A stretch of 64,000 nucleotides of DNA from Desulfobacterales bacterium (GCA_963668645.2 CAXXWC010000003.1:150649-214648), one strand, 5' to 3'; counted from the stretch's first letter, positions 1-64,000 are shown. Notes: generated by a model from the sequence alone, not told the origin. Made by a program: numbers and translations.

Positions 1-311
1 TCCTGGATCCGTTCCAGGACGCGGTGCAATCCGGCTTGAGGCCGGTCGGCCATCGCTTCGAAGCACTGGATCATGCGGCCGGCATGGAAGATGGCGCGCA
101 TCGAGGCCGCTTCGATATAGCCGGCGCCGAAAACCATCTGCCCGCGCAGTTTGGTCTCGATATCGGCGATGATCTTGAGCAGCTCGGCATTGGATTCCAG
201 GAGGATTTTGAAGTTGGCATACTTGGCGCGAAACGCCGCCATGAGTCGCTCACGCCGTTGCCCGGCCGAAGCCCGCGGCTTTTTAAACCACTTGCACACC
301 GCCCACGCCAT
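1..311 (-). CDS. 5' part of a gene running off the left edge; hypothetical protein whose N-terminus weakly resembles PEP-utilising/dikinase-like enzymes
   Basis: Absent from the ORF track because it has no in-window stop. A reverse-strand ATG at 311-309 opens MAWAVCKWFKKPRASAGQRRERLMAAFRAKYANFKILLESNAELLKIIADIETKLRGQMVFGAGYIEAASMRAIFHAG... and stays open to position 1. The family assignment is from memory only. Confidence 0.35.
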   Translation of the reverse strand, partial: MAWAVCKWFKKPRASAGQRRERLMAAFRAKYANFKILLESNAELLKIIADIETKLRGQMVFGAGYIEAASMRAIFHAGRMIQCFEAMADRPQAGLHRVLERIQ

Positions 312-393
312 GATCTGTTTTCCCGTAGTGGCCCGCTGTTGCGGGGTTAAGCCCAGGTCTAAAGGCGCCGTTGGCCGCGCCGGTGGCAAAACG

Positions 394-2916
394 TCAGCCC
401 GACTGCCCCCCCGGCGCATCTTCGCGACCTCCGGGTGAGACAAGCACATACCGGGTCGCCGGTCCCCGACCCACGCGTTGGAGCATCCCTTTTTTCACCA
501 AATCCGACAGATCGTAAACTGCCGTGCGCCGCGGCACGTTGCCGGCCAATCGCTGGTAGTCGGCCCGGGTGATTTGCCCGGCCTCCTGAATCATGGACCA
601 GACCCGCGACTGGCGGGAATTCAGGCCGACGGCCGACAGATCCGAAGGTGGCCTGTATTCCCGGGGGCTGGGTGCTGCCACCAGCGGCAGATCTTGCAGG
701 GCCGCGACTTCAGGCGCCTCCGGCACATCGCCTTCCAGGTAGACATCCCCGGCCTGGATTACGTTGGTTTCGGCCATCACGGCCGCTCGCAGCATGCAAT
801 GCTTCAACTCCCGCACGTTGCCCGGCCAATCGTAGCGGCGCAGCTTCTCCAGGGCCCCCCGGCTCAAAGTCAGCCCCTGGATGCCCCGCGCATGGGCCGT
901 CTCCTGGAGAAAATGACGCGCCATCAAAGGGATGTCTTCCTTGTGGGAACGCAGCGGCGGCGTCTCGATGGTGATCACCTTCAAACGAAAATAGAGATCC
1001 TCACGAAATCGCTGGGCTTCGATAAGGGCCTTGAGATCGACATTCGAAGCCGCCACGATGCGCACATCCACCGCAAACTCCCGGTCGCTGCCCAAAGGCA
1101 CGATGCGCCGGGCCGCCAGTACCCGCAGCAGGGCCTGCTGCACCCTGGGAGAGGCGGCTTGAATCTCGTCAAGGAAGAGTGTGCCGCCATCGGCCTCGAG
1201 AAACGCACCCTTGCGATCGGTGCGGGCCTCGGTAAAAGCGCCCCGGGTATGGCCGAAAAGGGTATCCAGCAGCAGGTTCTCATCCAGGGCGCCGCAGTTG
1301 ATGGCCACGAAGGGCCGGTTGACACGCCGGCTCAAGCGGTGGATCGCCTCGGCGGTCAGCTCCTTGCCCGTTCCCGTTTCGCCCAGAACAAGAACGTCCA
1401 CCTCGACTTCGGCAGCCTTGAGGATTTCCCGCTTGAGCCGTTCGAACAGCGCGCCGCTGCCCAGCAGATGGGATAACGGATCGTTTTCAGCCGTGGCGCC
1501 CATGATGCTGGCTTCCAGCTCCCAGGCCACCTCCTTCATCGTGGCATGGGCGATGGCCTGGTCCTTGACGCGGATCTCCTCCATCTGGGTCTTCAAGGTG
1601 CCGATCATCCGATTGATGGCGCTCTGGAGCGCTTCGACTTCCAGCCCCCTTACCGGCACTGCGATCGGCACCATCCTTCCGGACTCCTGGATCGATTGCA
1701 CTTCCTGTGCCAAACGCAGCATCGGGCCGGTCACCGTCCGGCCGAGAACAAAAATCAAAAGGGCCACCAGAAAGGCGGAACTTACCGTAATCAAAAAGAT
1801 GATATCGACCTGTTTGTAGCCGGCCAACAGGGTCAGACGGCTCACATCCACGTAGGCCAAACCGGCGTAAACCACCGGTGGATTTTCAGCCCGGGTGTAA
1901 AAGCGGATCGGGGTGTAGGCCAGATAGTGTTCCTTTTGTCCCCGCGGTAAATCCCCGGGTTCTTCGGGCCGCTTCAATCCGAACTGCCCGTCGCGCACTT
2001 CACGAATCATCTTCCAAAAATAGCCGTAGCGGGCCGCGGGTCTGAAGGCTTCGGGCAAGCCCGGCCGCCCCAGCGTGCCCTCGATGCCGGTGCGGGCCTG
2101 GTAGGTGGACAGCTCCACTTCGGGTCTGGCCGGATCTTCGCTTTGAAATAGAATCCATCCGTCCAGATCGAACAGGTAGCTGTAGCGCACTTCCGGGGTG
2201 CGAGGATAGGACCAGATGGGTGACTGGGGGCTGTTGTAGAGCGAAAGCAGGTTGCGAACACGGCTCAAATCCACCGCCAACAGCACGTAACCGGAAAAAG
2301 CGCCGTCCGGGGACCAGAGCCGGGTCGCCAAGACGATGATGTGCGTCAGGATCTTGCGATTGGGATTGTCCGGGGTCGGAAAGACATACTGGGCCTCGTT
2401 GACCGGCGATATCCACACCTCGCCCGGATCCAATTGCTTGAAACGGTCCAGCAGGAGGAATGGATCCGGCCGCATTTGCGCGATTCCCTCTGGCACAACC
2501 TGCACGATCTCGCCTTTTTCCGCCACCCAAAAACGATGCCCTCCCCCGGATTGCGCAATATAGCCGATAGCGCGGTATTCGCCCCCATCGGTTCGCGCCA
2601 TCCGGCTGAGTATCTCTCCGAAGCGGGGAAGATCTTCAGGATTACGGGCAAAATAGAGCAAATCATGGCGATATCGGGCCAACGTCAATTCCACATCCCG
2701 AGCCATGGCGCGCGTCTGAAGTTTGACGGAGCGTTCGAGGGCCGTACCGATAAACTGGTAGGAGACCATGTGGGTCAGATACCCGGTGATCATGATGATC
2801 ACCATCACCGGCGGGATCACCCATAGGACCAGCCTGGAAGTCAAGCTATTGGTTTTAAACCCACTTTTTACCGGCATAAAATTCACAAGACGTCGGTAGG
2901 ACTCTAGAATCGACAT
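394..2916 (-). CDS. Membrane-anchored sigma-54-dependent transcriptional activator (periplasmic sensor domain, second TM/HAMP-like linker, AAA+ sigma-54 interaction domain, C-terminal winged-helix)
   Basis: 840-aa ORF. It has an N-terminal TM (LVLWVIPPVMVIIMITGYL), a roughly 300-aa extracytoplasmic segment and a second TM (IIFLITVSSAFLVALLIFVLG). AAA+ motifs are Walker A GETGTGKE, GHTRGAFTEA (a GAFTGA-loop variant), LFLDEI and WPGNVRELKH. The C-terminus is LNSRQSRVWSMIQEAGQITRADYQRL...RRTAVYDLSDLVKKGMLQRVGRGPATRYVL. Confidence 0.85.
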   Translation of the reverse strand: MSILESYRRLVNFMPVKSGFKTNSLTSRLVLWVIPPVMVIIMITGYLTHMVSYQFIGTALERSVKLQTRAMARDVELTLARYRHDLLYFARNPEDLPRFGEILSRMARTDGGEYRAIGYIAQSGGGHRFWVAEKGEIVQVVPEGIAQMRPDPFLLLDRFKQLDPGEVWISPVNEAQYVFPTPDNPNRKILTHIIVLATRLWSPDGAFSGYVLLAVDLSRVRNLLSLYNSPQSPIWSYPRTPEVRYSYLFDLDGWILFQSEDPARPEVELSTYQARTGIEGTLGRPGLPEAFRPAARYGYFWKMIREVRDGQFGLKRPEEPGDLPRGQKEHYLAYTPIRFYTRAENPPVVYAGLAYVDVSRLTLLAGYKQVDIIFLITVSSAFLVALLIFVLGRTVTGPMLRLAQEVQSIQESGRMVPIAVPVRGLEVEALQSAINRMIGTLKTQMEEIRVKDQAIAHATMKEVAWELEASIMGATAENDPLSHLLGSGALFERLKREILKAAEVEVDVLVLGETGTGKELTAEAIHRLSRRVNRPFVAINCGALDENLLLDTLFGHTRGAFTEARTDRKGAFLEADGGTLFLDEIQAASPRVQQALLRVLAARRIVPLGSDREFAVDVRIVAASNVDLKALIEAQRFREDLYFRLKVITIETPPLRSHKEDIPLMARHFLQETAHARGIQGLTLSRGALEKLRRYDWPGNVRELKHCMLRAAVMAETNVIQAGDVYLEGDVPEAPEVAALQDLPLVAAPSPREYRPPSDLSAVGLNSRQSRVWSMIQEAGQITRADYQRLAGNVPRRTAVYDLSDLVKKGMLQRVGRGPATRYVLVSPGGREDAPGGQSG

Positions 2917-3017
2917 GCCGTGCCTCCGGTTTAACCGGTTGGGAAGTCAGATCCACACGCTTTTCATTCTCACATCACGGGCCGGATTGGCAAGCCTTAA
3001 TCGCGCAAATTCAGGCA

Positions 3018-3033
3018 TGGCATCTTTCTTGCT
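3018..3033 (+). promoter_or_regulatory. Candidate sigma-54 (-24/-12) promoter for the downstream TauE-type operon
   Basis: TGGCATCTTTCTTGCT has TGGCA at 3018-3022 and TTGC at 3029-3032, which is the canonical GG-N10-GC spacing. It lies 125 nt upstream of the ATG at 3158 and is divergent from the sigma-54 activator gene. Confidence 0.55.
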
Positions 3034-3157
3034 GTAACAACAGCCAACAGCATACGTGACGGTTGCGGCGAGATACAAGGTGCCTGCTTGCGGCAATCGC
3101 GCTACCGAAAGATGGTTGGCAAAAGACATCGTTAAAACAAAAGGAGAGAGGGGACCG

Positions 3158-3460
3158 ATGAAAAAGCCGAGCAAAAAACTGATGACCGGCCTTATCCTGA
3201 TGTTGCTCCTGGCCCCTGGCCTGGCCTGGGCAGGAGGTGGCGGCGGTGCAACCGAACTGGTGGTGGTGGCCGACACCCGGGTGATCACCAACGACGCGTT
3301 GCGCTACTTTGCGGATCTTTACAATACGAATGTGACCCTCTTTGCGGGCTGGGCAGTGGTCTTGACCGCGGCTTACGGAGCCTTTCTCGGTTTTCTGATG
3401 GACGCGATCATGAAACGTACCGGCATCGATTTGAGCAAGCGCACCATCGTGGAACATTGA
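3158..3460 (+). CDS. Small membrane/secreted protein, first gene of the sigma-54 operon
   Basis: Internal ATG at 3158 preceded by AAGGAGAGAGG. Signal-like N-terminus MKKPSKKLMTGLILMLLLAPGLAWA, a Gly run, and a C-terminal TM (FAGWAVVLTAAYGAFLGFLM). The track ORF starts at 3056, but that extension lacks an RBS. Confidence 0.5.
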   Translation: MKKPSKKLMTGLILMLLLAPGLAWAGGGGGATELVVVADTRVITNDALRYFADLYNTNVTLFAGWAVVLTAAYGAFLGFLMDAIMKRTGIDLSKRTIVEH

Positions 3461-3522
3461 CGCGCAAACCGGAAGTCTTCCGGCCGCGCTGGCGCGGCCT
3501 CTAATCGACAAGGAGAAGATAT

Positions 3523-4563
3523 ATGGATACGGCAAGCTGGCTTTATATGTACATGCCCATCGCCGGGGTGAACATCTTCTGGCCCGGTCTGGTGCTGATC
3601 GGTTTTTCGGTGGGGGTCATCGGAGGCTTTTTCGGCATGGGCGGGGCCTGGATGGTCACCCCCGGCCTGAACATCCTCGGCTTTCCCATGGCGTTCGCCA
3701 TCGGTACCGACATCGCCCACATCGCGGGCAAATCGATGATTTCCACCATCCGCCACAGCAAATTCGGCAACGTGGACTACAAGCTCGGCATGGTGATGCT
3801 GGTGGGCACGATGATCGGCATCGAGTGCGGTGCACAGATCATCATGTACCTCGAACGGCTGGGCAACGTCGGTTCGGTGGTCCGCTGGGTTTACGTCGGG
3901 TTCCTGGCCCTGATCGCCTGGATGGTATTTTACGACTACTATAAGGCGGTGTCCAAGAAAAAGGCCGGAGTGGTGGACGGCGAGCACGGCACCGAGGGGA
4001 TCACCTGGTATAAGACCTTGCACAAGATCAAGATACCGCCCATGGTGCACTTTAAAAACGCCGGGTTTGTCTGCTCGGCCTGGCTGCCGATTTTCGTCAG
4101 CTTCCTCACCGGCGTCCTGGCCGGTTTCCTCGGTATCGGCGGCGGGTTGCTGCGCATGCCGGCCCTGGTCTATCTGATCGGCTGCCCGACCCATATCGCG
4201 GTGGGTACCGACCTGTTCGAGGTCATGATCTCGGGCCTGTACGGGGCGTTCACGTATTCGCTCAAGGGGCGTATCGAGCTGGTGGCGGTCTTCGTTATGC
4301 TCACCGGCGCGGCCATCGGCGCCCAGATCGGCACCGTGGCCACCAAGTACGCCAAAGGCTACGGGATCCGCATCGCCTTCGGAATCGCGGTGCTGTGCTG
4401 CATGATCTCCATTATACTGAAGCAATTCGGCTTTTCAGCATCGGCGGCCGTCTTGATCCTCGGCACCATCTCGGTGATCTGCCTTTACATCATGAAGATC
4501 ATGTTCATGGGGGCAGCAGAGGAATTGCGCGAAAAGAAGAGCCGTGAACAATCCGGTGCCTGA
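3523..4563 (+). CDS. TauE/SafE (DUF81) family anion (sulfite/sulfonate-type) exporter
   Basis: 346-aa polytopic membrane protein. Both halves carry the family's repeated glycine-rich TM motifs (GGFFGMGGAWMVTPGL and AGFLGIGGGLLRMPAL). Confidence 0.7.
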   Translation: MDTASWLYMYMPIAGVNIFWPGLVLIGFSVGVIGGFFGMGGAWMVTPGLNILGFPMAFAIGTDIAHIAGKSMISTIRHSKFGNVDYKLGMVMLVGTMIGIECGAQIIMYLERLGNVGSVVRWVYVGFLALIAWMVFYDYYKAVSKKKAGVVDGEHGTEGITWYKTLHKIKIPPMVHFKNAGFVCSAWLPIFVSFLTGVLAGFLGIGGGLLRMPALVYLIGCPTHIAVGTDLFEVMISGLYGAFTYSLKGRIELVAVFVMLTGAAIGAQIGTVATKYAKGYGIRIAFGIAVLCCMISIILKQFGFSASAAVLILGTISVICLYIMKIMFMGAAEELREKKSREQSGA

Positions 4564-4605
4564 CGCCATCGGCCCGCTTACCCAGCATAAAGGAGCGAAT
4601 CGACC

Positions 4606-4941
4606 ATGAAAACCAAGACCCTTGCACTCATAGCGGCCCTGTTGGCGGTCTTTTGGCTGGGCTCCACGGCCCTGGCTTCGGAAGTCAGCCAGGGCAAGAC
4701 CCTCTTTTTCGACGCCGCAGGAAACAAGATCCAGATCGAAGAGTACGACACCAATTTTTCCCCGTCGGCCCCCTACGGGGAACCGACCGGGATCGTGAGC
4801 GAATACGACCTGTCCAAAGCCAAGGTCGGCATCCATCCGGACAATGGGGATGTGGTGCGCATCGCCTATCGCATCGACGGTGACAGCAAGATGGCGCTCA
4901 AGGTGATGAACGTTTCCAAGCAGGACCTGCGTAAAAAATAG
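4606..4941 (+). CDS. Secreted hypothetical protein
   Basis: 111 aa with a signal peptide (MKTKTLALIAALLAVFWLGSTALASE). RBS AAAGGAG upstream. Same strand and close spacing with its neighbours. Confidence 0.5.
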   Translation: MKTKTLALIAALLAVFWLGSTALASEVSQGKTLFFDAAGNKIQIEEYDTNFSPSAPYGEPTGIVSEYDLSKAKVGIHPDNGDVVRIAYRIDGDSKMALKVMNVSKQDLRKK

Positions 4942-5047
4942 CTTCATCGTCGCGCTGGACTCAACGGGGCGGGTAACGGCCGGCCGGTTTCCGAAAACCG
5001 CCAAACGCGCCCGCCCCTTACCCCCAACCTACCCGGAGTGAAAAACC

Positions 5048-5308
5048 ATGACCGGTATGAATCGCAGGCAAAAGATGGTCGTCTTGGCCATGGATCTTTT
5101 GCTGCTCGTGGAACTCGGTTATAGTATCTACTGCGGCCAGCAACCCGGGGCCGACCTGACGCTGGTCTTTTTAACCTACTTCGTCCCCTCGCTGATCGTC
5201 ACGGTGGCCCTGGCGCGCCGTCTCATCCGCCGCTGGCAGGACGATACGGCCGTATCATTGGCAGACTCCGCCGTGGAAAGGCAAAGGGCGGTTTTGCCCT
5301 CGAGCTGA
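5048..5308 (+). CDS. Small two-TM membrane protein, hypothetical
   Basis: 86 aa with two hydrophobic segments. The stop is 3 nt before the next start at 5311. Confidence 0.4.
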   Translation: MTGMNRRQKMVVLAMDLLLLVELGYSIYCGQQPGADLTLVFLTYFVPSLIVTVALARRLIRRWQDDTAVSLADSAVERQRAVLPSS

Positions 5309-5310
5309 AG

Positions 5311-6156
5311 ATGGAATCCTTACGAACCCGATTGACCCTGCCGGTCCTGATCATCCTGCTTTTGGCAATGGGCGATATCCTGATCGATGCGGTCTTCGAC
5401 CGGGGCCATGTCTTCAAGGTCGTGGCCGGAAGCAAGGCGTTGATCAGCGGCAAACTGATGGGTTCCATCAAACCGTATACCAACAAAAACGCCATTTTCG
5501 GCAACCAGGTCAACGATCCGGCCCTTTTGGACGAAATCCTGGTGACCGATCCTCCCCACCAGGCCTTTCGCATTCGCTTTCTGGAGCTCAAGGGCCGCGT
5601 GTGGCGGGCCGAACTGCTCACCGACAGCGGCGGGGCCCCTGGTGACTATCCGGTACGCATCTTTCAGCGCAGCCTGGGCCCGGATCCCGACATGCCGGTC
5701 CTGCGAGTACAAATTTTTCCCGACCCCGAGTCCCTGCGGGCCAGCCAAAAATCGTTGTTCCGCCGCTATCTGGGTATCCCGCCGTGGATCGTGGCAGGGC
5801 TTTTGGCCCCTCTGGTGGCCCTGATCCTGTACCTGACTTATCGCGCCTCGGACGGCAGCATCAGCGCCTTGCAGGCCCGGGGTATCGGTCCCATCTACAA
5901 GATGGCCTACCGCAAAACCGGATGGGAGATTCTCTACGGTCTGGGCACGGCCCACGGCCTGCGCATCGGCGACCGGCTCGAGCTCATCGATGCACGCCAA
6001 CGGCCTACGGGCTACCATATCGTGGTCGAACAGGTGGGCGGCGAGTCTGGCGAGGCGATCCTCGACCCTTCCGTTCCCATGCGGCCCGGATGGCTCGTTG
6101 CGCGCTGCGAACCGGTGGATCAAGACAAGATCGATTCCACTTCCCGACCTGGCTGA
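5311..6156 (+). CDS. Membrane protein, hypothetical (N-terminal TM, extracytoplasmic domain, second TM, C-terminal domain)
   Basis: 281 aa; TM segments LTLPVLIILLLAMGDILI and PPWIVAGLLAPLVALILYL. I recognise no family. Confidence 0.5.
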   Translation: MESLRTRLTLPVLIILLLAMGDILIDAVFDRGHVFKVVAGSKALISGKLMGSIKPYTNKNAIFGNQVNDPALLDEILVTDPPHQAFRIRFLELKGRVWRAELLTDSGGAPGDYPVRIFQRSLGPDPDMPVLRVQIFPDPESLRASQKSLFRRYLGIPPWIVAGLLAPLVALILYLTYRASDGSISALQARGIGPIYKMAYRKTGWEILYGLGTAHGLRIGDRLELIDARQRPTGYHIVVEQVGGESGEAILDPSVPMRPGWLVARCEPVDQDKIDSTSRPG

Positions 6157-6159
6157 ACC

Positions 6160-6588
6160 TCAGGCCACCGGTGGCCGCTGGCGGATCCTGGCGTTGCGGA
6201 TCTTTTCTTCGTGCATCGCCTTTTTGGCACAGGCCTCGCCGACTTTTTGCATCAGGTCTTCCAGCTTCACCGGCTTGAGCAGGTACTCGAAAGCGCCCAG
6301 CTTCATTCCTTCGACGCTGGTCTCTACCGAAGCGTGACCGGTAAGCAAAATCACTTCCACCAGCGGCTGTTGCCGTTTGATCTCGCGCAGGGTCCGGATC
6401 CCGTCCATACCTCCGGGCATGCGGATGTCGAGTACCACCACGTCCAAGACCCGCTGGACAATCATCTCGATCGCCTTCTCACCGCTGGTGACGCCCACAG
6501 TGTCAAGGCCGCGACTTTGCATCCGTTTGACAATGGCCTCGGTAAATTCGGCTTCGTCATCGACCACCAGGATACGGCATCGGGTCAT
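6160..6588 (-). CDS. Single-domain response regulator (CheY-like receiver)
   Basis: Start chosen at ATG 6588 (MTRCRILVVDDEAEF...) with GAGGAG upstream. Receiver motifs are DD, the phospho-acceptor context VVVLDIRMPGMDG, and LLTGHAS...K. The longer track ORF (to 6750) adds a non-domain extension. Confidence 0.8.
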   Translation of the reverse strand: MTRCRILVVDDEAEFTEAIVKRMQSRGLDTVGVTSGEKAIEMIVQRVLDVVVLDIRMPGGMDGIRTLREIKRQQPLVEVILLTGHASVETSVEGMKLGAFEYLLKPVKLEDLMQKVGEACAKKAMHEEKIRNARIRQRPPVA

Positions 6589-6870
6589 AAAAGCTCCTCG
6601 TCCATCGTTGGACGAATCCGGCATCACCGCCCTCGAAGATCCAAACGGCTTCTTGCATGCGGCACCTGAGGACGCCGGCGTGGATTCGGATTGTGCTGGG
6701 GAGAAATGGACCTTTCGTCCAGCCGTACTTGACAAAGGAAAATCCGTCAAGGGAAAGGCACCCGCCCCCGGAAAGTCCCGGTGATCCCGAAATGGCTAAA
6801 AACAGTTGACAATCCCTTCGGTCCTATTGTCTGCTGAATCCGTCGACGATCCGCCCTGAACAGCGCACAA

Positions 6871-9252
6871 TTGCGGCACGACCATCTTCCGGCAACATCC
6901 CCACGAGGCGCCCATGGACGACAAAATCTTCGCCTTAAAAACAGTCTTTGCCAGATGCCCCATTTTGCCTTCATTCCTGAAGATGAATTGCGCCAAGTAG
7001 CCGAAACGGCACGGGTTCTGGATCTCAAGCCGGGCACCTCTTTCGCCCGCCAGGGAGAGACCCGCATCGACGATATCCTCGTCATCGCCCGGGGGCAGTT
7101 CTCCCTTTTCGATGAACGCGGCGGTGAGCGCCGTTCCATCGGCCACATCAAAACCGGCGAGGTTTTCGGCGGCATTACAATCCTGATGAACGCACGCATC
7201 TCGCTGCGCACGGTGCAAGTCGAAACCCCGACCCTGGCCTATGCCGTACCGGCCGACGTTTTTCAGGATTTATGCAACCGCCACGAGGATTTTTACGAGT
7301 ATTTTCTTAAAAATTTCAGCAAGAATCTTTATGACGAAGCCCTGGCAACCCTCATCGAAGCCGGCCAAACCAGCAATTTTCTCAGCCGTGTAGCGCCTTT
7401 TTCATTTCTAACCGAAGAGGCTCTGGACCAGGTCGCGCAGCAGCTTTCCGTTGTGCGCTACAATGAAAAGGCCGTCCTTTTCGTCCAGGGCCGCAGTCGC
7501 GTCGGCCATCTGTACATCCTCCAGAAAGGTTCTGCCGAACGCTACTTCGAGGAAGGCGGCCGCAAGACCCTGCGCAGCCTGCTCGGTCCGGCAGACGTGT
7601 ACGGCGGCATTTCTATGCTGCTCAACGACGGGATCTCGGTGCGCACTCTGATGGTCAACGCCGGCACTTTTTTCTACGTACTGCCCAAAAAGCCGTTCCT
7701 CGAGATCTGCCAGGCCCAACCGGCGTTTCGCGATTATTTCACCGACACCTTCGGCCGGCGCATGCTCGACCGCTCTTACGCATCGATCATCGCCCGCACG
7801 CTTCAACCCTCGGAGGATTCGATCCAGCTTTTCAACCAGACCGTGGAAACCATCTACTCGAAAAAAGCCGCCATCGGCGAAGCCGGAATGTCGATCCGGC
7901 AGGCGGCCGAACAGATGCGCCAGGAAAGAACCAGTTCCATCATCATCCCGGCGGCGGCCGGTCAACCGGCCGGGATCGTTACCGAACGCGACCTGGCGCG
8001 CCAGGTGATCGCCGAGGCTGCCGACATCCAGGGACCAGCAGCCGGCATCATGAGCGCCCCGCTGCAGACCATCCCCATGGACGCCCTGATTTTCGAGGCC
8101 CTGATACAGATGATGAAATCGGATATCCGCCACCTGGCGGTGACCGGTGCTGAAGGGCAGATCGTCGGCATCCTCTCCCACCGTGAAATCATCGCCGCCC
8201 AGGGCCAGACCCCTATGTTCATGCTGCGCGAAATCGTCGAAGCCGAAAGCATCGCAGAGATCATCGACAAGCACAACCACCTGCCGCGCCTGGTGCGCAA
8301 CCTGATCACCAACGGGGCCAACGCCCGCAACGTGACCCGTTTCATCACCACCATCTCGGATGCGATCCTTAAAAAGATCATGGCCTTTACCGTCAGCGAA
8401 CTCGGTCCTCCACCGGCGCGCTTCGCTTTCATGGTGCTGGGCAGCGAGGGGCGCAACGAGCAGACCCTGAAGACCGACCAGGACAACGCCATCGTCTTCG
8501 AAGACGTGCCTGGCGAGAAGGCCGCGGCGGCGGCCGAATATTTCCTGCGCTTCGGGCAGCGGGCCTGCACGTTGCTCAACGAATCCGGCTACGATTTTTG
8601 CACTGGGGACGTGATGGCCCAGAATCCACGCTGGTGCCAGCCGTTGAGCCAGTGGCAGCGCTACTTCGACAACTGGATCCATGCCGGCGAAGCCGAGGAT
8701 CTGCTCCAGGCGAGCATTTTTTTCGATTTTCGCCTCGGCTACGGTGATGCGAAGTTGATCGGCGCCCTGCGGAGTCATCTGATGGCATCCTTGCAGGGCT
8801 GGGCCGGCTTTTTCCGCCACCTGACCGAAAACGCGCTCAACTTCAAGCCGCCCCTGGGCTTTTTCGGCAATTTCGTCGTGGCCTCCAAAGGCGAGCACCG
8901 CAACGCCTTCGACCTGAAACAGGCCATCATGCCCATCACGGATTTTGCCCGCATCTATGCCCTGAACAAGGGCATCGAGGCCACCAACACCATGGAACGC
9001 CTCTCCCAACTGCGCCTGATGCACGTGCTCTCCCAGTCCGAGCACGAGGAACTCGAAAAGGCGTACGATTTTTTGATGCAGCTGCGCTTCGTACGGCAGG
9101 TCACCGCCGTGATCGACGAGCAGGGCAAACCGGACAACTACGTCAATCCCAAAAGACTCACCAGTATCGAACAGACCACACTCAAGGAAATCTTCAAGCG
9201 CGTCGAAAAGTTTCAGGCTAAGATGAACTTCGATTATATCGGCATCGCCTGA
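6871..9252 (+). CDS. Multidomain signalling protein: two cyclic-nucleotide-binding domains, a CBS pair, and a DUF294-type nucleotidyltransferase with its substrate-binding C-terminal domain
   Basis: 793-aa ORF; the start is uncertain and ATG 6955 (MPHFAFIPEDELRQV) is an alternative. cNMP-like segments include GEVFGGITILMNARISLRTV and DVYGGISMLLNDGISVRTL. The CBS region covers SIRQAAEQMRQERTSSIII...ERDLARQV. The NTase core reads FAFMVLGSEGRNEQTLKTDQDNAIVFED. Confidence 0.75.
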   Translation: MRHDHLPATSPRGAHGRQNLRLKNSLCQMPHFAFIPEDELRQVAETARVLDLKPGTSFARQGETRIDDILVIARGQFSLFDERGGERRSIGHIKTGEVFGGITILMNARISLRTVQVETPTLAYAVPADVFQDLCNRHEDFYEYFLKNFSKNLYDEALATLIEAGQTSNFLSRVAPFSFLTEEALDQVAQQLSVVRYNEKAVLFVQGRSRVGHLYILQKGSAERYFEEGGRKTLRSLLGPADVYGGISMLLNDGISVRTLMVNAGTFFYVLPKKPFLEICQAQPAFRDYFTDTFGRRMLDRSYASIIARTLQPSEDSIQLFNQTVETIYSKKAAIGEAGMSIRQAAEQMRQERTSSIIIPAAAGQPAGIVTERDLARQVIAEAADIQGPAAGIMSAPLQTIPMDALIFEALIQMMKSDIRHLAVTGAEGQIVGILSHREIIAAQGQTPMFMLREIVEAESIAEIIDKHNHLPRLVRNLITNGANARNVTRFITTISDAILKKIMAFTVSELGPPPARFAFMVLGSEGRNEQTLKTDQDNAIVFEDVPGEKAAAAAEYFLRFGQRACTLLNESGYDFCTGDVMAQNPRWCQPLSQWQRYFDNWIHAGEAEDLLQASIFFDFRLGYGDAKLIGALRSHLMASLQGWAGFFRHLTENALNFKPPLGFFGNFVVASKGEHRNAFDLKQAIMPITDFARIYALNKGIEATNTMERLSQLRLMHVLSQSEHEELEKAYDFLMQLRFVRQVTAVIDEQGKPDNYVNPKRLTSIEQTTLKEIFKRVEKFQAKMNFDYIGIA

Positions 9253-9437
9253 GACCAATCCCACCCGCCACGCCATCCAAACAAGGCCCGGTCCGGGGCC
9301 AAACCGCTTGAGCCGCTCGTGCAAAGGCCTCTTCGGCCCCGTTGCGGGAAATACGCCCGGCTCTGAATCCGCATCCCGTGGGCTGCGACAATCCGGAGCT
9401 TAAAATTGACAAAAATAAGTTGAAGCAGCTTTATGAT

Positions 9438-9466
9438 TTGAAACGTCGTAAACTCGGTGCTATACC
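9438..9466 (+). promoter_or_regulatory. Candidate sigma-70 promoter of the RND efflux operon
   Basis: TTGAAA (9438-9443), a 17-nt spacer, then TATACC (9461-9466), about 50 nt upstream of ATG 9516. Motif match only. Confidence 0.25.
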
Positions 9467-9515
9467 GGTCAGCAGGTTTTTTGCATTTTTTCAGGATCGT
9501 CGAGGAGACTCTGCC

Positions 9516-10676
9516 ATGTCCAGCCGCAATCCTTCGCTTTTCACCGTCCTGTTTTTCTGCTTGGCGCTGTTTTTGCCGGCCGCCCTATCAGGCCCTGCGC
9601 GGGCCGCGCAAAAGGGCGCCGCCATGCCCCCGCCTCTGGTGACCGTGGCGCCGGTGACCGAAGCCGAGGTCAACCCGCCGGTGGAATATGTCGCGCGGGT
9701 CGAGGCCCTGCGGGCGGTAGACCTGCGCGCGCGGGTCGAGGGGGAACTGGAGAAGGTGCGCTTCGAAGAGGGGGCCACCGTCAAGGCCGGCGATCTGCTC
9801 TACGTCATCGAGCAGGCCACCTACCGGGCCGAGGCGGACGCGGCCCGGGCCAGGGCGGCCCAGGCCCGGGCCACCCTGGACAAGGCCGAAAAATACGTCA
9901 AACGCCTGGAATCGGTGCGCTCTGGAGGGGTTTCGGCTACCGACCTGGAAACCGCCCAGAGCGATGTGGCCCAAAGCCGTGCAGCCTTTCAGGCGGCCGA
10001 GGCCGACCTGGTCCAAAGCGAGATCAACCTGGGCTATACCACCATCGCGGCCCCCATCGCAGGGCGCATCGGCAAGAACGTCTACAGCCGGGGCAACCTC
10101 GTCGGCCCGGATAGCGGCGCTTTGGCGCGCATCGTCCAGGTCGATCCGATCCGGGTCGTCTTTTCCGTAAGCGAAAACGATCTTCCCGCCATGATCCGCA
10201 AGCGCCGCAGCATGAGCGAGGAGGAGCTGGCCCTAAGTGGAGTGATCCGCCTGCGCCTGCCCGACGGCACGGCTTATCCAAAGATCGGCCGGCCCGATTT
10301 TATGGACAACGAAGTCGATCCGGCCACCGGCACCATCGCCCTGCGGGCGCGCTTCGACAATCCGGAAGGGTTGCTGGTCCCCGGCCAGTACGTCACGATC
10401 CTGATCAGCCTCAGCGCCCCGCTACGCCTGCCGGTGGTCCCCCAGGCCGCCGTACTCGAAGACCGGGAAGGACGCTACGTCTTTGTGGTGGCCGACGACG
10501 GGCGGGCCGTCAAACGGCGCATCGAAACGGGCGATCCCCTCGGAACGGTCTGGGCGGTGAAACAGGGGCTGACCGTTGGCGAAACCATCGTGGTCGAAGG
10601 GGTGCAAAAGGTGCGTCCGGGCCAGCCGATCCAGCCCCAGTCCGCCGGGCAGACCGCTAAAGGAGCCCAGCGATGA
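9516..10676 (+). CDS. RND efflux periplasmic adaptor (membrane fusion protein, AcrA/MexA family)
   Basis: Start at ATG 9516 with GAGGAG at 9502-9507. N-terminal signal/anchor [18 protein letters not shown], coiled-coil hairpin region, [13 protein letters not shown] lipoyl-like motif, and a barrel domain. The stop overlaps the pump start (ATGA at 10673). Confidence 0.85.
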
Positions 10677-13600
10677 TCTCCCGGGTCTTCATCGTCCGCC
10701 CGCGCCTGGCCATGGTGATCTCCCTGGTGGTGGTGCTGGCCGGCCTGCTCGCCCTGCTCAACATCCCCGTGGCCCAGTATCCGGACCGCATCGCGCCGCC
10801 CGACATCCGGGTCTCGGCGGTCTACCCCGGGGCCAGCGCCCGGGAAGTGGCCGCCACGGTGGCCGCCCCCATCGAGGCCGAGGTCAACGGGGTCGAAGAC
10901 ATGCTCTACATGTCCTCGACCTGCAACAACAACGGCGGCTACGATCTTTCGGTGACTTTCGCCGTCGGCACCGACCCGGACATGGCCCAGGTCAATGTGA
11001 TGAACCGGATCCAGCAAGCCCAGGCCAAGCTTCCCACGGCGGTGGTGTCCCAGGGGCTCAGCGTGCGCCAGCGCTCGACGGATATCCTTGGGCTGGTGAC
11101 CTACTATTCGCCTGAAGGTACCCGCAACCGGCTCTTTTTGAGCAACTGGGTCACCATCAACATCCGCGACGCCCTGCTGCGGGTCGAAGGGGTCAGCGAG
11201 GTGATCGTCTTCGGGTCGATGGAATACGCCATGCGCATCTGGCTGGATGCCGAGCGTCTGGCGGCCCTGGCCATGACCCCCGACGACGTCGTCGCCGCAA
11301 TCCAGTCCCAGAACATCCAGGCCGCGGCCGGCTCCATCGGCACGGCGCCGGCCGGCGACGACCAGCAGTTGCAGTACATCCTCCAGGCCAAAGGACGCCT
11401 GGACAGCCCGCAGGAGTTCGAGGCCATCGTGGTGCGCACCAATGCCGACGGAGGGGTGGTGCGGCTGCGCGACGTGGCCCGGGTCGAACTGGGCGGCAAG
11501 AGCTACGCGGCCGACAGCACCCTCAACGGCCGGCCTTCGGTGCAGATCGGGATCTATCAGAAGCCCGGGGCCAACGCGCTGGACACCGTACGGCGCGTCG
11601 ATCTGGAGCTCGACCGGCTCGCCGCGCGCATGCCGGCCGACGTGGCCTACGAGCTGACCTACGACTCGACCCGTTTCGTGGCTTCGGCCATCGAGGAAAT
11701 CGTCTTCACCCTGGGGTTGACCTTCCTGCTGGTGGTGGGGGTCACCTTCTTGTTTCTCCAGGACTGGCGCGCCACCCTGATTCCGAGCCTGACCATCCCG
11801 GTATCGCTCATCGGCACCTTCGCCGTGCTCTTTGCCCTGGACTATACGGCCAACACCATCACCCTGTTCGCCCTGATTCTAGCCATCGGCCTGGTGGTGG
11901 ATGATGCCATCGTGGTGGTGGAAAACGTTCAACGGGTCATCGAGGAGGAGCACCTGGACGCGCGCAGCGCCACCATCCGTTCCATGGAGCAGGTCACCGG
12001 CCCCATCGTGGCCATGTCCCTGGTGCTGCTCTCGGTCTTTGTGCCGGTGGGGTTTTTGCCCGGGATCACCGGCCAGCTTTACCGGCAGTTTTCCGTCACC
12101 ATCTGCGTGGCGGTTCTGCTCTCGGCGGTCAACGCCCTGAGCCTGAGCCCGGCGTTGTGCAGCATCCTGCTGGGCCGGCCGCGCATTGTGCGCCGCGGCC
12201 CCCTGGCCTGGTTTCGCCGGGCCCTGAACGCATCGCGCAACGTCTACGTACGCTCGGCTGCCTGGCTGGTTCGCCGCACCCTGGTGGCCGGCCTGATCCT
12301 GGTGCTGGTGTGCGCTGCCACCGTCCAGCTGTTCAGGACCCGCCCGACCAGCCTGCTGCCCAACGAGGACCGAGGGGTCCTGATCATTGATATCCAACTG
12401 CCCGATGCGGCCGCATTCGGCCGCACGCGCCAGGTGATGGCCCAGCTCAGCCAGCGCGTGGGGAGCATCCAGGAGATCGATTACATCATCGCCGTGATGG
12501 GCTACAGCCTGATCAGCGGTCCGGGTGAAAACGTCGGTTTCGCCTTCGCCGGGCTGCGCCCCTGGGCCGAGCGCACCGGCCGTGACCAGCAGATCGGGGC
12601 CGTACTCGACCGGATCCGGCGTGAAGCCGCCGCGATTCCCGGCGCCCGCATCAACGCCTTCACCCCGCCGGCCATCTCGGGGCTGGGGGCCTCGGGCGGC
12701 TTCGACTTCCGGCTCCAGGCCCTGGCCGGCCAGTCCCCCCGGGAGCTGGCAGCAGCCCTCAAGGCACTGGTGGTCGAGGCCAACCAGGATCCCAATATCG
12801 CCGCGGCCTTTTCCACCTATTCGGCCGACAGCCCCCAGATCTTCGTAGACCTGGACCGCACCAAGGCCGAGCTTCTCAAGGTGCCGGTCAGCCGGGTTTT
12901 CGCTACCTTGCAAAACTACCTCGGCGCCCGCTACGTCAACGACATCAACCTTTACAGCCGCATCTTCCAAGTGCGTATCCAGGCCGACGCCCCCTTCCGC
13001 GATACCGCCGGCGATATCCGCAGGCTCTACGTGCGCAGCGACACCGGGGCCATGGTGCCGTTGTCCAGTCTGGTAACGCTGCACAGCATCCTCGGCCCCC
13101 AGACCATCAGCCGCCACAACCAGTTCGACGCGGCCACGGTCTTCGGATCGGCCCGCCCCGGGGTCAGCTCGGGCGACGCGATGAGCGCCATGGCGCGTCT
13201 GGCCGCCGGGACCCTGCCCCAAGGCTACGGCTTTGAATGGGCCGGTCTAAGCTATCAGGAGCAGGCCAGCGGTGGCCAGGGCCCGATTTTGATCATGCTG
13301 GCCCTGGTCTTTGCCTACCTTTTCCTGGTGGCCCAGTATGAGAGCTGGACCATTCCGCTGCCGGTGATCCTCTCCATCTCGGTGGCGGCCCTGGGCGCCC
13401 TGGCCGGGCTCTGGGTGGCGGGCCTGACCATGAGCATCTATGCCCAGATCGGCCTGGTCCTGCTGGTGGGCCTGGCGAGCAAAAACGCGATTTTGATCGT
13501 CGAGTTCGCCCGCGAGCAGCGCCGGGCCGGATACTCGATCCCCGAAGCGGCCGCCGCCGGCGCACGCATCCGCTTCCGGGCCGTGCTGATGACTGCCTTT

Positions 13601-13828
13601 TCGCTGATCATCGGCGTTTCGCCCATGGTGGTCGCCACCGGGGCCGGCGCGGCCAGCCGGCGCGCCATCGGCACCCCGGTGTTCGCCGGGATGCTGGCGG
13701 CCACCTTGCTGGGCATCTTCCTGATCCCGGCGCTCTTTGCCGCTTTCCAGGCCTGGCGCGAAAGGGCCGGCACCTGGCGCCGGCGGGTGTTCAAGCTGGG
13801 GTCAGACGACGAGCCGTCCCGGCGCTGA
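10673..13828 (+). CDS. RND multidrug/hydrophobe efflux transporter, inner-membrane permease (AcrB/MexB, HAE1-type)
   Basis: 1051 aa. Typical N-terminus [33 protein letters not shown], two large periplasmic loops, and the conserved TM4 region [19 protein letters not shown]. Confidence 0.9.
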
Positions 13829-13993
13829 GCCGAAAAGGACAGGACGGCTCACCCGCTCTGCCCGGCGCCAGGCCCTCGACGGGTTTGTAACCGTCCGGGG
13901 CCGGCGCACGACTGAAGAATGAACATCAAAAAATCTGAACGCCGATACGATCGGCCTTACGGCAATGCCGCCCCATAAAAGAGGCCATTTCCC

Positions 13994-15412
13994 ATGAAAC
14001 GCCTTGTATGCCTTAAATCATTTTCCGCCGCTGCGGCCTTTTTCCTGCTGGGCGCCTGCGCCGCCGTGGGACCGGACTACCAGCCTCCGGCCCTTCCTGC
14101 GCCGGAGGCCTGGAATACCTCGCTGGAGGACGGCCTGCAGGCCGAGGCGGTTGCCGCCTCCCAGCTGGCGGTCTGGTGGCGCAACTTCGAGGATCCTGTG
14201 CTGGACGAACTGGTAGGCAAGGCCCTGACCGGCAGCCTCGATCTGGCCCAGGCCAAAGCGCGCGTACGCGAGGCGCGTGCCCGGCGCGGCCTGAGCCAGA
14301 CCGACCGCTATCCGACTCTCGATGCCGGCGCTGCGGCCAAACGCAGCCAGAGCAGCGGCGGCGGCCAGGCCCGCAACCTGTACAGCGCTGCCTTCGACGC
14401 CGGATGGGAAATCGACGTTTTCGGCGGGGTGCGCCGCGGCATCCAGGCGGCCCAAAGCGATCTGGAAGCGGCCGAGGCCGGGCTGGACAGCGTTCTGGTA
14501 TCCTTGACCGCGGAAATCGGAAGCAACTACATCGAGGCGCGCACCTACCAAACCCGCCTGGCGGTGGCCGCCGCCAACCTCGATGCCCAGCAGCAGACCT
14601 TCGAGTTAATCCGCTCGCGCTATGAAGCCGGATTGAGCGACGAGCTGGCCCTGCAGCAGGCACGCTACAATCTCGAAGCGTCCCGCAGCCAGATCCCGTC
14701 CCTGCGTAGCGGCCTGGCTGCGGCGCGCAACCGCCTGGCTGTGCTGATCGGCGAATCGCCCGGCGCGGTGGATCGGCTCATGGCCGAAAAACGGCCCGTA
14801 CCCTCCACCCCGCCCACCGTGGCAGTGGGCATCCCGGCCGAGGCCCTGCGCCGCCGGCCGGACATTCGCCAGGCCGAACGGCAAATCGCGGCCCAGACCG
14901 CCCGCATCGGGATGGCCGAAGCCGAACTTTACCCCAAGTTCCGGCTGGCGGGCAGCATCGGCCTGGAAGCCTTCAACACCAACGATCTTTTCGAATGGGC
15001 CAGCCGCACCTGGAGCGTCGGCCCGGGCATTTCCTGGAAGGTTTTCGATGCCGGCGCCGTCAAGCGCAACATCGAAATCCAGACCGCGGTCCAGGAGCAG
15101 ACCCTGGCCGCCTGGGAGGCGACGGTGCTGGGGGCGCTGGAGGAAGTGGAAAACGCCCTGTCCACCTACGCCCAGGAACAGGTGCGCCGCGACCATCTGG
15201 CCGCGGCGGTGGATGCGGCCCGCCAGGCTGAAGTCCTCGCCAGTCAAAAGTACCAGGCCGGCCTGGTGGATTTTTCCAGCGTCCTGGACGCCCAGCGGTC
15301 CCTGCTGAGCTACCAGGACCAGTTGGCCACCAGCCAGGGAACGGTCACCGCGAATCTGATCAAGCTCTACAAGGCCCTGGGTGGAGGATGGCAGGCCGCA
15401 CCACCGGCCTGA
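13994..15412 (+). CDS. Outer-membrane efflux lipoprotein (NodT/OprM family)
   Basis: 472 aa. Lipobox FFLLGACA followed by VGPDYQPP, the hallmark N-terminus of this family. Two tandem OEP repeats. Confidence 0.9.
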   Translation: MKRLVCLKSFSAAAAFFLLGACAAVGPDYQPPALPAPEAWNTSLEDGLQAEAVAASQLAVWWRNFEDPVLDELVGKALTGSLDLAQAKARVREARARRGLSQTDRYPTLDAGAAAKRSQSSGGGQARNLYSAAFDAGWEIDVFGGVRRGIQAAQSDLEAAEAGLDSVLVSLTAEIGSNYIEARTYQTRLAVAAANLDAQQQTFELIRSRYEAGLSDELALQQARYNLEASRSQIPSLRSGLAAARNRLAVLIGESPGAVDRLMAEKRPVPSTPPTVAVGIPAEALRRRPDIRQAERQIAAQTARIGMAEAELYPKFRLAGSIGLEAFNTNDLFEWASRTWSVGPGISWKVFDAGAVKRNIEIQTAVQEQTLAAWEATVLGALEEVENALSTYAQEQVRRDHLAAAVDAARQAEVLASQKYQAGLVDFSSVLDAQRSLLSYQDQLATSQGTVTANLIKLYKALGGGWQAAPPA

Positions 15413-15720
15413 TGCCTGCCGCCTCGCAGGGGATATCGCGGCGGAACCTCATCCAGACCGCCCAAGCCGCGATCAGCCGGCCGTCTGGTCGCCCCCCAGG
15501 ACGATGCACCGCCGCCTTGGCCGTGGCGGATCGGTTCCAGCCCTCTTCCTTCCCTCCGGAATAAGCCCGGCCGGCAAACCGCCTGTGGCGATTGCCTTGG
15601 AAACAGTGTACTATTGCCTACTAAGTAGAAATCCAAACAGTGAACGATAACGCCCTTGATTCCCGATGCCGATCGGTGTGCACCGCCCGGCTTCATTTAA
15701 GCACGGACGGACGACCATCC

Positions 15721-16905
15721 ATGCCTACGAAACGAATCTTTCCCTTGCTCGTCCTATTGGCGGCCTTCCCGCCGCTTTCCACCGACATGTACCTGCCGGC
15801 CATGCCGACCTTGCAGCGCATCTGGCACCAGCCCGTGACCATGGTCAACCTGACCTTGATCGTTTTCTTCGTGGCGTTCTGTTTCGCGCTGCTCTTCTAT
15901 GGACCGGTATCGGACCGCTATGGCCGCCGGCCGCCGCTTCTGGCCGGCGTGAGCCTTTATGTCGCGGCCAGCATTGCCTGTGCCGCAGCCCCGGGGGTGG
16001 AATGGATGATCGGCGCCAGGGTGCTGCAAGCCCTGGGCGGGGCCAGCGCCGCGGCCCTGTCCATGGCCGTTACCAAAGACATCTATGACGGCCTCAAGCG
16101 CGCCCGAATCATCGCCCATATTGCGGTGGTTCTGGCCCTGGCCCCTATGCTGGCACCAATGATCGGCGGCTGGCTGCTCTCATGGACGTCCTGGCGGGGG
16201 ATCTTCCTGGTCCAGGCCGCCATGGGGCTGACCGCCATGATCGGCGTCTGGCGCATGCCCGAAACCCTGCCGGTGGCAGCGGCAGCAGGGGTGGGAAAGG
16301 TGGCGGCCGGCTATCTGCGGCTTTTTAAAAACCGCCGCTTCAGCAGCATCACCTTTTCCACCTCGCTGTTGGCGCTGCCGGCCTTCGCCTTTATCGCCGG
16401 CTCGGCGGACATCTACATCAACCACTTCGGGTTGACGCCCCAAAAATTCAGCTATTTTTTCGGCTTCAACGCCACCGGCCTGATGCTCGGCCCCCTGGCC
16501 TTCACGCGCCTGTGCCGGAAAATGCCCACCGCACGGTTGATCACCATCGGCTACGCCGGCATCTGTCTCGGCGGGCTGTTGATGCTGATCGACCCCGGCG
16601 CCGGCGGCCCCTGGCACTTGGCCCTTTGCAACTGGGCCATGGCCTTTTCCTTCGGTTTGTGCCGCCCGCCGGTCAACAACCTGGCCCTTGAGCAGGTCCA
16701 CCAGGACGCCGGGGCCGCCTCCTCGCTGCTCGTTTTCACCTACATGTTGGTGGGTGCGGCCGGGATGGGGCTGATCTCTTTGGACTGGAGCGACAAGGTC
16801 GCCTTGCTCGGATGGTTGGGCCTGCTGGCCGGTGGGGCGAACTTTTTTTTCTGGTTGCGCTTTAAAGACTGCTTCCGCCCGCGCCGCCCCCTGCCGGGGC
16901 CGTGA
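15721..16905 (+). CDS. MFS transporter, Bcr/CflA drug-resistance subfamily
   Basis: Start at ATG 15721 (MPTKRIFPLLVLLAAFPPLSTDMYLPAMP, the family-typical N-terminus). GPVSDRYGRRPPLL MFS motif and 12 predicted TMs. Confidence 0.8.
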   Translation: MPTKRIFPLLVLLAAFPPLSTDMYLPAMPTLQRIWHQPVTMVNLTLIVFFVAFCFALLFYGPVSDRYGRRPPLLAGVSLYVAASIACAAAPGVEWMIGARVLQALGGASAAALSMAVTKDIYDGLKRARIIAHIAVVLALAPMLAPMIGGWLLSWTSWRGIFLVQAAMGLTAMIGVWRMPETLPVAAAAGVGKVAAGYLRLFKNRRFSSITFSTSLLALPAFAFIAGSADIYINHFGLTPQKFSYFFGFNATGLMLGPLAFTRLCRKMPTARLITIGYAGICLGGLLMLIDPGAGGPWHLALCNWAMAFSFGLCRPPVNNLALEQVHQDAGAASSLLVFTYMLVGAAGMGLISLDWSDKVALLGWLGLLAGGANFFFWLRFKDCFRPRRPLPGP

Positions 16906-16983
16906 TTTTGAAAACGCACGCCGCAGCCTCCTTCCTTCTCATGCCCGGGGCCGTGGGGGCCAGATGCCAGAAGCGGGATCCGG

Positions 16984-19900
16984 CTAGCCCTCCAGCGCCG
17001 CTTTGACCTGTGCGGCCAGCGCCTCGCGCGAAAAGGGCTTCTCAATGAAATGGACCCCGGCATCCAACACCCCGTGGTGAGCGATGGTGTTGGCCGTGTA
17101 GCCGGACATGAACAAGACCTTGAGTTGCGGATACATTTCATGCAGCCGGGCCGCCAGGTCCCGGCCGTTCATTTCGGGCATCACCACGTCGGTGATCAGC
17201 AGATCCACCCTGCCGCCATGGGCCTCGGCCAGGCGGATCGCCTCGGCCGGACCGCCGGCCGACAACACCGTATAGCCCAGCCCCCCCAGAATGATCTGCG
17301 CCAGCTTGAGCACCGACACTTCGTCTTCCACCACCAGGATCGTCTCGCCCCGGCCGGCAGCTTCCTGCCCCGCCGGAGGAGCCTCGTGCACCTCGACCTT
17401 GCCGGAGTGGCGCGGCAGGTAAATCCTGAAGGTCGTCCCTTGCCCCGGCTCGCTGTAGACGTTGATAAATCCCTCGTTCTGCTTGACGATCCCGTACACC
17501 GTGGCCAAGCCCAGACCCGTGCCCCGGCCCATCTCCTTGGTGGTGAAAAACGGCTCGAAAAGATTGGCCAGGGTTTCCTGGTCCATCCCCCGGCCGTTGT
17601 CGCTCACCGCAAGCATCACATACTCGCCGGGCACAAAACCCGGGTGGTCATTGCAGTAAACCGCGTCGAAGACCGCATTGTCCGTCCCGATGCCCACCTT
17701 GCCCACCCCGTCGATGGCGTCCCGGGCGTTGACCAGCAGGTTGGCCAGAATCTGGTTCAGCTGGCTCGGATCAATCTTTATCGGCCACAGGCCATCCTCG
17801 GGCAGCCACTGCAGGTCGATGTCCTCGCCGATCAGCCGCCGCAGCATTTTAAGCATCCCCTCCACCGTGTCGTTCAGATCCAGTACATGAGGAACGATGG
17901 TCTGTTTGCGTGCAAAGGCCAGCAACTGACGCGTGATGTCGGCCGAACGATTCGCCGCGGCAAGAATCTCGTCCAGATCCTCCACCAGCGAATCATCCGC
18001 CGCGATCTTCTGCTTGGCCAGTTCCGTATAGCCCATAATCACGCCGAGCATGTTGTTGAAATCGTGGGCCACTCCGCCGGCCAGGCGGCCCACGGCCTCC
18101 ATCTTCTGGGCCTGGTGCAGCTGCTCCTGAAGCTTGATCTTTTCCTTTTCGGCCTGCTGGCGTTCGGTGACATCCACCAGCACCACCAGGTTGAACTGCC
18201 CGGCGGCGGCCATGCGAAACTCGACCTGGCGCACGCTGCCGTCCTTGCAGGTTACCGGGTGTTGCATCGGCTTGATTTCCGAGAGGGAATTTCTGGCCCG
18301 GGTTACCGCTGCTTCCCACTCCTGGCGGAAACGATTTCTCAGTACGGGGTCCGGATAGGCAAGCTGCCACCACTCCCTGACCGAGGGCATATCCAGAGCG
18401 GTATAGCCGAACAGGGCCGAAAACTTCGGACTGGCATAAATCACCCTTTCTTCCAGATCCGAAATCACGATCGCCACCGGCGCCAGTTCGGCAAACTGCC
18501 GGAATCGCAACTCACTTTCCCGCAGGGCCGCCTCGCTCCGCTTACGATCGGAAATATCCCGCGTTGTCCCTTGAAGCGCCACGGCTTGACCGGTCTGGTC
18601 ATAGATAACCTTACCATGGATTTCGATCCAGAACGCTTCACCGTTCTTTTTGAGCATTTCGGTTTCGAAAAAGGCACCCGTACCTTCCGGCCCCTTTTCC
18701 ATCTCGGCAAGGATCACGCCCACCGTGTGAGCAAAACTTTCTTCGTCGCAGTGGTCCGAAAGGGCCGATCCGATCCACTCCTCCGGCCTGTGGCCGGTCA
18801 TGGCGAAAACGGCCGGGTTGACGTAGGTGAACTCGAGATCAAGATTCATGGTCCAGATAACGTCGAGCGTGTTTTCGGCCAGCAACCGATAGCGGCTTTC
18901 GCTTTGGCGCAACTCCTCTGTCTGTTTGGCCACCTGGCGGCGTAGCGTCCTAGTCCAGACGAACAGGGCCAGTACAACCGCCAGCAAAGGCAGAGCACCC
19001 AAGGCGACGGCCCGTAGAACCTGATTCAAATTTTGCTGCGAGGGCTCGTAGACGCCCAGCCACCGATCGTAGATGCGCTGGTACTCGCCTTTTTTTTCAA
19101 GAACCTGCAGCCCCTCGCTGAGGCTGGCCAGCATGGCCTTGTGGCCGTTGGGCACTGCATAGCCGTATCCGGGCGAAAGCAGCGGCCGCTGGGCGACCAT
19201 AAGGTTGTGCCAGCCGTGCTTTTCGATCCAGTAAAAGGCGGTGAGTCGCGACACCAGGGCGCAATCGTGCTTGCCGGCAGCCAGCTCCCGAAGCGCCTCT
19301 TCCTGGGTTGCGACAGGCACCACCCAAGGGCCCAGTCCGTTGTCTTCGGCGAAATCGTGCATGATGTCGCCGCGTTCGACCACGAGCCGCTTGCCGGCCA
19401 GTTCCGGCACGCTCGACGGCGGCGCAACCTGTCCCCGGCGCACCACTGCGACACAGTGATTGACGATGTGAGGCGGACTGAAATCGAAGGTCAAATCCCG
19501 ATGGGGCGAGTAGAACATCCCTTGGATGGCGTCGATTTCGCCCTTTTCCAAACCGTTGAGGATTTCGGTCCAGGGGCCGAGCCGAATCTCGATGTCCAGT
19601 CCCATCTCAAGGGCGATGGCCCGGGTCAGTTCCACGTTGTAGCCCGCCGGCCGGCCCTGCCCATCCAGATATTCGTAAGGCGGATAATTCTCGTCCCCGC
19701 CGATCACGATGCGCCGGTTGACCGGCAGCTCCAGGGCCGCGAACCACTTGGCGTGCAGGTGCCGGTAGGTCCCGTCGGCGGTTACCAGGGCCAGTCCCTC
19801 GTTTAAAAGTGCCAGGGTGTCGCGGTCGCCTTCGCGTACCGCAAAACAAAAATCCTGCCGGAAGTCTTCGACGGGCCGGTTGATCACTTTCAGATTCTTC

Positions 19901-20484
19901 AGCCCGGTTTCCTGGATCAACCGCACGGCCACCAGACGCTGCACGAACACCGCGTCATAGCTTCCGGCGGCCAATTGCCGCAGGGCATCTTCAAAGGTGG
20001 CAGTGGTGTGGATCTGGATGCCCCGTTTTTTGCGACTTAAAAACTCCTCGGCGGTATCGCCTTTCATCACCGCCACCGATCTGCCCCGCAGATCGGAAAG
20101 GACCTGAATATCGCTGGTCCCGGCGCGCACCACGATGGCCCCGCTCTGCGACATGTAGGGAAAAGTAAAATCGAAGATCGCATCGCGCTCCGGTGTTCGC
20201 CCTACCAGGGGCAGGGCCTGCACCTGGCCGTGTTCCAGCCACCCTTTGACCTCATTCCAGGGACCGGTGCGAAAACTCACCTCACGGCCCATGGCCTTGA
20301 GCGCGGCTTGCATCAGCTCCACGGAAAAACCTCCGACCCGGCCGCTGTCATCCACGATGCAAAAGGGCGGATACGCGATTTCACTGGCCGAAAGGATGGG
20401 GTCCGCGGCGCTGACGCGGCTCGGGAGCGCTACGGCAAAGGCCCAAAAGGATAGAATCGACGCCAGGATTGCAGCGCGCTTCAT
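16984..20484 (-). CDS. Hybrid sensor histidine kinase with two periplasmic family-3 solute-binding (Venus-flytrap, BvgS-like) domains, PAS domains, HisKA/HATPase and a C-terminal receiver
   Basis: Start chosen at ATG 20484 ([19 protein letters not shown] signal). Two SBP_bac_3-like repeats (AYPPFC..., ENYPPYEY...), a TM, two PAS-like regions, H-box [12 protein letters not shown]-boxes DNGRGM and [15 protein letters not shown], and a REC domain (ILVVEDE...[14 protein letters not shown]). Confidence 0.85.
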
Positions 20485-21004
20485 CCCTGGTCGGAACCCT
20501 TGCGGATGTCGGGGATGCCTGCTCATGAATATCTTTGTCGACGGCCAGCCATAAAAAACGCTTGGCTTGGCGATTGTGGAATGGAGGGATTGACGCCGTT
20601 TACCGATACCGGACCGCAAACCGCCTCTCAACCATCCATGCGTCCGATAGCCCGGTATCGCGGGGTATGTGCCATGCCGGACTATCTTGAGAGGTGAGTC
20701 TAAAGCTTACCATGAGTATGAAAAGATAGCCAGAACCGGGTGGTTCATGATGCCGGTACCGGTAAAAAGGGTGCGAGCCGCGGTCCGCTAAATGCCGCAA
20801 GGCGGTGGGAGGGTAAAACGGCCGCTCTGCTTACCGAGGGTTGTTGGAACGATGGGAGGATGGGAAAGCCGCCAAGGCGCGGTTCGCCCCTGCCTTCCCA
20901 TCCTCAAAGGCAACCTCAAGACCGGCCGGGAAAATGGTGCAGTGTAGCCCCGCAGGGGAGCGTCGATTGTCCATTGCGTTCCCGCAAGGCCGGGCCGAAC
21001 CACT

Positions 21005-22744
21005 TCATGCCTTGTCCCATCCGCCGCCGGCCCGTGCCTCGGCCACCTCTTGGCCCGCCTGGTCCTTGAGCCGCACGTAGTCGGTCTTGGCCACCCGATT
21101 GAGCGGCATTGCGCCCGATTCCATAATCACGTAGAGCGAAGGGCGCATGTAGGCGGCGATCCCCTTAGCGTGGGCCTTGAGTTCCGCCTCGGTCAGCTCC
21201 ACCCCCGGCCGCTTTTCCACGAAGAGCACCACCCCCTCGGTAAACAGGTCGTGGGGCTGGCCCACCGCCGCGGCCGAGGCCACCTTGGTGGACAGGGCGC
21301 AAAAATGGTCTTCGATCTGGGCCGGATGGACCTGGTAGCCCTTTGACTTGATCACCAGCTTCGAACGCCCGGAAAAGTGCAACCCCTTTTCGTCCTTGTA
21401 TCCCAGGTCTCCCGTGTAGCAGATCCCCTCGCGCGAAACGGTCCGCCGATAGGCTGCATCGTTGTTCACGTAGGCGATAAAGACCTGGGGACCGGAAAAA
21501 CAGATCTCGCCGACCTGCCCGTCGGGCAACTCCTCGCCGGCCGTGCCGTCGTCGCCCATGGGCCGGCGGATCGACAGGGGGCTGATCGGCATGTCGTAGC
21601 CCACGCTGGCCAGGATATCGTCCACCGTGCCGTCCAGGGGCGAATAGGTGCAAAAGCCGCTCAGTTCGGTGAGCCCCAGGCCCGTGCCGAACTTGGGCGC
21701 CATGCGCGCGAGCTGATCGAGGAACTGGCGCGGCACCTGCTGGCCGCTGTACACGGCAAAGGTCAGCGAGGACAAATCGAAGTCACGGTAGTTGGGCAGG
21801 CGCCACTCCAGGGCAAAGAGAGCCGGGATCTGGCCGAGGCAGTTCACCTTGTAGTCATGGATCGCCCGCAGCGACTTTTGCGCGTCGAAAATGGGCAGCA
21901 GCACCACCGTGGCACCGCAGAAAAAGGGGGTCATGAGCTGTTCAGCCTGGCCGCCGACATGCGACGGCGGCAGGTTCAACAGCACGCGCGCGCCCGCCAT
22001 GACGTCGAAAGCCCCGACCAGGCACATGTTCTGCACGGTGATGTTGCGGTGCGACAGCAGGGCCGGCTTGGGCATGCCGGTGGAGCCGGTGGTGTAGATC
22101 ACCTGGGCTCCGTCGTTTTCGCCCACCGCGGCTATCGCCGCCTGATATTCGTCCAAAATCGGCGCCCGGGCCGGATCGGAAAGGGCCGAAAGCGCCTCTT
22201 CGGCCGCCTCCTGGGCCAGGGTGGCGGCCGGGATGGCAAAATCGAGGGTCTCGTCGGGTGGAGCGAATTGAATGAATACCTCCACGAACGGACAATTTTC
22301 CTTTACCGCCCGGCCCAAGGCGGAAAAATCAGCCACCGGCGTGCGGCCCAGAAAGGCGAACCCCTTGGCCCGGATCAATCCCAGTGAACGGATCACCTCG
22401 GGCGCCTTGAGCCGCAGGTCCAGAGGGGCATGAATCACCCCGATCTTGAAGCAGGCGTATTCGAGAAAGATGTGCTCGGGCAAAAACAAGAGGGAGGTGG
22501 CCAGGAAATCACCCTTGGTAAAACCGAGTTTGAGTAGCTTGAGGGCCAGGGCCGTGGTGATCTGGTCGAACTGCTGGTAGGTGTATTCTTTTTGGGTATC
22601 GACGTCGATGATCGCCAACGCCTCTGGTTTTTCGGCGGCCCATTTGGCGATAACGCCGTGCAGCAGGTGCCGGTCGCCATAATCCTTCTCATAGTGATCC
22701 AGAGTATATTGCGGCACGCCGTTGCGATAGGTCAGTGAAGTCAT
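21005..22744 (-). CDS. AMP-dependent synthetase/ligase (acyl-CoA synthetase family)
   Basis: Start at ATG 22744 (MTSLTYRNG...). AMP-binding signature IYTTGSTGMPKPALLSHRN, YTGDLGY, and the C-terminal lysine region GKVLK-like RVAKTDY. Confidence 0.8.
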   Translation of the reverse strand: MTSLTYRNGVPQYTLDHYEKDYGDRHLLHGVIAKWAAEKPEALAIIDVDTQKEYTYQQFDQITTALALKLLKLGFTKGDFLATSLLFLPEHIFLEYACFKIGVIHAPLDLRLKAPEVIRSLGLIRAKGFAFLGRTPVADFSALGRAVKENCPFVEVFIQFAPPDETLDFAIPAATLAQEAAEEALSALSDPARAPILDEYQAAIAAVGENDGAQVIYTTGSTGMPKPALLSHRNITVQNMCLVGAFDVMAGARVLLNLPPSHVGGQAEQLMTPFFCGATVVLLPIFDAQKSLRAIHDYKVNCLGQIPALFALEWRLPNYRDFDLSSLTFAVYSGQQVPRQFLDQLARMAPKFGTGLGLTELSGFCTYSPLDGTVDDILASVGYDMPISPLSIRRPMGDDGTAGEELPDGQVGEICFSGPQVFIAYVNNDAAYRRTVSREGICYTGDLGYKDEKGLHFSGRSKLVIKSKGYQVHPAQIEDHFCALSTKVASAAAVGQPHDLFTEGVVLFVEKRPGVELTEAELKAHAKGIAAYMRPSLYVIMESGAMPLNRVAKTDYVRLKDQAGQEVAEARAGGGWDKA

Positions 22745-22961
22745 GAAACCATACCTTTGTGGTGAATGTTGACACAAAGCGGGCATTCCGCCCGCCGGTT
22801 CCGCAAGGGTGCCGGATACGATGCCGGCTGGTTTCTGTCAAGAAACTTACGCGCGGCAAATCCAAAATTCACATTAGAATCCGCCGTTATGGCAATCGAT
22901 GATCGTTTTCAGATTTCATGACGCCTGGCAAGACGCACAGATCATGCCTGCGGAAAAACTC

Positions 22962-23128
22962 ATCGGAAGCCCTGATTCAGCGCGGGGGGCGGCCTAACGG
23001 ACCAAAAAGACGAAAAGGGCACGGAGAAGTTTCAAGCCACGCTCCCACATGGGTGGCGACACCCCAGGAACGCCAAGCCCCAACTTGGCAAGACGTTTCA
23101 ATCCATGCCCAGTGTGTGCGGGGAAAGC
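22962..23128 (-). repeat. Decayed type I-C-like CRISPR repeats (32 nt, 66-67 nt period) abutting the trailer of the I-E array; the last copy is an I-C/I-E-like chimera
   Basis: 23029-23060 reads GTTTCAAGCCACGCTCCCACATGGGTGGCGAC; its reverse complement GTCGCCACCCATGTGGGAGCGTGGCTTGAAAC carries the GTCGC...GCGTGG.TTGAAAC signature of I-C repeats. 23095-23128 starts GTTTCAATCCATGC and ends GTGTGCGGGGAAAGC, matching the I-E repeat end at 18 of 21 positions and lying exactly in phase with the I-E array. A weaker copy (18/32) sits at 22962-22993. Confidence 0.45.
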
Positions 23129-23160
23129 TGATGATATAGCTGCTACAGATGATCAAGAGT

Positions 23161-26100
23161 CGGTTCATCCCCGCGTGTGCAGGGAACGCGTGGTCACCAT
23201 ATGGGACGATGAGCAGGAGCGCGATTCATCCCCGCGTGCGCGGGGAACGCTTGGTGCGGATGGCGTCCATGCACCGCTGCGCCGGTTCATCCCCGCGTGT
23301 GCGGGGAACGCTTAATCATATCGCCAGCGGTATCGGATTCGATCGGTTCATCCCCGCGTGTGCGGGGAACTCACCTGCCCGGGTCCGCCGGGTTGATCTT
23401 GCCGCGGTTCATCCCCGCGTGTGCGGGGAACGCTCACGCACCCACCGTCCAGGGTGGCGGTGCGACGGTTCATCCCCACGTGTGCGGGGAACGCGGCACG
23501 TGGCCAAGACCGGTCAGCTCCGTGATCGGTTCATCCCCGCGTGTGCGGGGAACGCAATTCAAACTCCCCCGGCATTTCTTGACGAACCGGTTCATCCCCG
23601 CGTGTGCGGGGAACGCATAGTCCCGGGCCCGGACCCCGTACATGCCGTCGGTTCATCCCCGCGTGTGCGGGGAACGCAGCTCAGAAATAACCCAGCCGTT
23701 CGACCCCGTCGGTTCATCCCCGCGTGTGCTGGGAACGCTGCACCACACCCAAGACCTCAAGCCGCTGGATCGGTTCATCCCCGCGTGTGCGGTGAACGCA
23801 GCCTAACAGCCACTTTGTGAGGAAATCCACCCGGTTCATCCCCGCGTGTGCGGGGAACGCATACGGACATAGGGGTCGCCCTTACTCCCGGACGGTTCAT
23901 CCCCGCGTGTGCGGGGAACGCGACTTAGAGACCTCTTTAACGCCCTAGTCTCTAGGTTCATCCCCGCGTGTGCGGGGAACGCTCCAGATAGCGGGCCACC
24001 TTGTCGTTGAAGGCCGGTTCATCCCCGCGTGTGCGGGGAACGCGTCACTTAAACGATTGTAAACAGACTCTACAAGGGTTCATCCCCGCGTGTGCGGGGA
24101 ACGCATGATTATAAGTCCTTTGTTAATGATGGTCAGCGGTTCATCCCCGCGTGTGCGGGGAACGCACTCGCGGATCTTGTCCTCGGTCGACAACTGACGG
24201 TTCATCCCCGCGTGTGCGGGGAACGCAAAAGGCGTCCGGCGACGTGCTGGAGGCGGATCGGTTCATCCCCGCGTGTGCGGGGAACGCTCATAGATGTTCC
24301 AGCACGAAAACTGCCAGGGCGGTTCATCCCCGCGTGTGCGGGGAACGCCCTGCCATGTTTCGTTTCGGGGGGTTATGATCCGGTTCATCCCCGCGTGTGC
24401 GGGGAACGCCAGAAGCCCATGACTCATTAGAGATAGAACGCCGGTTCATCCCCGCGTGTGCGGGGAACACGCCGGTGATCACGGCCGACAAAAGCCCGCT
24501 ATCGGTTCATCCCCGCGTGTGCGGGGAACGCCAAAGTTTGTTCGTCGAGAATTACCGGAGCCGCGGTTCATCCCCGCGTGTGCGGGGAACGCAGCATGTC
24601 GTCGACACCCCGCGGCGTGCGCTCCGGTTCATCCCCGCGTGTGCGGGGAACGCATGCTCTACGACCCGTATGATTTCGAGGGTAGCGGTTCATCCCCGCG
24701 TGTGCGGGGAACGCAGCGCAGGTGCCGTTCCGGCGGCGCCGCTGCCCGGTTCATCCCCGCGTGTGCGGGGAACGCTTGGTGCCTGCAAGCATTCGCCCGA
24801 AAAGCGCCGGTTCATCCCCGCGTGTGCGGGGAACGCGACCATCATTCCAATGCTCACGATTTTGTTTACGGTTCATCCCCGCGTGTGCGGGGAACGCCGA
24901 CGCCTGCGACGCGTTCGACGGCGACGAAACGGTTCATCCCCGCGTGTGCGGGGAACGCTGCCATGGGAGCGTAAATCCCAAGATTGTCGTCGGTTCATCC
25001 CCGCGTGTGCGGGGAACGCGGAATCGCGTCCAGCTCCTCGCGCATGGCCGCCGGTTCATCCCCGCGTGTGCGGGGAACGCATCCGCAGGTCCAGCAGGTT
25101 CTCGCATATGGTCGGTTCATCCCCGCGTGTGCGGGGAACGCTTGTAGTCCTGAGCGTCGGCGTCCCAGGCGAGCGGTTCATCCCCGCGTGTGCGGGGAAC
25201 GCACCCCGGCCACCTTGTCGGGCGACGTGCCCATCGGTTCATCCCCGCGTGTGCGGGGAACGCAGCCCCTGGACCTGCGAGACCTCCAGAAAATCCGGTT
25301 CATCCCCGCGTGTGCGGGGAACGCTATGCCATCGCTCCTGCGGCCAGCGCGGTATACGGTTCATCCCCGCGTGTGCGGGGAACGCTTCTTCGGGTCGCTT
25401 TTGTCCTTGGCGTCCTTCGGTTCATCCCCGCGTGTGCGGGGAACGTCCGTGCCTAAAAATGTTCCGGGACAAGCACGACGGTTCATCCCCGCGTGTGCGG
25501 GGAACGCTGTCGATGGGCTTTGGCATTCCGTATCCGGTTCGGTTCATCCCCGCGTGTGCGGGGAACGCCAATATGCCACCGATCTTGATCACCATTAAAT
25601 CGGTTCATCCCCGCGTGTGCGGGGAACGCTTACTGCATTTAGCCGTGGCGTTATTGACAGCCGGTTCATCCCCGCGTGTGCGGGGAACGCAGTGGATACT
25701 CGCTCACCTGGCCGCCCTCGGCCGGTTCATCCCCGCGTGTGCGGGGAACGCGTGCGGGCCTGGACAACCGCATCGAGATCCGCCGGTTCATCCCCGCGTG
25801 TGCGGGGAACGCCTGCTGGCTGACGAAATTATCGATGAGGTCGGCGGTTCATCCCCGCGTGTGCGGGGAACGCATGCGCCGCATGGTGTTTGGCACCAGC
25901 GGGCGCGGTTCATCCCCGCGTGTGCGGGGAACGCTGGAGGGGCATGAGCTATGGGTGCCAAGGGAACGGTTCATCCCCGCGTGTGCGGGGAAACGCCCGA
26001 TGCCACAGCCTCTGAATTTTTCTCCATGCGGTTCATCCCCGCGTGTGCGGGGAACGCTATAAGATTGCCGTACTTTTCTTCATCCAAACCGGTTCATCCC

Positions 26101-29100
26101 CGCGTGTGCGGGGAACGCTGCTGCCCGGGGGCGCGTAGCGGAGTATTTTTCGGTTCATCCCCGCGTGTGCGGGGAACGCCCCCATCTCTTGGGTTACGGA
26201 CGGACATAACGCGGTTCATCCCCGCGTGTGCGGGGAACGCCAAATCGTGTTTCCTTTCCCGTCGAAGACGGCCGGTTCATCCCCGCGTGTGCGGGGAACG
26301 CGTATTCACTAAGCGCCTGGCTTCTTAGCCGGGCGGTTCATCCCCGCGTGTGCGGGGAACGCGTGTTCGACGAGTTCCCGCGGATCTATATTAGCGGTTC
26401 ATCCCCGCGTGTGCGGGGAACGCGCGCCGACAACTCGCGCCCGTCGGTAAACGACCGGTTCATCCCCGCGTGTGCGGGGAACGCTCCTGTCCGTGCCTAA
26501 CAAGTAAAAACAAGCACGGTTCATCCCCGCGTGTGCGGGGAACGCTGGCGCGGCAGACAGGTTCGATGCCGATTTGGCGGTTCATCCCCGCGTGTGCGGG
26601 GAACGCATTCCATTGATGTTGTCGGATCCTGGCCGCACCGGTTCATCCCCGCGTGTGCGGGGAACGCCCAAATTCCAACGAATTGATTGCCCCCTGAAAC
26701 GGTTCATCCCCGCGTGTGCGGGGAACGCAGACCATCTATATTAGTATAGACGACACGCCCCGGTTCATCCCCGCGTGTGCGGGGAACGCGTTGGCCGTGC
26801 TGGCCGCGGCCGGATTGAGGCCGGTTCATCCCCGCGTGTGCGGGGAACGCCCAGCCGTCCCGGAAAATCTGGCCCACGTGTACGGTTCATCCCCGCGTGT
26901 GCGGGGAACGCACGGATCTTGGCCGAAGGACAAGGGTGAGGACCGGTTCATCCCCGCGTGTGCGGGGAACGCCTTTTGGCACCCATAGCCGGTGTCCTCT
27001 CAGGCGGTTCATCCCCGCGTGTGCGGGGAACGCGGTGGCACCCTGCGCACAGACGGCCTGCGGCGCGGTTCATCCCCGCGTGTGCGGGGAACGCGCCAAA
27101 GGCCAGCGCTCCGGAACAGATATGTTCGGTTCATCCCCGCGTGTGCGGGGAACGCATCTTCTCCCAGCAGGAACCGATCAATCAGGACGGTTCATCCCCG
27201 CGTGTGCGGGGAACGCCTGGTAAAGAGGTTTGTCCGGGACACCAGGAACGGTTCATCCCCGCGTGTGCGGGGAACGCCCGCCGGTTCTGCTGTGTCGCGA
27301 ACACCAGCTCGGTTCATCCCCGCGTGTGCGGGGAACGCCACCCCCATGCCCACCTCCCGTCTCTTTCGTCCGGTTCATCCCCGCGTGTGCGGGGAACGCT
27401 ATACGGGCTGACGGGTTTGGGGATGCGATTTCGGTTCATCCCCGCGTGTGCGGGGAACGCATATCAATAGCAAGGTCGAGAATCTCAGAAGACGGTTCAT
27501 CCCCGCGTGTGCGGGGAACGCATCAGGGTAAACTAAATCAGAGGAAGGGGAACCGGTTCATCCCCGCGTGTGCGGGGAACGCTCCAGGGGTCACTGTTCA
27601 CGATTCTCTACCTGCGGTTCATCCCCGCGTGTGCGGGGAACGCTGCTTACCTGGAGGTTTCCGCATGACCGCGACCGGTTCATCCCCGCGTGTGCGGGGA
27701 ACGCTGCGCCATGCCAGGCATGGTCACCGAGCACATCGGTTCATCCCCGCGTGTGCGGGGAACGCGTTGGAAATAATTTTCATCATCGTCAAAATTTCGG
27801 TTCATCCCCGCGTGTGCGGGGAACGCCAGCCTCGTGTCAGTATCCGTCATTGATCCGCCGGTTCATCCCCGCGTGTGCGGGGAACGCCCGACACGGTGGA
27901 CGCGGAGCTGATCTGCGTCCGGTTCATCCCCGCGTGTGCGGGGAACGCTCCGGTTTTTCTAATTTTGCCTGTCGTTATGGCGGTTCATCCCCGCGTGTGC
28001 GGGGAACGCAATAGCTGGTGTTTTTCTCCCTGATCCGGAACCGGTTCATCCCCGCGTGTGCGGGGAACGCTAATTTATCAGTTGTCAAGGAATCTAATTT
28101 CCCGGTTCATCCCCGCGTGTGCGGGGAACGCTCCACCTTGGCCACCCATGGCGGCCGGCACGTCGGTTCATCCCCGCGTGTGCGGGGAACGCCGGGCCTG
28201 CTGGACATTGACGGTAGGTTTTTCCGGTTCATCCCCGCGTGTGCGGGGAACGCTCGAAAATAGCAAAGGAGGACCCATGAAAAAGCGGTTCATCCCCGCG
28301 TGTGCGGGGAACGCCTTTTCTCAAGACGACCCAGTTCCGGGGCAACCGGTTCATCCCCGCGTGTGCGGGGAACGCGCGCTGGCGGGCAAAGAGGCGCTCG
28401 ATCATCGCGGTTCATCCCCGCGTGTGCGGGGAACGCAGCTCTGGCAGATGGATCCCCAGGGCCAGCGTCGGTTCATCCCCGCGTGTGCGGGGAACGCATA
28501 TAATTATCGGAGACGTCATTTTAGGTGCGCGGTTCATCCCCGCGTGTGCGGGGAACGCACTTGGAGTTGATGAAACGCATCTTGCACCCCCCGGTTCATC
28601 CCCGCGTGTGCGGGGAACGCTGTATCAGACCCTACCCTGTAAGGCCTGCCATCGGTTCATCCCCGCGTGTGCGGGGAACGCGGATATTCCAGCACCGGCC
28701 GCCGCATTTCTGGCGGTTCATCCCCGCGTGTGCGGGGAACGCAACTGCCGGTTGTCTGCGTAGCGCAGCACGGCCGGTTCATCCCCGCGTGTGCGGGGAA
28801 CGCAACGACGGAACGAATTGCGAGCTTTTGCACACCGGTTCATCCCCGCGTGTGCGGGGAACGCTGCGGCTGTCAGCCCCATCATCGCCATGATGTCGGT
28901 TCATCCCCGCGTGTGCGGGGAACGCATTACATGATTTGTACCAAGCCCTCGAAACTCCGGTTCATCCCCGCGTGTGCGGGGAACGCCAGCTAGGGCTCTG
29001 ATGAACTTGATGCCAGGGCGGTTCATCCCCGCGTGTGCGGGGAACGCTGTGTTTTTTCCCCTATTGTTATTTTTTGCACCGGTTCATCCCCGCGTGTGCG

Positions 29101-31487
29101 GGGAACGCTTTGAAAATCTGCGCCCAACACTACCAGCCACCGGTTCATCCCCGCGTGTGCGGGGAACGCTGCCGAGGACGGCAAGGACAAGATTGTGGTG
29201 CCGGTTCATCCCCGCGTGTGCGGGGAACGCTCGAAGCTGGATCCGACGATTTCGGCAAGTGCCGGTTCATCCCCGCGTGTGCGGGGAACGCCAAATCAGG
29301 ACCAATCATATTGATACACGTGTCGGTTCATCCCCGCGTGTGCGGGGAACGCTTTGTTTCGGAGGCTTTGGTTTCGAGCTGCGTCGGTTCATCCCCGCGT
29401 GTGCGGGGAACGCTCCGTAACACCGCCAATGGCGGCCTTGCCGGCCGGTTCATCCCCGCGTGTGCGGGGAACGCATGGTGTGCATGCCGCGTTCTAGGGT
29501 GGCGACCGGTTCATCCCCGCGTGTGCGGGGAACGCCAAAAGAGATTGAGCGCGGAGAGGTCGACGTACGGTTCATCCCCGCGTGTGCGGGGAACGCCAGA
29601 TCTGGCTCTTGGATGCACGTGCGAGCAGCGGTTCATCCCCGCGTGTGCGGGGAACGCGGCTGACCATTAAGCTTATGCAGGGGATCAATCGGTTCATCCC
29701 CGCGTGTGCGGGGAACGCTCGCGTGCGCCTGGTCAACAACGTGGTGCCGGCGGTTCATCCCCGCGTGTGCGGGGAACGCTATTTGAATGGTGCTATCATT
29801 GATGCAGGTACCGGTTCATCCCCGCGTGTGCGGGGAACGCTGATGACCACCGGCGCGGAGTGGGTCCTGTTTCGGTTCATCCCCGCGTGTGCGGGGAACG
29901 CTTACGGATACCAAGACTGCCGTCAATATCGGGCGGTTCATCCCCGCGTGTGCGGGGAACGCTGGTAACTCCGAAATCTTGCATGGTATCCCTCCGGTTC
30001 ATCCCCGCGTGTGCGGGGAACGCCGCCGGGAGGGACCGTGGACGGGGCTTTGGAGCGGTTCATCCCCGCGTGTGCGGGGAACGCTTTCAGAACGTTTATC
30101 AGGCGGTGGTTGCCGCCGGTTCATCCCCGCGTGTGCGGGGAACGCCGAGCTCGGCGTTGATTCGGTCGAGCACGTGACGGTTCATCCCCGCGTGTGCGGG
30201 GAACGCATGTCGATGCCTCCGGCCAGCGCCGTGCCGGCCGGTTCATCCCCGCGTGTGCGGGGAACGCAGATCGTCGCGCCGCCGATGATGCTGCAGGACC
30301 GGTTCATCCCCGCGTGTGCGGGGAACGCGGTGGCGTACCAGCTCGATGATTTTTCCATGCCGGTTCATCCCCGCGTGTGCGGGGAACGCCGCAGCACCTC
30401 GTCGGGCTCCATGCCCAGCTCCGGTTCATCCCCGCGTGTGCGGGGAACGCCCTCGACGCCATCGGAGCGATTCATGCAGCCGCGGTTCATCCCCGCGTGT
30501 GCGGGGAACGCGGATCGTGATCAAGCGCAGGCGCATGCGACTGCGGTTCATCCCCGCGTGTGCGGGGAACGCCTTGACCGTCCGCTGAAATTTAAGAAAC
30601 CAAGCGGTTCATCCCCGCGTGTGCGGGGAACGCCCGGCGCCACCGGCGATTGTGGCCACTAATGCCGGTTCATCCCCGCGTGTGCGGGGAACGCCCTGAA
30701 CGTGCCCGCGCAGCATCCATCCAACGCGGTTCATCCCCGCGTGTGCGGGGAACGCCAGGTGTCCATGGGCTCTACCAAATATGGCGTCGGTTCATCCCCG
30801 CGTGTGCGGGGAACGCGATAAACATGATCGTGTTATTGTCCAGGAAAAAGGTTCATCCCCGCGTGTGCGGGGAACGCAACTCAATAAATACCGAATCCTG
30901 CTCACTGGCCGGTTCATCCCCGCGTGTGCGGGGAACGCGTTCCGTTCCGAGTTGTTCAAAGCGCGTGCTTAGGTTCATCCCCGCGTGTGCGGGGAACGCT
31001 AAAATCATGGCGTACGACGCTGCGCCACCACCGGTTCATCCCCGCGTGTGCGGGGAACGCGATCTTACATCGTGGCTGATCCTCTATGGGTACGGTTCAT
31101 CCCCGCGTGTGCGGGGAACGCCCGGCCAGAAAAAACCTACCCGAGCGCGGCGCCGGTTCATCCCCGCGTGTGCGGGGAACGCAGAGAGTGTCTTGCCGAT
31201 ATGAGCTATGACAGCGGTTCATCCCCGCGTGTGCGGGGAACGCGAAACTCGTCAGCCGCCAGTACCGCGTGGCGGTGGTTCATCCCCGCGTGTGCGGGGA
31301 ACGCCGATGCGCCGACACGGTGCCGCGTGTACGCGACGGTTCATCCCCGCGTGTGCGGGGAACGCTTGAATTCCCCGGAACTCAATCGAACACCCTTCGG
31401 TTCATCCCCGCGTGTGCGGGGAACGCAATTTATCCAATGAATGTATCGATTAAATATTCGGTTCATCCCCGCGTGTGCGGGGAACGC
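23161..31487 (-). CRISPR. Type I-E CRISPR array, 137 repeats of 29 nt and 136 spacers (mostly 32 nt), transcribed right to left
   Basis: Plus-strand repeat CGGTTCATCCCCGCGTGTGCGGGGAACGC. The minus-strand form GCGTTCCCCGCACACGCGGGGATGAACCG is close to the E. coli I-E repeat. I stepped through every unit: the period is 61 nt, with a 62-nt step at 26029 (1-nt insertion in the repeat) and another at 28592. The leader and cas2 are at the right end, and repeat mutations accumulate at the left (trailer) end. Confidence 0.97.
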
Positions 31488-31548
31488 ACTAATTCTATCG
31501 CTTCAAAATTATTAAATTTTCAAAGAGCTGAAAAAGTTACCGGCAAAA
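31488..31548 (-). promoter_or_regulatory. CRISPR leader (61 bp, AT-rich) between the cas2 stop and the first repeat
   Basis: The minus strand reads TTTTGCCGGTAACTTTTTCAGCTCTTTGAAAATTTAATAATTTTGAAGCGATAGAATTAGT, the only strongly AT-rich stretch in the locus. It contains TTGAAA and TAGAAT hexamers, but with a non-optimal 20-nt spacing. Confidence 0.6.
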
Positions 31549-32769
<1,221 letters not shown>

Positions 32770-32773
<4 letters not shown>

Positions 32774-33614
32774 TCAATTTCCTTCGGCGCTTTGCAGCGC
32801 AAGCGCTTTTTGCCTTCCGGCGCTTCAAGGTAATTTTCGGGTGTAACGACCTTGGAGCCGGTCTCGATCTCCAGTTTTTCACGGGCATCTCCCGCGATTC
32901 GTCCCCCTTTGCGTGCTGCAATCATGTTTTCACCCACGCCCTGCGCATCCTGCTTTCGTGCAATTTCAGTGGTGGCCGCCTCGCCCAGCATGGAAAAAAT
33001 CAGCTCCAGATCGGTCATGTGGTCGCGCAGGCTTTCCCTCTCCGGCCTTTCAGGTCCTTGTATTCGGACGGCGTCAGCCCGAAAGTGGCCTTTGAAATTT
33101 CGGCCGTCAGGATAGCGTATTCGGGCTCTTCCCCAACCCCTCGCTTCTTCCACTCGTCGGTCAGTTCGGCCCGCACTGCAATCCCGCGCATGCGTTTTTC
33201 GATCCAGTCGTCGGAATAGCCCTTGGCCCGGTAGAGCGCCCGGGTGCGCTTGGAAGCCAACTCCGGGTCTTCTATCTCCTGGACCCTCTCGTAGCCTACC
33301 TTGGCCAGCCAGCGCTTGAACGGTTCGGCTCTATGCGAGGGGATGGACTGGATGATGCGGAAAAGGCCCTCGGTGTTGGCACAGTTAGTCCTACGCAATT
33401 TCCCGTCAGGCGCCAGGAGTTCAAGGGGGGTACAAATTGTACCCCAGTTATTGCTCAACTCTGCATCGCGCCGCCTCATCTTCTTTATGTATTGCTTCGG
33501 ATCGGCGCTATCCGCCAACACTTCCACTACATCGGTAACGGAAAACCACCATTCATTATTATGCGACGCGGGCCGAATTTGTTTGCCTTTGAATACGACC
33601 AACTTGGTCTTCAT
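32770..33614 (-). pseudogene. Bro-N / DinD-like (DNA-damage-inducible protein D family) gene, split by a 1-nt frameshift, inserted between cas6e and cas1
   Basis: The N-terminal ORF (ATG 33614, RBS AGGGGGA) reads MKTKLVVFKGKQIRPASHNNEWWFSVTDVVEVL...CANTEGLFRIIQSIPSHRAEPFKRWLAKVGYERVQEIEDPELASKRTRALYRAKGYSDDWIEKRMRGIAVRAELTDEWKKRG...ILTAEISKATFGLTPSEYKDLKG. The family-typical continuation ERESLRDHMTDLELIFSMLGEAATTEIARKQDAQG... is in the -1 frame (track ORF 32770..33153). The frame change is at about 33040-33050. The stop overlaps the cas1 ATG (ATGA at 32770-32773). Confidence 0.65.
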
Positions 33615-33684
33615 CAATCCCCCTGGCAAGTCACTTAAAACAGCCACCTGGCGCCACCCGTCCGGGGGCACCATCATAATGTGC

Positions 33685-34365
33685 TCAAGTTATGGGAACG
33701 ACCGACATCAGGCCCAGGCCCATGGCCTTTCCGTGACCGATACCGAATTCCAGGGCATCATTGAACTTGCCTGCGTCGGTTACCGAGAGAAGGCCTTCAT
33801 AAAGGACCGCGAAGAGCCGTATCGCGTTGCCGCCATGCTGCCTTCCCCGGAGCATCTGGTCTTGTGATATCCGCACGTCAATCCGCGTTAGCGAGGAACC
33901 TTGAAGATCAGCGCTTTCGGGGTCCCATCCTGGAAACCCAAATCCGTGCAGCCCGGCCTTACGCACAAGCCATGACATCTGCTCGTCGAACCGAAGCAGC
34001 CCGATGCGCTTTCCTTTGCGGCACACGCAGGGATTGGCGCGCAGTCTGAAACGAAATTTCCGGCCGGCCGTGAGCAAATCCAACTTGAGCCGAATCCTCA
34101 GGTCAATGGGGGGATCGGCCCCTGCGAGCCAGCCTCTCACGCCGATCCCTTTCCAGTCGGGCCTCGAACGGCTCTGAACAAGAACCTGGGCAAAGCCGGA
34201 TCGATCCGTTTCCGGTTCGATGCGCCACAGAAATTGGCCGCTTGGGCATTTGCGATCCGGGGGGTTGAATGCCCGGCAAAGCGTGGCATGCAACTGGTAC
34301 GGGTCCGCCAGGTCGCGCCGGGCTTCCCGGCACCGCGGGTCAATGTGGATCCTGTTCAGGAACAT
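33685..34365 (-). CDS. cas6e: CRISPR RNA endoribonuclease Cas6e (CasE/Cse3)
   Basis: Start at ATG 34365 with AGGAGG upstream. MFLNRIHIDPR...DPYQLHATLCRAF..., FRFRLRANP, and the C-terminal GIGHGKAMGLGLMSVVP parallel E. coli CasE (YQLHQGLWHLF, YFRLRANP, GIGPAKSMGCGLLSLAP). Confidence 0.9.
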   Translation of the reverse strand: MFLNRIHIDPRCREARRDLADPYQLHATLCRAFNPPDRKCPSGQFLWRIEPETDRSGFAQVLVQSRSRPDWKGIGVRGWLAGADPPIDLRIRLKLDLLTAGRKFRFRLRANPCVCRKGKRIGLLRFDEQMSWLVRKAGLHGFGFPGWDPESADLQGSSLTRIDVRISQDQMLRGRQHGGNAIRLFAVLYEGLLSVTDAGKFNDALEFGIGHGKAMGLGLMSVVPIT

Positions 34366-35047
34366 CGGATACCTCCTGGGGAAAGGGGATCCACGCCGAA
34401 CGCACGAACCGTGCGCCAAACCGCCGCTCGGAAAAGGACGACAGCGGCTGATCCATTCTCAAAACGCCTGATCCGTCATCGGACTCGAACGAAATCAATA
34501 ATTTCTCAGGTGCTTTTTCCCATTTGCGTTTTGTTGCGATCCATGGCCACCGCGTCAACACGTCCAGCGCGAACTCGTCCTTCAGGCCATCTTCCACCGC
34601 CACCGGTTCGGAGGGCACATAGGATTTGCGCCCCAGGGCCAACGGCCAGAAAGGATTTCTCAGTGCGGCGTCAAGGTTTTCGAGAAACGCGAGGTCATTT
34701 CCTTCCATGCTGACAAGAAAGGCCGCATCAGCGAGATAGTGGCGCTGCGAGACCACACCGTCTTTTGAAAGGCTCCCATCCGCCTTGATGATCCTGTCTG
34801 TGGCCGCGCACCCTGCCGTCTGGTAATCCCGCTTGGGAATCCCCGGCCGGTCATGGCGCACCGCCATCTTCAATTGCGCGATCGGTTCCAGATTTTTCCA
34901 ATTGTCCCGGTCGATTCCCGAGGCAGCAGCCAAAAGCCCGACGACACCCGACTTGCTTGGTTCTTTGCCGGTATCGCGCTGGTCGAATCGGCTGGTGGTT
35001 CCCCAGGATTGCATTGGGCCCGCCAGGCGAAGCAGCAATGTGGGCAT
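34340..35047 (-). CDS. cas5: Cascade subunit Cas5e (CasD)
   Basis: MPTLLLRLAGPMQSWGTTSRFDQRDTGKEPSKSGVVGLLAAASGI compares with E. coli CasD ILRLAGPMQAWGQPTFEGTRPTGRFPTRSGLLGLLGACLGI. Confidence 0.9.
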   Translation of the reverse strand: MPTLLLRLAGPMQSWGTTSRFDQRDTGKEPSKSGVVGLLAAASGIDRDNWKNLEPIAQLKMAVRHDRPGIPKRDYQTAGCAATDRIIKADGSLSKDGVVSQRHYLADAAFLVSMEGNDLAFLENLDAALRNPFWPLALGRKSYVPSEPVAVEDGLKDEFALDVLTRWPWIATKRKWEKAPEKLLISFESDDGSGVLRMDQPLSSFSERRFGARFVRSAWIPFPQEVSDVPEQDPH

Positions 35048-35050
35048 GGC

Positions 35051-36214
35051 TCACTCCTTTGCCGCTTGCACCGCGTTTTCCAGCAGCGCATCCAGGGTAG
35101 TCTCAACCTTGGCTCCCGATCCATCGATCTGCGCGTCCGCGAGATTCAAGATGAACGTCTGCCCGGCGCCCCCGTAGGCGGCCTGGAGCGCCTTGGCTTT
35201 TCGGGCGAGCAATTCGGCCGATTTTCTGGTGATGGACTCATCTTTTCCTACGCGCACTGAGATCTCGAAGGCATTGGCGAGACTTCGCGGTGCCGTATCG
35301 CGGCGCACGGCGATAGCTACGAATTCTGGTGGATTGTGGGCCGCAAAGGTGTTCTGTTTGCCGGTCGGCTCGGCGACCACGAAGGCCTCCAGAAAGGCCT
35401 TCAGCCCTTTTTCTGCGAGATCGGTGTCGCCTTGAAGGTTCCCGACGAGCTTTTCCCAGTCCACGAGCGCATACCGATAGAAACAGGCCGAATTGAACTC
35501 GACAGTTCCCATCATGTCCGCGCCGGCAGTGTCTTCCGGCTTGAGATCGTCCACGGCGGTATAGAAATCGAATTCACGCTCGACGGCATGGGTCGATATT
35601 GCGTGAGCCACCTGGCAAGCGGCATCCTGGTTCTTTTCCGGCATGTCGGCCAGCATGCGTCCGAAAAAAGCCACATCGACCGCTTTGACGCCGTCAAGGA
35701 CCTTGTCGAGGGCTACCTTTAATTCTGGGTCGGCGTCCTGGGCGGCCTTTTTCTTGGCCTTGCCGGCCTTCTTCCCTTCCACCGACGCCGCCTCACCAGA
35801 AACGATACGATCCCAGCGCTTGTCGATGATATCGGCGATTTTCGATATCTCGCGTCGTCCGACAAACAACAGGTACTCGGTTTTCCCGTCATCCTTTACC
35901 GCAAACCCCATGGTTTCCAATGCCGTCTGCGCTTTTCCAGTCGCTTCATCCACGTTGCGTCCTTTTTCTGCCAGGGCCGCGGCCAGAGGCTGCAAAAGGC
36001 GCTTGGTCCGAACGGCGATATCTTCAGATGACAATGCGTTCTTTTTTACCAATCCATTGAAGTGCTGCCTTACCGCCCGCTTGAAACATTGGCTGGAGAC
36101 ACGGGCGCGGCGGGTGCCGCCGAACAGGGCGTCCTTGGGCGCGCCGGTGTCATCCCGGTTCAGGTTGGACGGGGCAAAGTTTTGCAGCGCGTGAATCTCT
36201 ACGATGGTTTTCAT
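35051..36214 (-). CDS. cas7: Cascade backbone subunit Cas7e (CasC/Cse4)
   Basis: [49 protein letters not shown] compares with E. coli CasC [45 protein letters not shown]. 387 aa. Confidence 0.92.
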
Positions 36215-36726
36215 TCGGCGACCTCCTGGTTGGTTAAACCGTTCGATATCGTACCGGATTGGGATCGATAGTAGTCTCGCGCCCAGGCGTTCTGGGTGCG
36301 TTTCTGATCGTCGTTCCAGTACAGCAGACCCTTCAAGACGGATTCAAAGTCTATGGGCTGGTCCTTGAGCAGCGCGACCATCTGGCGCAGCCTGTGGGGC
36401 AACTGGTCTGCGTCGGAATCCAGCAGGTTGATAAAACGCCTCTCGACACTCGTCGAGCCGCTTGCCGATTGAAACGCCGCGCAGGCTCTGCCGAGCGGCA
36501 GCGAAGGTTCCCGTTGTCCCTCTCTCCAGTGCCCGGCCCAAAGACCGGCCACGAGGTAGTGGACCTTGCGCCGCCACGCCGTTTCCGCATCCTTCACGAA
36601 GGGTTCCACGTAAGGAAAGGCAGGCACGAATTGTCCCGGGTCGAACGCCAGGCTCTGGCGCAGGACTGCGCGCACCTTGGTGTCTTTTTCGTTCAAACGC
36701 TCAAGCCATTCGATATAACCGCTCAT
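36211..36726 (-). CDS. cse2: Cascade small subunit Cse2 (CasB)
   Basis: 171 aa, helical and Arg/Trp-rich. Its position between cse1 and cas7, with 4-nt overlaps on both sides, matches the canonical I-E order. Confidence 0.8.
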
Positions 36727-38264
36727 TCCCCCTCCTTGTTCGGTTCGAGCTTCATAATCTCGTTACTCAGCACGTTCAGTTTGTCCCGCACTGGTTTTTC
36801 GGCTTTCACCAGAGCGCGTATAGCCCACGCATCCCCCATGGCGACCGAGGCGCTGTGCTTCTCCCAGGCTTTGCGCAATGCTCCGCGCACCGATTCGAGC
36901 CATTGGCGCCGGATATCATTCTCGTCTCGATCCAGACTGTAGTCTCGCAAAATTTCATGGAAATGGGATTCCATCGCGGACCAATACCAGGCGATCGCAG
37001 GCATCTGCTCCACAAAGTTTTTGACATCCTTCGCTGCCGGTTCACGTCCTCCACGGCCCAACAGTTGCCGTGCAAATGTACGACAGGCCTGCCAAAGAGC
37101 ACTTTGAGCATCTTCGGCGTCGGATAGAAGCTGATGGATTTCCGTACGGATAAAACGGTCGGTGCCCAACGCTTCGGGTAAGGCGAATCGTTCCATCCGC
37201 CAATACTTGATCTTTGCCTTGTCGTTGGCCTGACCGAGGACAATTACCGACTTGGGAAATCGCCCCCGATCTGCTCGGGTTAAAATCGTTGCATGCTCGA
37301 TAACACGCGGTGCCAGGCGCGATTCATCCGGCAACAAGGAATCGAAGTCACGCCAAAGCCCTCGATCACGGAACTGGACCGGCAATTTTCCTCTTTTTTC
37401 GTCGATCCGGTAACCGAGCATGGGATCGACATATCCTTCCAAGGAGCACCCAATACCGGACGCGAAAGTCAGTTCCGCAATCGAAGCGTCGCCCCCCTGC
37501 GGATTGAATTTGATGGATCTCGTCCTCCAAGTATATAGATCCGACCGTCCCAAAACGGCTCTTTCTATGCCTTTTTGGAGAGATGCGAGAGAGTCCGGCG
37601 CTCTTTCCCAAACAGGAACGTCTGTTTTGAGTATTTCCCGGTTTTCAGGAACCAATGAAAAAAGAAGAGTGTCTTGAAGGGTTATGCCCAATGGAAGCGC
37701 CATTGCCGTAGCGGCTGAAGGCCCGCTCTTGGTATATTGGAAATCGCTTCTGCCACCGCCCAGCGCAAATGTTTGAGAAGCGATCAGCCAGCGAACCGCC
37801 TTCTTGGCGGGGATCGATCCTGCCTGCCGAATGTCGAGGTGATCGAAAAGGACCTTGGCATTGTCGGCATTGTGCTCTGCAGCGATTGCCGCCCATGAAC
37901 GCCACCGCTTCTTACCGCCTTTTTCTTTTGGCTCATAATCCGGAATCTGAAAAAAGGGATATTCTTCGTCAAACAACCAGAACCGGCTCCGCCATTTCTC
38001 CAGATAATCGGCGATCCGCTCGTCGGGCAGACCGCTTTTGAACAAAGCCTTGGCCTGGTCGATGCCGGTCGGCCCTTCCAGCGCACGGTAAAGCACCGCC
38101 AGCAGGAAACGATGCAAGGCGGCGACCACCAGGGGCGATGGATCCTCGATGGCGGAAATCTCCAAGGCGCGGCGCAGCGTGTCGCGGATGCCCAGTTCGT
38201 CGCGGGATCCGTCTGGAAACCGCACCGGAATCCATTTCTCGTCGATCAGGTTGAATCGGCTCAT
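36723..38264 (-). CDS. cse1: Cascade large subunit Cse1 (CasA/Cas8e)
   Basis: 513 aa. The N-terminus MSRFNLIDEKWIPVRFPDGSRDELGIRD is the typical Cse1 opening (NLLxxxWIPV). It lies directly downstream of cas3 with a 4-nt overlap. Confidence 0.85.
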   Translation of the reverse strand: MSRFNLIDEKWIPVRFPDGSRDELGIRDTLRRALEISAIEDPSPLVVAALHRFLLAVLYRALEGPTGIDQAKALFKSGLPDERIADYLEKWRSRFWLFDEEYPFFQIPDYEPKEKGGKKRWRSWAAIAAEHNADNAKVLFDHLDIRQAGSIPAKKAVRWLIASQTFALGGGRSDFQYTKSGPSAATAMALPLGITLQDTLLFSLVPENREILKTDVPVWERAPDSLASLQKGIERAVLGRSDLYTWRTRSIKFNPQGGDASIAELTFASGIGCSLEGYVDPMLGYRIDEKRGKLPVQFRDRGLWRDFDSLLPDESRLAPRVIEHATILTRADRGRFPKSVIVLGQANDKAKIKYWRMERFALPEALGTDRFIRTEIHQLLSDAEDAQSALWQACRTFARQLLGRGGREPAAKDVKNFVEQMPAIAWYWSAMESHFHEILRDYSLDRDENDIRRQWLESVRGALRKAWEKHSASVAMGDAWAIRALVKAEKPVRDKLNVLSNEIMKLEPNKEGE

Positions 38265-40960
38265 TCGGCCTCCTTTGGTTCAAACACCAACCCCAGGTCT
38301 TCATCCAGGCGCACGGACGGATCTTCCACCCACTGGCCGTCCGGTCTCAGCACGAGCGCAAAGCAGTTGCGCAACAACGACGATTCCCGCCATCCTTCCG
38401 GAATTCCCTGGGTTTTGAGTCTTGCGACGACGCCTTTGCGCGACAGGCTCACGGCCCGCTGGAACCATCGCTTGGCCGTTGCGAAATCCGGCGCGTCGGC
38501 CGGCTGGAATCCATCGGCCGCAAACAGGGGAATAGCCACCACGGAATCCTCACCGAACCGGGTTCGGGCCATGAGGGTTCGATGCACGCCCGGGGCATCC
38601 TCGTCGTAAAGCACGAACCTTGCCGGATCATTCCAAGACCCATCGTCCGGAAAGCCCACGATCGCATGGTGGGCCATCGCCTGGAATGCGAGGGCGTCGC
38701 CATCTGCCTTGATCCGGGCGCTTTCCAGTCGTTCCTGCAAGGCTTCGGTGACCTCCACCTCGTCTTCGTACACGGCCTGAACCAAGGGGTCGATCTCGTC
38801 CGGCAGTGTCAGGGTCGGCCGGTCTTTCAGCAGGCTCCAGGTGCGCAAGAGCAGATCTTCGCGATAAACGGAATCCCACCACAACGGCTTTCCGAAGGAT
38901 GGCGGCACTTCGCTATCGAGTCCTGAAACCATCAGAATCGGTTCGGCCACGGGCCTCGAATCCGCAGCATGCCGCCACAAGCGCCCGGCCCTTTGAAGAA
39001 CGAGGTCGATGGGCGCCAGATCGGTCACCATGATGTCGAAATCGAGATCAAGGCTCTGCTCGGCGACCTGGGTGGCGATGAGGATCTTGCGGCCGGACCG
39101 AACGCTATCCTTGCCGAACGCCGCGAGCGCATGGTCCTCCCGAACCTGCCTCCAGGAGGCCGGAAAGCGCGCATGGAAGAGGAACACCTCCGTGCCGTCC
39201 TCAAGGCGCTTGCCGACTCGGCGGTTCTGGCACACCACAGGCTCGCCCTCGGGAGACAGCCGGTAGAGGTCCTGGGCGCGCTGCACCGTGTTGACCAGGG
39301 CCAGCCCCGTGCCACCTCCGGCAAGATGGGCCTCAAGGCTGGCACGGATAACCGATAAATCGGACGGGATGCCGACGAGCCGCAGCACCCGGCGGCGTTT
39401 CGGGTCCGCCTCGAAGTGCGTTTGCGCCACGCCCTCTTGATTGAAAACCGTCAGACGCGGATACCCCGGTTCTCGCTCCAGCTTCTCCGCACCCACCACC
39501 GCCGCCAACTTCCGACGGATCGATGGCGACAAGGTGGCCGAAAGGAGCACCACCGAAGAGCCAAGCGCCAGAAGCCATCGCAGCAGGTGGACCAGCAGGG
39601 TGCCGGTGTAGGCGTCGTAGGCGTGGATTTCGTCCAGCACCACGACCCGGTTGGCAAGTCCCCACAGGCGGACGAAGTTGTGGCGAACCGGCAGGATCGG
39701 CAACAGCGCCTGATCCACGGTCCCGACCCCGTATTCCGAGAGCAACGCCCGCTTCTTGTGGGTGAACCATTCGCCGGCGCGGATTTCGCCCCCCGATTCA
39801 GGGTCGTGTATCCCCGTTAAGCGCAAATCCTGAAAGCTGTCGTTGAGCAACGCCCCACCGTGCAATAGCTGCAAGTCCAGCGATCGGTCGGAGATCTGGC
39901 CCGTCAGGAAATCGCGCGTCCGGGCGAACATTGCATTTCCGGTGGCCTTGGTCGGCAGCGCCACGTAGAGGCCGCGATGGCCGAAACGGCGTTGCAGCTC
40001 CAGGTACGCGTAAAAAGCGGCCTCGGTCTTTCCTTCGCCCATGGGTGCTTCCACCAGCAGGATGGCCGGCGCCGGCACTTTTGTTACTATGTTTTCCACA
40101 GCCTGCTGAAGAGTACGAGGCCTAAGGCCGAAAACCGATTCAAACGACTCCGCTTCTTTAGAAAGCGGATCCCTTCTCTGCCAACCGAGGCTGTCCAGGG
40201 CATGATCAGCAAACATCCTGCGCTTTGCAAACCAGGCTTTCAGGTCAACACAATCTTCTACGGTTCCAAACGGGAACCAATCGACGTTTGAGCCAATCCA
40301 GTCGGCAAAGCTGGTCAGACCGGCCAACAGCATAAAATCCTGCCCTGAAAGGTTCTGTGTTTCAGGTAGAATTCCTGTGCCTAAAACTTCAAATACGGAC
40401 TCCATGATGTCGCGCCGGGCATCGTTCCATTCCTTTTTTCCAATGGCGCGTTGATCTCCACTTAATCTATCCAGAACTGTCGGGTTAGCTCTCTCGCCAT
40501 GGTGGCAACCAACCGCATCCGCGGCCGACTCCGCCAGATCCTCGGACCAGCCTTTCTCCACAAGAAATTCTGTCAAAGCGATCTGGCTGACAAAGGCATG
40601 ATTGATATTGGTGTTCGGACTTCTGGGAAGCTCCAAGCCGGTACCGCTGGAAAGCCATCCGAGCCACTTGCACTGGAACCCCGGGCAGGCTTTGCCCAAA
40701 TCATGGCATGCGGATAGGCTTAAAATCCAAGACCGTGCCATAACCCATTTCATACCCAAAATCCCAGAGATCAAATTCCTTGTTGTCTCCGGCTCTCTTG
40801 CCAATATTGCATCCGTACAGGCAGCCACATCCAGAAGATGAAGAATAAGAGGATGCCATTTTGCTTCCCCACTGCTCTCTGTTTTAGCCCAGAGGCAAGC
40901 CAAACGCTTTTCCACCGTTTCCCCCCCTCGATCCTTCAGTATTCTGTCATAACGTAGCAT
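38261..40960 (-). CDS. cas3: Cas3 HD nuclease / DEAD-box helicase (I-E type)
   Basis: 899 aa. HD domain (HLLDVAACTD...LSACHDLGKACPGFQ...AVGCHHG). Helicase motif I (VEAPMGEGKTEAA), motif II (VVLDEIHAYD), LLSATL, and motif VI (QRAGRLWRH). Confidence 0.95.
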   Translation of the reverse strand: MLRYDRILKDRGGETVEKRLACLWAKTESSGEAKWHPLILHLLDVAACTDAILAREPETTRNLISGILGMKWVMARSWILSLSACHDLGKACPGFQCKWLGWLSSGTGLELPRSPNTNINHAFVSQIALTEFLVEKGWSEDLAESAADAVGCHHGERANPTVLDRLSGDQRAIGKKEWNDARRDIMESVFEVLGTGILPETQNLSGQDFMLLAGLTSFADWIGSNVDWFPFGTVEDCVDLKAWFAKRRMFADHALDSLGWQRRDPLSKEAESFESVFGLRPRTLQQAVENIVTKVPAPAILLVEAPMGEGKTEAAFYAYLELQRRFGHRGLYVALPTKATGNAMFARTRDFLTGQISDRSLDLQLLHGGALLNDSFQDLRLTGIHDPESGGEIRAGEWFTHKKRALLSEYGVGTVDQALLPILPVRHNFVRLWGLANRVVVLDEIHAYDAYTGTLLVHLLRWLLALGSSVVLLSATLSPSIRRKLAAVVGAEKLEREPGYPRLTVFNQEGVAQTHFEADPKRRRVLRLVGIPSDLSVIRASLEAHLAGGGTGLALVNTVQRAQDLYRLSPEGEPVVCQNRRVGKRLEDGTEVFLFHARFPASWRQVREDHALAAFGKDSVRSGRKILIATQVAEQSLDLDFDIMVTDLAPIDLVLQRAGRLWRHAADSRPVAEPILMVSGLDSEVPPSFGKPLWWDSVYREDLLLRTWSLLKDRPTLTLPDEIDPLVQAVYEDEVEVTEALQERLESARIKADGDALAFQAMAHHAIVGFPDDGSWNDPARFVLYDEDAPGVHRTLMARTRFGEDSVVAIPLFAADGFQPADAPDFATAKRWFQRAVSLSRKGVVARLKTQGIPEGWRESSLLRNCFALVLRPDGQWVEDPSVRLDEDLGLVFEPKEAE

Positions 40961-41339
40961 TCCGGTCCGAAATTTTTAGCCAAATTTTCCCCACAGCCCG
41001 TGCATCGTCCAGAGCCCGATGCAGCCGCAACGCCTCGGTCTCCCCAGGAACCAGATAGAGGTCGCCGCCGATAAATTGACGAAAGTAATCAAAGACCAGC
41101 ACCGGTTCGGGCTGGCCGGCGAACATCGCCTCGCTGATACCGTGGACCTGCCTTGCACCGGGTGTAACTTTCCGGCCGCAGTCGATCATGCTGTGAAACG
41201 CCTCACCCGGACCGGCGCCGGATATGCGCACCGTGGCGATTTCGATCACCCGGTGCCCGCGTGCCGGCGACATGCCGGTGGTTTTCAGGTCCACCGCCCC
41301 GGCTGGTTTCAGTTTTCTTTTGCCCAATTCACACCTCAT
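40947..41339 (-). CDS. Degenerate DEDDh (DnaQ-like) 3'-5' exonuclease domain protein, probably catalytically dead
   Basis: Start at ATG 41339, which overlaps the stop of the upstream gene (ATGA). The 3' end overlaps cas3 by 14 nt. Exo I reads VDLKTTG (Lys where the catalytic Glu of DxE is expected). IIEIA-like RVIEIATVRI, HGISEAMFAGQP, and Exo III HRALDDARA are present. The Exo II HNxxFD block and about 50 residues between FIGGD and LRLH are missing. Confidence 0.55.
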   Translation of the reverse strand: MRCELGKRKLKPAGAVDLKTTGMSPARGHRVIEIATVRISGAGPGEAFHSMIDCGRKVTPGARQVHGISEAMFAGQPEPVLVFDYFRQFIGGDLYLVPGETEALRLHRALDDARAVGKIWLKISDRNATL

Positions 41340-42154
41340 TTCAGGGGCCTTGTACCCCTGCATTGCGGATAATCGGAGCAACCCCAGAACCGGGTGCCGG
41401 CGTTTTTCCCGTAGCGGGCGGTTCGTTGCTTCATGGGCCGGCCACACTTGGGGCAAACCGGGGGTTGGGTCGGATCGGCCTGATCGGACTGATCCGTCGG
41501 ATCGGACCGATCGGAAGACAGTTTATTGCAACGCCGCTCGGCCAGGCGGGCCGCCAGGAGATTTTCGCGATAGCCGCCCTTTTCGATAACGGCCCGTTCC
41601 AGAGCCGTAATCTGGCGGTCCAAAAGAAAGTTAGCCTGGTGGATCAGGCAGATCAGGGTATTGGCGACGATGGCCGGATCGGGATTTTCCAGCCAAAAGG
41701 CGTATTTGGAATAATCGGAGGCATCCGACGGATCGGTCGCATCCGTCGGATCAGACATGATTTTGCCCAAACACCGCACTTCCGAGGCCTCCGGGCCGTC
41801 CTTGGCCCATTGGGGAAGATGGCGCTGGCGCAGGAAATCTTCATAATCCAGCAGCAGTTCATCCAGGCTGGCACGGGCCACATTGGTCAGGCGGATTTCA
41901 GAGGCGCTGCTGGTCGCTCCGGCACGGCTTCCTTCGGCGATGTTTTGCCGGCCGCTACGTGCCGCTTGCACCATCTGGTCGTGGGTGCGCGAGCGCGGAT
42001 CGACAAACCTTCGGCAAAAGGAGATTGTCCCATCGTAGATGATGGTTGCCGTTTGAAAACTGCGCAGCTTGCGGTATCCGCCGCCGGCCCTCAAACGCTG
42101 CGGTCGATCTTTCCGGTCCGGCCGGCCTTTTATCGTCGGTCCGTCGGGCGACAC
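41336..42154 (-). CDS. Four-helix-bundle protein (23S rRNA intervening-sequence / Avd-like family) with Asp/Ser/Thr/Pro-rich linkers and a C-terminal topoisomerase-type C4 zinc finger
   Basis: GTG start at 42154. The core YRKLRSFQTATIIYDGTISFCRRF...QMVQAARSGRQNIAEGSRAGATSSASEIRLTNVARASLDELLLDYEDFL carries the QxxRAxxSxxxNIAEG signature of the family. The C-terminus reads CPKCGRPMKQRTARYGKNAGTRFWGCSDYPQCRGT. Confidence 0.65.
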   Translation of the reverse strand: MSPDGPTIKGRPDRKDRPQRLRAGGGYRKLRSFQTATIIYDGTISFCRRFVDPRSRTHDQMVQAARSGRQNIAEGSRAGATSSASEIRLTNVARASLDELLLDYEDFLRQRHLPQWAKDGPEASEVRCLGKIMSDPTDATDPSDASDYSKYAFWLENPDPAIVANTLICLIHQANFLLDRQITALERAVIEKGGYRENLLAARLAERRCNKLSSDRSDPTDQSDQADPTQPPVCPKCGRPMKQRTARYGKNAGTRFWGCSDYPQCRGTRPLK

Positions 42155-42419
42155 CCTCGCTTCTCCCTTGTCTATTGGGGATAACGGCTATGGCAAAGTA
42201 CTGAAGGCCAATTCAAACCGCAAAGACAATCGCAATCAATTGGTTTAACGAAATATATTAATATTTTTACCTGGCACCGCTTCTTCGGAAAACGGGAAGG
42301 TGCACAGGGGCTTCAATCCTCCTTTGACGGAATTTTCAAAAAGGCTACCACATGACTTTGTCAGATCAGGACAAAACCGAGGGGAAAAAAGTCATGGCTT
42401 GTTTTTTTGGGGGCTTGAT

Positions 42420-43499
42420 TTACCCTCTGCTCCCTTCGTGCCAAAGAGATATGTTCTCCGCCGTACGGCTTTCGATTTGCGAGTCCCCCACATCCTGGAC
42501 CTCCTCCAACGGTTCAGGCCCGTATTGGCGCAAGGCTTCAACCATATCCCGGCGTACCGCCTCGCGCAGCTCGACCGGCGCCGCCACATAGGCCTCGGGG
42601 CCCAGACTCAGCACCCACTGCTTGATCTCATCAAGGCCGGCCACCCGAAAGGCGATCTCGATGCCGCCATCGATCTGCTTCTGGATCGACTGGCTCGCAT
42701 GCCAGATCCTTCCGGCGACGTACCTCGCCCAAGCCGGGCTGATACGGATACGCACCGCGTAAATCTCGTCGCTCATCACCTTGAAGCTGTTTTTGACAAA
42801 ATCCACGAAACGGAAGGTATCCGGAATTGTGAAAAAATCATCGGTGGACTGAAGCAGACTTATACGGTCCACTGCGAAAATGCGAACCGCCGCGCGCAGA
42901 TGGCAGTAAGCCACTAGGTAGATGGTGCCGTCCTGATACCAGACCTTGTATGGGTCGATACGCCGGCGAACCCGTTCGCTGTCGCGCAGGCCCTGGTAGG
43001 CGATCTCCAAGGTGCGTTTCTCCACGGCGGCCGCCGCCACCTGGCTGACGATGCCCGCATGGCGGCCATGATCGCGGCAGGGGCCGAGGCCGGCGCAAAC
43101 GGCATCCTTCAATCGGGCAAGGTAGTCACGCGTCTCGTCCGGCAAACCGGCTTCGACTTTCTGCAACAGTCCTGACAGCGATTCGTGGAACACCGTTCCC
43201 CGCAGCCCGTCCATCATCGCCTCGCTCATCCGCAAGGCCATCAGTTCGGTGGGTTGCAAGGGCTGATCCACGGTAAAACGGTAGCCTTCCATCAGCCGCC
43301 AGCGCTTGCGGCCCCCGACTTTATCGGTATAGATGGGAAACCCGGCCTGTTGCAGGTCTTCCAGATCCCGGTAGGCCGTGCGCTGGCTCACCCCGGCAAG
43401 GGCCTTGATCTGGGCCACGGTGCACCCGGTCCGGGAGGCTTCAAGCCGTCTTAGAATCCGCCATTGCCTGGAAAGCTGGTCTCCGCGCATGTCCCCCAT
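42420..43499 (-). CDS. WYL-domain transcriptional regulator (HTH-WYL-WCX, YafY/PafBC-like)
   Basis: 359 aa. N-terminal wHTH LSRQWRILRRLEASRTGCTVAQIKALAGVSQRTAYRDLEDLQQAGFPIY, and a central WYL region RRIDPYKVWYQDGTIYLVAYCHLRAAVRIFAVDRI. Confidence 0.8.
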   Translation of the reverse strand: MGDMRGDQLSRQWRILRRLEASRTGCTVAQIKALAGVSQRTAYRDLEDLQQAGFPIYTDKVGGRKRWRLMEGYRFTVDQPLQPTELMALRMSEAMMDGLRGTVFHESLSGLLQKVEAGLPDETRDYLARLKDAVCAGLGPCRDHGRHAGIVSQVAAAAVEKRTLEIAYQGLRDSERVRRRIDPYKVWYQDGTIYLVAYCHLRAAVRIFAVDRISLLQSTDDFFTIPDTFRFVDFVKNSFKVMSDEIYAVRIRISPAWARYVAGRIWHASQSIQKQIDGGIEIAFRVAGLDEIKQWVLSLGPEAYVAAPVELREAVRRDMVEALRQYGPEPLEEVQDVGDSQIESRTAENISLWHEGSRG

Positions 43500-43797
43500 C
43501 CTTTTTATAAATCGTTAAACGGCAACCATGCACAGGCTGGTCCAAAATCGGTGTCTGCCTGGGTGAATCGACAGCTGCCGGCAAAAGCGCTGAAACTTCA
43601 CTCGCATGGACCATTCAGCCTGTTGAGTTTGTGAAAAACGGCAAGTCCGGATCCCTGTCCTGTGGTATACCAAAGAAGTACTGGAAACAATGCCCAACGC
43701 GAGGAAAAATTCAGGAAAGCGGCGTTTCCGACAATATTACAGGAAACGGCTGCGCGATCTGCTGCGTTTGTGGCAGGTCAAAATCAGACTGATCGAG

Positions 43798-44085
43798 GTG
43801 ATCTATGCTGGAACCCACGAGGCGCATCAACTGCCCGGTGTCGGTCTGACCAGCGCACGCCACCGAGAGGGGTTTTCCCAGCGCAAGTCGGCCGAGCTGA
43901 CCTGCATTTCCCAGCGGCACATCTCCGAGATGGAAACCGGCAAACGCACCATCGGCAAGGAGCGGGCCAAGGGCACTGGACACCGATTACCGGGGGGTTT
44001 CTGTAGTGGACCATGTACGTTAGGGCACATCATGATCGAGGGCTGCGGCTGGAAATACGGTTGGAAGCAAATCTTGACGGCATAA
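43798..44085 (+). CDS. XRE-family helix-turn-helix protein; both ends uncertain, possibly decayed
   Basis: HTH core LTSARHREGFSQRKSAELTCISQRHISEMETGKRTIGKE. Candidate GTG start at 43798 after GAGG. After the HTH, the expected C-terminal continuation (ALDTDYRG...) appears in a different frame. The in-frame tail is Cys/Gly/Trp-rich and atypical. Confidence 0.35.
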   Translation: MIYAGTHEAHQLPGVGLTSARHREGFSQRKSAELTCISQRHISEMETGKRTIGKERAKGTGHRLPGGFCSGPCTLGHIMIEGCGWKYGWKQILTA

Positions 44086-44129
44086 AAAAGGGGGCTGCGG
44101 AATCAACCGCAACCCCCTGTTTTATTTTT
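44084..44129. terminator. Bidirectional rho-independent terminator
   Basis: Hairpin GGGGGCTGCGG-AATCAA-CCGCAACCCCC (44090-44117), flanked by an A-run on the left and TGTTTTATTTTTT on the right. It lies between the XRE ORF stop and the 3' end of the tRNA. Confidence 0.55.
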
Positions 44130-44206
<77 letters not shown>

Positions 44207-44244
44207 TCAAAGAAACGAGATAATAAAACCTTGTTGCATGGATG

Positions 44245-44568
44245 TCAAGAGGAGACCAGCTTGCGGAGAATAATTTTTTCCAGTGCCTCTCCGGCCTGGC
44301 CGGCCGCAGGGCGCACCAGGATCCGTTTGTGGCGGCTGGCCTGGCCGGAAACGATTTCCAGGTTGGACTTGGCAAGGCCCAGAGCCTTGGCCAGAAAGGC
44401 GATGCACGCCTTGTTGGCCGCCCCTTCCACCGGGGGGGCGGTCAGGCGCAGCTTGAGCGCCCCTTCGTGCAACCCGGCCAGTTGGTTCCTGGCCGCACGG
44501 GGCTGGACCAGAACGCTGACCACGATGCCTTCGGGCGTGCGATGATAAAATTGATCCGCGTCGGTCAT
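44245..44568 (-). CDS. DUF167 (YggU-like) family protein
   Basis: ATG at 44568. VSVLVQPRAARNQLAGLHEGALKLRLTAPPVEGAANKACIAFLAKALGLAKSNLEIVSGQASRHKRI is the characteristic DUF167 pattern (V.P.A..N.i.g.....lki.l.APP.dGkAN..l..fLak.l......v.i..G..sR.K.v). Confidence 0.7.
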   Translation of the reverse strand: MTDADQFYHRTPEGIVVSVLVQPRAARNQLAGLHEGALKLRLTAPPVEGAANKACIAFLAKALGLAKSNLEIVSGQASRHKRILVRPAAGQAGEALEKIILRKLVSS

Positions 44569-44590
44569 GAAAGATTTCCCCAGCAAGCCA

Positions 44591-46033
44591 TCAGCTCTGC
44601 CGGATCTGCGCGATGACCCGGGAGGCCGAAACCCCCTCGCTGATCGGAATCAACGCCACCCGCCCCCCGTGGGCCTCGACCCGCCGGCGGCCGACAACCT
44701 GATCGGGTGCATAATTGCCGCCCTTGGTGAGCACGTCCGGCTTGACGATGTCGATAAGCCGCTCCAGCTCGCGGGTGGCAAATACCACCACCATATCCAC
44801 CGACTCCAGCGCGCAAAGGGTGCGCACCCGTTCGCGGGCGCTGATCACCGGCCGACCCGGTCCCTTGAGGGTGCGGACCGACTCGTCGTCATCGATGGCC
44901 ACCACGAGCAGGTCACCGAGCCGTCGCGAAGCGGCGAACAGATGCAGGTGCCCGGCGTGCAAAAAGTCGAAGCAGCCGTTGGTCATGACAATGCGCTTTT
45001 GCTGGCGGCGCAGTTCAGCCACCCGCTCGCCAAGCTCCTTGAGACCTAAATGCTTGTGGCTCTGGTCGGGACTCGGGGGCTGGCAAGCCAGGGCCAGCTC
45101 CTTGCGGCTCACCGTGGCGGTGCCGACCTTGCCCACCACGATCCCCGCGGCGCTGTTGGCCAGGGTGGCGGCCTGAAACGGATCGGCGCCGGCCGCCAGA
45201 GCCAGGCCGGTCACCGCCAGGACGGTATCACCTGCCCCGGAAACATCGAAGACCTGCCGCGCCTCGCTTCGGATGAACCGGGACGCGTGGCCGTGCGCAA
45301 GCAGGACCATCCCGTCCGCGCCGCAGGTGATCAATAGCTGTTCCAGTCCGGCCTCAAGCATGATCTTTGCACCCGCCCGCTCCAGAGTCTCATTGTCGAC
45401 GATCTCGATGCCGGCGGCCTGGGCCGCCTCTTTGCGGTTGGGAGTGACCAGGGTGGCGCCGGCATAGCGGGTGTAGTCCGCCCCCTTGGGATCGATCAGA
45501 ACCGGCTTGGCATGCCGGTGCGCCTCGGCGATGATACGGCCCAGCAGTTCCGCCGTAAGCAGCCCCTTGCCGTAATCCGAGACCAGCACGGCATCGGCCT
45601 GGGGGATCTCGGCGGCCATCCACTCCACCAGGGCTGCAGCGGTCTCGGGAGCCACGGCCCGCCGGGTTTCCCGATCGATGCGCAGCACCTGCTGGCTTGC
45701 GGCAATGATGCGCGTCTTGCGCGTGGTGGGCCGCCCCGCTTCGGCCACCACCCCGGCGGTGTCGACCCCCAGGTGCTGAAACCGCTCGGTGAGCAGGGCC
45801 CCGTGGCGATCGGCACCCACCACGCCGGCCACCGCCACCCCGGCCCCCAGGGCCACCAGGTTGGCGGCCACATTGCCTGCCCCGCCCAGGGTAAAATCCT
45901 CCCGGCGCACCGCCACCACCTGGACCGGGGCCTCGGGGCTGATGCGCTCCACATCGCCCCAGACGTATTCGTCCAGCATCAGATCGCCGATGACCAGCAG
46001 CCTGCATTGGTCGAAGGTCGCCACGTCGATCAT
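44591..46033 (-). CDS. hldE: Bifunctional D-beta-D-heptose 7-phosphate kinase / D-beta-D-heptose 1-phosphate adenylyltransferase
   Basis: Start at ATG 46033 (MIDVATFDQCRLLVIGDLMLDEYVWGDVERISPEAPVQVV). pfkB-type kinase half (DVSGAGDT) and cytidylyltransferase half (VMTNGCFDFLHAGHLHLF). The track ORF extension to 46297 overlaps the upstream gene. Confidence 0.9.
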   Translation of the reverse strand: MIDVATFDQCRLLVIGDLMLDEYVWGDVERISPEAPVQVVAVRREDFTLGGAGNVAANLVALGAGVAVAGVVGADRHGALLTERFQHLGVDTAGVVAEAGRPTTRKTRIIAASQQVLRIDRETRRAVAPETAAALVEWMAAEIPQADAVLVSDYGKGLLTAELLGRIIAEAHRHAKPVLIDPKGADYTRYAGATLVTPNRKEAAQAAGIEIVDNETLERAGAKIMLEAGLEQLLITCGADGMVLLAHGHASRFIRSEARQVFDVSGAGDTVLAVTGLALAAGADPFQAATLANSAAGIVVGKVGTATVSRKELALACQPPSPDQSHKHLGLKELGERVAELRRQQKRIVMTNGCFDFLHAGHLHLFAASRRLGDLLVVAIDDDESVRTLKGPGRPVISARERVRTLCALESVDMVVVFATRELERLIDIVKPDVLTKGGNYAPDQVVGRRRVEAHGGRVALIPISEGVSASRVIAQIRQS

Positions 46034-46506
46034 GGGTCGCTGCTCCCTGAAAAATCGGCCGTATTTTCCGCCTCGGCCACCTTGCGGCGGATAAACTCGC
46101 GCAAAAAGGCCGGCGGCCTGACCGCCCGCCCGGTGCTGTCGATGCAGGCATGGCGGGTGTAGCCCCTGGCCACCGGATGCGCCGGGTCTTCGGTATAAAG
46201 GGTGTACTCGAAGCGGATCGCGGCCTTGGGCGCCGGGTCGAGCCGGGTTTCGATGGCCAGCAGGTCGTCGTAGTGCACCGGAGACAGAAACCGGCACCAG
46301 GCCTCAGCCACCGGCAGGGCTATGCCCTCGGCCTCGATGGCGGTATACGGCAGGCCGAGGTGCCGGAACATTTCGGTGCGCCCCTGCTCGAACCAGCGCA
46401 GATAGTTGCCGTTGTAAGCAAACCCCAGCGCGTCCGTATCGCCGTAGATCACTCGGCAGTATATGCGATGGCAAAGCATGGAAGAAGGCAACGCGGCATG
46501 GCTCAA
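46030..46506 (-). CDS. Acyl-CoA thioesterase, 4HBT (YbgC-like) family
   Basis: 158 aa. RVIYGDTDALGFAYNGNYLRWFEQGRTEMFRHLGLPY is a typical hot-dog 4HBT N-terminus. ATGA overlap with hldE. Confidence 0.75.
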   Translation of the reverse strand: MSHAALPSSMLCHRIYCRVIYGDTDALGFAYNGNYLRWFEQGRTEMFRHLGLPYTAIEAEGIALPVAEAWCRFLSPVHYDDLLAIETRLDPAPKAAIRFEYTLYTEDPAHPVARGYTRHACIDSTGRAVRPPAFLREFIRRKVAEAENTADFSGSSDP

Positions 46507-47108
46507 TTGGCCAATATCCCCTCGATGATCGCCTTAAGCTCCGCGTAATCGGTGGTCACCGGGAACTGGGGAAACTCGTCGATGACGTTTTGTGGCGGCC
46601 TGAAGAGCACCCCGTGCTCGGCGGCCTTGAGCATGTTGATGTCGTTGTAGGAATCGCCCATGGCGATAACACGGTAGTTCATCGACTGGAGCGCCTCGAC
46701 GGTGCGGCGTTTGGCATCTGCCTGGCGCAGGTTGTAGTCGCAAATGCGGCCGGCCGTGTCGATGGTCAGGGTATGGCAAAAGAGGGTGGGCCGGCCCAGC
46801 TTGTTCATCAACGGGGCGGCGAACTGCTCGAAGGTGTCCGACACGATGATCACCTGCGTCTCACCGCGCAGCCAGTCGAGAAACTCGACCGCGCCGGCCA
46901 GCGGCGACATGGCGTCGATGGCGGCGGTGATGTCCTGGATCTTTAGCCCGTGGCGGTCCAGGATGGCCAGGCGGCGGCGCATCAGCTCGTCGTAGTCGGC
47001 GATGTCGCGGGTGGTCAGGCGCAGTTCGTCGATGCCGGTGCGTTCTGCCACATTGATCCAAACTTCGGGGGTGAAAACGCCTTCCAAGTCGCTGCAAACG
47101 ATAAACAT
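46503..47108 (-). CDS. thrH: ThrH-type phosphoserine phosphatase / homoserine phosphotransferase (HAD family)
   Basis: ATG 47108 with GGAG upstream. MFIVCSDLEGVFTPEVWINVAERTGIDELRLTTRDIADYDELMRRRLAILDRHGLKIQDI...VIIVSDTFEQFAAPLMNKLGRPTLFCH...AMGDSYNDINML is closely colinear with Pseudomonas ThrH as I recall it. Confidence 0.75.
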   Translation of the reverse strand: MFIVCSDLEGVFTPEVWINVAERTGIDELRLTTRDIADYDELMRRRLAILDRHGLKIQDITAAIDAMSPLAGAVEFLDWLRGETQVIIVSDTFEQFAAPLMNKLGRPTLFCHTLTIDTAGRICDYNLRQADAKRRTVEALQSMNYRVIAMGDSYNDINMLKAAEHGVLFRPPQNVIDEFPQFPVTTDYAELKAIIEGILAN

Positions 47109-47146
47109 GAGCACTCCAAAATGCAAAGAACCCCGGCTTGACGGGA

Positions 47147-48463
47147 TTAATCGCTGTCGTTAGGATCTTCGATACGAATCAACGTGGGCGGCTCGGCCAC
47201 CACATCCAGGCGCGTAATGCGATCCAGGGCCTTGCGCACCGCTGCTTCTTCGGCCCGGTGGATAAGCATCACCACCGGCACCGGACCGGTGCTCTGGCGC
47301 CCCTTCTGGGTTACGCTCTTGATGCTGATCCCGTGCTCGCCGAGGATTCCCGAAACAATGGAAAGCACCCCGGGCCGGTCGGCCGCCATGATGCGGATGT
47401 AGTAGTGGGTGCGCAGCGTATCCATGGACAGCACCGGGATCGAACGGATCCGCTCTGGCTGATAGCCGAATAGCGGCACCCGCCTGGGCCCGCCGCAGAT
47501 CAGGTTGCGGGCGATGTCGACGATATCGCTCACCACGGCGCTGGCCGTGGGCATCATGCCCGCGCCCCGGCCCATGATCATCACGTCGCCCGTGGCGTCC
47601 CCGGTCACGGTGACGGCGTTGACCGCACCGCTGACGCTGGCCAGGATGTTGTCAACAGGAATCATGGTCGGATGGACCCGCGCTTCGATGGCGTCGCCCC
47701 GGTCCTTGCTGATGGCCAGCAGCTTGATGCGGTACCCGAACTCATCCGCGTTCTGAATGTCCAGGGGGGTCAGGCGGCTGATCCCCTCGACGTAGACATC
47801 GGCCAGATTGACCTGCATCCCGTAGGCCAGAGCCGCCAGGATGGTGACCTTGTGGGCCGTATCGAACCCTTCCACGTCCAGGGTCGGATCGGCCTCGGCA
47901 TATCCCTCGGCCTGGGCCGCGGCCAGGGCCTCGGCAAAGGTGCTGCCGTCCTCGGCGATCTTGGTCAAAATATAGTTGCACGTGCCGTTGAGAATCCCGG
48001 TCATCGAACGGATGCGGTTGCCCACCAGCGCTTCGCGCAGGCTCTTGATGATCGGCATGCAGCCGCCCACGCTGGCCTCGAAGCCCAGATCGACCCCGCG
48101 CTGGTCCGCGGCGCGGCAGATGGCGTCGCCCTGGGCCGCCAGAAGCGCCTTGTTGGCGGTCACCACCGGTTTGCCGGCGGCGATGGCGGCCATTATCAGA
48201 TCCTTGGCCACGGTCTGGCCGCCGATCATCTCCACGATGATATCAATGGCCGGATCCTCCACCAACGAAGGAGCGTCGCTGGTCATCACCCCCTCGGCCA
48301 ATTGGAGTCCACGATCGCGGTCAACGTCGATATCCGCGATGCGACGCAATTCGATGCGCGCACCGACCCGCTCGGCGATCAAGTCCGCGTTTTCCAAAAG
48401 CAGCCGGGCCACCCCCGTTCCGACGGTGCCGCAGCCCAAAAGTCCGACGCCTATCCGTTTCAT
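47147..48463 (-). CDS. hom: Homoserine dehydrogenase
   Basis: 438 aa. MKRIGVGLLGCGTVGTGV Rossmann start, the catalytic region GILNGTCNYILT, and a C-terminal ACT domain. Confidence 0.9.
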   Translation of the reverse strand: MKRIGVGLLGCGTVGTGVARLLLENADLIAERVGARIELRRIADIDVDRDRGLQLAEGVMTSDAPSLVEDPAIDIIVEMIGGQTVAKDLIMAAIAAGKPVVTANKALLAAQGDAICRAADQRGVDLGFEASVGGCMPIIKSLREALVGNRIRSMTGILNGTCNYILTKIAEDGSTFAEALAAAQAEGYAEADPTLDVEGFDTAHKVTILAALAYGMQVNLADVYVEGISRLTPLDIQNADEFGYRIKLLAISKDRGDAIEARVHPTMIPVDNILASVSGAVNAVTVTGDATGDVMIMGRGAGMMPTASAVVSDIVDIARNLICGGPRRVPLFGYQPERIRSIPVLSMDTLRTHYYIRIMAADRPGVLSIVSGILGEHGISIKSVTQKGRQSTGPVPVVMLIHRAEEAAVRKALDRITRLDVVAEPPTLIRIEDPNDSD

Positions 48464-48482
48464 CGTTGACTCGCTCCCGAAG

Positions 48483-49649
48483 CTACATGATCTTGCGTAT
48501 ACCGCGAATCCCCTGGTTGATGCGCATCTTGTTTTCGATCAGGGCAAAGCGGACGTACTCGTCACCATACTCGCCGAAGCCCAACCCGGGGCTGACCGCC
48601 ACCTGGGCCTCGCGGATGAGAAACTTGGAAAACTCCACCGATCCCATGTGCCGGTGTTTTTCTGGAATTCTGGCCCAGACGAACATCGTCCCTTTGGGGC
48701 TGGGCACTTCCCAGCCGACGCGCCCCAGGCCGCTGATCAGCGCGTCACGCCGTTCTAAATAGGTATCGCGGATCTCCTGAACGCATCCCTGGTCCCCTTC
48801 CAGGGCGATGATCGAGGCGATCTGGATCGGCTGGAAGATCCCGTAGTCCAGGTAGCTTTTGATCCGCTTGAGGGCGAAAACGATCTCGGGGTTGCCCACG
48901 CAAAACCCCACCCGCCACCCGGGCATGCTGTAGCTCTTGGACAACGAGAAGAACTCCACCCCGACCTCCTTGGCGCCTTTGGCCTGCAGAAAACTGGGGG
49001 CCTTGTACCCGTCGAAGGTCAGATCGGCGTAGGCGAAATCGTGGATCACCATGATGTCATGTTCCTTGGCGAAATCCACGATCTTCTGGAAAAAATCCAG
49101 ATCCACCACCTCGGTGGTGGGATTGTGCGGGTAGCTGATGATCAACACCTTCGGTCGCGGCCAGGTCTGGCGCGTGGCGTGGAGCAGGTTGTCGAAAAAG
49201 TCGTGCTCCGGCCCAACCGGAATCCCGCGCACATCCCCGCCGGAAATGATCGCCGAGTAGGGATGGATCGGATAGGTCGGGTTGGGGGTAAAGACCACAT
49301 CCCCGGGCCGGATGGTTACCAGGACCAGATGGCTCATCCCTTCCTTGACCCCGATGGTGGCGATGGCCTCGGTTTCCGGATCGATTTCCACCGCGTAGTT
49401 GTCACGATACCAGTTGGCAATCGCCACCCTCAGCCGGGTGATACCCATGGAGGCCGAATAGCGGTGGTTGTGCGGCTTTTGGGCGGCTTCGACCATCTTG
49501 GCAACGATGTGATCGGGCGTACCCAGGTCCGGGTTGCCCATCCCCATATCGATGATATCCTGGCCGGCCCGGCGCGCTTCCATCTTGATCTGGTTGACCG
49601 TAGCAAACACATAGGGCGGAAGACGATCGAGTCGGGCGAAACGGGTCAT
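48483..49649 (-). CDS. Class I/II PLP-dependent aminotransferase (alanine/aspartate aminotransferase-like)
   Basis: Start at ATG 49649 (RBS AAGAGGAAA). [41 protein letters not shown], with the PLP lysine context [14 protein letters not shown]. Confidence 0.85.
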
Positions 49650-49929
49650 GGTTTCCTCTTCGGGTTGGCGAGGGGTTGAAAATTTTAGTTTTCCGCGTTC
49701 GTGGTATTCGCCGGTTGAGGCGTTTACCCCGGGGCCTGCGCTCCGCGATAGCGGGCGTTCCCGGCCCCGAGACTTCCTGCGGCGGTCGGGCGCAAATCCG
49801 TAAAACCGGATTAAGCATGGTAAACTACAATAGGCCTCGGGGATTGTCAAAAAAATTGTTTTGACTTTTACCCGGAAACCGTTTAGTTTCCCTGCGATCT
49901 AATAATGTTTGAAATTTCAGGGTATTGTT

Positions 49930-50988
49930 ATGAACGAGGAGATGCGTGAAAGCATAACCTACGCCGATGCGGGCGTAGACATCGAGAAGGCCAACCGGTT
50001 GGTCGGGCAGATCAAGGAGATCGCCAAGAAGACCCACCGGCCTGGAACCATGGGCGAAATCGGCGGGTTCGGCGGTCTTTTCTCCCTGAACACGGCCAAC
50101 TACGACCAGCCGGTCCTGGTCAGCTCCACCGACGGAGTCGGCACTAAGCTCAAGATCGCCTTTATGATGGACCGGCACCACACCGTGGGCATCGATCTGG
50201 TGGCCATGTGCGTCAACGACATCGTCGTGCAAGGCGCCCGCCCGCTGTTTTTCCTCGACTACCTGGCCACGGGCAAGCTGGACAACCGGGTGGCGGCGGA
50301 CGTGATCCGCGGCATCGGCGAAGGGTGCCAGCAGGCCAAATGTGTCCTGATCGGCGGGGAAACCGCCGAGATGCCCGACATGTACCAGCATGGCGAGTAT
50401 GATCTGGCCGGCTTCGTGGTGGGCATCGTCGACAATGCCAAGATCGTCGACGGCTCGGAGATCCGTGTCGGTCACCGCCTGATCGGTATCGCTTCCGACG
50501 GGCTGCACAGCAACGGCTATTCGCTGGTGCGCAAGATCTGCTTCGAGCGGCTCAATCTCACGGTGGACAGCCATGTGCCGGAACTCGGCGAGCTTCTGGG
50601 CGAAGCCCTGCTCAGGCCCACCCGCATCTATTCGGAACTGATCCAGGGACTTCTCAAAGACCTGCCCATCCACGGGCTGGCCCACATCACCGGCGGCGGC
50701 ATCAGCGAGAACATCCTACGGGTCATCCCCAACGCCTGCAGCGTGGTGATCGATACCGCGACCTGGAAAGTCCCGCCTATTTTCGAGTTTTTGCAGGAAG
50801 CCGGAAAGGTGGCCGACGAGGAGATGCGCCGCACCTTCAACATGGGCATCGGGATGATTGCCGTGGTGCCCGAAGAACGGGCCCAGGAAATCCTCGAACG
50901 GCTCAAGGCGATGGACGAGCGGGTCTACCTGATCGGCGAGGTGGTGGCCACCAAACAGCCGAACAAATCGCGCATGATTTACACGTGA
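49930..50988 (+). CDS. purM: Phosphoribosylformylglycinamidine cyclo-ligase (AIR synthetase)
   Basis: ITYADAGVDIEKANRLV...GEIGGFGGLF...STDGVGTKLKIA...DLVAMCVNDIVVQGARPLFFLDYLA are classic PurM blocks. Confidence 0.9.
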   Translation: MNEEMRESITYADAGVDIEKANRLVGQIKEIAKKTHRPGTMGEIGGFGGLFSLNTANYDQPVLVSSTDGVGTKLKIAFMMDRHHTVGIDLVAMCVNDIVVQGARPLFFLDYLATGKLDNRVAADVIRGIGEGCQQAKCVLIGGETAEMPDMYQHGEYDLAGFVVGIVDNAKIVDGSEIRVGHRLIGIASDGLHSNGYSLVRKICFERLNLTVDSHVPELGELLGEALLRPTRIYSELIQGLLKDLPIHGLAHITGGGISENILRVIPNACSVVIDTATWKVPPIFEFLQEAGKVADEEMRRTFNMGIGMIAVVPEERAQEILERLKAMDERVYLIGEVVATKQPNKSRMIYT

Positions 50989-51107
50989 CCCGGATCGGCT
51001 GAGCAGCCCCCGTTGTGGTAACAACCGGCACCCGGTGCCCTTCGATGGGCGGGTGCCTTTTTTTATGCGCCCTTGGCCGCCTTCCAGGGACGCGGATCGG
51101 ATGGCGG

Positions 51108-52106
51108 ATGAAAATCCTCGGCATCGAAAGTTCCTGCGATGAAACCGCCGCCGGCGTGGTGGCAAACGGGCACACCATCCTCAGCTCGGTGGTCGCCTCC
51201 CAGGTGGACGTACATCGCCCCTATGGGGGAGTGGTGCCCGAGTTGGCCTCGCGCCAGCATATCCAGGCGGTGGTGCCCGTGGTCACCCAGGCCCTGGCCG
51301 AAGCCGATCTGAAGGCCGCCCAGTTGGACGGGATCGCCGTAACCCGCGGTCCAGGACTGATCGGCTCTTTGCTGGTGGGGTTTTGTTTTGCCAAGGCGTA
51401 TGCCTGGGCCCTGGACCTACCCTGGGTCGGCGTCAACCATCTCGAAGGGCACATCCATTCGGTGTTTCTTGGCGCCGCCCCCCCGCCGTTTCCCTTCGTA
51501 GTCCTGATGGTCTCCGGAGGGCACACCTGCCTCTATCATGTCACGGGGCCAACGGTGATGGAGATGATGGGCCAGACCCGGGATGACGCCGCCGGGGAGG
51601 CCTTCGACAAGGTGGCCAAGATGCTCGATCTCGGCTACCCAGGCGGGGTGGTGATCGACCGCCTGGCCATCGAGGGCGACCCGTCGCGGATCAGGTTCCC
51701 GCGCCCGTTTCTGGACCGCAACGGATTCGATTTTTCCTTTTCCGGTTTGAAAACCGCCGTGCTGCGATACCTGCAAACCCATGAGACGCCATCTGAGCAG
51801 GACACGGCCGACATCGTGGCCGCCTTCCAGGAGGCGGTGGTCGACGTGCTGGTGCTCAAGGCCCTGGCCGCGGCCCGGGCCAAGGGCTGCCGCCATCTGG
51901 CACTGGTGGGCGGGGTGGCGGCCAACCGCCGCCTGAGGCAGCGGCTGCGGGCCGAGGCCGAGGCCGAAGGGATTACGGTGCACATCCCGCCGGTCTCCCT
52001 GTGCGGCGACAACGCCGCCATGGTGGCCGCGGTGGGCTACCACTATCTTGCGGCCGGCCGGGCCGCGACCCTGGACGACGACGTCTTTTCGCGCAACCGG
52101 TTTTAG
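51108..52106 (+). CDS. tsaD: tRNA N6-adenosine threonylcarbamoyltransferase
   Basis: ATG 51108 opens MKILGIESSCDETAAGVV. VNHLEGH and SGGHT metal-site motifs, plus GGVAAN. Confidence 0.9.
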   Translation: MKILGIESSCDETAAGVVANGHTILSSVVASQVDVHRPYGGVVPELASRQHIQAVVPVVTQALAEADLKAAQLDGIAVTRGPGLIGSLLVGFCFAKAYAWALDLPWVGVNHLEGHIHSVFLGAAPPPFPFVVLMVSGGHTCLYHVTGPTVMEMMGQTRDDAAGEAFDKVAKMLDLGYPGGVVIDRLAIEGDPSRIRFPRPFLDRNGFDFSFSGLKTAVLRYLQTHETPSEQDTADIVAAFQEAVVDVLVLKALAAARAKGCRHLALVGGVAANRRLRQRLRAEAEAEGITVHIPPVSLCGDNAAMVAAVGYHYLAAGRAATLDDDVFSRNRF

Positions 52107-52161
52107 GGTTGACGGACCAGGATCAGCCGGGGGCAGGTGCACGATCGATTCAGGCTGGAAA

Positions 52162-52329
52162 ATGGGCGAGGTCTTTGAAATCCAGGGAAAACTCTTGGAT
52201 GCCGGAGCCGAGTTCAGAAAGGTTCGTGCCATTGCCAGTCGTCTGGCTTCAATATTCCCGCAAAACCCGAAATATACCGACGCCGTCACAGTGGCCGACG
52301 AGCGGCTTCAGCGTTTAGAGAGGAAATAG
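52162..52329 (+). CDS. Small hypothetical protein (55 aa)
   Basis: ATG 52162 opens MGEVFEIQGKLLDAGAEFRKVRAIASRLASIFPQNPKYTDAVTVADERLQRLERK. Predicted helical. No family recognised. Supported only by the ORF and its intergenic placement. Confidence 0.25.
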   Translation: MGEVFEIQGKLLDAGAEFRKVRAIASRLASIFPQNPKYTDAVTVADERLQRLERK

Positions 52330-52367
52330 GCGCTGGGCGGCCTTCCTGCCTCGTGCCCCTCACAATT

Positions 52368-53393
52368 TCAGGTCTGCTTTCCCCGGCCGAGCCAGCGCTG
52401 CTTGACCAGCCGCATCCGCTGCCAACAGATCCCGGCGCGCCGGTTCATGGCGGGGTCCTTTTCAATCACACGGCAGATCGCTCCATGGGCTGCCTCGATG
52501 GCCGGACCGGCATGGCAGATCAGGGCCAGGTCGACATCGGCGGCCAGGATCCGATCGACGGCCGTCTCGATGGTAATCGCCGGCCGGATGGCCCCCATGT
52601 CCAGATCGTCGGTCATCACCAGCCCGTCGTAACCCATCTTGCCACGCAAAAGGTCACGGACCACGGCCGCCGACAGACTCGCCGGCCAGTCGGGATCGAG
52701 AGCCGGGTAGCGGATATGGCTGAGCATCACGCCGGCGACGTTGTGGGTAAAAGCCCGGGCAAAGGGGGGCAGATCGAAGGCGGCGAGGCTTTCGGCCGAG
52801 GCATCGAGCACCGGCTGGACCTTGTGCGAATCGGCCGTGGTGCGCCCGATGCCCGGAAAGTGCTTGGCCACCGCCATGATCCCTTCAGCCTGCAGGCCGT
52901 CGATCACCGCCGCGCCCATGGTCCCCACCCGCTCCGGATCGGCCCCGAAGACCCGCGGGGCCATCACGCTGTTCATGCCGGCCGGGGCCACGTCGAGGAC
53001 CGGGGCCATGTTCATGTTGAATCCCAAATCGCGCAGCATGCGTCCCATGGCGCGGGCACCGGCCTCGGCCGCGGCGGCATCGGGAATCTGCGGTGCGGCG
53101 GGAAATTCCTCGAAGTGCGGCTGGCGCAGGCGCGCCACAGTTCCGCCTTCCTGATCCACGGCCACCAGCAGCGGCGGCCGGCCGGTGGCCGCGGCGCAGG
53201 CCTGGCAGTCGCCGATCAGTCCCCTCACCTGCTCCGGGGTTTCGATGTTACGTGCGAATAGAATGACACCGGCCACTGCCAGATCGGCGATCAAAAAACG
53301 CAGCTCGCTGTCCAGGGCCGTTCCATCGAAGCCCACCATCAGCCGCTGGCCAGCCAGGGCCTGGATATTGATTGCCGTTTTGAACCGGTCCAT
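52368..53393 (-). CDS. nagZ: Beta-N-acetylhexosaminidase (GH3, peptidoglycan recycling)
   Basis: 341 aa. GQRLMVGFDG, ILFARNI, VDQEGG, KHFPGIGRTTADSH, and the catalytic region GLVMTDDLDMGAI. Confidence 0.8.
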   Translation of the reverse strand: MDRFKTAINIQALAGQRLMVGFDGTALDSELRFLIADLAVAGVILFARNIETPEQVRGLIGDCQACAAATGRPPLLVAVDQEGGTVARLRQPHFEEFPAAPQIPDAAAAEAGARAMGRMLRDLGFNMNMAPVLDVAPAGMNSVMAPRVFGADPERVGTMGAAVIDGLQAEGIMAVAKHFPGIGRTTADSHKVQPVLDASAESLAAFDLPPFARAFTHNVAGVMLSHIRYPALDPDWPASLSAAVVRDLLRGKMGYDGLVMTDDLDMGAIRPAITIETAVDRILAADVDLALICHAGPAIEAAHGAICRVIEKDPAMNRRAGICWQRMRLVKQRWLGRGKQT

Positions 53394-53396
53394 GTG

Positions 53397-54467
53397 CTAC
53401 CGCCCCAGTTGATAGCGGCGTACCGCCAGCCGGTGTTCGGCGTAGGTGGCCGAAAACTGGTGGGTGCCGTCGTTGCGCGAAACAAAGAACAAATAGTCGC
53501 TGGCGGCCGGGAAAAGGGCCGCCTCTAGGGCCGCGGCCCCGGGGCTGGCGATGGGCCCCGGCGGCAGCCCTTTGATCAGATAGGTATTGTAAGGCGTCCG
53601 GGTGGCCAAGTGGCGGCGCGTCAGGTTGCCGTCGAAATCCTCGATCCCATAGATCACGGTGGGATCGGTCTCGAGACGCATACCGCGCCGCAGCCGGTTG
53701 TGGAAGACCGCGCTGATCAGAGGGCGCTCGGACGCATCGCCGGTCTCTTTCTCGATGATCGAGGCCAGGGTCACCACCTGGTGCACGGTCCAGTCCATCT
53801 CACGGGCACGGGCCCGCCACTGCGGACCGAAGACCTGGTCGAAGCGGGCCTTCATTGCCAGGATCATGTCCTGCGCCGCGGCGCCCCTGGCAAAACGATA
53901 GGTGTCCGGGAAAAGATAGCCTTCGAAGCTTGCGGCCGTGATCCCGGCCCGGGCCGCCAGTTCCCGGTCATGGGCTGCCGCCTGGAAAACGGCGGCCTGG
54001 GCCAGTCCCGCATCATCCAGCAGGGCGCCGATCTGCCTCAGGTTGTACCCTTCCGGAATGGTGACGCGATGCAGTTGCACCTTGCCGCGCACCAGCGCAT
54101 CGAGCATCTCCAGGGGTGTCATGGCCGGAGAAAGCAGGTACTCACCGGCCTGCAGCAACTTGTCGCTCCCCTTCAGGCGGGCCAGAAGCCGGAACTTGAG
54201 CGGCGCACGAATCAGCCCGGCGCCGGCCAGATCGTCCGCGATCCGGCTCATCGCGCGACCGTGGGCGATCTGGACGATCCGCTCGGCGCCGTCCCTGTCG
54301 GCGGGCTGCCGGGCGTATTCCCAAAGGTCCAGGCCGACGGCCGTCAGCCCGCAAAAAGCTACGAAGAAAATCAATAAAACGGCGGAAAAAAGTTTTCGTG
54401 CCAAGAGCCACTCCGGTGGGTTGACCTGTCGCCGGGGCAACGGTCGGACTGTAAGGTCGCGCCACAC
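53397..54467 (-). CDS. mltG: Endolytic murein transglycosylase (YceG-like)
   Basis: 356 aa. N-terminal TM, then TIPEGYNLRQIG, LEGYLFPDTY, ASIIEKE and NTYLIKGLPPGPIASPG, the signature blocks of the YceG/MltG family. Confidence 0.85.
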   Translation of the reverse strand: MWRDLTVRPLPRRQVNPPEWLLARKLFSAVLLIFFVAFCGLTAVGLDLWEYARQPADRDGAERIVQIAHGRAMSRIADDLAGAGLIRAPLKFRLLARLKGSDKLLQAGEYLLSPAMTPLEMLDALVRGKVQLHRVTIPEGYNLRQIGALLDDAGLAQAAVFQAAAHDRELAARAGITAASFEGYLFPDTYRFARGAAAQDMILAMKARFDQVFGPQWRARAREMDWTVHQVVTLASIIEKETGDASERPLISAVFHNRLRRGMRLETDPTVIYGIEDFDGNLTRRHLATRTPYNTYLIKGLPPGPIASPGAAALEAALFPAASDYLFFVSRNDGTHQFSATYAEHRLAVRRYQLGR

Positions 54468-54674
54468 TATAGGGCAGGCACCGGCCGGTTGTCAAAAACC
54501 GCAAAAAAAACCGAAACGCTTTTCCTTGACATTCACGGACAAAGCCAATAAGGATCCCCGGTAAGGCAAAACCCTTGCAAAACGAGGGGTTGTAAAAAAT
54601 GCCGTAGATTTATTGAATGAATCATTCTTTAATTCGGGCCACTGGTGCGGCCCAAAACGGCGAGGGAAAATCGC

Positions 54675-54890
54675 ATGGTCGAAGCCCAGAAAAAACCCAA
54701 GTTGAAGGAGCACAGGATCAATCAGGCCTGGTGCAAGGGGTGCGGTATCTGTGTGGCATTTTGCCCCAAGAACGTACTTGAACTCGACGACAAGGAAAAG
54801 GCGGTGGCAGCCCGGCCCGAAGACTGCATCGCCTGCAAGCTTTGCGAACTCAGGTGTCCTGACCTGGCCATCGAAATCATCACGGAGTAA
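54675..54890 (+). CDS. 2-oxoacid:ferredoxin oxidoreductase, delta (2x[4Fe-4S] ferredoxin) subunit
   Basis: ATG 54675 after GAGGGAAAA. Two Cys clusters, CKGCGICVAFCP and CIACKLCELRCP. First gene of a delta-alpha-beta-gamma cluster. Confidence 0.75.
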   Translation: MVEAQKKPKLKEHRINQAWCKGCGICVAFCPKNVLELDDKEKAVAARPEDCIACKLCELRCPDLAIEIITE

Positions 54891-54899
54891 AGTGCTGCG

Positions 54900-56048
54900 A
54901 TGAAACCAAATGTCAGATTTGTTCAGGGAAACGAGGCCTGCGTGGAAGGGGCCCTGTATGCCGGGCTGCAATTTTTTGCCGGCTATCCCATCACGCCGTC
55001 AACGGAAATCGCCGAGGGTCTCTCGGCCCGGCTGCCGCAGATCGGCGGCAAGTTTATCCAGATGGAGGACGAGATCGCCTCCATGTGCGCCATCATCGGG
55101 GCCTCGCTCACCGGCCACAAGGTGATGACGGCCACCAGCGGACCGGGATTCTCCCTTAAACAAGAGGCCCTGGGCTATGCGGTGATGGCCGAGATCCCCT
55201 GTGTGATCGTCAACGTGCAGCGCGGCGGGCCGTCCACCGGCAACCCCACCCACGTGGCCCAGGGTGACGTGATGCAGGCGCGCTGGGGAACCCACGGCGA
55301 TCACGCCATCGTTGCCATGACCGCCTCGAACCACCAGGACGTATTCGCCGTCACGGTGGAGGCCTTCAACATCGCCGAGACCTACCGCACGCCGGTTGTC
55401 CTGCTGTTCGATGAGGTCGTAGGCCACATGCGCGAAAAGCTGACCATTCCCGAACCGGGAGAAATTGCGCTGGTCGAGCGGCTGCACACCTCGTTGCCCG
55501 GGGGGGTGGACTACCACCCCTATCTGCCGCGCGAGGACGGCCGGCTGCCGATGAGCGATTTCGGCGGGGTGCACCGTTACAACGTCACCGGACTGTTTCA
55601 CGACATGTGGGGCTTTCCGTCGGACAACCCGGGAGTAGTCCACGGCCTGATGCGCCACCTGGTGGACAAAATCGAAAACAACACCTACAAAATGGCACGG
55701 TACAAGGAGTATTTCCTCGATGACGCCGAGACCGTGTTCATCTCCTACGGCAGTTCGGCCCGTTCGGCCCTGCACGTGGTGCGCAACCGCCGGGCCCGGG
55801 GCGAACGGCTCGGGCTGCTCGAACTGCAGACCCTGTGGCCCTTTCCGGCCGCCATCGTGCGCGAAAAGTGCAGCCAGGCTCGCTCGGTGGTAGTGGCCGA
55901 GATGAACACCGGCCAGATCATGCGGGAGGTCAAGGCAGCCGTGAGCGAACCGGAAAAGGTCTTTTTGGCCAACCGCATCGACGGCACCCTGATCACGCCT
56001 ACCGATATTCGCAACATCCTGCGGCTCATCCAGGGGAGAGGAGTCTGA
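54900..56048 (+). CDS. 2-oxoacid (2-oxoglutarate-type):ferredoxin oxidoreductase, alpha subunit
   Basis: 382 aa. GNEACVEGALYAGLQFFAGYPITPSTEI...MEDEIASM...TSGPGFSL...QRGGPSTG are typical KorA/VorA blocks. Confidence 0.85.
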   Translation: MKPNVRFVQGNEACVEGALYAGLQFFAGYPITPSTEIAEGLSARLPQIGGKFIQMEDEIASMCAIIGASLTGHKVMTATSGPGFSLKQEALGYAVMAEIPCVIVNVQRGGPSTGNPTHVAQGDVMQARWGTHGDHAIVAMTASNHQDVFAVTVEAFNIAETYRTPVVLLFDEVVGHMREKLTIPEPGEIALVERLHTSLPGGVDYHPYLPREDGRLPMSDFGGVHRYNVTGLFHDMWGFPSDNPGVVHGLMRHLVDKIENNTYKMARYKEYFLDDAETVFISYGSSARSALHVVRNRRARGERLGLLELQTLWPFPAAIVREKCSQARSVVVAEMNTGQIMREVKAAVSEPEKVFLANRIDGTLITPTDIRNILRLIQGRGV

Positions 56049-56051
56049 CCC

Positions 56052-56855
56052 ATGGCTGTCAAAGATTATATTCGTGAACGGTTTTTTCCGCACATCTGGT
56101 GCGCCGGCTGCGGCCACGGCATCATTCTCAACAGCCTGCTGCGGGCCGTGGAATCGCTCGGCATGAGCAAAAACGAAATCGTGATGGCCTCGGGGATCGG
56201 CTGTTCGAGCCGCATCTCGGGGTATCTCGACTTTCATACCCTGCATACGATTCACGGTCGGGCCCTGGCCTTTGCCACGGGGGTCAAGCTGAGCCGCCCG
56301 GAGCTGAACCTGATCGTGCCCATGGGCGACGGGGACGCGTTGGCCATCGGCGGCAACCACTTCATCCACGCGGCCCGGCGCAACATCGACATCACCGCCA
56401 TCGTGATGAACAACCGCATCTACGGGATGACCGGGGGCCAGTTCTCTCCCCTTTCGGGTTACGGGATCATGGCCACCACGGCCCCCTATGCCACCGTGGA
56501 CCAGGGCTTCGACGTGGTCGAGCTGGCCCGCGCGGCCGGGGCCACCTTCGTGGCCCGTTCGACCACCTACCATGTGCAGCAGCTGACCAAGCTGCTGCGC
56601 GAAGCGATCCTGCACGAAGGCTTTTCGGTGGTCGAGGTCCTGACCCAGTGCCCGACCTATTTCGGGCGGCGCAACAAGCAGGGCGGGGCGGTGGAAATGA
56701 TGAACTGGCTCAAGGACAACACCACGCCGGTGGGCTCCAAGGCCAAGGCGGAAAACCCGGCCCTGATCGAACGCGGCGTCTTCGTACAAAAGGAGCTGCC
56801 CGAGTACTGCAAGGCTTACGACCAGGTCATCGAACGGGCCCAGAAAGGAAAATAG
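56052..56855 (+). CDS. 2-oxoacid:ferredoxin oxidoreductase, beta (TPP-binding) subunit
   Basis: 267 aa. WCAGCGHG Cys motif and the TPP-binding block GDGDALAIGGNHFIHAARRNIDITAIVMNNRIYGMTGGQ. Confidence 0.85.
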   Translation: MAVKDYIRERFFPHIWCAGCGHGIILNSLLRAVESLGMSKNEIVMASGIGCSSRISGYLDFHTLHTIHGRALAFATGVKLSRPELNLIVPMGDGDALAIGGNHFIHAARRNIDITAIVMNNRIYGMTGGQFSPLSGYGIMATTAPYATVDQGFDVVELARAAGATFVARSTTYHVQQLTKLLREAILHEGFSVVEVLTQCPTYFGRRNKQGGAVEMMNWLKDNTTPVGSKAKAENPALIERGVFVQKELPEYCKAYDQVIERAQKGK

Positions 56856-56857
56856 CC

Positions 56858-57397
56858 ATGGAAAGATGCAGAATCGTATTTTCCGGCTCCGGCGGCCAGG
56901 GGGTGATCACGGCGGCCATCCTGCTGGCCGAGGCGGCGGTGATCGAAGAAGGGCTCAACGCGGTGCAGACCCAGGTCTACGGCGCGGCGGCCCGGGGCGG
57001 GGCCACGCGCTCGGACGTGATCGTGGCCGAAGAGGAGATCTTCTTTCCCAAGGTGCTCCAGCCCAACGTGCTCGTGTGCCTGACCCAGGAGGCCTATAAC
57101 AAGTTTTATCCCATCATCCGGCCCGGGGGGCTGTTGATCACCGATCCGCGCTACGTCCAGCTCGAACGCAAGGTGGACGCCCGCCAGCGCCAGCTGGACA
57201 TGTTCCGCACGGTGATGGATCGCATCGGCAAGCCCATCGTGTTCAACATCTGCATGCTCGGGGCGGTCATCACCCTGACCGGGCTGATCAAGCCCGAATC
57301 GGTGATGAAGATGCTCGAACGGCGCCTTCCCGCGGCTTTTATCGACATGAACCGACAGGCCCTGGAGATCGGCATCGAACTGGCCGAGGCAGCCTAG
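56858..57397 (+). CDS. 2-oxoacid:ferredoxin oxidoreductase, gamma subunit
   Basis: ATG 56858 opens MERCRIVFSGSGGQGVITAAILLAEAA...YGAAARGG. The 432-aa track ORF (56099..57397) is this gene plus an out-of-frame overlap of the beta subunit. Confidence 0.8.
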   Translation: MERCRIVFSGSGGQGVITAAILLAEAAVIEEGLNAVQTQVYGAAARGGATRSDVIVAEEEIFFPKVLQPNVLVCLTQEAYNKFYPIIRPGGLLITDPRYVQLERKVDARQRQLDMFRTVMDRIGKPIVFNICMLGAVITLTGLIKPESVMKMLERRLPAAFIDMNRQALEIGIELAEAA

Positions 57398-57463
57398 AGC
57401 ATCGCGCGATCCTCTTGCCAGCGCCACCCTGCCGCGGCAGGGTGGCGCTTTGTATTCCCGGCT

Positions 57464-58624
57464 ATGGCTTCTGGAACCGAAAACGCCGCCGGCATCTACA
57501 TTCACCTGCCGTTTTGCCGGCGCAAATGCCCTTACTGCGATTTTTATTCGGTGCCCGGCAACGGCTCAGGCCGCCGGGCGTTTCTCGATGCGCTGCACCG
57601 CGAGTCGGCCCTGCGCGCCGCGCCGCGGCTCAACCCGGACACCCTCTACTTCGGGGGCGGCACCCCTTCCCTCTTTACCCCCTGGCAGATCGCGGGCCTC
57701 ATCGAAATGGTGCGCGCGGACTTCGGTCTGGCCGCCGGGGCCGAAATCACTCTGGAAGCCAATCCCGGCACACTTCGGCCCGAGAACCTGATCGCCTATC
57801 GCCGCGCCGGGGTCAACCGCCTCAACCTCGGGGTCCAATCCTTTGATGACCGCTGCCTGGCCTTTCTCGGGCGGATCCATGATGCGGCCCAATCCCGGCA
57901 GGCGATCGACCAGGCCAGGGCCGCCGGCTTCGAAAACATCGGCATCGACCTGATCTATGCCCTGCCGGGCCAGACAGGCAACGCCTGGCGGAGCGAACTG
58001 GCCATGGCCCTGGAACGGACGCCGGCCCATCTCTCCTGCTACATTCTGACCTATGCCCCGGGAACCCCGCTGGACGACCAGCGCCGGCAGGGCCGGGTGC
58101 GGCCCCTGAACGACACCCAGGTGGCGGCCCTGTTTGAAACCACGGTCGAAACCCTGATCGGTGCCGGATTCGTCCATTACGAAATTTCCAATTTTGCCCT
58201 GAACGGCCACCCGCCCCTCTGGTCTTGCCACAATCGCAAATACTGGAACGGCAGCGCCTACCTGGGCCTCGGTCCGGCGGCCCATTCCTTCGACGGGATC
58301 CACCGCAACTGGAACGATGCGGATCTGGACGGCTATCTGGATGCCTTAATACACGGGAAGCGGCCACCGGGGGGCGTGGAAAGCCTGACGGTGGAGCAAC
58401 GGATGAGCGAGGCACTTCTTCTCGGCCTGCGCCAGACCGAGGGGATTGACACCGCCCTTTTCGAGGCCCGCTTCGCAGTCGACTTCGAGCGTCTCTTCGG
58501 CCCGGTACTGGCCGATCTGGCCGAATCCGGGCTGGCCAGGACCGAATCGGGCCGCCTGCGGCTGACCCGGCGCGGCCTGCTGGTGGCCGACGCCGTGGCG
58601 GTGCGGATGGCGGGCTGCTTTTGA
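57464..58624 (+). CDS. hemW: Radical SAM heme chaperone HemW (coproporphyrinogen III oxidase-like)
   Basis: 386 aa. IYIHLPFCRRKCPYCDF (CxxxCxxC), GGGTPS, and the HemN_C-like C-terminus. Confidence 0.85.
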   Translation: MASGTENAAGIYIHLPFCRRKCPYCDFYSVPGNGSGRRAFLDALHRESALRAAPRLNPDTLYFGGGTPSLFTPWQIAGLIEMVRADFGLAAGAEITLEANPGTLRPENLIAYRRAGVNRLNLGVQSFDDRCLAFLGRIHDAAQSRQAIDQARAAGFENIGIDLIYALPGQTGNAWRSELAMALERTPAHLSCYILTYAPGTPLDDQRRQGRVRPLNDTQVAALFETTVETLIGAGFVHYEISNFALNGHPPLWSCHNRKYWNGSAYLGLGPAAHSFDGIHRNWNDADLDGYLDALIHGKRPPGGVESLTVEQRMSEALLLGLRQTEGIDTALFEARFAVDFERLFGPVLADLAESGLARTESGRLRLTRRGLLVADAVAVRMAGCF

Positions 58625-58770
58625 AAAGGCGCAGGGCAGAAGGCCTGGGGCAGAAAACAGAAGACGGCCCCTTCCCCAGCTGTTCTCTGTCTTCTGATCG
58701 CGGTTGAAAACCGCTTCCACTGTCCCGTTCTCTGTCCTCCGCCCTCTTTCTTTTCCGTCCTCCGATCCTC

Positions 58771-60063
58771 TCAGGTCGACAAGGTCTTGATCAGCACACT
58801 GAGATAAAAACGCGCGTGACTGATGGGGGCCGCCATGTTGGCCCGGTGGTTGGCCAGAATCCCGCTCAGGCTGCTGTTGGTGATCACGATGGGATCGATC
58901 TCAATGGCATGGTGGCACGATTCGATGGCGTGGTGGAGCACTTCGATGCCGCGACGGGCCTCGATGGTGGGGTAAAAGTCTTTTTCAATGGCATGTAAGA
59001 TTTCGTACAGGGCGCTGGCCACTCCCTTGGCGTAAAAGAAGTAGTCGTCCGCGGCAAAAAAGCTCACCTCGGTGCCATCATCTTCTTTGGCCTTGACCAG
59101 GTTTTCATCGCAACTTCCCAGCAGGTCTTCGTAGGCCACCAGCAAAGGGATGAGGTTGTCGGTGCGGGTCCAGAAGCGCGCCTCGCCCCGCTTGAGCCTA
59201 TCCCGGTATATGGCCAGTTCCTTGAGCCCGTCTTTGTACTTGCCCTCCGGTGAGGGGAACCAGTAGCGATCGGCCGAAACCATGAACCAGTTCATGGCGT
59301 TTTCCAGATTCTTGTCGAAGGATTCGGTGCTGCCGGCCCGGGAAATGCGTTCGGCCAGGGTCACCGCCGTGCGCCGGGTCACTTCCAGAACCCCGAGCTG
59401 GTAATTGTTGACGTTGTCGGTAAAATCGATGATGTCGTTGGGCCGCCAGCCCCAGAAGCGATCATACAGTTCGTGGTGCATCGTCTTGATGACCGCATCC
59501 ACAAAGGCCACGCCTTTAACCGATGGGGCGCCTTGCGCAGCCCCATGTTCGCCCGCAACGCTATGAGCGGCAACGGGATGGGATGGCGCAGAGGCCTTGG
59601 CAGCGGTGTGCGTGGCCGGCGCATGGGCTTGTGGGGCCGCCGCCGTCTGCCCCTCGTCCGCATGGGAAGCCGGACCATGGGCGGCTGCCTCGGGCTGTTG
59701 GTGGTCGGCGGACGCATGCGGCTCAGCGCCGGCATCATGGGCGGCCGCAGGAGCCGGGGCCTGTACATGAGACGCTTCGCCGGCCGGCGTATGGTCACCG
59801 GTGGTGTGGGCCGCAGTGGCGGTTTCGTGGGCGGCCGGTGTCCCGGTGGTGGCATGCGCCTCCTGGCTGGTTACGTGAGCCGACGGCGCCGGTTGTGTCT
59901 TCCGGTCCGACACCCAACCGGCCACGGTGGCCGTGACCCATAACAGCGCGATGAACAAAACGATGACCACCGCCATCCGTTTGGTGGCAAAACGCTTGAA
60001 GTCCGATGGGTTCTCCGGCGCCTGATCCTGTCCAGCTTCGGTTTGGTTATCCATATCTGCCAT
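58771..60063 (-). CDS. Membrane-anchored protein with a long His/Ala-rich low-complexity linker and a conserved C-terminal domain (DUF2333-like; family recall uncertain)
   Basis: 430 aa. TM MAVVIVLFIALLWVTATVAGW, then about 130 residues rich in H, A, T and P, then a globular domain (WGWRPNDIIDFTDNVNNYQLGVLEVTRRT...). Confidence 0.5.
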   Translation of the reverse strand: MADMDNQTEAGQDQAPENPSDFKRFATKRMAVVIVLFIALLWVTATVAGWVSDRKTQPAPSAHVTSQEAHATTGTPAAHETATAAHTTGDHTPAGEASHVQAPAPAAAHDAGAEPHASADHQQPEAAAHGPASHADEGQTAAAPQAHAPATHTAAKASAPSHPVAAHSVAGEHGAAQGAPSVKGVAFVDAVIKTMHHELYDRFWGWRPNDIIDFTDNVNNYQLGVLEVTRRTAVTLAERISRAGSTESFDKNLENAMNWFMVSADRYWFPSPEGKYKDGLKELAIYRDRLKRGEARFWTRTDNLIPLLVAYEDLLGSCDENLVKAKEDDGTEVSFFAADDYFFYAKGVASALYEILHAIEKDFYPTIEARRGIEVLHHAIESCHHAIEIDPIVITNSSLSGILANHRANMAAPISHARFYLSVLIKTLST

Positions 60064-60112
60064 GGCTCAATCTTTCGTATTGATGGGTTGATCGCCGCCT
60101 CAAGGACAGCGA

Positions 60113-62026
60113 CTAGCTCGAACGACGCAGCTTTCTGACCTCGCCGACACGAATGGTGACGTTTTGCCCGTCGAAGTATTCGGCCAAGGGGATCAGATAC
60201 TTGCGCGAAACCCCGGTCATGTCCTTGAACTGCGGTGTGCTGATGTCACCGTTGGCTTTGAGAAAATCGACCAGGCGATCCCTGAGGGCATCGATGACCC
60301 GGTGATCGAAATAAAGGTCTTCCTTGACCTTGATCAGTTCTCCCGCATTGACCAGAAGCAGGAGCACATCCTTGGCCTGGGCAGGGGGGACGCCGGCCCC
60401 CTGGACCAGCTCCTTGAAATAGGGCGGCTGCAATCCGCCACTTCGGTAGGCCTCCAGGAACCGCCCCTGCAGCTCGCTCTGGTCGGCGGCCAAAGAGATG
60501 CGGTGATCGGCCAGGCGCACCGCATCTTCCTCGATCACCAGGTCCTGTTCCTTGCCCATCTGGTTGAGCACCAGGGTAAAGAGCTTGGGGCTGGCACCCC
60601 TGGGAAACTTGCTTCGAAGCTCCTCTTTGGGCATTCCGGCCTTGAGAGGATTGGCCTTGTGATAACGTGCCAGCACCGCCCGGCACTGATCCCTGAGGGC
60701 CTCGAAGCTGTCGCTATGGATGTATGTCTGCGGATCGCGGTCGATGAGCAGGGCTGCACGCCGGGACATGAGTTGGGCCAACACGCTTTCCAGGGCCTTG
60801 TCGGTCAGATTGGTCATCAATCGCAGGTGGCCCAGGCTAACCCCCTTGAAGGCGGCGGCCGCCAGACTCTGGGTCACCACGGTTTCGGCAGATCCCCCGT
60901 TCAAGGCGCCAAGAGCGGCCGACACCTCAACCCGGCCCCGCTTATGCTTGGCCGGAATGGGATTGAGCACCTTGCCGCCGGCCACGGTGCGTACCGGCGA
61001 ATAACTGCGCAGCACGTAGCGGTCGTCCTTGACCAGGGCCACCGGCGTGTCCAGGCGCAGTTGGGCCATCGCCTGTTCGCCGGGTTCGACTTCGTCGCGA
61101 TCCAGCAGCACCAATACGCCCAGCACCTCGCTGGTGCCGGTGTGAAAGCGCACCCGGACGCGGTTTTTGAGCGCCTTTTTGTTGCTGGCCAGGCAAAGCA
61201 GGGAAACGTCGACCATGTAGCTGGACGCCAGGGCCCCAGAGGTCGAAACCACCTCCCCGCGCTCCACGGCCGCCTTTTCCAGGCCCTGAAGATTGATGGC
61301 GGTGCGCTGGCCCACCAGGGCCTCTTCCACCGCAGCGTTGTGCACCTGGATCCCGCGCACCTTGCTGGTGAGCCCGGAAGGATAAAGCATCACGCTGTCG
61401 CCCACCCGCACCCGGCCGCTGCTCAGGGTGCCGGTGATCACCGTGCCGAAGCCCTTCATGGTAAAAACCCGGTCCACCGGGAGGCGGAACAGCCCGGTGG
61501 GTTCGCGTGAGGGCACATCAGTCGCCAGCCGGTCCAGGGTGGCGATAAAGTCCTCCAGCCCCTGGCCGGTCACCGCCGACACCGGCACGATGGGGGCCCC
61601 TTCAAGGAAGGTGCCGGCCAGGTAGTCCCTCACGTCCTCCTGGGCCAAGTCAAGCATTTCCGCATCGACCATGTCGATCTTGGTCAGGGCCACAAATCCG
61701 TGGTGTACCCCGAGCAGGGTGCAGATCTCCATATGCTCGCGGGTCTGGGGCATCACGCCTTCGTCGGCAGCGATCACCAGCACCACGATATCGATCCCGG
61801 TGGCCCCGGCCACCATGTTCTTGACGAATTTTTCGTGGCCGGGCACATCAACGATTCCGATACGCAACCCGCTGGGAAGATCCAGGACGGCAAAGCCGAG
61901 TTCGATGGTGATGCCGCGCAGCTGTTCTTCCTTGAGCCGGTCGGTGTTGATCCCGGTCAGGGCTTTGATCAGAGAAGTCTTCCCGTGGTCGATATGTCCG
62001 GCTGTGCCGAGGACGATCCGTTTCAT
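60113..62026 (-). CDS. selB: Selenocysteine-specific translation elongation factor
   Basis: Start at ATG 62026 ([25 protein letters not shown]). G-domain motifs DVPGHEKF and TKID. Long C-terminal winged-helix extension typical of SelB. The track ORF extension to 62287 is not supported. Confidence 0.9.
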
Positions 62027-62220
62027 GAATTTGATTTCGGCTCCCGGTCCCGATCCTGTCGCTTGCGACGCCAAGCCTCGGTAATATAGGCCATACCCAC
62101 CAGAAAAACGGCCAATCCGATGGCATAGCCGATCCCGGCGTGCGGATAGAAAAAACGCAGGAGCAGCACGGCAAAAACGACGCCGAGAACTGCACGGATG
62201 GCAAAGATCTGGTAGTGCAT
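62023..62220 (-). CDS. Small two-TM membrane protein, hypothetical
   Basis: ATG 62220 opens [55 protein letters not shown].... The stop overlaps the selB ATG (ATGA). Confidence 0.35.
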
Positions 62221-62416
62221 CAACAGGTCCGTCCCGTGCGGCAATGCCCGCGGGCCTAGGCATCTTCATAGGATCGCCGGCCCGCATAAGCGGTTTAAGA
62301 TCGAAAAATACTGTCGGATCTTATAGTAGGATGACCTCCGGGGTCAATACCGAGAGGGCATGAGTTTTGCTCTTGCCAGTTTCTTCAGGGTCTGCTACAA
62401 GACCATTTTCGCTTGT

Positions 62417-62493
62417 GGTGGGTGTAGCTCAGTTGGTAGAGCACCGGGTTGTGGCCCCGGTTGTCGTGGGTTCAAGTCCCATCACTCACCCCA
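62417..62493 (+). tRNA. tRNA-His (anticodon GTG)
   Basis: GGTGGGTGTAGCTCAGTTGGTAGAGCACCGGGTTGTGGCCCCGGTTGTCGTGGGTTCAAGTCCCATCACTCACCCCA. It has the His-specific extra 5' G(-1) opposite C73, a cloverleaf that folds by hand, and an encoded CCA. Confidence 0.92.
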
Positions 62494-62510
62494 CTAAAAG
62501 CAAAGCCCCG

Positions 62511-62547
62511 GCAAGACCACGGTCCGAAGACCGTGGTCTTGCTTTTT
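62511..62547 (+). terminator. Rho-independent terminator after tRNA-His
   Basis: GCAAGACCACGGTC-CGAA-GACCGTGGTCTTGC (perfect 14-bp stem) followed by TTTTT. Confidence 0.6.
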
Positions 62548-62616
62548 CCTCTGGCGTGGGTTAACAGCAACAGACATTGAAAATCGGGACGGGTTCCTGC
62601 CCATCCCCCCCCCTTA

Positions 62617-62693
<77 letters not shown>

Positions 62694-62700
62694 GAAAATC

Positions 62701-62742
62701 AAGCGGTTACGGCATCACAAGCCGTAACCGCTTCTTTGTTTT
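62701..62742 (+). terminator. Rho-independent terminator after tRNA-Arg
   Basis: AAGCGGTTACGGC-loop-GCCGTAACCGCTT followed by CTTTGTTTT. Confidence 0.5.
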
Positions 62743-63439
62743 CCACCCTGTGCGACCGTTACAAAAAACGGCATCTTCCAGTTCTTGGCGGCGTTCTGGT
62801 GTATTTTCAATCCCCGAAATTGCCGACTATGCCTCCGGTGAAAAACTCCATTGAGCCTTGCCAGGAAACAAAATATAGAATTTCCTAACGGACATTATAT
62901 ATACTGCCATCGCAGGTCCTCATGCGATGTTGCAACCGATTTCAACTGCTCCCATATGCTCGAAATGTCCTGCTTTTCGCGCAGAGCAGCTATTCAATTC
63001 TTCCCGCCGTCCGACCCAATTTAAAGTCCAACGCTTTACGTCCTTTTGGTGAAATCAGCAGATCTTGGGTTCACCGAGAATTACTGTCCCATCTTGCCTT
63101 GAAGGGCCAAATACGATATAAATCGCCTTCTTTTCACAAATCCCACATCTTCGGGGTGCTTCTGGCCATGAAACAACCGATAGCGAAAAATTCAGCAGGA
63201 TTTCTCGGAACTCGGCACATTATAAAGGTAAAACGGTCGAATGGGGTCGGTGCCAGCCTGCATATCGAGCTATTTGGAGGTCGGCAGAGCCCCTACCACC
63301 GACCGCTGCACGAGTTGTTTGACCGGATCGGAGGTTCTCGCAAAGCAGATAGTTTCGGCGGCCATCCTATTATCGCCTGCTTGATTTGCACTATATCATA
63401 ATAGCGTATTGTACGCTGGGCCGTTCCAGGAGAAAATGA

Positions 63440-63790
63440 ATGCCAGAAAAAAAAGAAGCAATTAAGGCAAGAAGAACCCATTTGGATATGAAAATTTCAA
63501 TCTTTGATGTCCCACCATGTGGGGATGTTTTGGTTCTCGCAAAACATGCACCTGTCGGTCCCAAAGCCGCTCAGAAAATGATGGACACAATATGTCCAGG
63601 GTTATTTGAACTTGTGGAAATAGATGATGACATCATTGAGGCGCTTATCGTTAAACGCCAACTGTTCCTTATGGCTGACAAGCAATCGATAGTTAGCGCG
63701 ATCCTTGAGGAGACAAAGATCTTTATGTCTCCACAATTAATGGCCAAAATTGAAGTGGATATTAAAATATTGGTTTCCAAAGCCATATAG
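63440..63790 (+). CDS. Hypothetical protein in the low-GC segment
   Basis: 116-aa ORF with GGAGAAAATGA upstream. AT-rich codon usage unlike the rest of the window. No family recognised. Confidence 0.35.
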   Translation: MPEKKEAIKARRTHLDMKISIFDVPPCGDVLVLAKHAPVGPKAAQKMMDTICPGLFELVEIDDDIIEALIVKRQLFLMADKQSIVSAILEETKIFMSPQLMAKIEVDIKILVSKAI

Positions 63791-63800
63791 ATAGACAAGT

Positions 63801-64000
63801 ATGCTCAAGGCTATCGACATCGCTATCAAAAATATCCCTCGCATTGAATCCGATAGTTCGGTCGTTGATGCTCTCGAATTGATGCTACAAAGCAATACAA
63901 CGACATTATTTCTCTACGATGCAAAAACGTTTAAAGGTCCAATTTGCCGTGGCAATTTATCCGGTTATCCGCTCACCCGCCTTCTGATGGACTGCCCTTG
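63801..64000 (+). CDS. 5' part of a hypothetical gene running off the right edge (CBS-domain-like N-terminus, weak)
   Basis: ATG 63801 opens MLKAIDIAIKNIPRIESDSSVVDALELMLQSNTTTLFLYDAKTFKGPICRGNL... and is open to the window end, 10 nt after the previous stop. Confidence 0.3.
   Translation, partial: MLKAIDIAIKNIPRIESDSSVVDALELMLQSNTTTLFLYDAKTFKGPICRGNLSGYPLTRLLMDCP

Follow-up and report, generated by a model that had tools for sequence, protein, structure and literature searches.

A gene of the Bro-N/DinD family is embedded in the type I-E cas operon of a Desulfobacterales bacterium, where it separates the interference genes from cas1. Across at least 40 type I-E and I-C loci from several phyla, homologues of this gene always abut the adaptation genes. 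The gene is probably an autonomous, defense-associated cargo gene embedded in a hypervariable slot, and not a dedicated cofactor of Cas1-Cas2. The copy in the window, by which we mean the whole 64,000-nt stretch of DNA analyzed here, carries a frameshift.

Organization of the type I-E locus

The type I-E cas operon in the window is complete and lies on the minus strand, as identified with Pfam and NCBIfam profiles. The interference module assigned by Pfam (34340-40960) comprises cas3 (38261-40960), cse1 (36723-38264), cse2 (36211-36726), cas7 (35051-36214), and cas5 (34340-35047), and the last interference gene is cas6e (33685-34365/34419; PF08798, E=8.5e-47; TIGR01907). After a gap of ~70 nt, the Bro-N/DinD-family gene follows (32770-33614, minus strand), co-oriented with the cas genes. 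It is followed by the type I-E adaptation genes on the same strand, namely cas1 (31850-32773; TIGR03638, E=3.6e-113) and cas2 (31549-31869; PF09707, E=1.6e-35, aa 55-140 of the ORF 31549-32031), and cas2 overlaps the 3' end of cas1 by 20 nt. The CRISPR array is located at 23162-31487 on the plus strand and has 137 repeats with a 61-nt period. Its leader end adjoins cas2, and the repeats degenerate at the opposite end. A separate gene for a WYL-type regulator is present upstream of cas3, and the surroundings are chromosomal and non-prophage. From cas6e to cas1, the coding strand is free of promoter-like and terminator-like sites, and neither direct or inverted repeats nor IS scars were found flanking the Bro-N gene. 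The first-pass annotation had described an extra gene of about 280 codons between cas6e and cas1, and had quoted Bro-N/DinD-like peptides from it. The gene is indeed located there, with a repaired product of 281 aa, and the quoted peptides are present in its translation.

Six-frame translation divides the 845-nt gene between two frames, 33015-33677 and 32770-33153. When the gene is aligned with intact homologues, at both the protein and the DNA level, a 1-nt deletion is placed at 33043/33044 on the minus strand, where the Leu191 codon CTG has lost its T ('GGCC[T]GGAG'). The resulting frameshift yields a premature TGA at 33015-33017. Restoring one base yields a product of 281 aa, and its nearest intact homologue, P0001, shares 84% identity with it. 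The site is not a homopolymer. As a single base is missing relative to the intact homologues and the site lies outside a homopolymer, the window copy appears to be a pseudogene, and an assembly error is less likely. Programmed frameshifting was rejected, because the homologues are all uninterrupted at this site and the slip is outside a homopolymer. With the gene broken, its immediate biological impact in this window is probably nil.

The TGA of the Bro-N gene overlaps with the ATG of cas1 in the tetranucleotide ATGA (32770-32773, minus strand), as the first-pass annotation had reported. A Shine-Dalgarno-like AAGGA is located within the 3' end of the Bro-N gene, 6-7 nt before the cas1 ATG. As the window copy is broken, cas1 must depend on this Shine-Dalgarno sequence of its own.

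Domain composition and relation to DinD

The repaired protein has an N-terminal Bro-N DNA-binding domain (aa 16-105; 33300-33569, minus strand; PF02498, E=3.6e-12), the score of which, 47.2 bits against a gathering threshold of 25.6, bears out the domain assignment made from inspection of the sequence. The Bro-N domain is followed by a conserved helical C-terminal region common to DinD (aa ~122-250; 32866-33251, minus strand), which holds the motif KGLxRExLRDHMTDLELIFSMLGEAATTEI. Over its full length, the protein matches the PADLOC profile PDLC04920 of PDC-S13 (E=1.4e-117) and phrog_15286 (E=4e-94), a family with no function assigned in that resource; hence, the gene is not a chance ORF. No nuclease motifs or domains were detected in the protein, and a Pfam search found no KilAC/ANT domain. 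The AF2 model, built with 36 homologues, is confident for the Bro-N domain (pLDDT 80-91), and the C-terminal half is of low confidence (pLDDT 36-65, pTM 0.43). Foldseek returned Deinococcus DdrC (E about 7e-4, TM 0.23), a similarity that is a weak lead given the low confidence of the C-terminal model. A profile search of the PDB found no sequence-related structure, the sole match being a chance-level villin-headpiece (E=0.76).

This is a very large family, for which a profile search collected 10,878 cluster representatives at 50% identity (E<=1e-3). Conservation is unusually high, as members from different bacterial phyla, from CPR, and from some archaea are 65-84% identical. Relatives number 15 in 2.9 M viral contigs (IMG/VR) versus at least 593 in GTDB species genomes. 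The label 'phage antirepressor', under which relatives appear in public annotation, is therefore misleading. Phage anti-repressors and AriS-like SOS inhibitors join a Bro-N or AntA/B N-terminus to a KilAC/ANT C-terminus, and some of these proteins damp the SOS/RecA response (PMC9043618). The window protein resembles them in its layout, a Bro-N-type domain at the N-terminus and an effector-type domain at the C-terminus, but the latter is not KilAC/ANT and the family is overwhelmingly cellular. PHROG Ant matches cover the Bro-N part alone (aa 1-105). An assignment as phage anti-repressor (Ant) was rejected on the grounds of the missing KilAC/ANT domain, the small number of IMG/VR relatives, and the chromosomal flanks.

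E. coli DinD (PcsA) carries a Bro-N domain of its own, and is recognized by PDC-S13 profiles, both PDLC04919 (E=2.4e-121) and the window subfamily profile PDLC04920 (E=2.2e-16, aa 122-250). The common Bro-N domain and the shared PDC-S13 profile indicate that the window protein and DinD are homologous in both halves, and on this profile evidence the window protein is DinD-like at the family or superfamily level. This homology rests on the PADLOC profiles in place of an hhalign comparison of the family profile with the single DinD sequence, which was not significant (E=0.075, probability 0.75%). The two proteins are alike in length (274 aa for DinD and 281 aa for the window protein) and in the order of their parts, a Bro-N domain and then a helical C-terminal region with a KGL...L-DHM...EL motif, but they belong to distant subfamilies. 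The NCBIfam DinD model NF008573 gives the window protein 15.4 bits (E=0.009, aa 148-226) against an equivalog cutoff of 242 bits, which rules out a DinD orthologue. The DinD-like C-terminus proposed in the first-pass annotation thus stands at the family level and not as orthology. The genetic settings differ as well, in that dinD is a stand-alone LexA-regulated gene beside yicC/yicG, whereas the window gene sits in a cas operon. The listing of dinD among LexA-regulated genes is documented (PMC6590174), and DinD, an SOS-induced regulator, is described in a passage of PMC4849656 citing Uranga et al. (2011) as a factor that strips RecA filaments off DNA.

Recurrence at the cas1 junction

The same slot is filled by an intact homologue in at least 27 type I-E loci, and in at least 13 type I-C loci a homologue lies next to cas4 or cas1, at the equivalent boundary. 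The hosts are taxonomically diverse and include Desulfobacterota, Bacteroidota (Marinifilum), Bacteriovoracaceae, and Chrysiogenota. All six of the closest homologues that were looked up are intact and inside cas operons. The arrangement is cas6e-[gene]-cas1 in the type I-E loci of P0001 and P0002, and cse2-cas6e-cas7-cas5-[gene]-cas1, an alternative type I-E order, in those of P0018 and of P0098 from the cultured Desulfurispira natronophila. In type I-C, the order is cas4-[gene]-cas1 for P0025 and cas4-[gene]-(cargo island)-cas4-cas1 for P0111.

We scanned GTDB species genomes and kept 80 relatives. Seven of these lie directly upstream of a type I-E cas1, one more is beside a cas1 remnant, 11 are in type I-C operons with the order cas7-[gene]-cas4 or cas4-[gene]-cas1, and four further relatives are adjacent to cas genes. 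With one locus added (L002-L082, n=81), 19 are cas-embedded, four are cas-adjacent, and the others are elsewhere; L001 is the 20th embedded locus, which makes 82 loci in total in a sample ranked by similarity to a cas-linked query. In this similarity-ranked sample, GTDB relatives of 70% identity or more are embedded in cas operons or adjacent to cas genes in 18 of 23 cases, versus about 6 of 59 below 70%. The gene recurs in dozens of genomes. Confinement to a single genome with insertion scars, which the first-pass annotation had named as an outcome that would refute its proposal, is thus not what is seen. The 4-nt ATGA overlap with cas1 is found in 10 of 17 other type I-E loci in which a full copy immediately precedes cas1, and also in the type I-C loci L015, L022, L037, and L183.

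PDC-S13 is a published phage-defense candidate, which was derived from guilt-by-embedding in BREX, DISARM, and type I restriction-modification (R-M) systems (Payne et al., bioRxiv 10.1101/2024.01.29.577857), and a later survey lists it as one of the prevalent candidate systems (PMC12988326). The window gene resembles this class in its full-length HMM match and in being a single co-oriented gene inside a multi-gene defense operon. It differs in its host system, which is CRISPR-Cas I-E or I-C instead of the three systems from which the class was defined, and in its position at the junction of interference and adaptation genes. We found no description of Bro-N/DinD-type genes inside cas operons in the literature, within which CRISPR-linked gene surveys were searched in their main text. 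The statement of the first-pass annotation that no such cas-associated family is described accordingly has to be narrowed, the family itself being published and its description in a cas operon not having been found.

Co-inheritance with cas1-cas2

The Cas1 proteins of carrier loci are 78-90% identical to the window Cas1. Their Cas3, Cse1, Cas7, Cas5, and Cas6e are often just 24-46% identical to those of the window, and two gene orders occur. The DNA similarity between the window and five of these loci (L002, L012, L013, L017, and L053) begins at the start codon of the Bro-N gene, spans cas1, cas2, the leader, and the repeats, and is absent from cas6e. The non-identical Cas1 nearest to that of a carrier comes from another carrier in 24 of 30 cases (base rate 38%), and the pairwise identities of the Bro-N protein and of Cas1 are correlated (Mantel r=0.62, p=0.0005).

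A neighbor-joining tree of 83 family members is star-like and resolves no single cas clade. We then used nearest-neighbor and signature-residue tests in place of the tree. The cas-embedded copies, with I-E and I-C mixed, are mutually nearest neighbors in 29 of 31 cases (base rate 37%), and the signature residue K236 is found in 97% of cas-embedded copies versus 17% otherwise. The nearest-neighbor clustering and the shared signature residues point to a cas-associated sublineage, and by these measures the cas-embedded copies are a loosely distinct one. Simple random embedding would predict a weaker association with cas1 than the one observed.

A hypervariable slot upstream of cas1

A Cas1-centered scan of metagenomes gave 80 loci whose Cas1 is 80-90% identical to that of the window, 70 of which were informative. 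The slot is empty in 14 of the 70, where an interference gene abuts cas1. The Bro-N/DinD-family gene is the commonest occupant, with about 19-22 of the 70 loci; it is the sole occupant in 11 of them and accompanied by Fic, YhcG, or IVP in the others, and several copies are merely fragments. Fic alone occupies the slot in five loci, a YhcG/DUF1016 PD-(D/E)XK nuclease in four or five, a 23S-rRNA-IVP four-helix-bundle protein in three, and a DnaQ-like exonuclease, with or without VapBC, in another three (L094, L153, and L156). The remaining loci have MNT+HEPN, IS200-like genes, extra arrays, or unknown ORFs. The Bro-N/DinD-family gene is absent from 49 of the 70 loci, so that its co-occurrence with this Cas1 lineage is not obligatory.

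Sister loci with Cas1 of 80-98% identity have the slot empty or filled with unrelated cargo. For instance, L130 and L091 share 92% DNA identity over cas1-cas2 and carry different cargo, and the same is true of L141 and L085. Layered remnants of older cargo were seen in both comparisons. Fragments of the Bro-N/DinD-family gene are present in L084, L109, L141, and L155. In the type I-C locus L184, which has the cargo island noted above for P0111, the slot between two copies of cas4 holds the Bro-N gene together with YoeB/YefM, a RhuM-Fic fusion, and PIN/MazE.

R-M operons have the same repertoire of embedded genes as this slot. Relatives at 64-70% identity are found in R-M settings, as in the type III arrangement mod-[gene]-res (L029) and beside a type IIG system (L036), and relatives also adjoin Fic/SoFic and RhuM. 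Co-oriented embedding in multi-gene defense systems is hence seen in I-E, I-C, and L029, with L036 as a neighboring case. A -4 overlap with the downstream gene is also present in the non-CRISPR settings L040, L054, L062, and L071, and across the family the partners of the 4-nt overlap include type III restriction enzymes, Fic, and the I-C cas1. As the overlap is made with such varied downstream genes, it represents the general embedding style of the family. The proposal in the first-pass annotation that the overlap wires the gene specifically to the adaptation module is not upheld.

Discussion

We favor, as the more probable account, that a DinD-type Bro-N gene has been captured at the interference/cas1 boundary of widely transferred type I-E adaptation modules, and likewise in type I-C. 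The gene would ride on the transcription of the cas operon and act as an autonomous auxiliary or second-line defense. A parallel is offered by the Fic, YhcG nuclease, 23S-IVP, RhuM, and toxin-antitoxin genes, which alternate with it in the slot and are embedded in R-M operons in the same manner. The Bro-N domain is expected to bind DNA, and the DinD-type C-terminal domain may act on recombination or DNA-end intermediates that arise from cuts by Cas3 or restriction enzymes. It might block the recombinational rescue of cut phage genomes, or serve as a sensor or backup once the host defense system is inhibited. Within the mobile adaptation module, the gene would be subject to frequent gain, swap, and decay. 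A RecA-directed mechanism is extrapolated from one distant homologue, DinD, and the anti-phage role of PDC-S13 members has candidate status, based on gene neighborhood.

Several known genes are comparable in their arrangement. PrrC in the EcoprrI hsd operon and CreTA in type I-B cas operons are likewise small co-expressed genes nested in a defense operon, plausibly as a backup or safeguard, but neither has a sequence relationship to the window protein, and CreTA is an RNA toxin-antitoxin pair. Cas4 and DnaQ-like exonuclease fusions share the position directly beside cas1 and the flavor of DNA metabolism, and DnaQ-like exonucleases occupy the very same slot in the three loci given above. The window protein differs from these accessories in being without nuclease motifs, in belonging to a family not restricted to CRISPR loci, and in that the Bro-N/DinD-family gene is dispensable in close relatives of Cas1.

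The main competing account is that the gene is a true adaptation accessory, a DinD-like modulator of RecA or DNA ends that is co-translated with Cas1 in types I-E and I-C, and that adjusts the supply of prespacers or shields intermediates of integration and repair. Its constant position immediately upstream of cas1 in type I-E or of cas4/cas1 in type I-C over at least 40 loci, the ATGA overlap in many of them, including the 10 of 17 other I-E loci and the four I-C loci, the co-inheritance with Cas1, the sublineage with its signature residues, and the RecA-filament regulation described for DinD in the source citing Uranga et al. (2011) all speak for this account. Yet 49 of 70 loci with near-identical Cas1 lack the gene and 14 of the slots are empty, the same slot is held by unrelated defense-type genes, relatives of 64-70% identity sit in R-M operons with the same style of overlap, and copies decay repeatedly, including the window copy near a 137-repeat array. 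We thus regard an adaptation accessory as unlikely. The same low expectation applies to its broader form, in which the sublineage would be an unrecognized I-E/I-C adaptation accessory that couples the acquisition of spacers, or what becomes of DNA processed by Cas3, to the control of RecA and recombination intermediates, would be co-transferred with cas1-cas2 and the array, and would make the junction a docking site for DNA-damage and abortive-infection effectors. A selfish stabilizer or addiction-type element, which makes loss of the locus costly or hitch-hikes with no contribution to immunity, is improbable. The slot does host classic toxin-type genes (PIN/VapBC, MNT-HEPN, YoeB/YefM, and Fic), turnover is rapid and remnants are many, the 65-84% identity across phyla and domains implies frequent horizontal transfer, and 'genomic sink' or selfish-linkage arguments exist in the literature. 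However, no cognate antitoxin or other partner is consistently adjacent, the gene filling the slot alone in the window and the 11 metagenomic loci, and the strong purifying selection on a 280-aa protein, as seen in 10,878 cluster representatives and in long invariant motifs, favors a function in the cell.

The Bro-N domain could also suggest a DNA-binding transcriptional regulator that controls cas1-cas2 or the array, or that couples their expression to DNA damage, since this domain is typical of phage regulators and anti-repressors and E. coli dinD is SOS-regulated. Against such a regulator, no upstream intergenic DNA is conserved, as similarity between loci begins at the start codon of the gene; unrelated R-M operons also house this protein; promoter-like sites are lacking nearby; and a WYL-type regulator is already present upstream of cas3. 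A regulatory role is therefore quite improbable, slightly more so than an addiction-type element, and both are less likely than either defense cargo or an adaptation accessory. A remnant of a prophage anti-repressor that inserted recently and by accident in this genome alone would fit the 'phage antirepressor' label of the relatives and the frameshift in the window copy, but it is effectively excluded by the recurrence of the arrangement in dozens of loci and the scarcity of the family in viral contigs. It is further at odds with the clean flanks of the gene, the lack of a KilAC/ANT domain in the Pfam search, and the chromosomal, non-prophage setting.

The family is known as a defense candidate, and its occurrence in CRISPR-Cas as host system and at this junction appears to be unreported. 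A function of the cas-associated sublineage in adaptation, if real, would tie a family of RecA regulators to spacer acquisition. Type I-E adaptation depends on repair intermediates, which makes this link testable, and experiments are feasible because an intact copy is present in the cultured isolate Desulfurispira natronophila (L179; GCA_014203025.1). If the gene is merely cargo, guilt-by-embedding would extend from R-M, BREX, and DISARM to CRISPR-Cas, and adaptation modules would travel with a mini defense island of their own. The slot would then be a hotspot that can be mined for defense genes, as about 80% of the loci in this I-E adaptation-module lineage carry something in it.

The cas1-proximal cargo site

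The slot just upstream of cas1, which follows the last interference gene, is a hotspot for the embedding of defence genes within CRISPR-Cas operons. It is filled in about 80% of the metagenomic I-E loci whose Cas1 is 80–90% identical to that of the window (L084–L163), and its content differs from locus to locus. The occupants include Fic, the YhcG/DUF1016 nuclease, a 23S_rRNA_IVP four-helix bundle, and a DnaQ-like exonuclease, as well as VapBC, MNT+HEPN, IS200-like genes, and extra arrays. Two of these loci, compared over L130:1–1717 and L091:2496–3512, share 92% DNA identity over cas1-cas2 and carry different cargo. In L130, an internally deleted Fic remnant persists together with a duplicate of the first ca. 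24 nt of cas1 and with a fragment of YhcG; the Bro-N gene then follows. The arrangement looks like cargo accreted in layers at the 5′ end of cas1. A Fic-domain gene adjoins the Bro-N/DinD-like gene in L145, L150, L152, L006, L054, and L026, both within the cas slot and elsewhere. The two genes may constitute a two-gene module.

A mini-island is found in the I-C locus of Desulfobulbaceae DB1 (L184:6271–11966), where it lies between cas7 and cas1 and is bounded by two copies of cas4. It is composed of a Bro-N gene, YoeB/YefM, a RhuM-Fic fusion, and PIN/MazE. The duplication of cas4 suggests that this cargo was acquired via recombination between adaptation modules.

We compared the loci L002–L163 with the window. 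Cas1 (window 31850–32773) is 78–90% identical in loci where the identity of Cas3, Cse1, Cas7, Cas5, and Cas6e is only 24–46%. Two gene orders occur among these loci, namely cas7-cas5-cas6e and cas6e-cas7-cas5. Very divergent I-E interference modules appear to swap the adaptation module and array among themselves.

Relatives of the Bro-N/DinD-like protein

The repaired 281-aa protein has a conserved segment at residues 154–198 (window ca. 33020–33155), LTAEISKAAFG(L/M)TPSEYKxLKGLxRENLRD, whose likeness to the villin-headpiece motif (PDB 3mya) is at chance level only (E=0.76). Among the PADLOC profiles, E. coli DinD (L083:3761–4585) matches one of 717 aa for a 'type I specificity subunit' over the first 267 positions (E=3e-114), and also the N-terminus of a Bro-N+RhuM profile (PDC-S05). 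From these profile matches, fusions of DinD-type modules to HsdS and to RhuM proteins therefore appear to exist.

Genes upstream of cas3 and array of the window

Two genes lie on the minus strand just upstream of cas3: one (42420–43499) codes for an HTH-WYL-WCX regulator, the other (41336–42154) for a small protein that has a zinc ribbon of the topoisomerase type. CRISPR linkage is frequent among WYL regulators. The CRISPR array (23162–31487) is very large, having 137 near-perfect repeats and 136 spacers, and its degenerate repeats are confined to the leader-distal end (23162–23500). The size of the array and this confinement imply active acquisition over a long history, beside the Bro-N gene (32770–33614, minus strand) that is now broken.

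Follow-up and report, generated by a model that had tools for sequence, protein, structure and literature searches.

The window, the whole 64,000-nucleotide stretch of Desulfobacterales DNA that was analyzed, carries a complete type I-E CRISPR–Cas set (cas3, cse1, cse2, cas7, cas5, cas6e, cas1, cas2 and an array), and two extra genes precede its cas3. The first codes for a protein with a four-helix bundle and a zinc finger (4HB-ZnF), and the second is an exonuclease-like open reading frame (ORF). All operon genes treated here are on the minus strand, and coordinates are positions in the whole window (Table 1).

Table 1. Features of the type I-E locus and its 5' flank, in window coordinates
Feature	Position	Strand	Description and basis
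tRNA-Met, island border	44130-44206	-	Start of the flank common to the window and the sister locus (L001)
HTH-WYL-WCX transcription regulator	42420-43499	-	Profile match, including the Cas-associated WYL model
Intergenic region, WYL gene/4HB-ZnF gene	42155-42419	-	Possible promoter or operator region
4HB-ZnF gene	41336-42154	-	272 aa, GTG start; ORF call, family matches, alignment and AlphaFold model
ATGA stop/start overlap, 4HB-ZnF gene/exonuclease remnant	41336-41339	-	Sequence
Exonuclease-like ORF, degenerate standalone CRISPR-associated DEDDh (DnaQ-like)	40947-41339	-	130 aa; profile matches and alignments
14-nt overlap, exonuclease remnant end/cas3 start codon	40947-40960	-	Sequence
Type I-E cas3	38261-40960	-	899 aa; HD nuclease, SF2 helicase and C-terminal domain, apparently intact (profiles)
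Remainder of I-E operon after cas3	31549-38264	-	ORF calls
cas8e	36723-38264	-	ORF call, I-E operon
cas11	36211-36726	-	ORF call, I-E operon
cas7	35051-36214	-	ORF call, I-E operon
cas5	34340-35047	-	ORF call, I-E operon
cas6e	33685-34419	-	ORF call, I-E operon
Bro-N gene, inserted in I-E operon	33015-33677	-	ORF call
cas1	31850-32773	-	ORF call, I-E operon
cas2	within 31549-32031	-	I-E operon
Type I-E CRISPR array	23162-31488		At least 133 repeats, 61-nt period

The two extra ORFs and cas3 run into one another. The TGA stop of the 4HB-ZnF gene (41338-41336) overlaps the ATG of the exonuclease-like ORF (41339-41337), and the identical ATGA junction is found in the sister locus, L001; the ATG of cas3, at 40960, lies inside the end of the exonuclease-like ORF. 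ORF calls and the sequence reproduce the ORFs, the ATGA and the 14-nt cas3 overlap as the first-pass annotation had described them, and profile matches bear out the folds it gave, both ORFs being real genes or gene remnants. No credible terminator was found between the 4HB-ZnF gene, the exonuclease remnant and cas3. Because of this and the overlaps, both extra ORFs are likely co-transcribed with cas3.

The regulator gene upstream lies outside the segment flagged in the first pass (40947-42154). It has the same HTH, WYL and WCX domains as the WYL regulators of defense systems (Cas-associated WYL, BrxR/CapW-like), is matched by the PADLOC Cas-associated WYL model at 4e-40 and is 90% identical in the sister locus. 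Unlike Cas-associated WYL regulators, it has close homologs (74-81% identity) beside unrelated conflict systems, adjoining ARPP-1, ADP-ribosylglycohydrolase and ERCC4 genes, and it is a portable defense-island regulator. The intergenic region that follows, possibly a promoter or operator region, contains a 9-bp inverted repeat (42388-42396/42351-42359) that is conserved in the sister locus, as well as an extra AT-rich stretch of ~128 nt (roughly 42195-42322) that the sister locus lacks. No consensus sigma-70 promoter was found between 42155 and 42419.

The exonuclease-like ORF falls within a small clade made up of standalone DEDDh genes. Standalone DEDDh exonucleases are widespread ancillary components of CRISPR systems and would ancestrally have trimmed the 3' ends of prespacers (PMC10284694). 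The first-pass annotation was right to group the DEDDh gene with cas3, since intact relatives stand directly 5' of type I-E cas3 in all seven informative loci (L088, L089, L090, L093, L094, L095 and L096), the same operon position that the window ORF holds. The two genes overlap or abut in four of the seven, with spacings from overlaps of 1-4 nt up to a gap of ~420 nt. In L095 and L096, cas8e, cas7, cas1 and an array are present too, with cas2 confirmed in L095. In the two long loci that were examined, the intact DEDDh gene seems to open the operon. The window ORF is itself tied to the CRISPR-associated standalone group by profile homology, although partial, and by its overlap with cas3. A standalone DEDDh gene beside cas genes is already covered by the PADLOC Cas-associated DEDDh model and by the literature (PMC10284694).

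The window copy is incomplete. RNase_T matches it at E=1.9e-13 over profile positions 3-89 of 164 only, and for the PADLOC Cas-associated DEDDh model the match (E=7.9e-15) covers the N-terminal half only (positions 2-72 of 139), compared to 4e-42 and 9e-41 for intact copies. In alignments, intact relatives (P0122, P0124-P0126, L093, L095) show DVETTG, HNAxFD and HRALxDA. The window ORF reads DLKTTG, so the D-x-E of ExoI is absent, with D-L-K where all intact relatives show D-V-E. The HNAxFD of ExoII and its catalytic Asp are gone through an in-frame deletion of ~52 residues with a junction near 41045, and only the H-x4-D of ExoIII is kept, as HRALDDA. Of the five catalytic residues two are missing, along with a third of the fold. 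With ExoI altered, ExoII deleted and the profile match partial, the first-pass description of a crippled DEDDh protein is correct. The ORF is of the same fold family as standalone CRISPR DEDDh proteins and the Cas2–DEDDh fusions of type I-E; it differs from the fusions in being unfused to Cas2, in having Lys for the ExoI Glu and in its deleted ExoII, and is presumably inactive. Judged by motif loss, the window copy should be catalytically dead, with the glutamate of ExoI and all of ExoII lost.

The sister locus contains a still more decayed copy, located before a different cas operon, of type I-C. That remnant shares the E-to-K change of the window, has a larger deletion and NN in place of the ExoIII DD, and ends in a new, unrelated C-terminus ~240 nt from the type I-C cas3. 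The trio of WYL gene, 4HB-ZnF gene and exonuclease remnant is conserved there, and the flank common to both loci extends from window position 44174, in tRNA-Met, to 41097, where DNA homology stops inside the exonuclease gene. This flank stands before a type I-C operon in the sister genome, so the cas cassette has been swapped 3' of the tRNA-Met/WYL/4HB-ZnF/exonuclease-remnant flank, with the breakpoint in the dead exonuclease gene.

One could consider the remnant a domesticated pseudo-enzyme, either a noncatalytic adaptor that binds DNA ends or Cas proteins or a leader ORF that tunes cas3 translation. Two different deletions have left the reading frame open, the cas3 overlap has survived, and over the N-terminal 81 residues the window and sister copies share 88% identity, with a dN/dS of 0.39 (0.39-0.51 for the remnant). 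However, two in-frame deletions point only weakly to constraint, as they have a chance of about 1 in 9, and the 18 changes in the first 81 codons (8 synonymous and 10 nonsynonymous) fit relaxed selection and are too few to tell neutrality from residual constraint. The copy in the sister locus, uncoupled from cas3 and without its ExoIII residues and original C-terminus, also speaks against a retained role, as does the low-confidence AlphaFold model of the remnant, with a pLDDT of 49.8, though from a shallow alignment. A domesticated function is considered quite unlikely.

The segment 40947-41339 is instead best read as what is left of a standalone CRISPR-associated DEDDh 3'-5' exonuclease. The intact enzyme would most likely trim prespacer 3' ends for Cas1–Cas2, as Cas2–DEDDh fusions and host DnaQ/ExoT suggest by analogy. 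A prespacer-trimming role for the remnant is unlikely in this genome because the exonuclease is predicted to be dead and has the look of a gene in decay; trimming here would fall to host exonucleases. Both known decayed copies kept the frame via in-frame deletions. Ribosomes passing through the remnant would feed the overlapping start codon of cas3, so it is plausible that only frame-preserving decay is tolerated.

The 4HB-ZnF protein is built, in order, of a 23S-rRNA-IVS/Avd-like four-helix bundle, a suffix domain, a low-complexity SD[PR][ST]D linker and a Topo-I-type C4 zinc ribbon. The bundle is matched by TIGR02436 at 28.4 bits (cut-off 24) and by PF05635 at 24.7 bits, which is under the gathering threshold of 33.8. 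After it comes the suffix domain, clearly matched by TIGR04258 (65.4 bits, cut-off 40; residues 160-208), and NCBI and JGI name its homologs four helix bundle suffix domain-containing proteins. The C4 zinc ribbon is recognized by Zn_ribbon_Top1 (PF01396) at 38.3 bits (cut-off 32), and its cysteines (C234, C237, C259 and C265) are invariant in an alignment of 22 homologs. The AlphaFold model (pLDDT 80) places helices at residues 31-212 and the ribbon at 232-272, modeled with three strands and a pLDDT above 90; the best PDB fold matches are 2GSC/2RLD of the S23/IVS family (prob 0.98-1.0, E=0.11) and the NEIL3 GRF finger. The gene is intact and, with a dN/dS of 0.25 against the sister locus, under purifying selection. 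The protein probably binds nucleic acid.

In sequence and fold, the protein matches the 23S rRNA IVS or “S23 ribosomal” family (PF05635, TIGR02436; 2GSC, 2RLD), including the SxxxNxxE part of the family motif (S67, N71, E74), but it adds the TIGR04258 suffix, low-complexity SD-rich linkers and the C-terminal Topo-type zinc ribbon. Its gene is likewise embedded in a cas locus: 23S_rRNA_IVP genes occur inside cas loci of types I-B, I-E, II-A and III-B (Zhang et al. 2014; PMC3936711). That earlier study counts against the first-pass interpretation. The Avd protein of diversity-generating retroelements has a related four-helix-bundle fold (PMC10053308) and a different domain architecture. The gene was also considered as an Avd accessory of such a retroelement and rejected, since no reverse transcriptase adjoins it; the WYL regulator flanks it on one side and the exonuclease remnant/cas3 on the other.

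The 4HB-ZnF family is very large and highly conserved across phyla, with at least 8000 matches at ~60-70% identity in many phyla and at least 570 matches in species-representative genomes. None was found in 2.9 million viral contigs, and the PLSDB plasmids hold only one true family member; a search for a mobility mechanism or conserved flanking DNA signal found none. The upstream neighbor is co-directional with the gene in 64 of 83 loci. Type I/IIG restriction-modification genes make up most of the neighbors, with some cas genes (I-C, I-E, I-G, III) and some housekeeping genes; Pfam counts are led by HsdR, HsdS, HsdM, MmeI and Eco57I, RAMPs were counted in 2 cases, and there are many singletons from housekeeping genes. 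Housekeeping contexts include a place between murC and murB (L009), one beside AdoHcy hydrolase and one after glutamate dehydrogenase. Among the CRISPR contexts are positions 5' of a type I-G operon (L173) and of a type I-C operon (L176) and one inside a type III locus (L037), with no cas3 in the stretch examined. This family-wide link, mainly to restriction-modification genes with housekeeping operons besides, counts against the first-pass interpretation. The closest relatives present another picture: of the five with at least 72% identity and readable surroundings, four precede type I cas operons, and these represent three subtypes (I-E, I-C and I-G) and at least three different flanking contexts. 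This linkage exceeds the prediction for a pure passenger and hints at a functional tie of 4HB-ZnF to cas3-type operons. Homologs are enriched near CRISPR–Cas loci, the association on which the first-pass annotation had staked its proposal, clearly for the exonuclease and, for 4HB-ZnF, in the closest sub-clade; the link is weak family-wide.

The protein could be a portable partner, such as a regulator or a brake, of translocating helicase-nuclease defense enzymes: Cas3 here and HsdR in type I restriction-modification. The closest relatives at the 5' end of I-E, I-C (twice) and I-G operons with different flanks would suit such a partner, and several homologs are located directly 5' of hsdR. The strong enrichment of restriction-modification genes among the neighbors, the very high sequence conservation across phyla and a zinc ribbon shared with Mrr-like and NERD nucleases point the same way. 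However, many copies sit in housekeeping surroundings, the position inside restriction-modification operons varies, the type III locus shows no cas3 in the part that was examined, and PADLOC has no model for the protein. Such a partnership is judged unlikely; in a weaker variant, the highly conserved gene may serve as a homology handle for cas cassette swaps. Most likely, 4HB-ZnF is a horizontally spread passenger, co-oriented and co-transcribed with its host operon, and not a CRISPR-specific factor.

The first-pass annotation had joined the two extra genes into one dedicated I-E accessory module, for prespacer processing or regulation, fused to a cas3-led operon. The overlaps of the ORFs with each other and with cas3 fit this proposal, as does the trio shared with the sister locus, but there the trio precedes a type I-C operon and not type I-E, and the exonuclease partner is the damaged one described above. 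Outside these two loci, the pair falls apart. Among the 82 loci retrieved with the exonuclease (L088-L169), 0 have the 4HB-ZnF gene, and tblastn found an exonuclease, cas3 or WYL homolog in 0 of 86 4HB-ZnF loci (L002-L087); exonuclease–cas3 loci thus occur without 4HB-ZnF, and vice versa. The sister locus is the only other one with both genes. Since co-occurrence is confined to this lineage, the pair is not a conserved module, and a dedicated I-E role for it is highly improbable. What stands of the earlier interpretation are the real ORFs, their overlaps and the tie of DEDDh to cas3; the conserved module and the prespacer role in this genome do not.

The extra genes before cas3 are not a new CRISPR accessory module, because one is a decayed form of a known exonuclease and the other a widespread gene of many defense and housekeeping operons. 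It is probable that they are two unrelated additions with different histories, a relic CRISPR-associated DEDDh gene and an operon-embedded 4HB-ZnF passenger. The locus mostly repeats what is known: type I-E systems have ancillary DEDDh trimmers, and ancillary genes can decay while the core system persists. Cas cassettes can also be exchanged 3' of a flank with a conserved regulator, in this case at a datable breakpoint in a dead exonuclease gene. The one point worth following up is the 4HB-suffix/zinc-ribbon family, whose genes lie within operons for restriction-modification, for CRISPR and even for essential functions. A role in modulating helicase-nuclease defense enzymes would make this family a new defense accessory of broad distribution.

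Two genes do precede cas3 in this type I-E operon, and the first-pass annotation described their overlaps and folds correctly. It further proposed that the four-helix-bundle and zinc-finger protein (4HB-ZnF) and the DEDDh exonuclease form an undescribed type I-E accessory module for prespacer processing or regulation; that part was not borne out, since tblastn found the exonuclease in none of the fetched 4HB-ZnF loci but L001, the sister locus in a second genome. Homologues of the upstream WYL regulator and of the I-E and I-C cas3 genes were likewise not matched in the fetched loci save in L001. The coordinates first proposed for the open reading frames (ORFs) and for both overlaps were all recovered. 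Cas3 is a complete type I-E protein with an HD domain, a helicase core, and a C-terminal domain, and it is followed on the same strand by cse1/cas8e, cse2/cas11, cas7, cas5, cas6e, cas1, and cas2. The ORF overlaps make it likely that the 4HB-ZnF gene, the exonuclease remnant, and cas3 are co-transcribed. A scan of window positions 42155-42419 found no consensus sigma-70 promoter, and terminator-like matches in the region did not exceed chance level. The CRISPR array is also overlaid by several long ORFs that are spurious.

Features of the cas3-led operon and the region upstream of it, in window coordinates
Feature	Coordinates	Strand	Remarks
Type I-E CRISPR array	about 23162-31488		at least 133 repeats, core GGTTCATCCCCGCGTGTGCGGGGAAC, 61-nt period
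Bro-N gene	33015-33677	-	inserted between cas6e and cas1
cas3 ORF, 899 aa	38261-40960	-	ATG overlapped 14 nt by the exonuclease remnant
Exonuclease remnant ORF, 130 aa	40947-41339	-	ATG 41339-41337 overlaps the 4HB-ZnF TGA
4HB-ZnF ORF, 272 aa	41336-42154	-	GTG start; stop TGA 41338-41336
Extra AT-rich stretch, ~128 nt	about 42195-42322		upstream of the 4HB-ZnF start; missing from L001
9-bp inverted repeat	42351-42396		CATGACTTT ... AAAGTCATG; just past the WYL stop codon; kept in L001
HTH-WYL-WCX regulator	42420-43499	-	upstream of the 4HB-ZnF gene; matches Cas-associated WYL model
XRE-type HTH-like ORF	43690-44085	+	short; lies between tRNA-Met and the WYL gene, divergent from the latter; L001 counterpart 7469-7774
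tRNA-Met terminator-like signal	44118-44089		12-bp stem
tRNA-Met	44130-44206	-	borders the island
tRNA-Met promoter-like signal	44248-44220		sigma-70-like, 11/12

For the regulator upstream of these genes, homologues of 74-81% identity adjoin unrelated conflict systems, and its behaviour is therefore that of a portable defence-island regulator. These close homologues (L170 6903-15095 and L171 1627-3749) have genes for ARPP-1, ADP-ribosylglycohydrolase, an ERCC4 nuclease, and a phosphatase on their flanks, in what seems to be another NAD/ADP-ribose conflict system with the same type of regulator. The inverted repeat after the WYL gene could be an operator. The predicted RNA fold of the WYL/4HB intergenic region is not significant (z-score 0.02), and an Rfam and RNA structure search of the region returned the tRNA-Met only. 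This tRNA forms the edge of a lower-GC defence island, and in L001 an integrase-bearing element lies on its other side. The XRE-type ORF next to it was recognised by eye from the translation.

Profile searches and structure prediction upheld the domain description of the 4HB-ZnF protein. It passes the cut-offs for the Topo-I-type C4 zinc ribbon (PF01396, 38.3 bits against 32), the "four helix bundle suffix" domain of NCBIfam (TIGR04258, 65.4 against 40), and the TIGR02436 four-helix-bundle family (28.4 against 24); for Pfam PF05635, its 24.7 bits fall short of the threshold of 33.8. The AlphaFold model, built with 22 homologues (mean pLDDT 80), folds residues 31-212 into a helical bundle and 232-272 into a ribbon of three strands; the best PDB fold matches are 2GSC and 2RLD ("S23/IVS" four-helix bundles) and, for the ribbon, the NEIL3 GRF zinc finger. 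Four-helix-bundle proteins of this kind are kin to Avd (PMC10053308), and a 2014 report placed 23S_rRNA_IVP-family genes within several types of cas locus, among them I-E (PMC3936711). The 4HB-ZnF gene belongs to a known, uncharacterised family that had thus already been noted in cas loci. PADLOC has no model for it, and a literature search on the four-helix-bundle suffix family, including TIGR02436 with restriction, found no functional study.

The 4HB-ZnF family is very large and unusually conserved, with at least 8000 proteins at ~60-70% identity and matches in at least 570 species-representative genomes. It spans Desulfobacterota, Verrucomicrobiota, Planctomycetota, Acidobacteriota, Chloroflexota, NC10, and others. 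Database names for the homologues are "four helix bundle suffix domain-containing protein" and, loosely, "restriction system protein", and the zinc ribbon is common to Mrr-like and NERD nucleases. Could the gene be an anti-defence gene of phages? There were no matches among 2.9 million viral contigs, and the PLSDB plasmids held one true member, their other matches being the zinc ribbon alone, so this reading was rejected. An enrichment of GATC in the gene was also set aside as a signal. The density is 14.7/kb in the window gene versus 8.0/kb in the whole window, and in the family loci L008-L087 the median is 12.2/kb versus 6.4/kb in the flanks; this roughly 2-fold excess is explained by GAT-C codon pairs in SD[PR][ST]D low-complexity linkers, which are encoded by GAT-C-rich repeats and vary widely in length among homologues. 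The window gene uses GAT 18 times and GAC 5 times.

The second gene was aptly called a crippled DEDDh exonuclease. Only the N-terminal half of the RNase_T/DnaQ-like profile is matched (positions 3-89 of 164, E=1.9e-13), and alignment with intact relatives shows ExoI altered from D-V-E to D-L-K, a loss of 52 residues containing the ExoII motif HNAxFD, and a retained ExoIII motif, HRALDDA. The low-confidence AlphaFold model (pLDDT 49.8) comes from a shallow alignment of 6 sequences and is uninformative on foldability. Standalone DEDDh genes beside cas genes are a known class: the Cas-associated "DEDDh" model of PADLOC matches the intact relatives at ~1e-41 and the window copy partially at 7.9e-15, and in the literature standalone DEDDh exonucleases are widespread CRISPR ancillary components and Cas2-DEDDh fusions of I-E systems trim prespacers (PMC10284694). 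Judged by its motifs, the window gene appears to be the dead relic of this known kind of ancillary gene.

Only six word-sharing homologues of the exonuclease were found in a collection of 5.8 billion proteins, and a metagenome scan added a few further close relatives. Among the eight closest intact relatives (L088, encoding P0122; L089, encoding P0125; L090, L091, and L093-L096), type I-E cas3 lies immediately downstream in seven, and the eighth, L091, is uninformative since its contig ends just past the exonuclease gene. The two genes overlap by 1-4 nt in L088, L090, and L095, are 2 nt apart in L096, and are separated by 76-424 nt in the remaining informative loci; L095 and L096 also contain the rest of the I-E operon and an array. 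The genes upstream of the exonuclease are unrelated: L093 has a DUF3786 gene that points the other way, and L095 has polA across a gap of ~500 nt. The operon there therefore begins with the exonuclease. In three loci of more distant DnaQ-like exonucleases (L111, L117, and L126), WYL-domain ORFs directly follow the exonuclease gene, the WYL query matching by tblastn 40-370 nt beyond the exonuclease match; exonuclease and WYL genes may form a separate pairing here.

The sister locus suggests how the present arrangement may have come about. L001 lies on a 4.4-Mb contig that encodes the exonuclease homologue P0123, and its order is a WYL regulator (90% identical to that of the window), 4HB-ZnF, the exonuclease remnant (called at 104 aa; 108 aa when read from the ATG), and, ~240 nt after the remnant, a type I-C operon (cas3, cas5, cas8c, cas7, cas4, cas1, cas2). 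DNA homology with the window runs from 44174, in the tRNA-Met region, to 41097 and breaks off within the exonuclease ORF, near codon 81; this shared flank (L001 7318-10231), comprising the tRNA-Met, the XRE-like ORF, the WYL and 4HB-ZnF genes, and the 5' part of the exonuclease, is ~90% identical. The same flank thus stands before I-C in one genome and I-E in the other, and therefore the cas cassette was swapped, with the breakpoint within the dead exonuclease gene. The I-E arrangement is most likely ancestral because intact members of the exonuclease clade accompany I-E cas3. An I-C cassette would then most likely have replaced I-E in L001, and the dead exonuclease would be the scar of it.

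Both remnants share the E-to-K change of ExoI, and the L001 copy has a larger in-frame deletion, an ExoIII motif with DD changed to NN and the histidine lost, and an unrelated C-terminus. Between the window and L001, dN/dS is 0.18 for the WYL regulator, 0.25 for 4HB-ZnF, and 0.39-0.51 for the remnant, which suggests relaxed constraint on the last, an estimate with very few substitutions behind it: over the first 81 codons, 8 are synonymous and 10 non-synonymous. The reading frame is nevertheless kept in both decayed copies. Ribosomes translating the remnant may aid initiation at the overlapping cas3 ORF, so that frame-preserving lesions alone would have been tolerated.

Across the family, the partners of 4HB-ZnF are mostly of another kind. 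A set of 80 loci was fetched with flanks of 10 kb, and exact look-ups supplied several more. The commonest Pfam families of the nearest upstream and downstream ORFs are those of type I restriction-modification (ResIII/HSDR_N/SWI2_SNF2, Methylase_S, N6_Mtase) and type IIG (MmeI, Eco57I); RAMPs occur in 2 cases, and housekeeping families seen once each make up a long tail. Of 83 loci, 64 have an upstream neighbour in the same orientation, and the C-terminus of hsdS comes just before the start of many of the genes. The family embeds in essential housekeeping operons too, as in L009 (8391-11858), where a homologue is inserted, in the same orientation, into a cell-wall gene cluster with murC on one side and murB on the other; 4HB-ZnF adjoins an AdoHcy hydrolase gene in L003 and follows glutamate dehydrogenase in L172. 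A tblastn search of at least 86 loci with I-E, I-C, and I-G cas proteins, WYL, and the exonuclease, of limited sensitivity to other cas types, matched L037 alone, through cas1, which argues against a family-wide CRISPR link. L037 (61% identity) also holds the only CRISPR array among the fetched loci. Its 4HB-ZnF gene lies within a CRISPR locus (7747-18888), assigned to type III from Pfam after tblastn had shown cas1, between RAMP genes and genes for a Card1-like CARF protein and a CARF-adenosine deaminase; cas1, cas2, and the array follow. The DNA flanking the 4HB-ZnF genes yielded no attC-like sites, inverted repeats, or other marks of a mobile cassette; GATCCG-like coding repeats were all that the search found. 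The family-wide link is with defence operons in general, restriction-modification being far commoner than CRISPR. The reading in which this family serves helicase-nuclease defence operons as a portable accessory is rather unlikely.

The link with CRISPR-Cas is weak across the family, whose neighbours are mainly restriction-modification genes, but part of the first-pass proposal survives in the sub-clade closest to the window gene, whose members unusually often adjoin type I cas operons. By identity to the window protein, the gene stands before type I-C in L001 (83%), before a Bro-N gene and then type I-C in L176 (P0008, 75%), and before type I-G (GSU0053/GSU0054/cas3) in L173-175 (P0004, 73%); it is away from cas genes in L008 (72%), and the contig of P0002 (78%) ends uninformatively. 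Upstream flanks differ among these loci. In DNA, L001 and L176 share 85-89% identity across their I-C cassettes and have different genes between 4HB-ZnF and cas3. The Bro-N gene of L176 (9124-9753), which lies at that place, is ~82% identical in DNA to the Bro-N gene of the window and is a second promiscuous passenger of these cas operons. The 5' end of cas3-type operons is thus a recurrent site for 4HB-ZnF within this sub-clade, and the recurrence may mean that the gene and these operons are functionally tied, that hitchhiking favours such sites, or that a conserved gene is used as a recombination handle.
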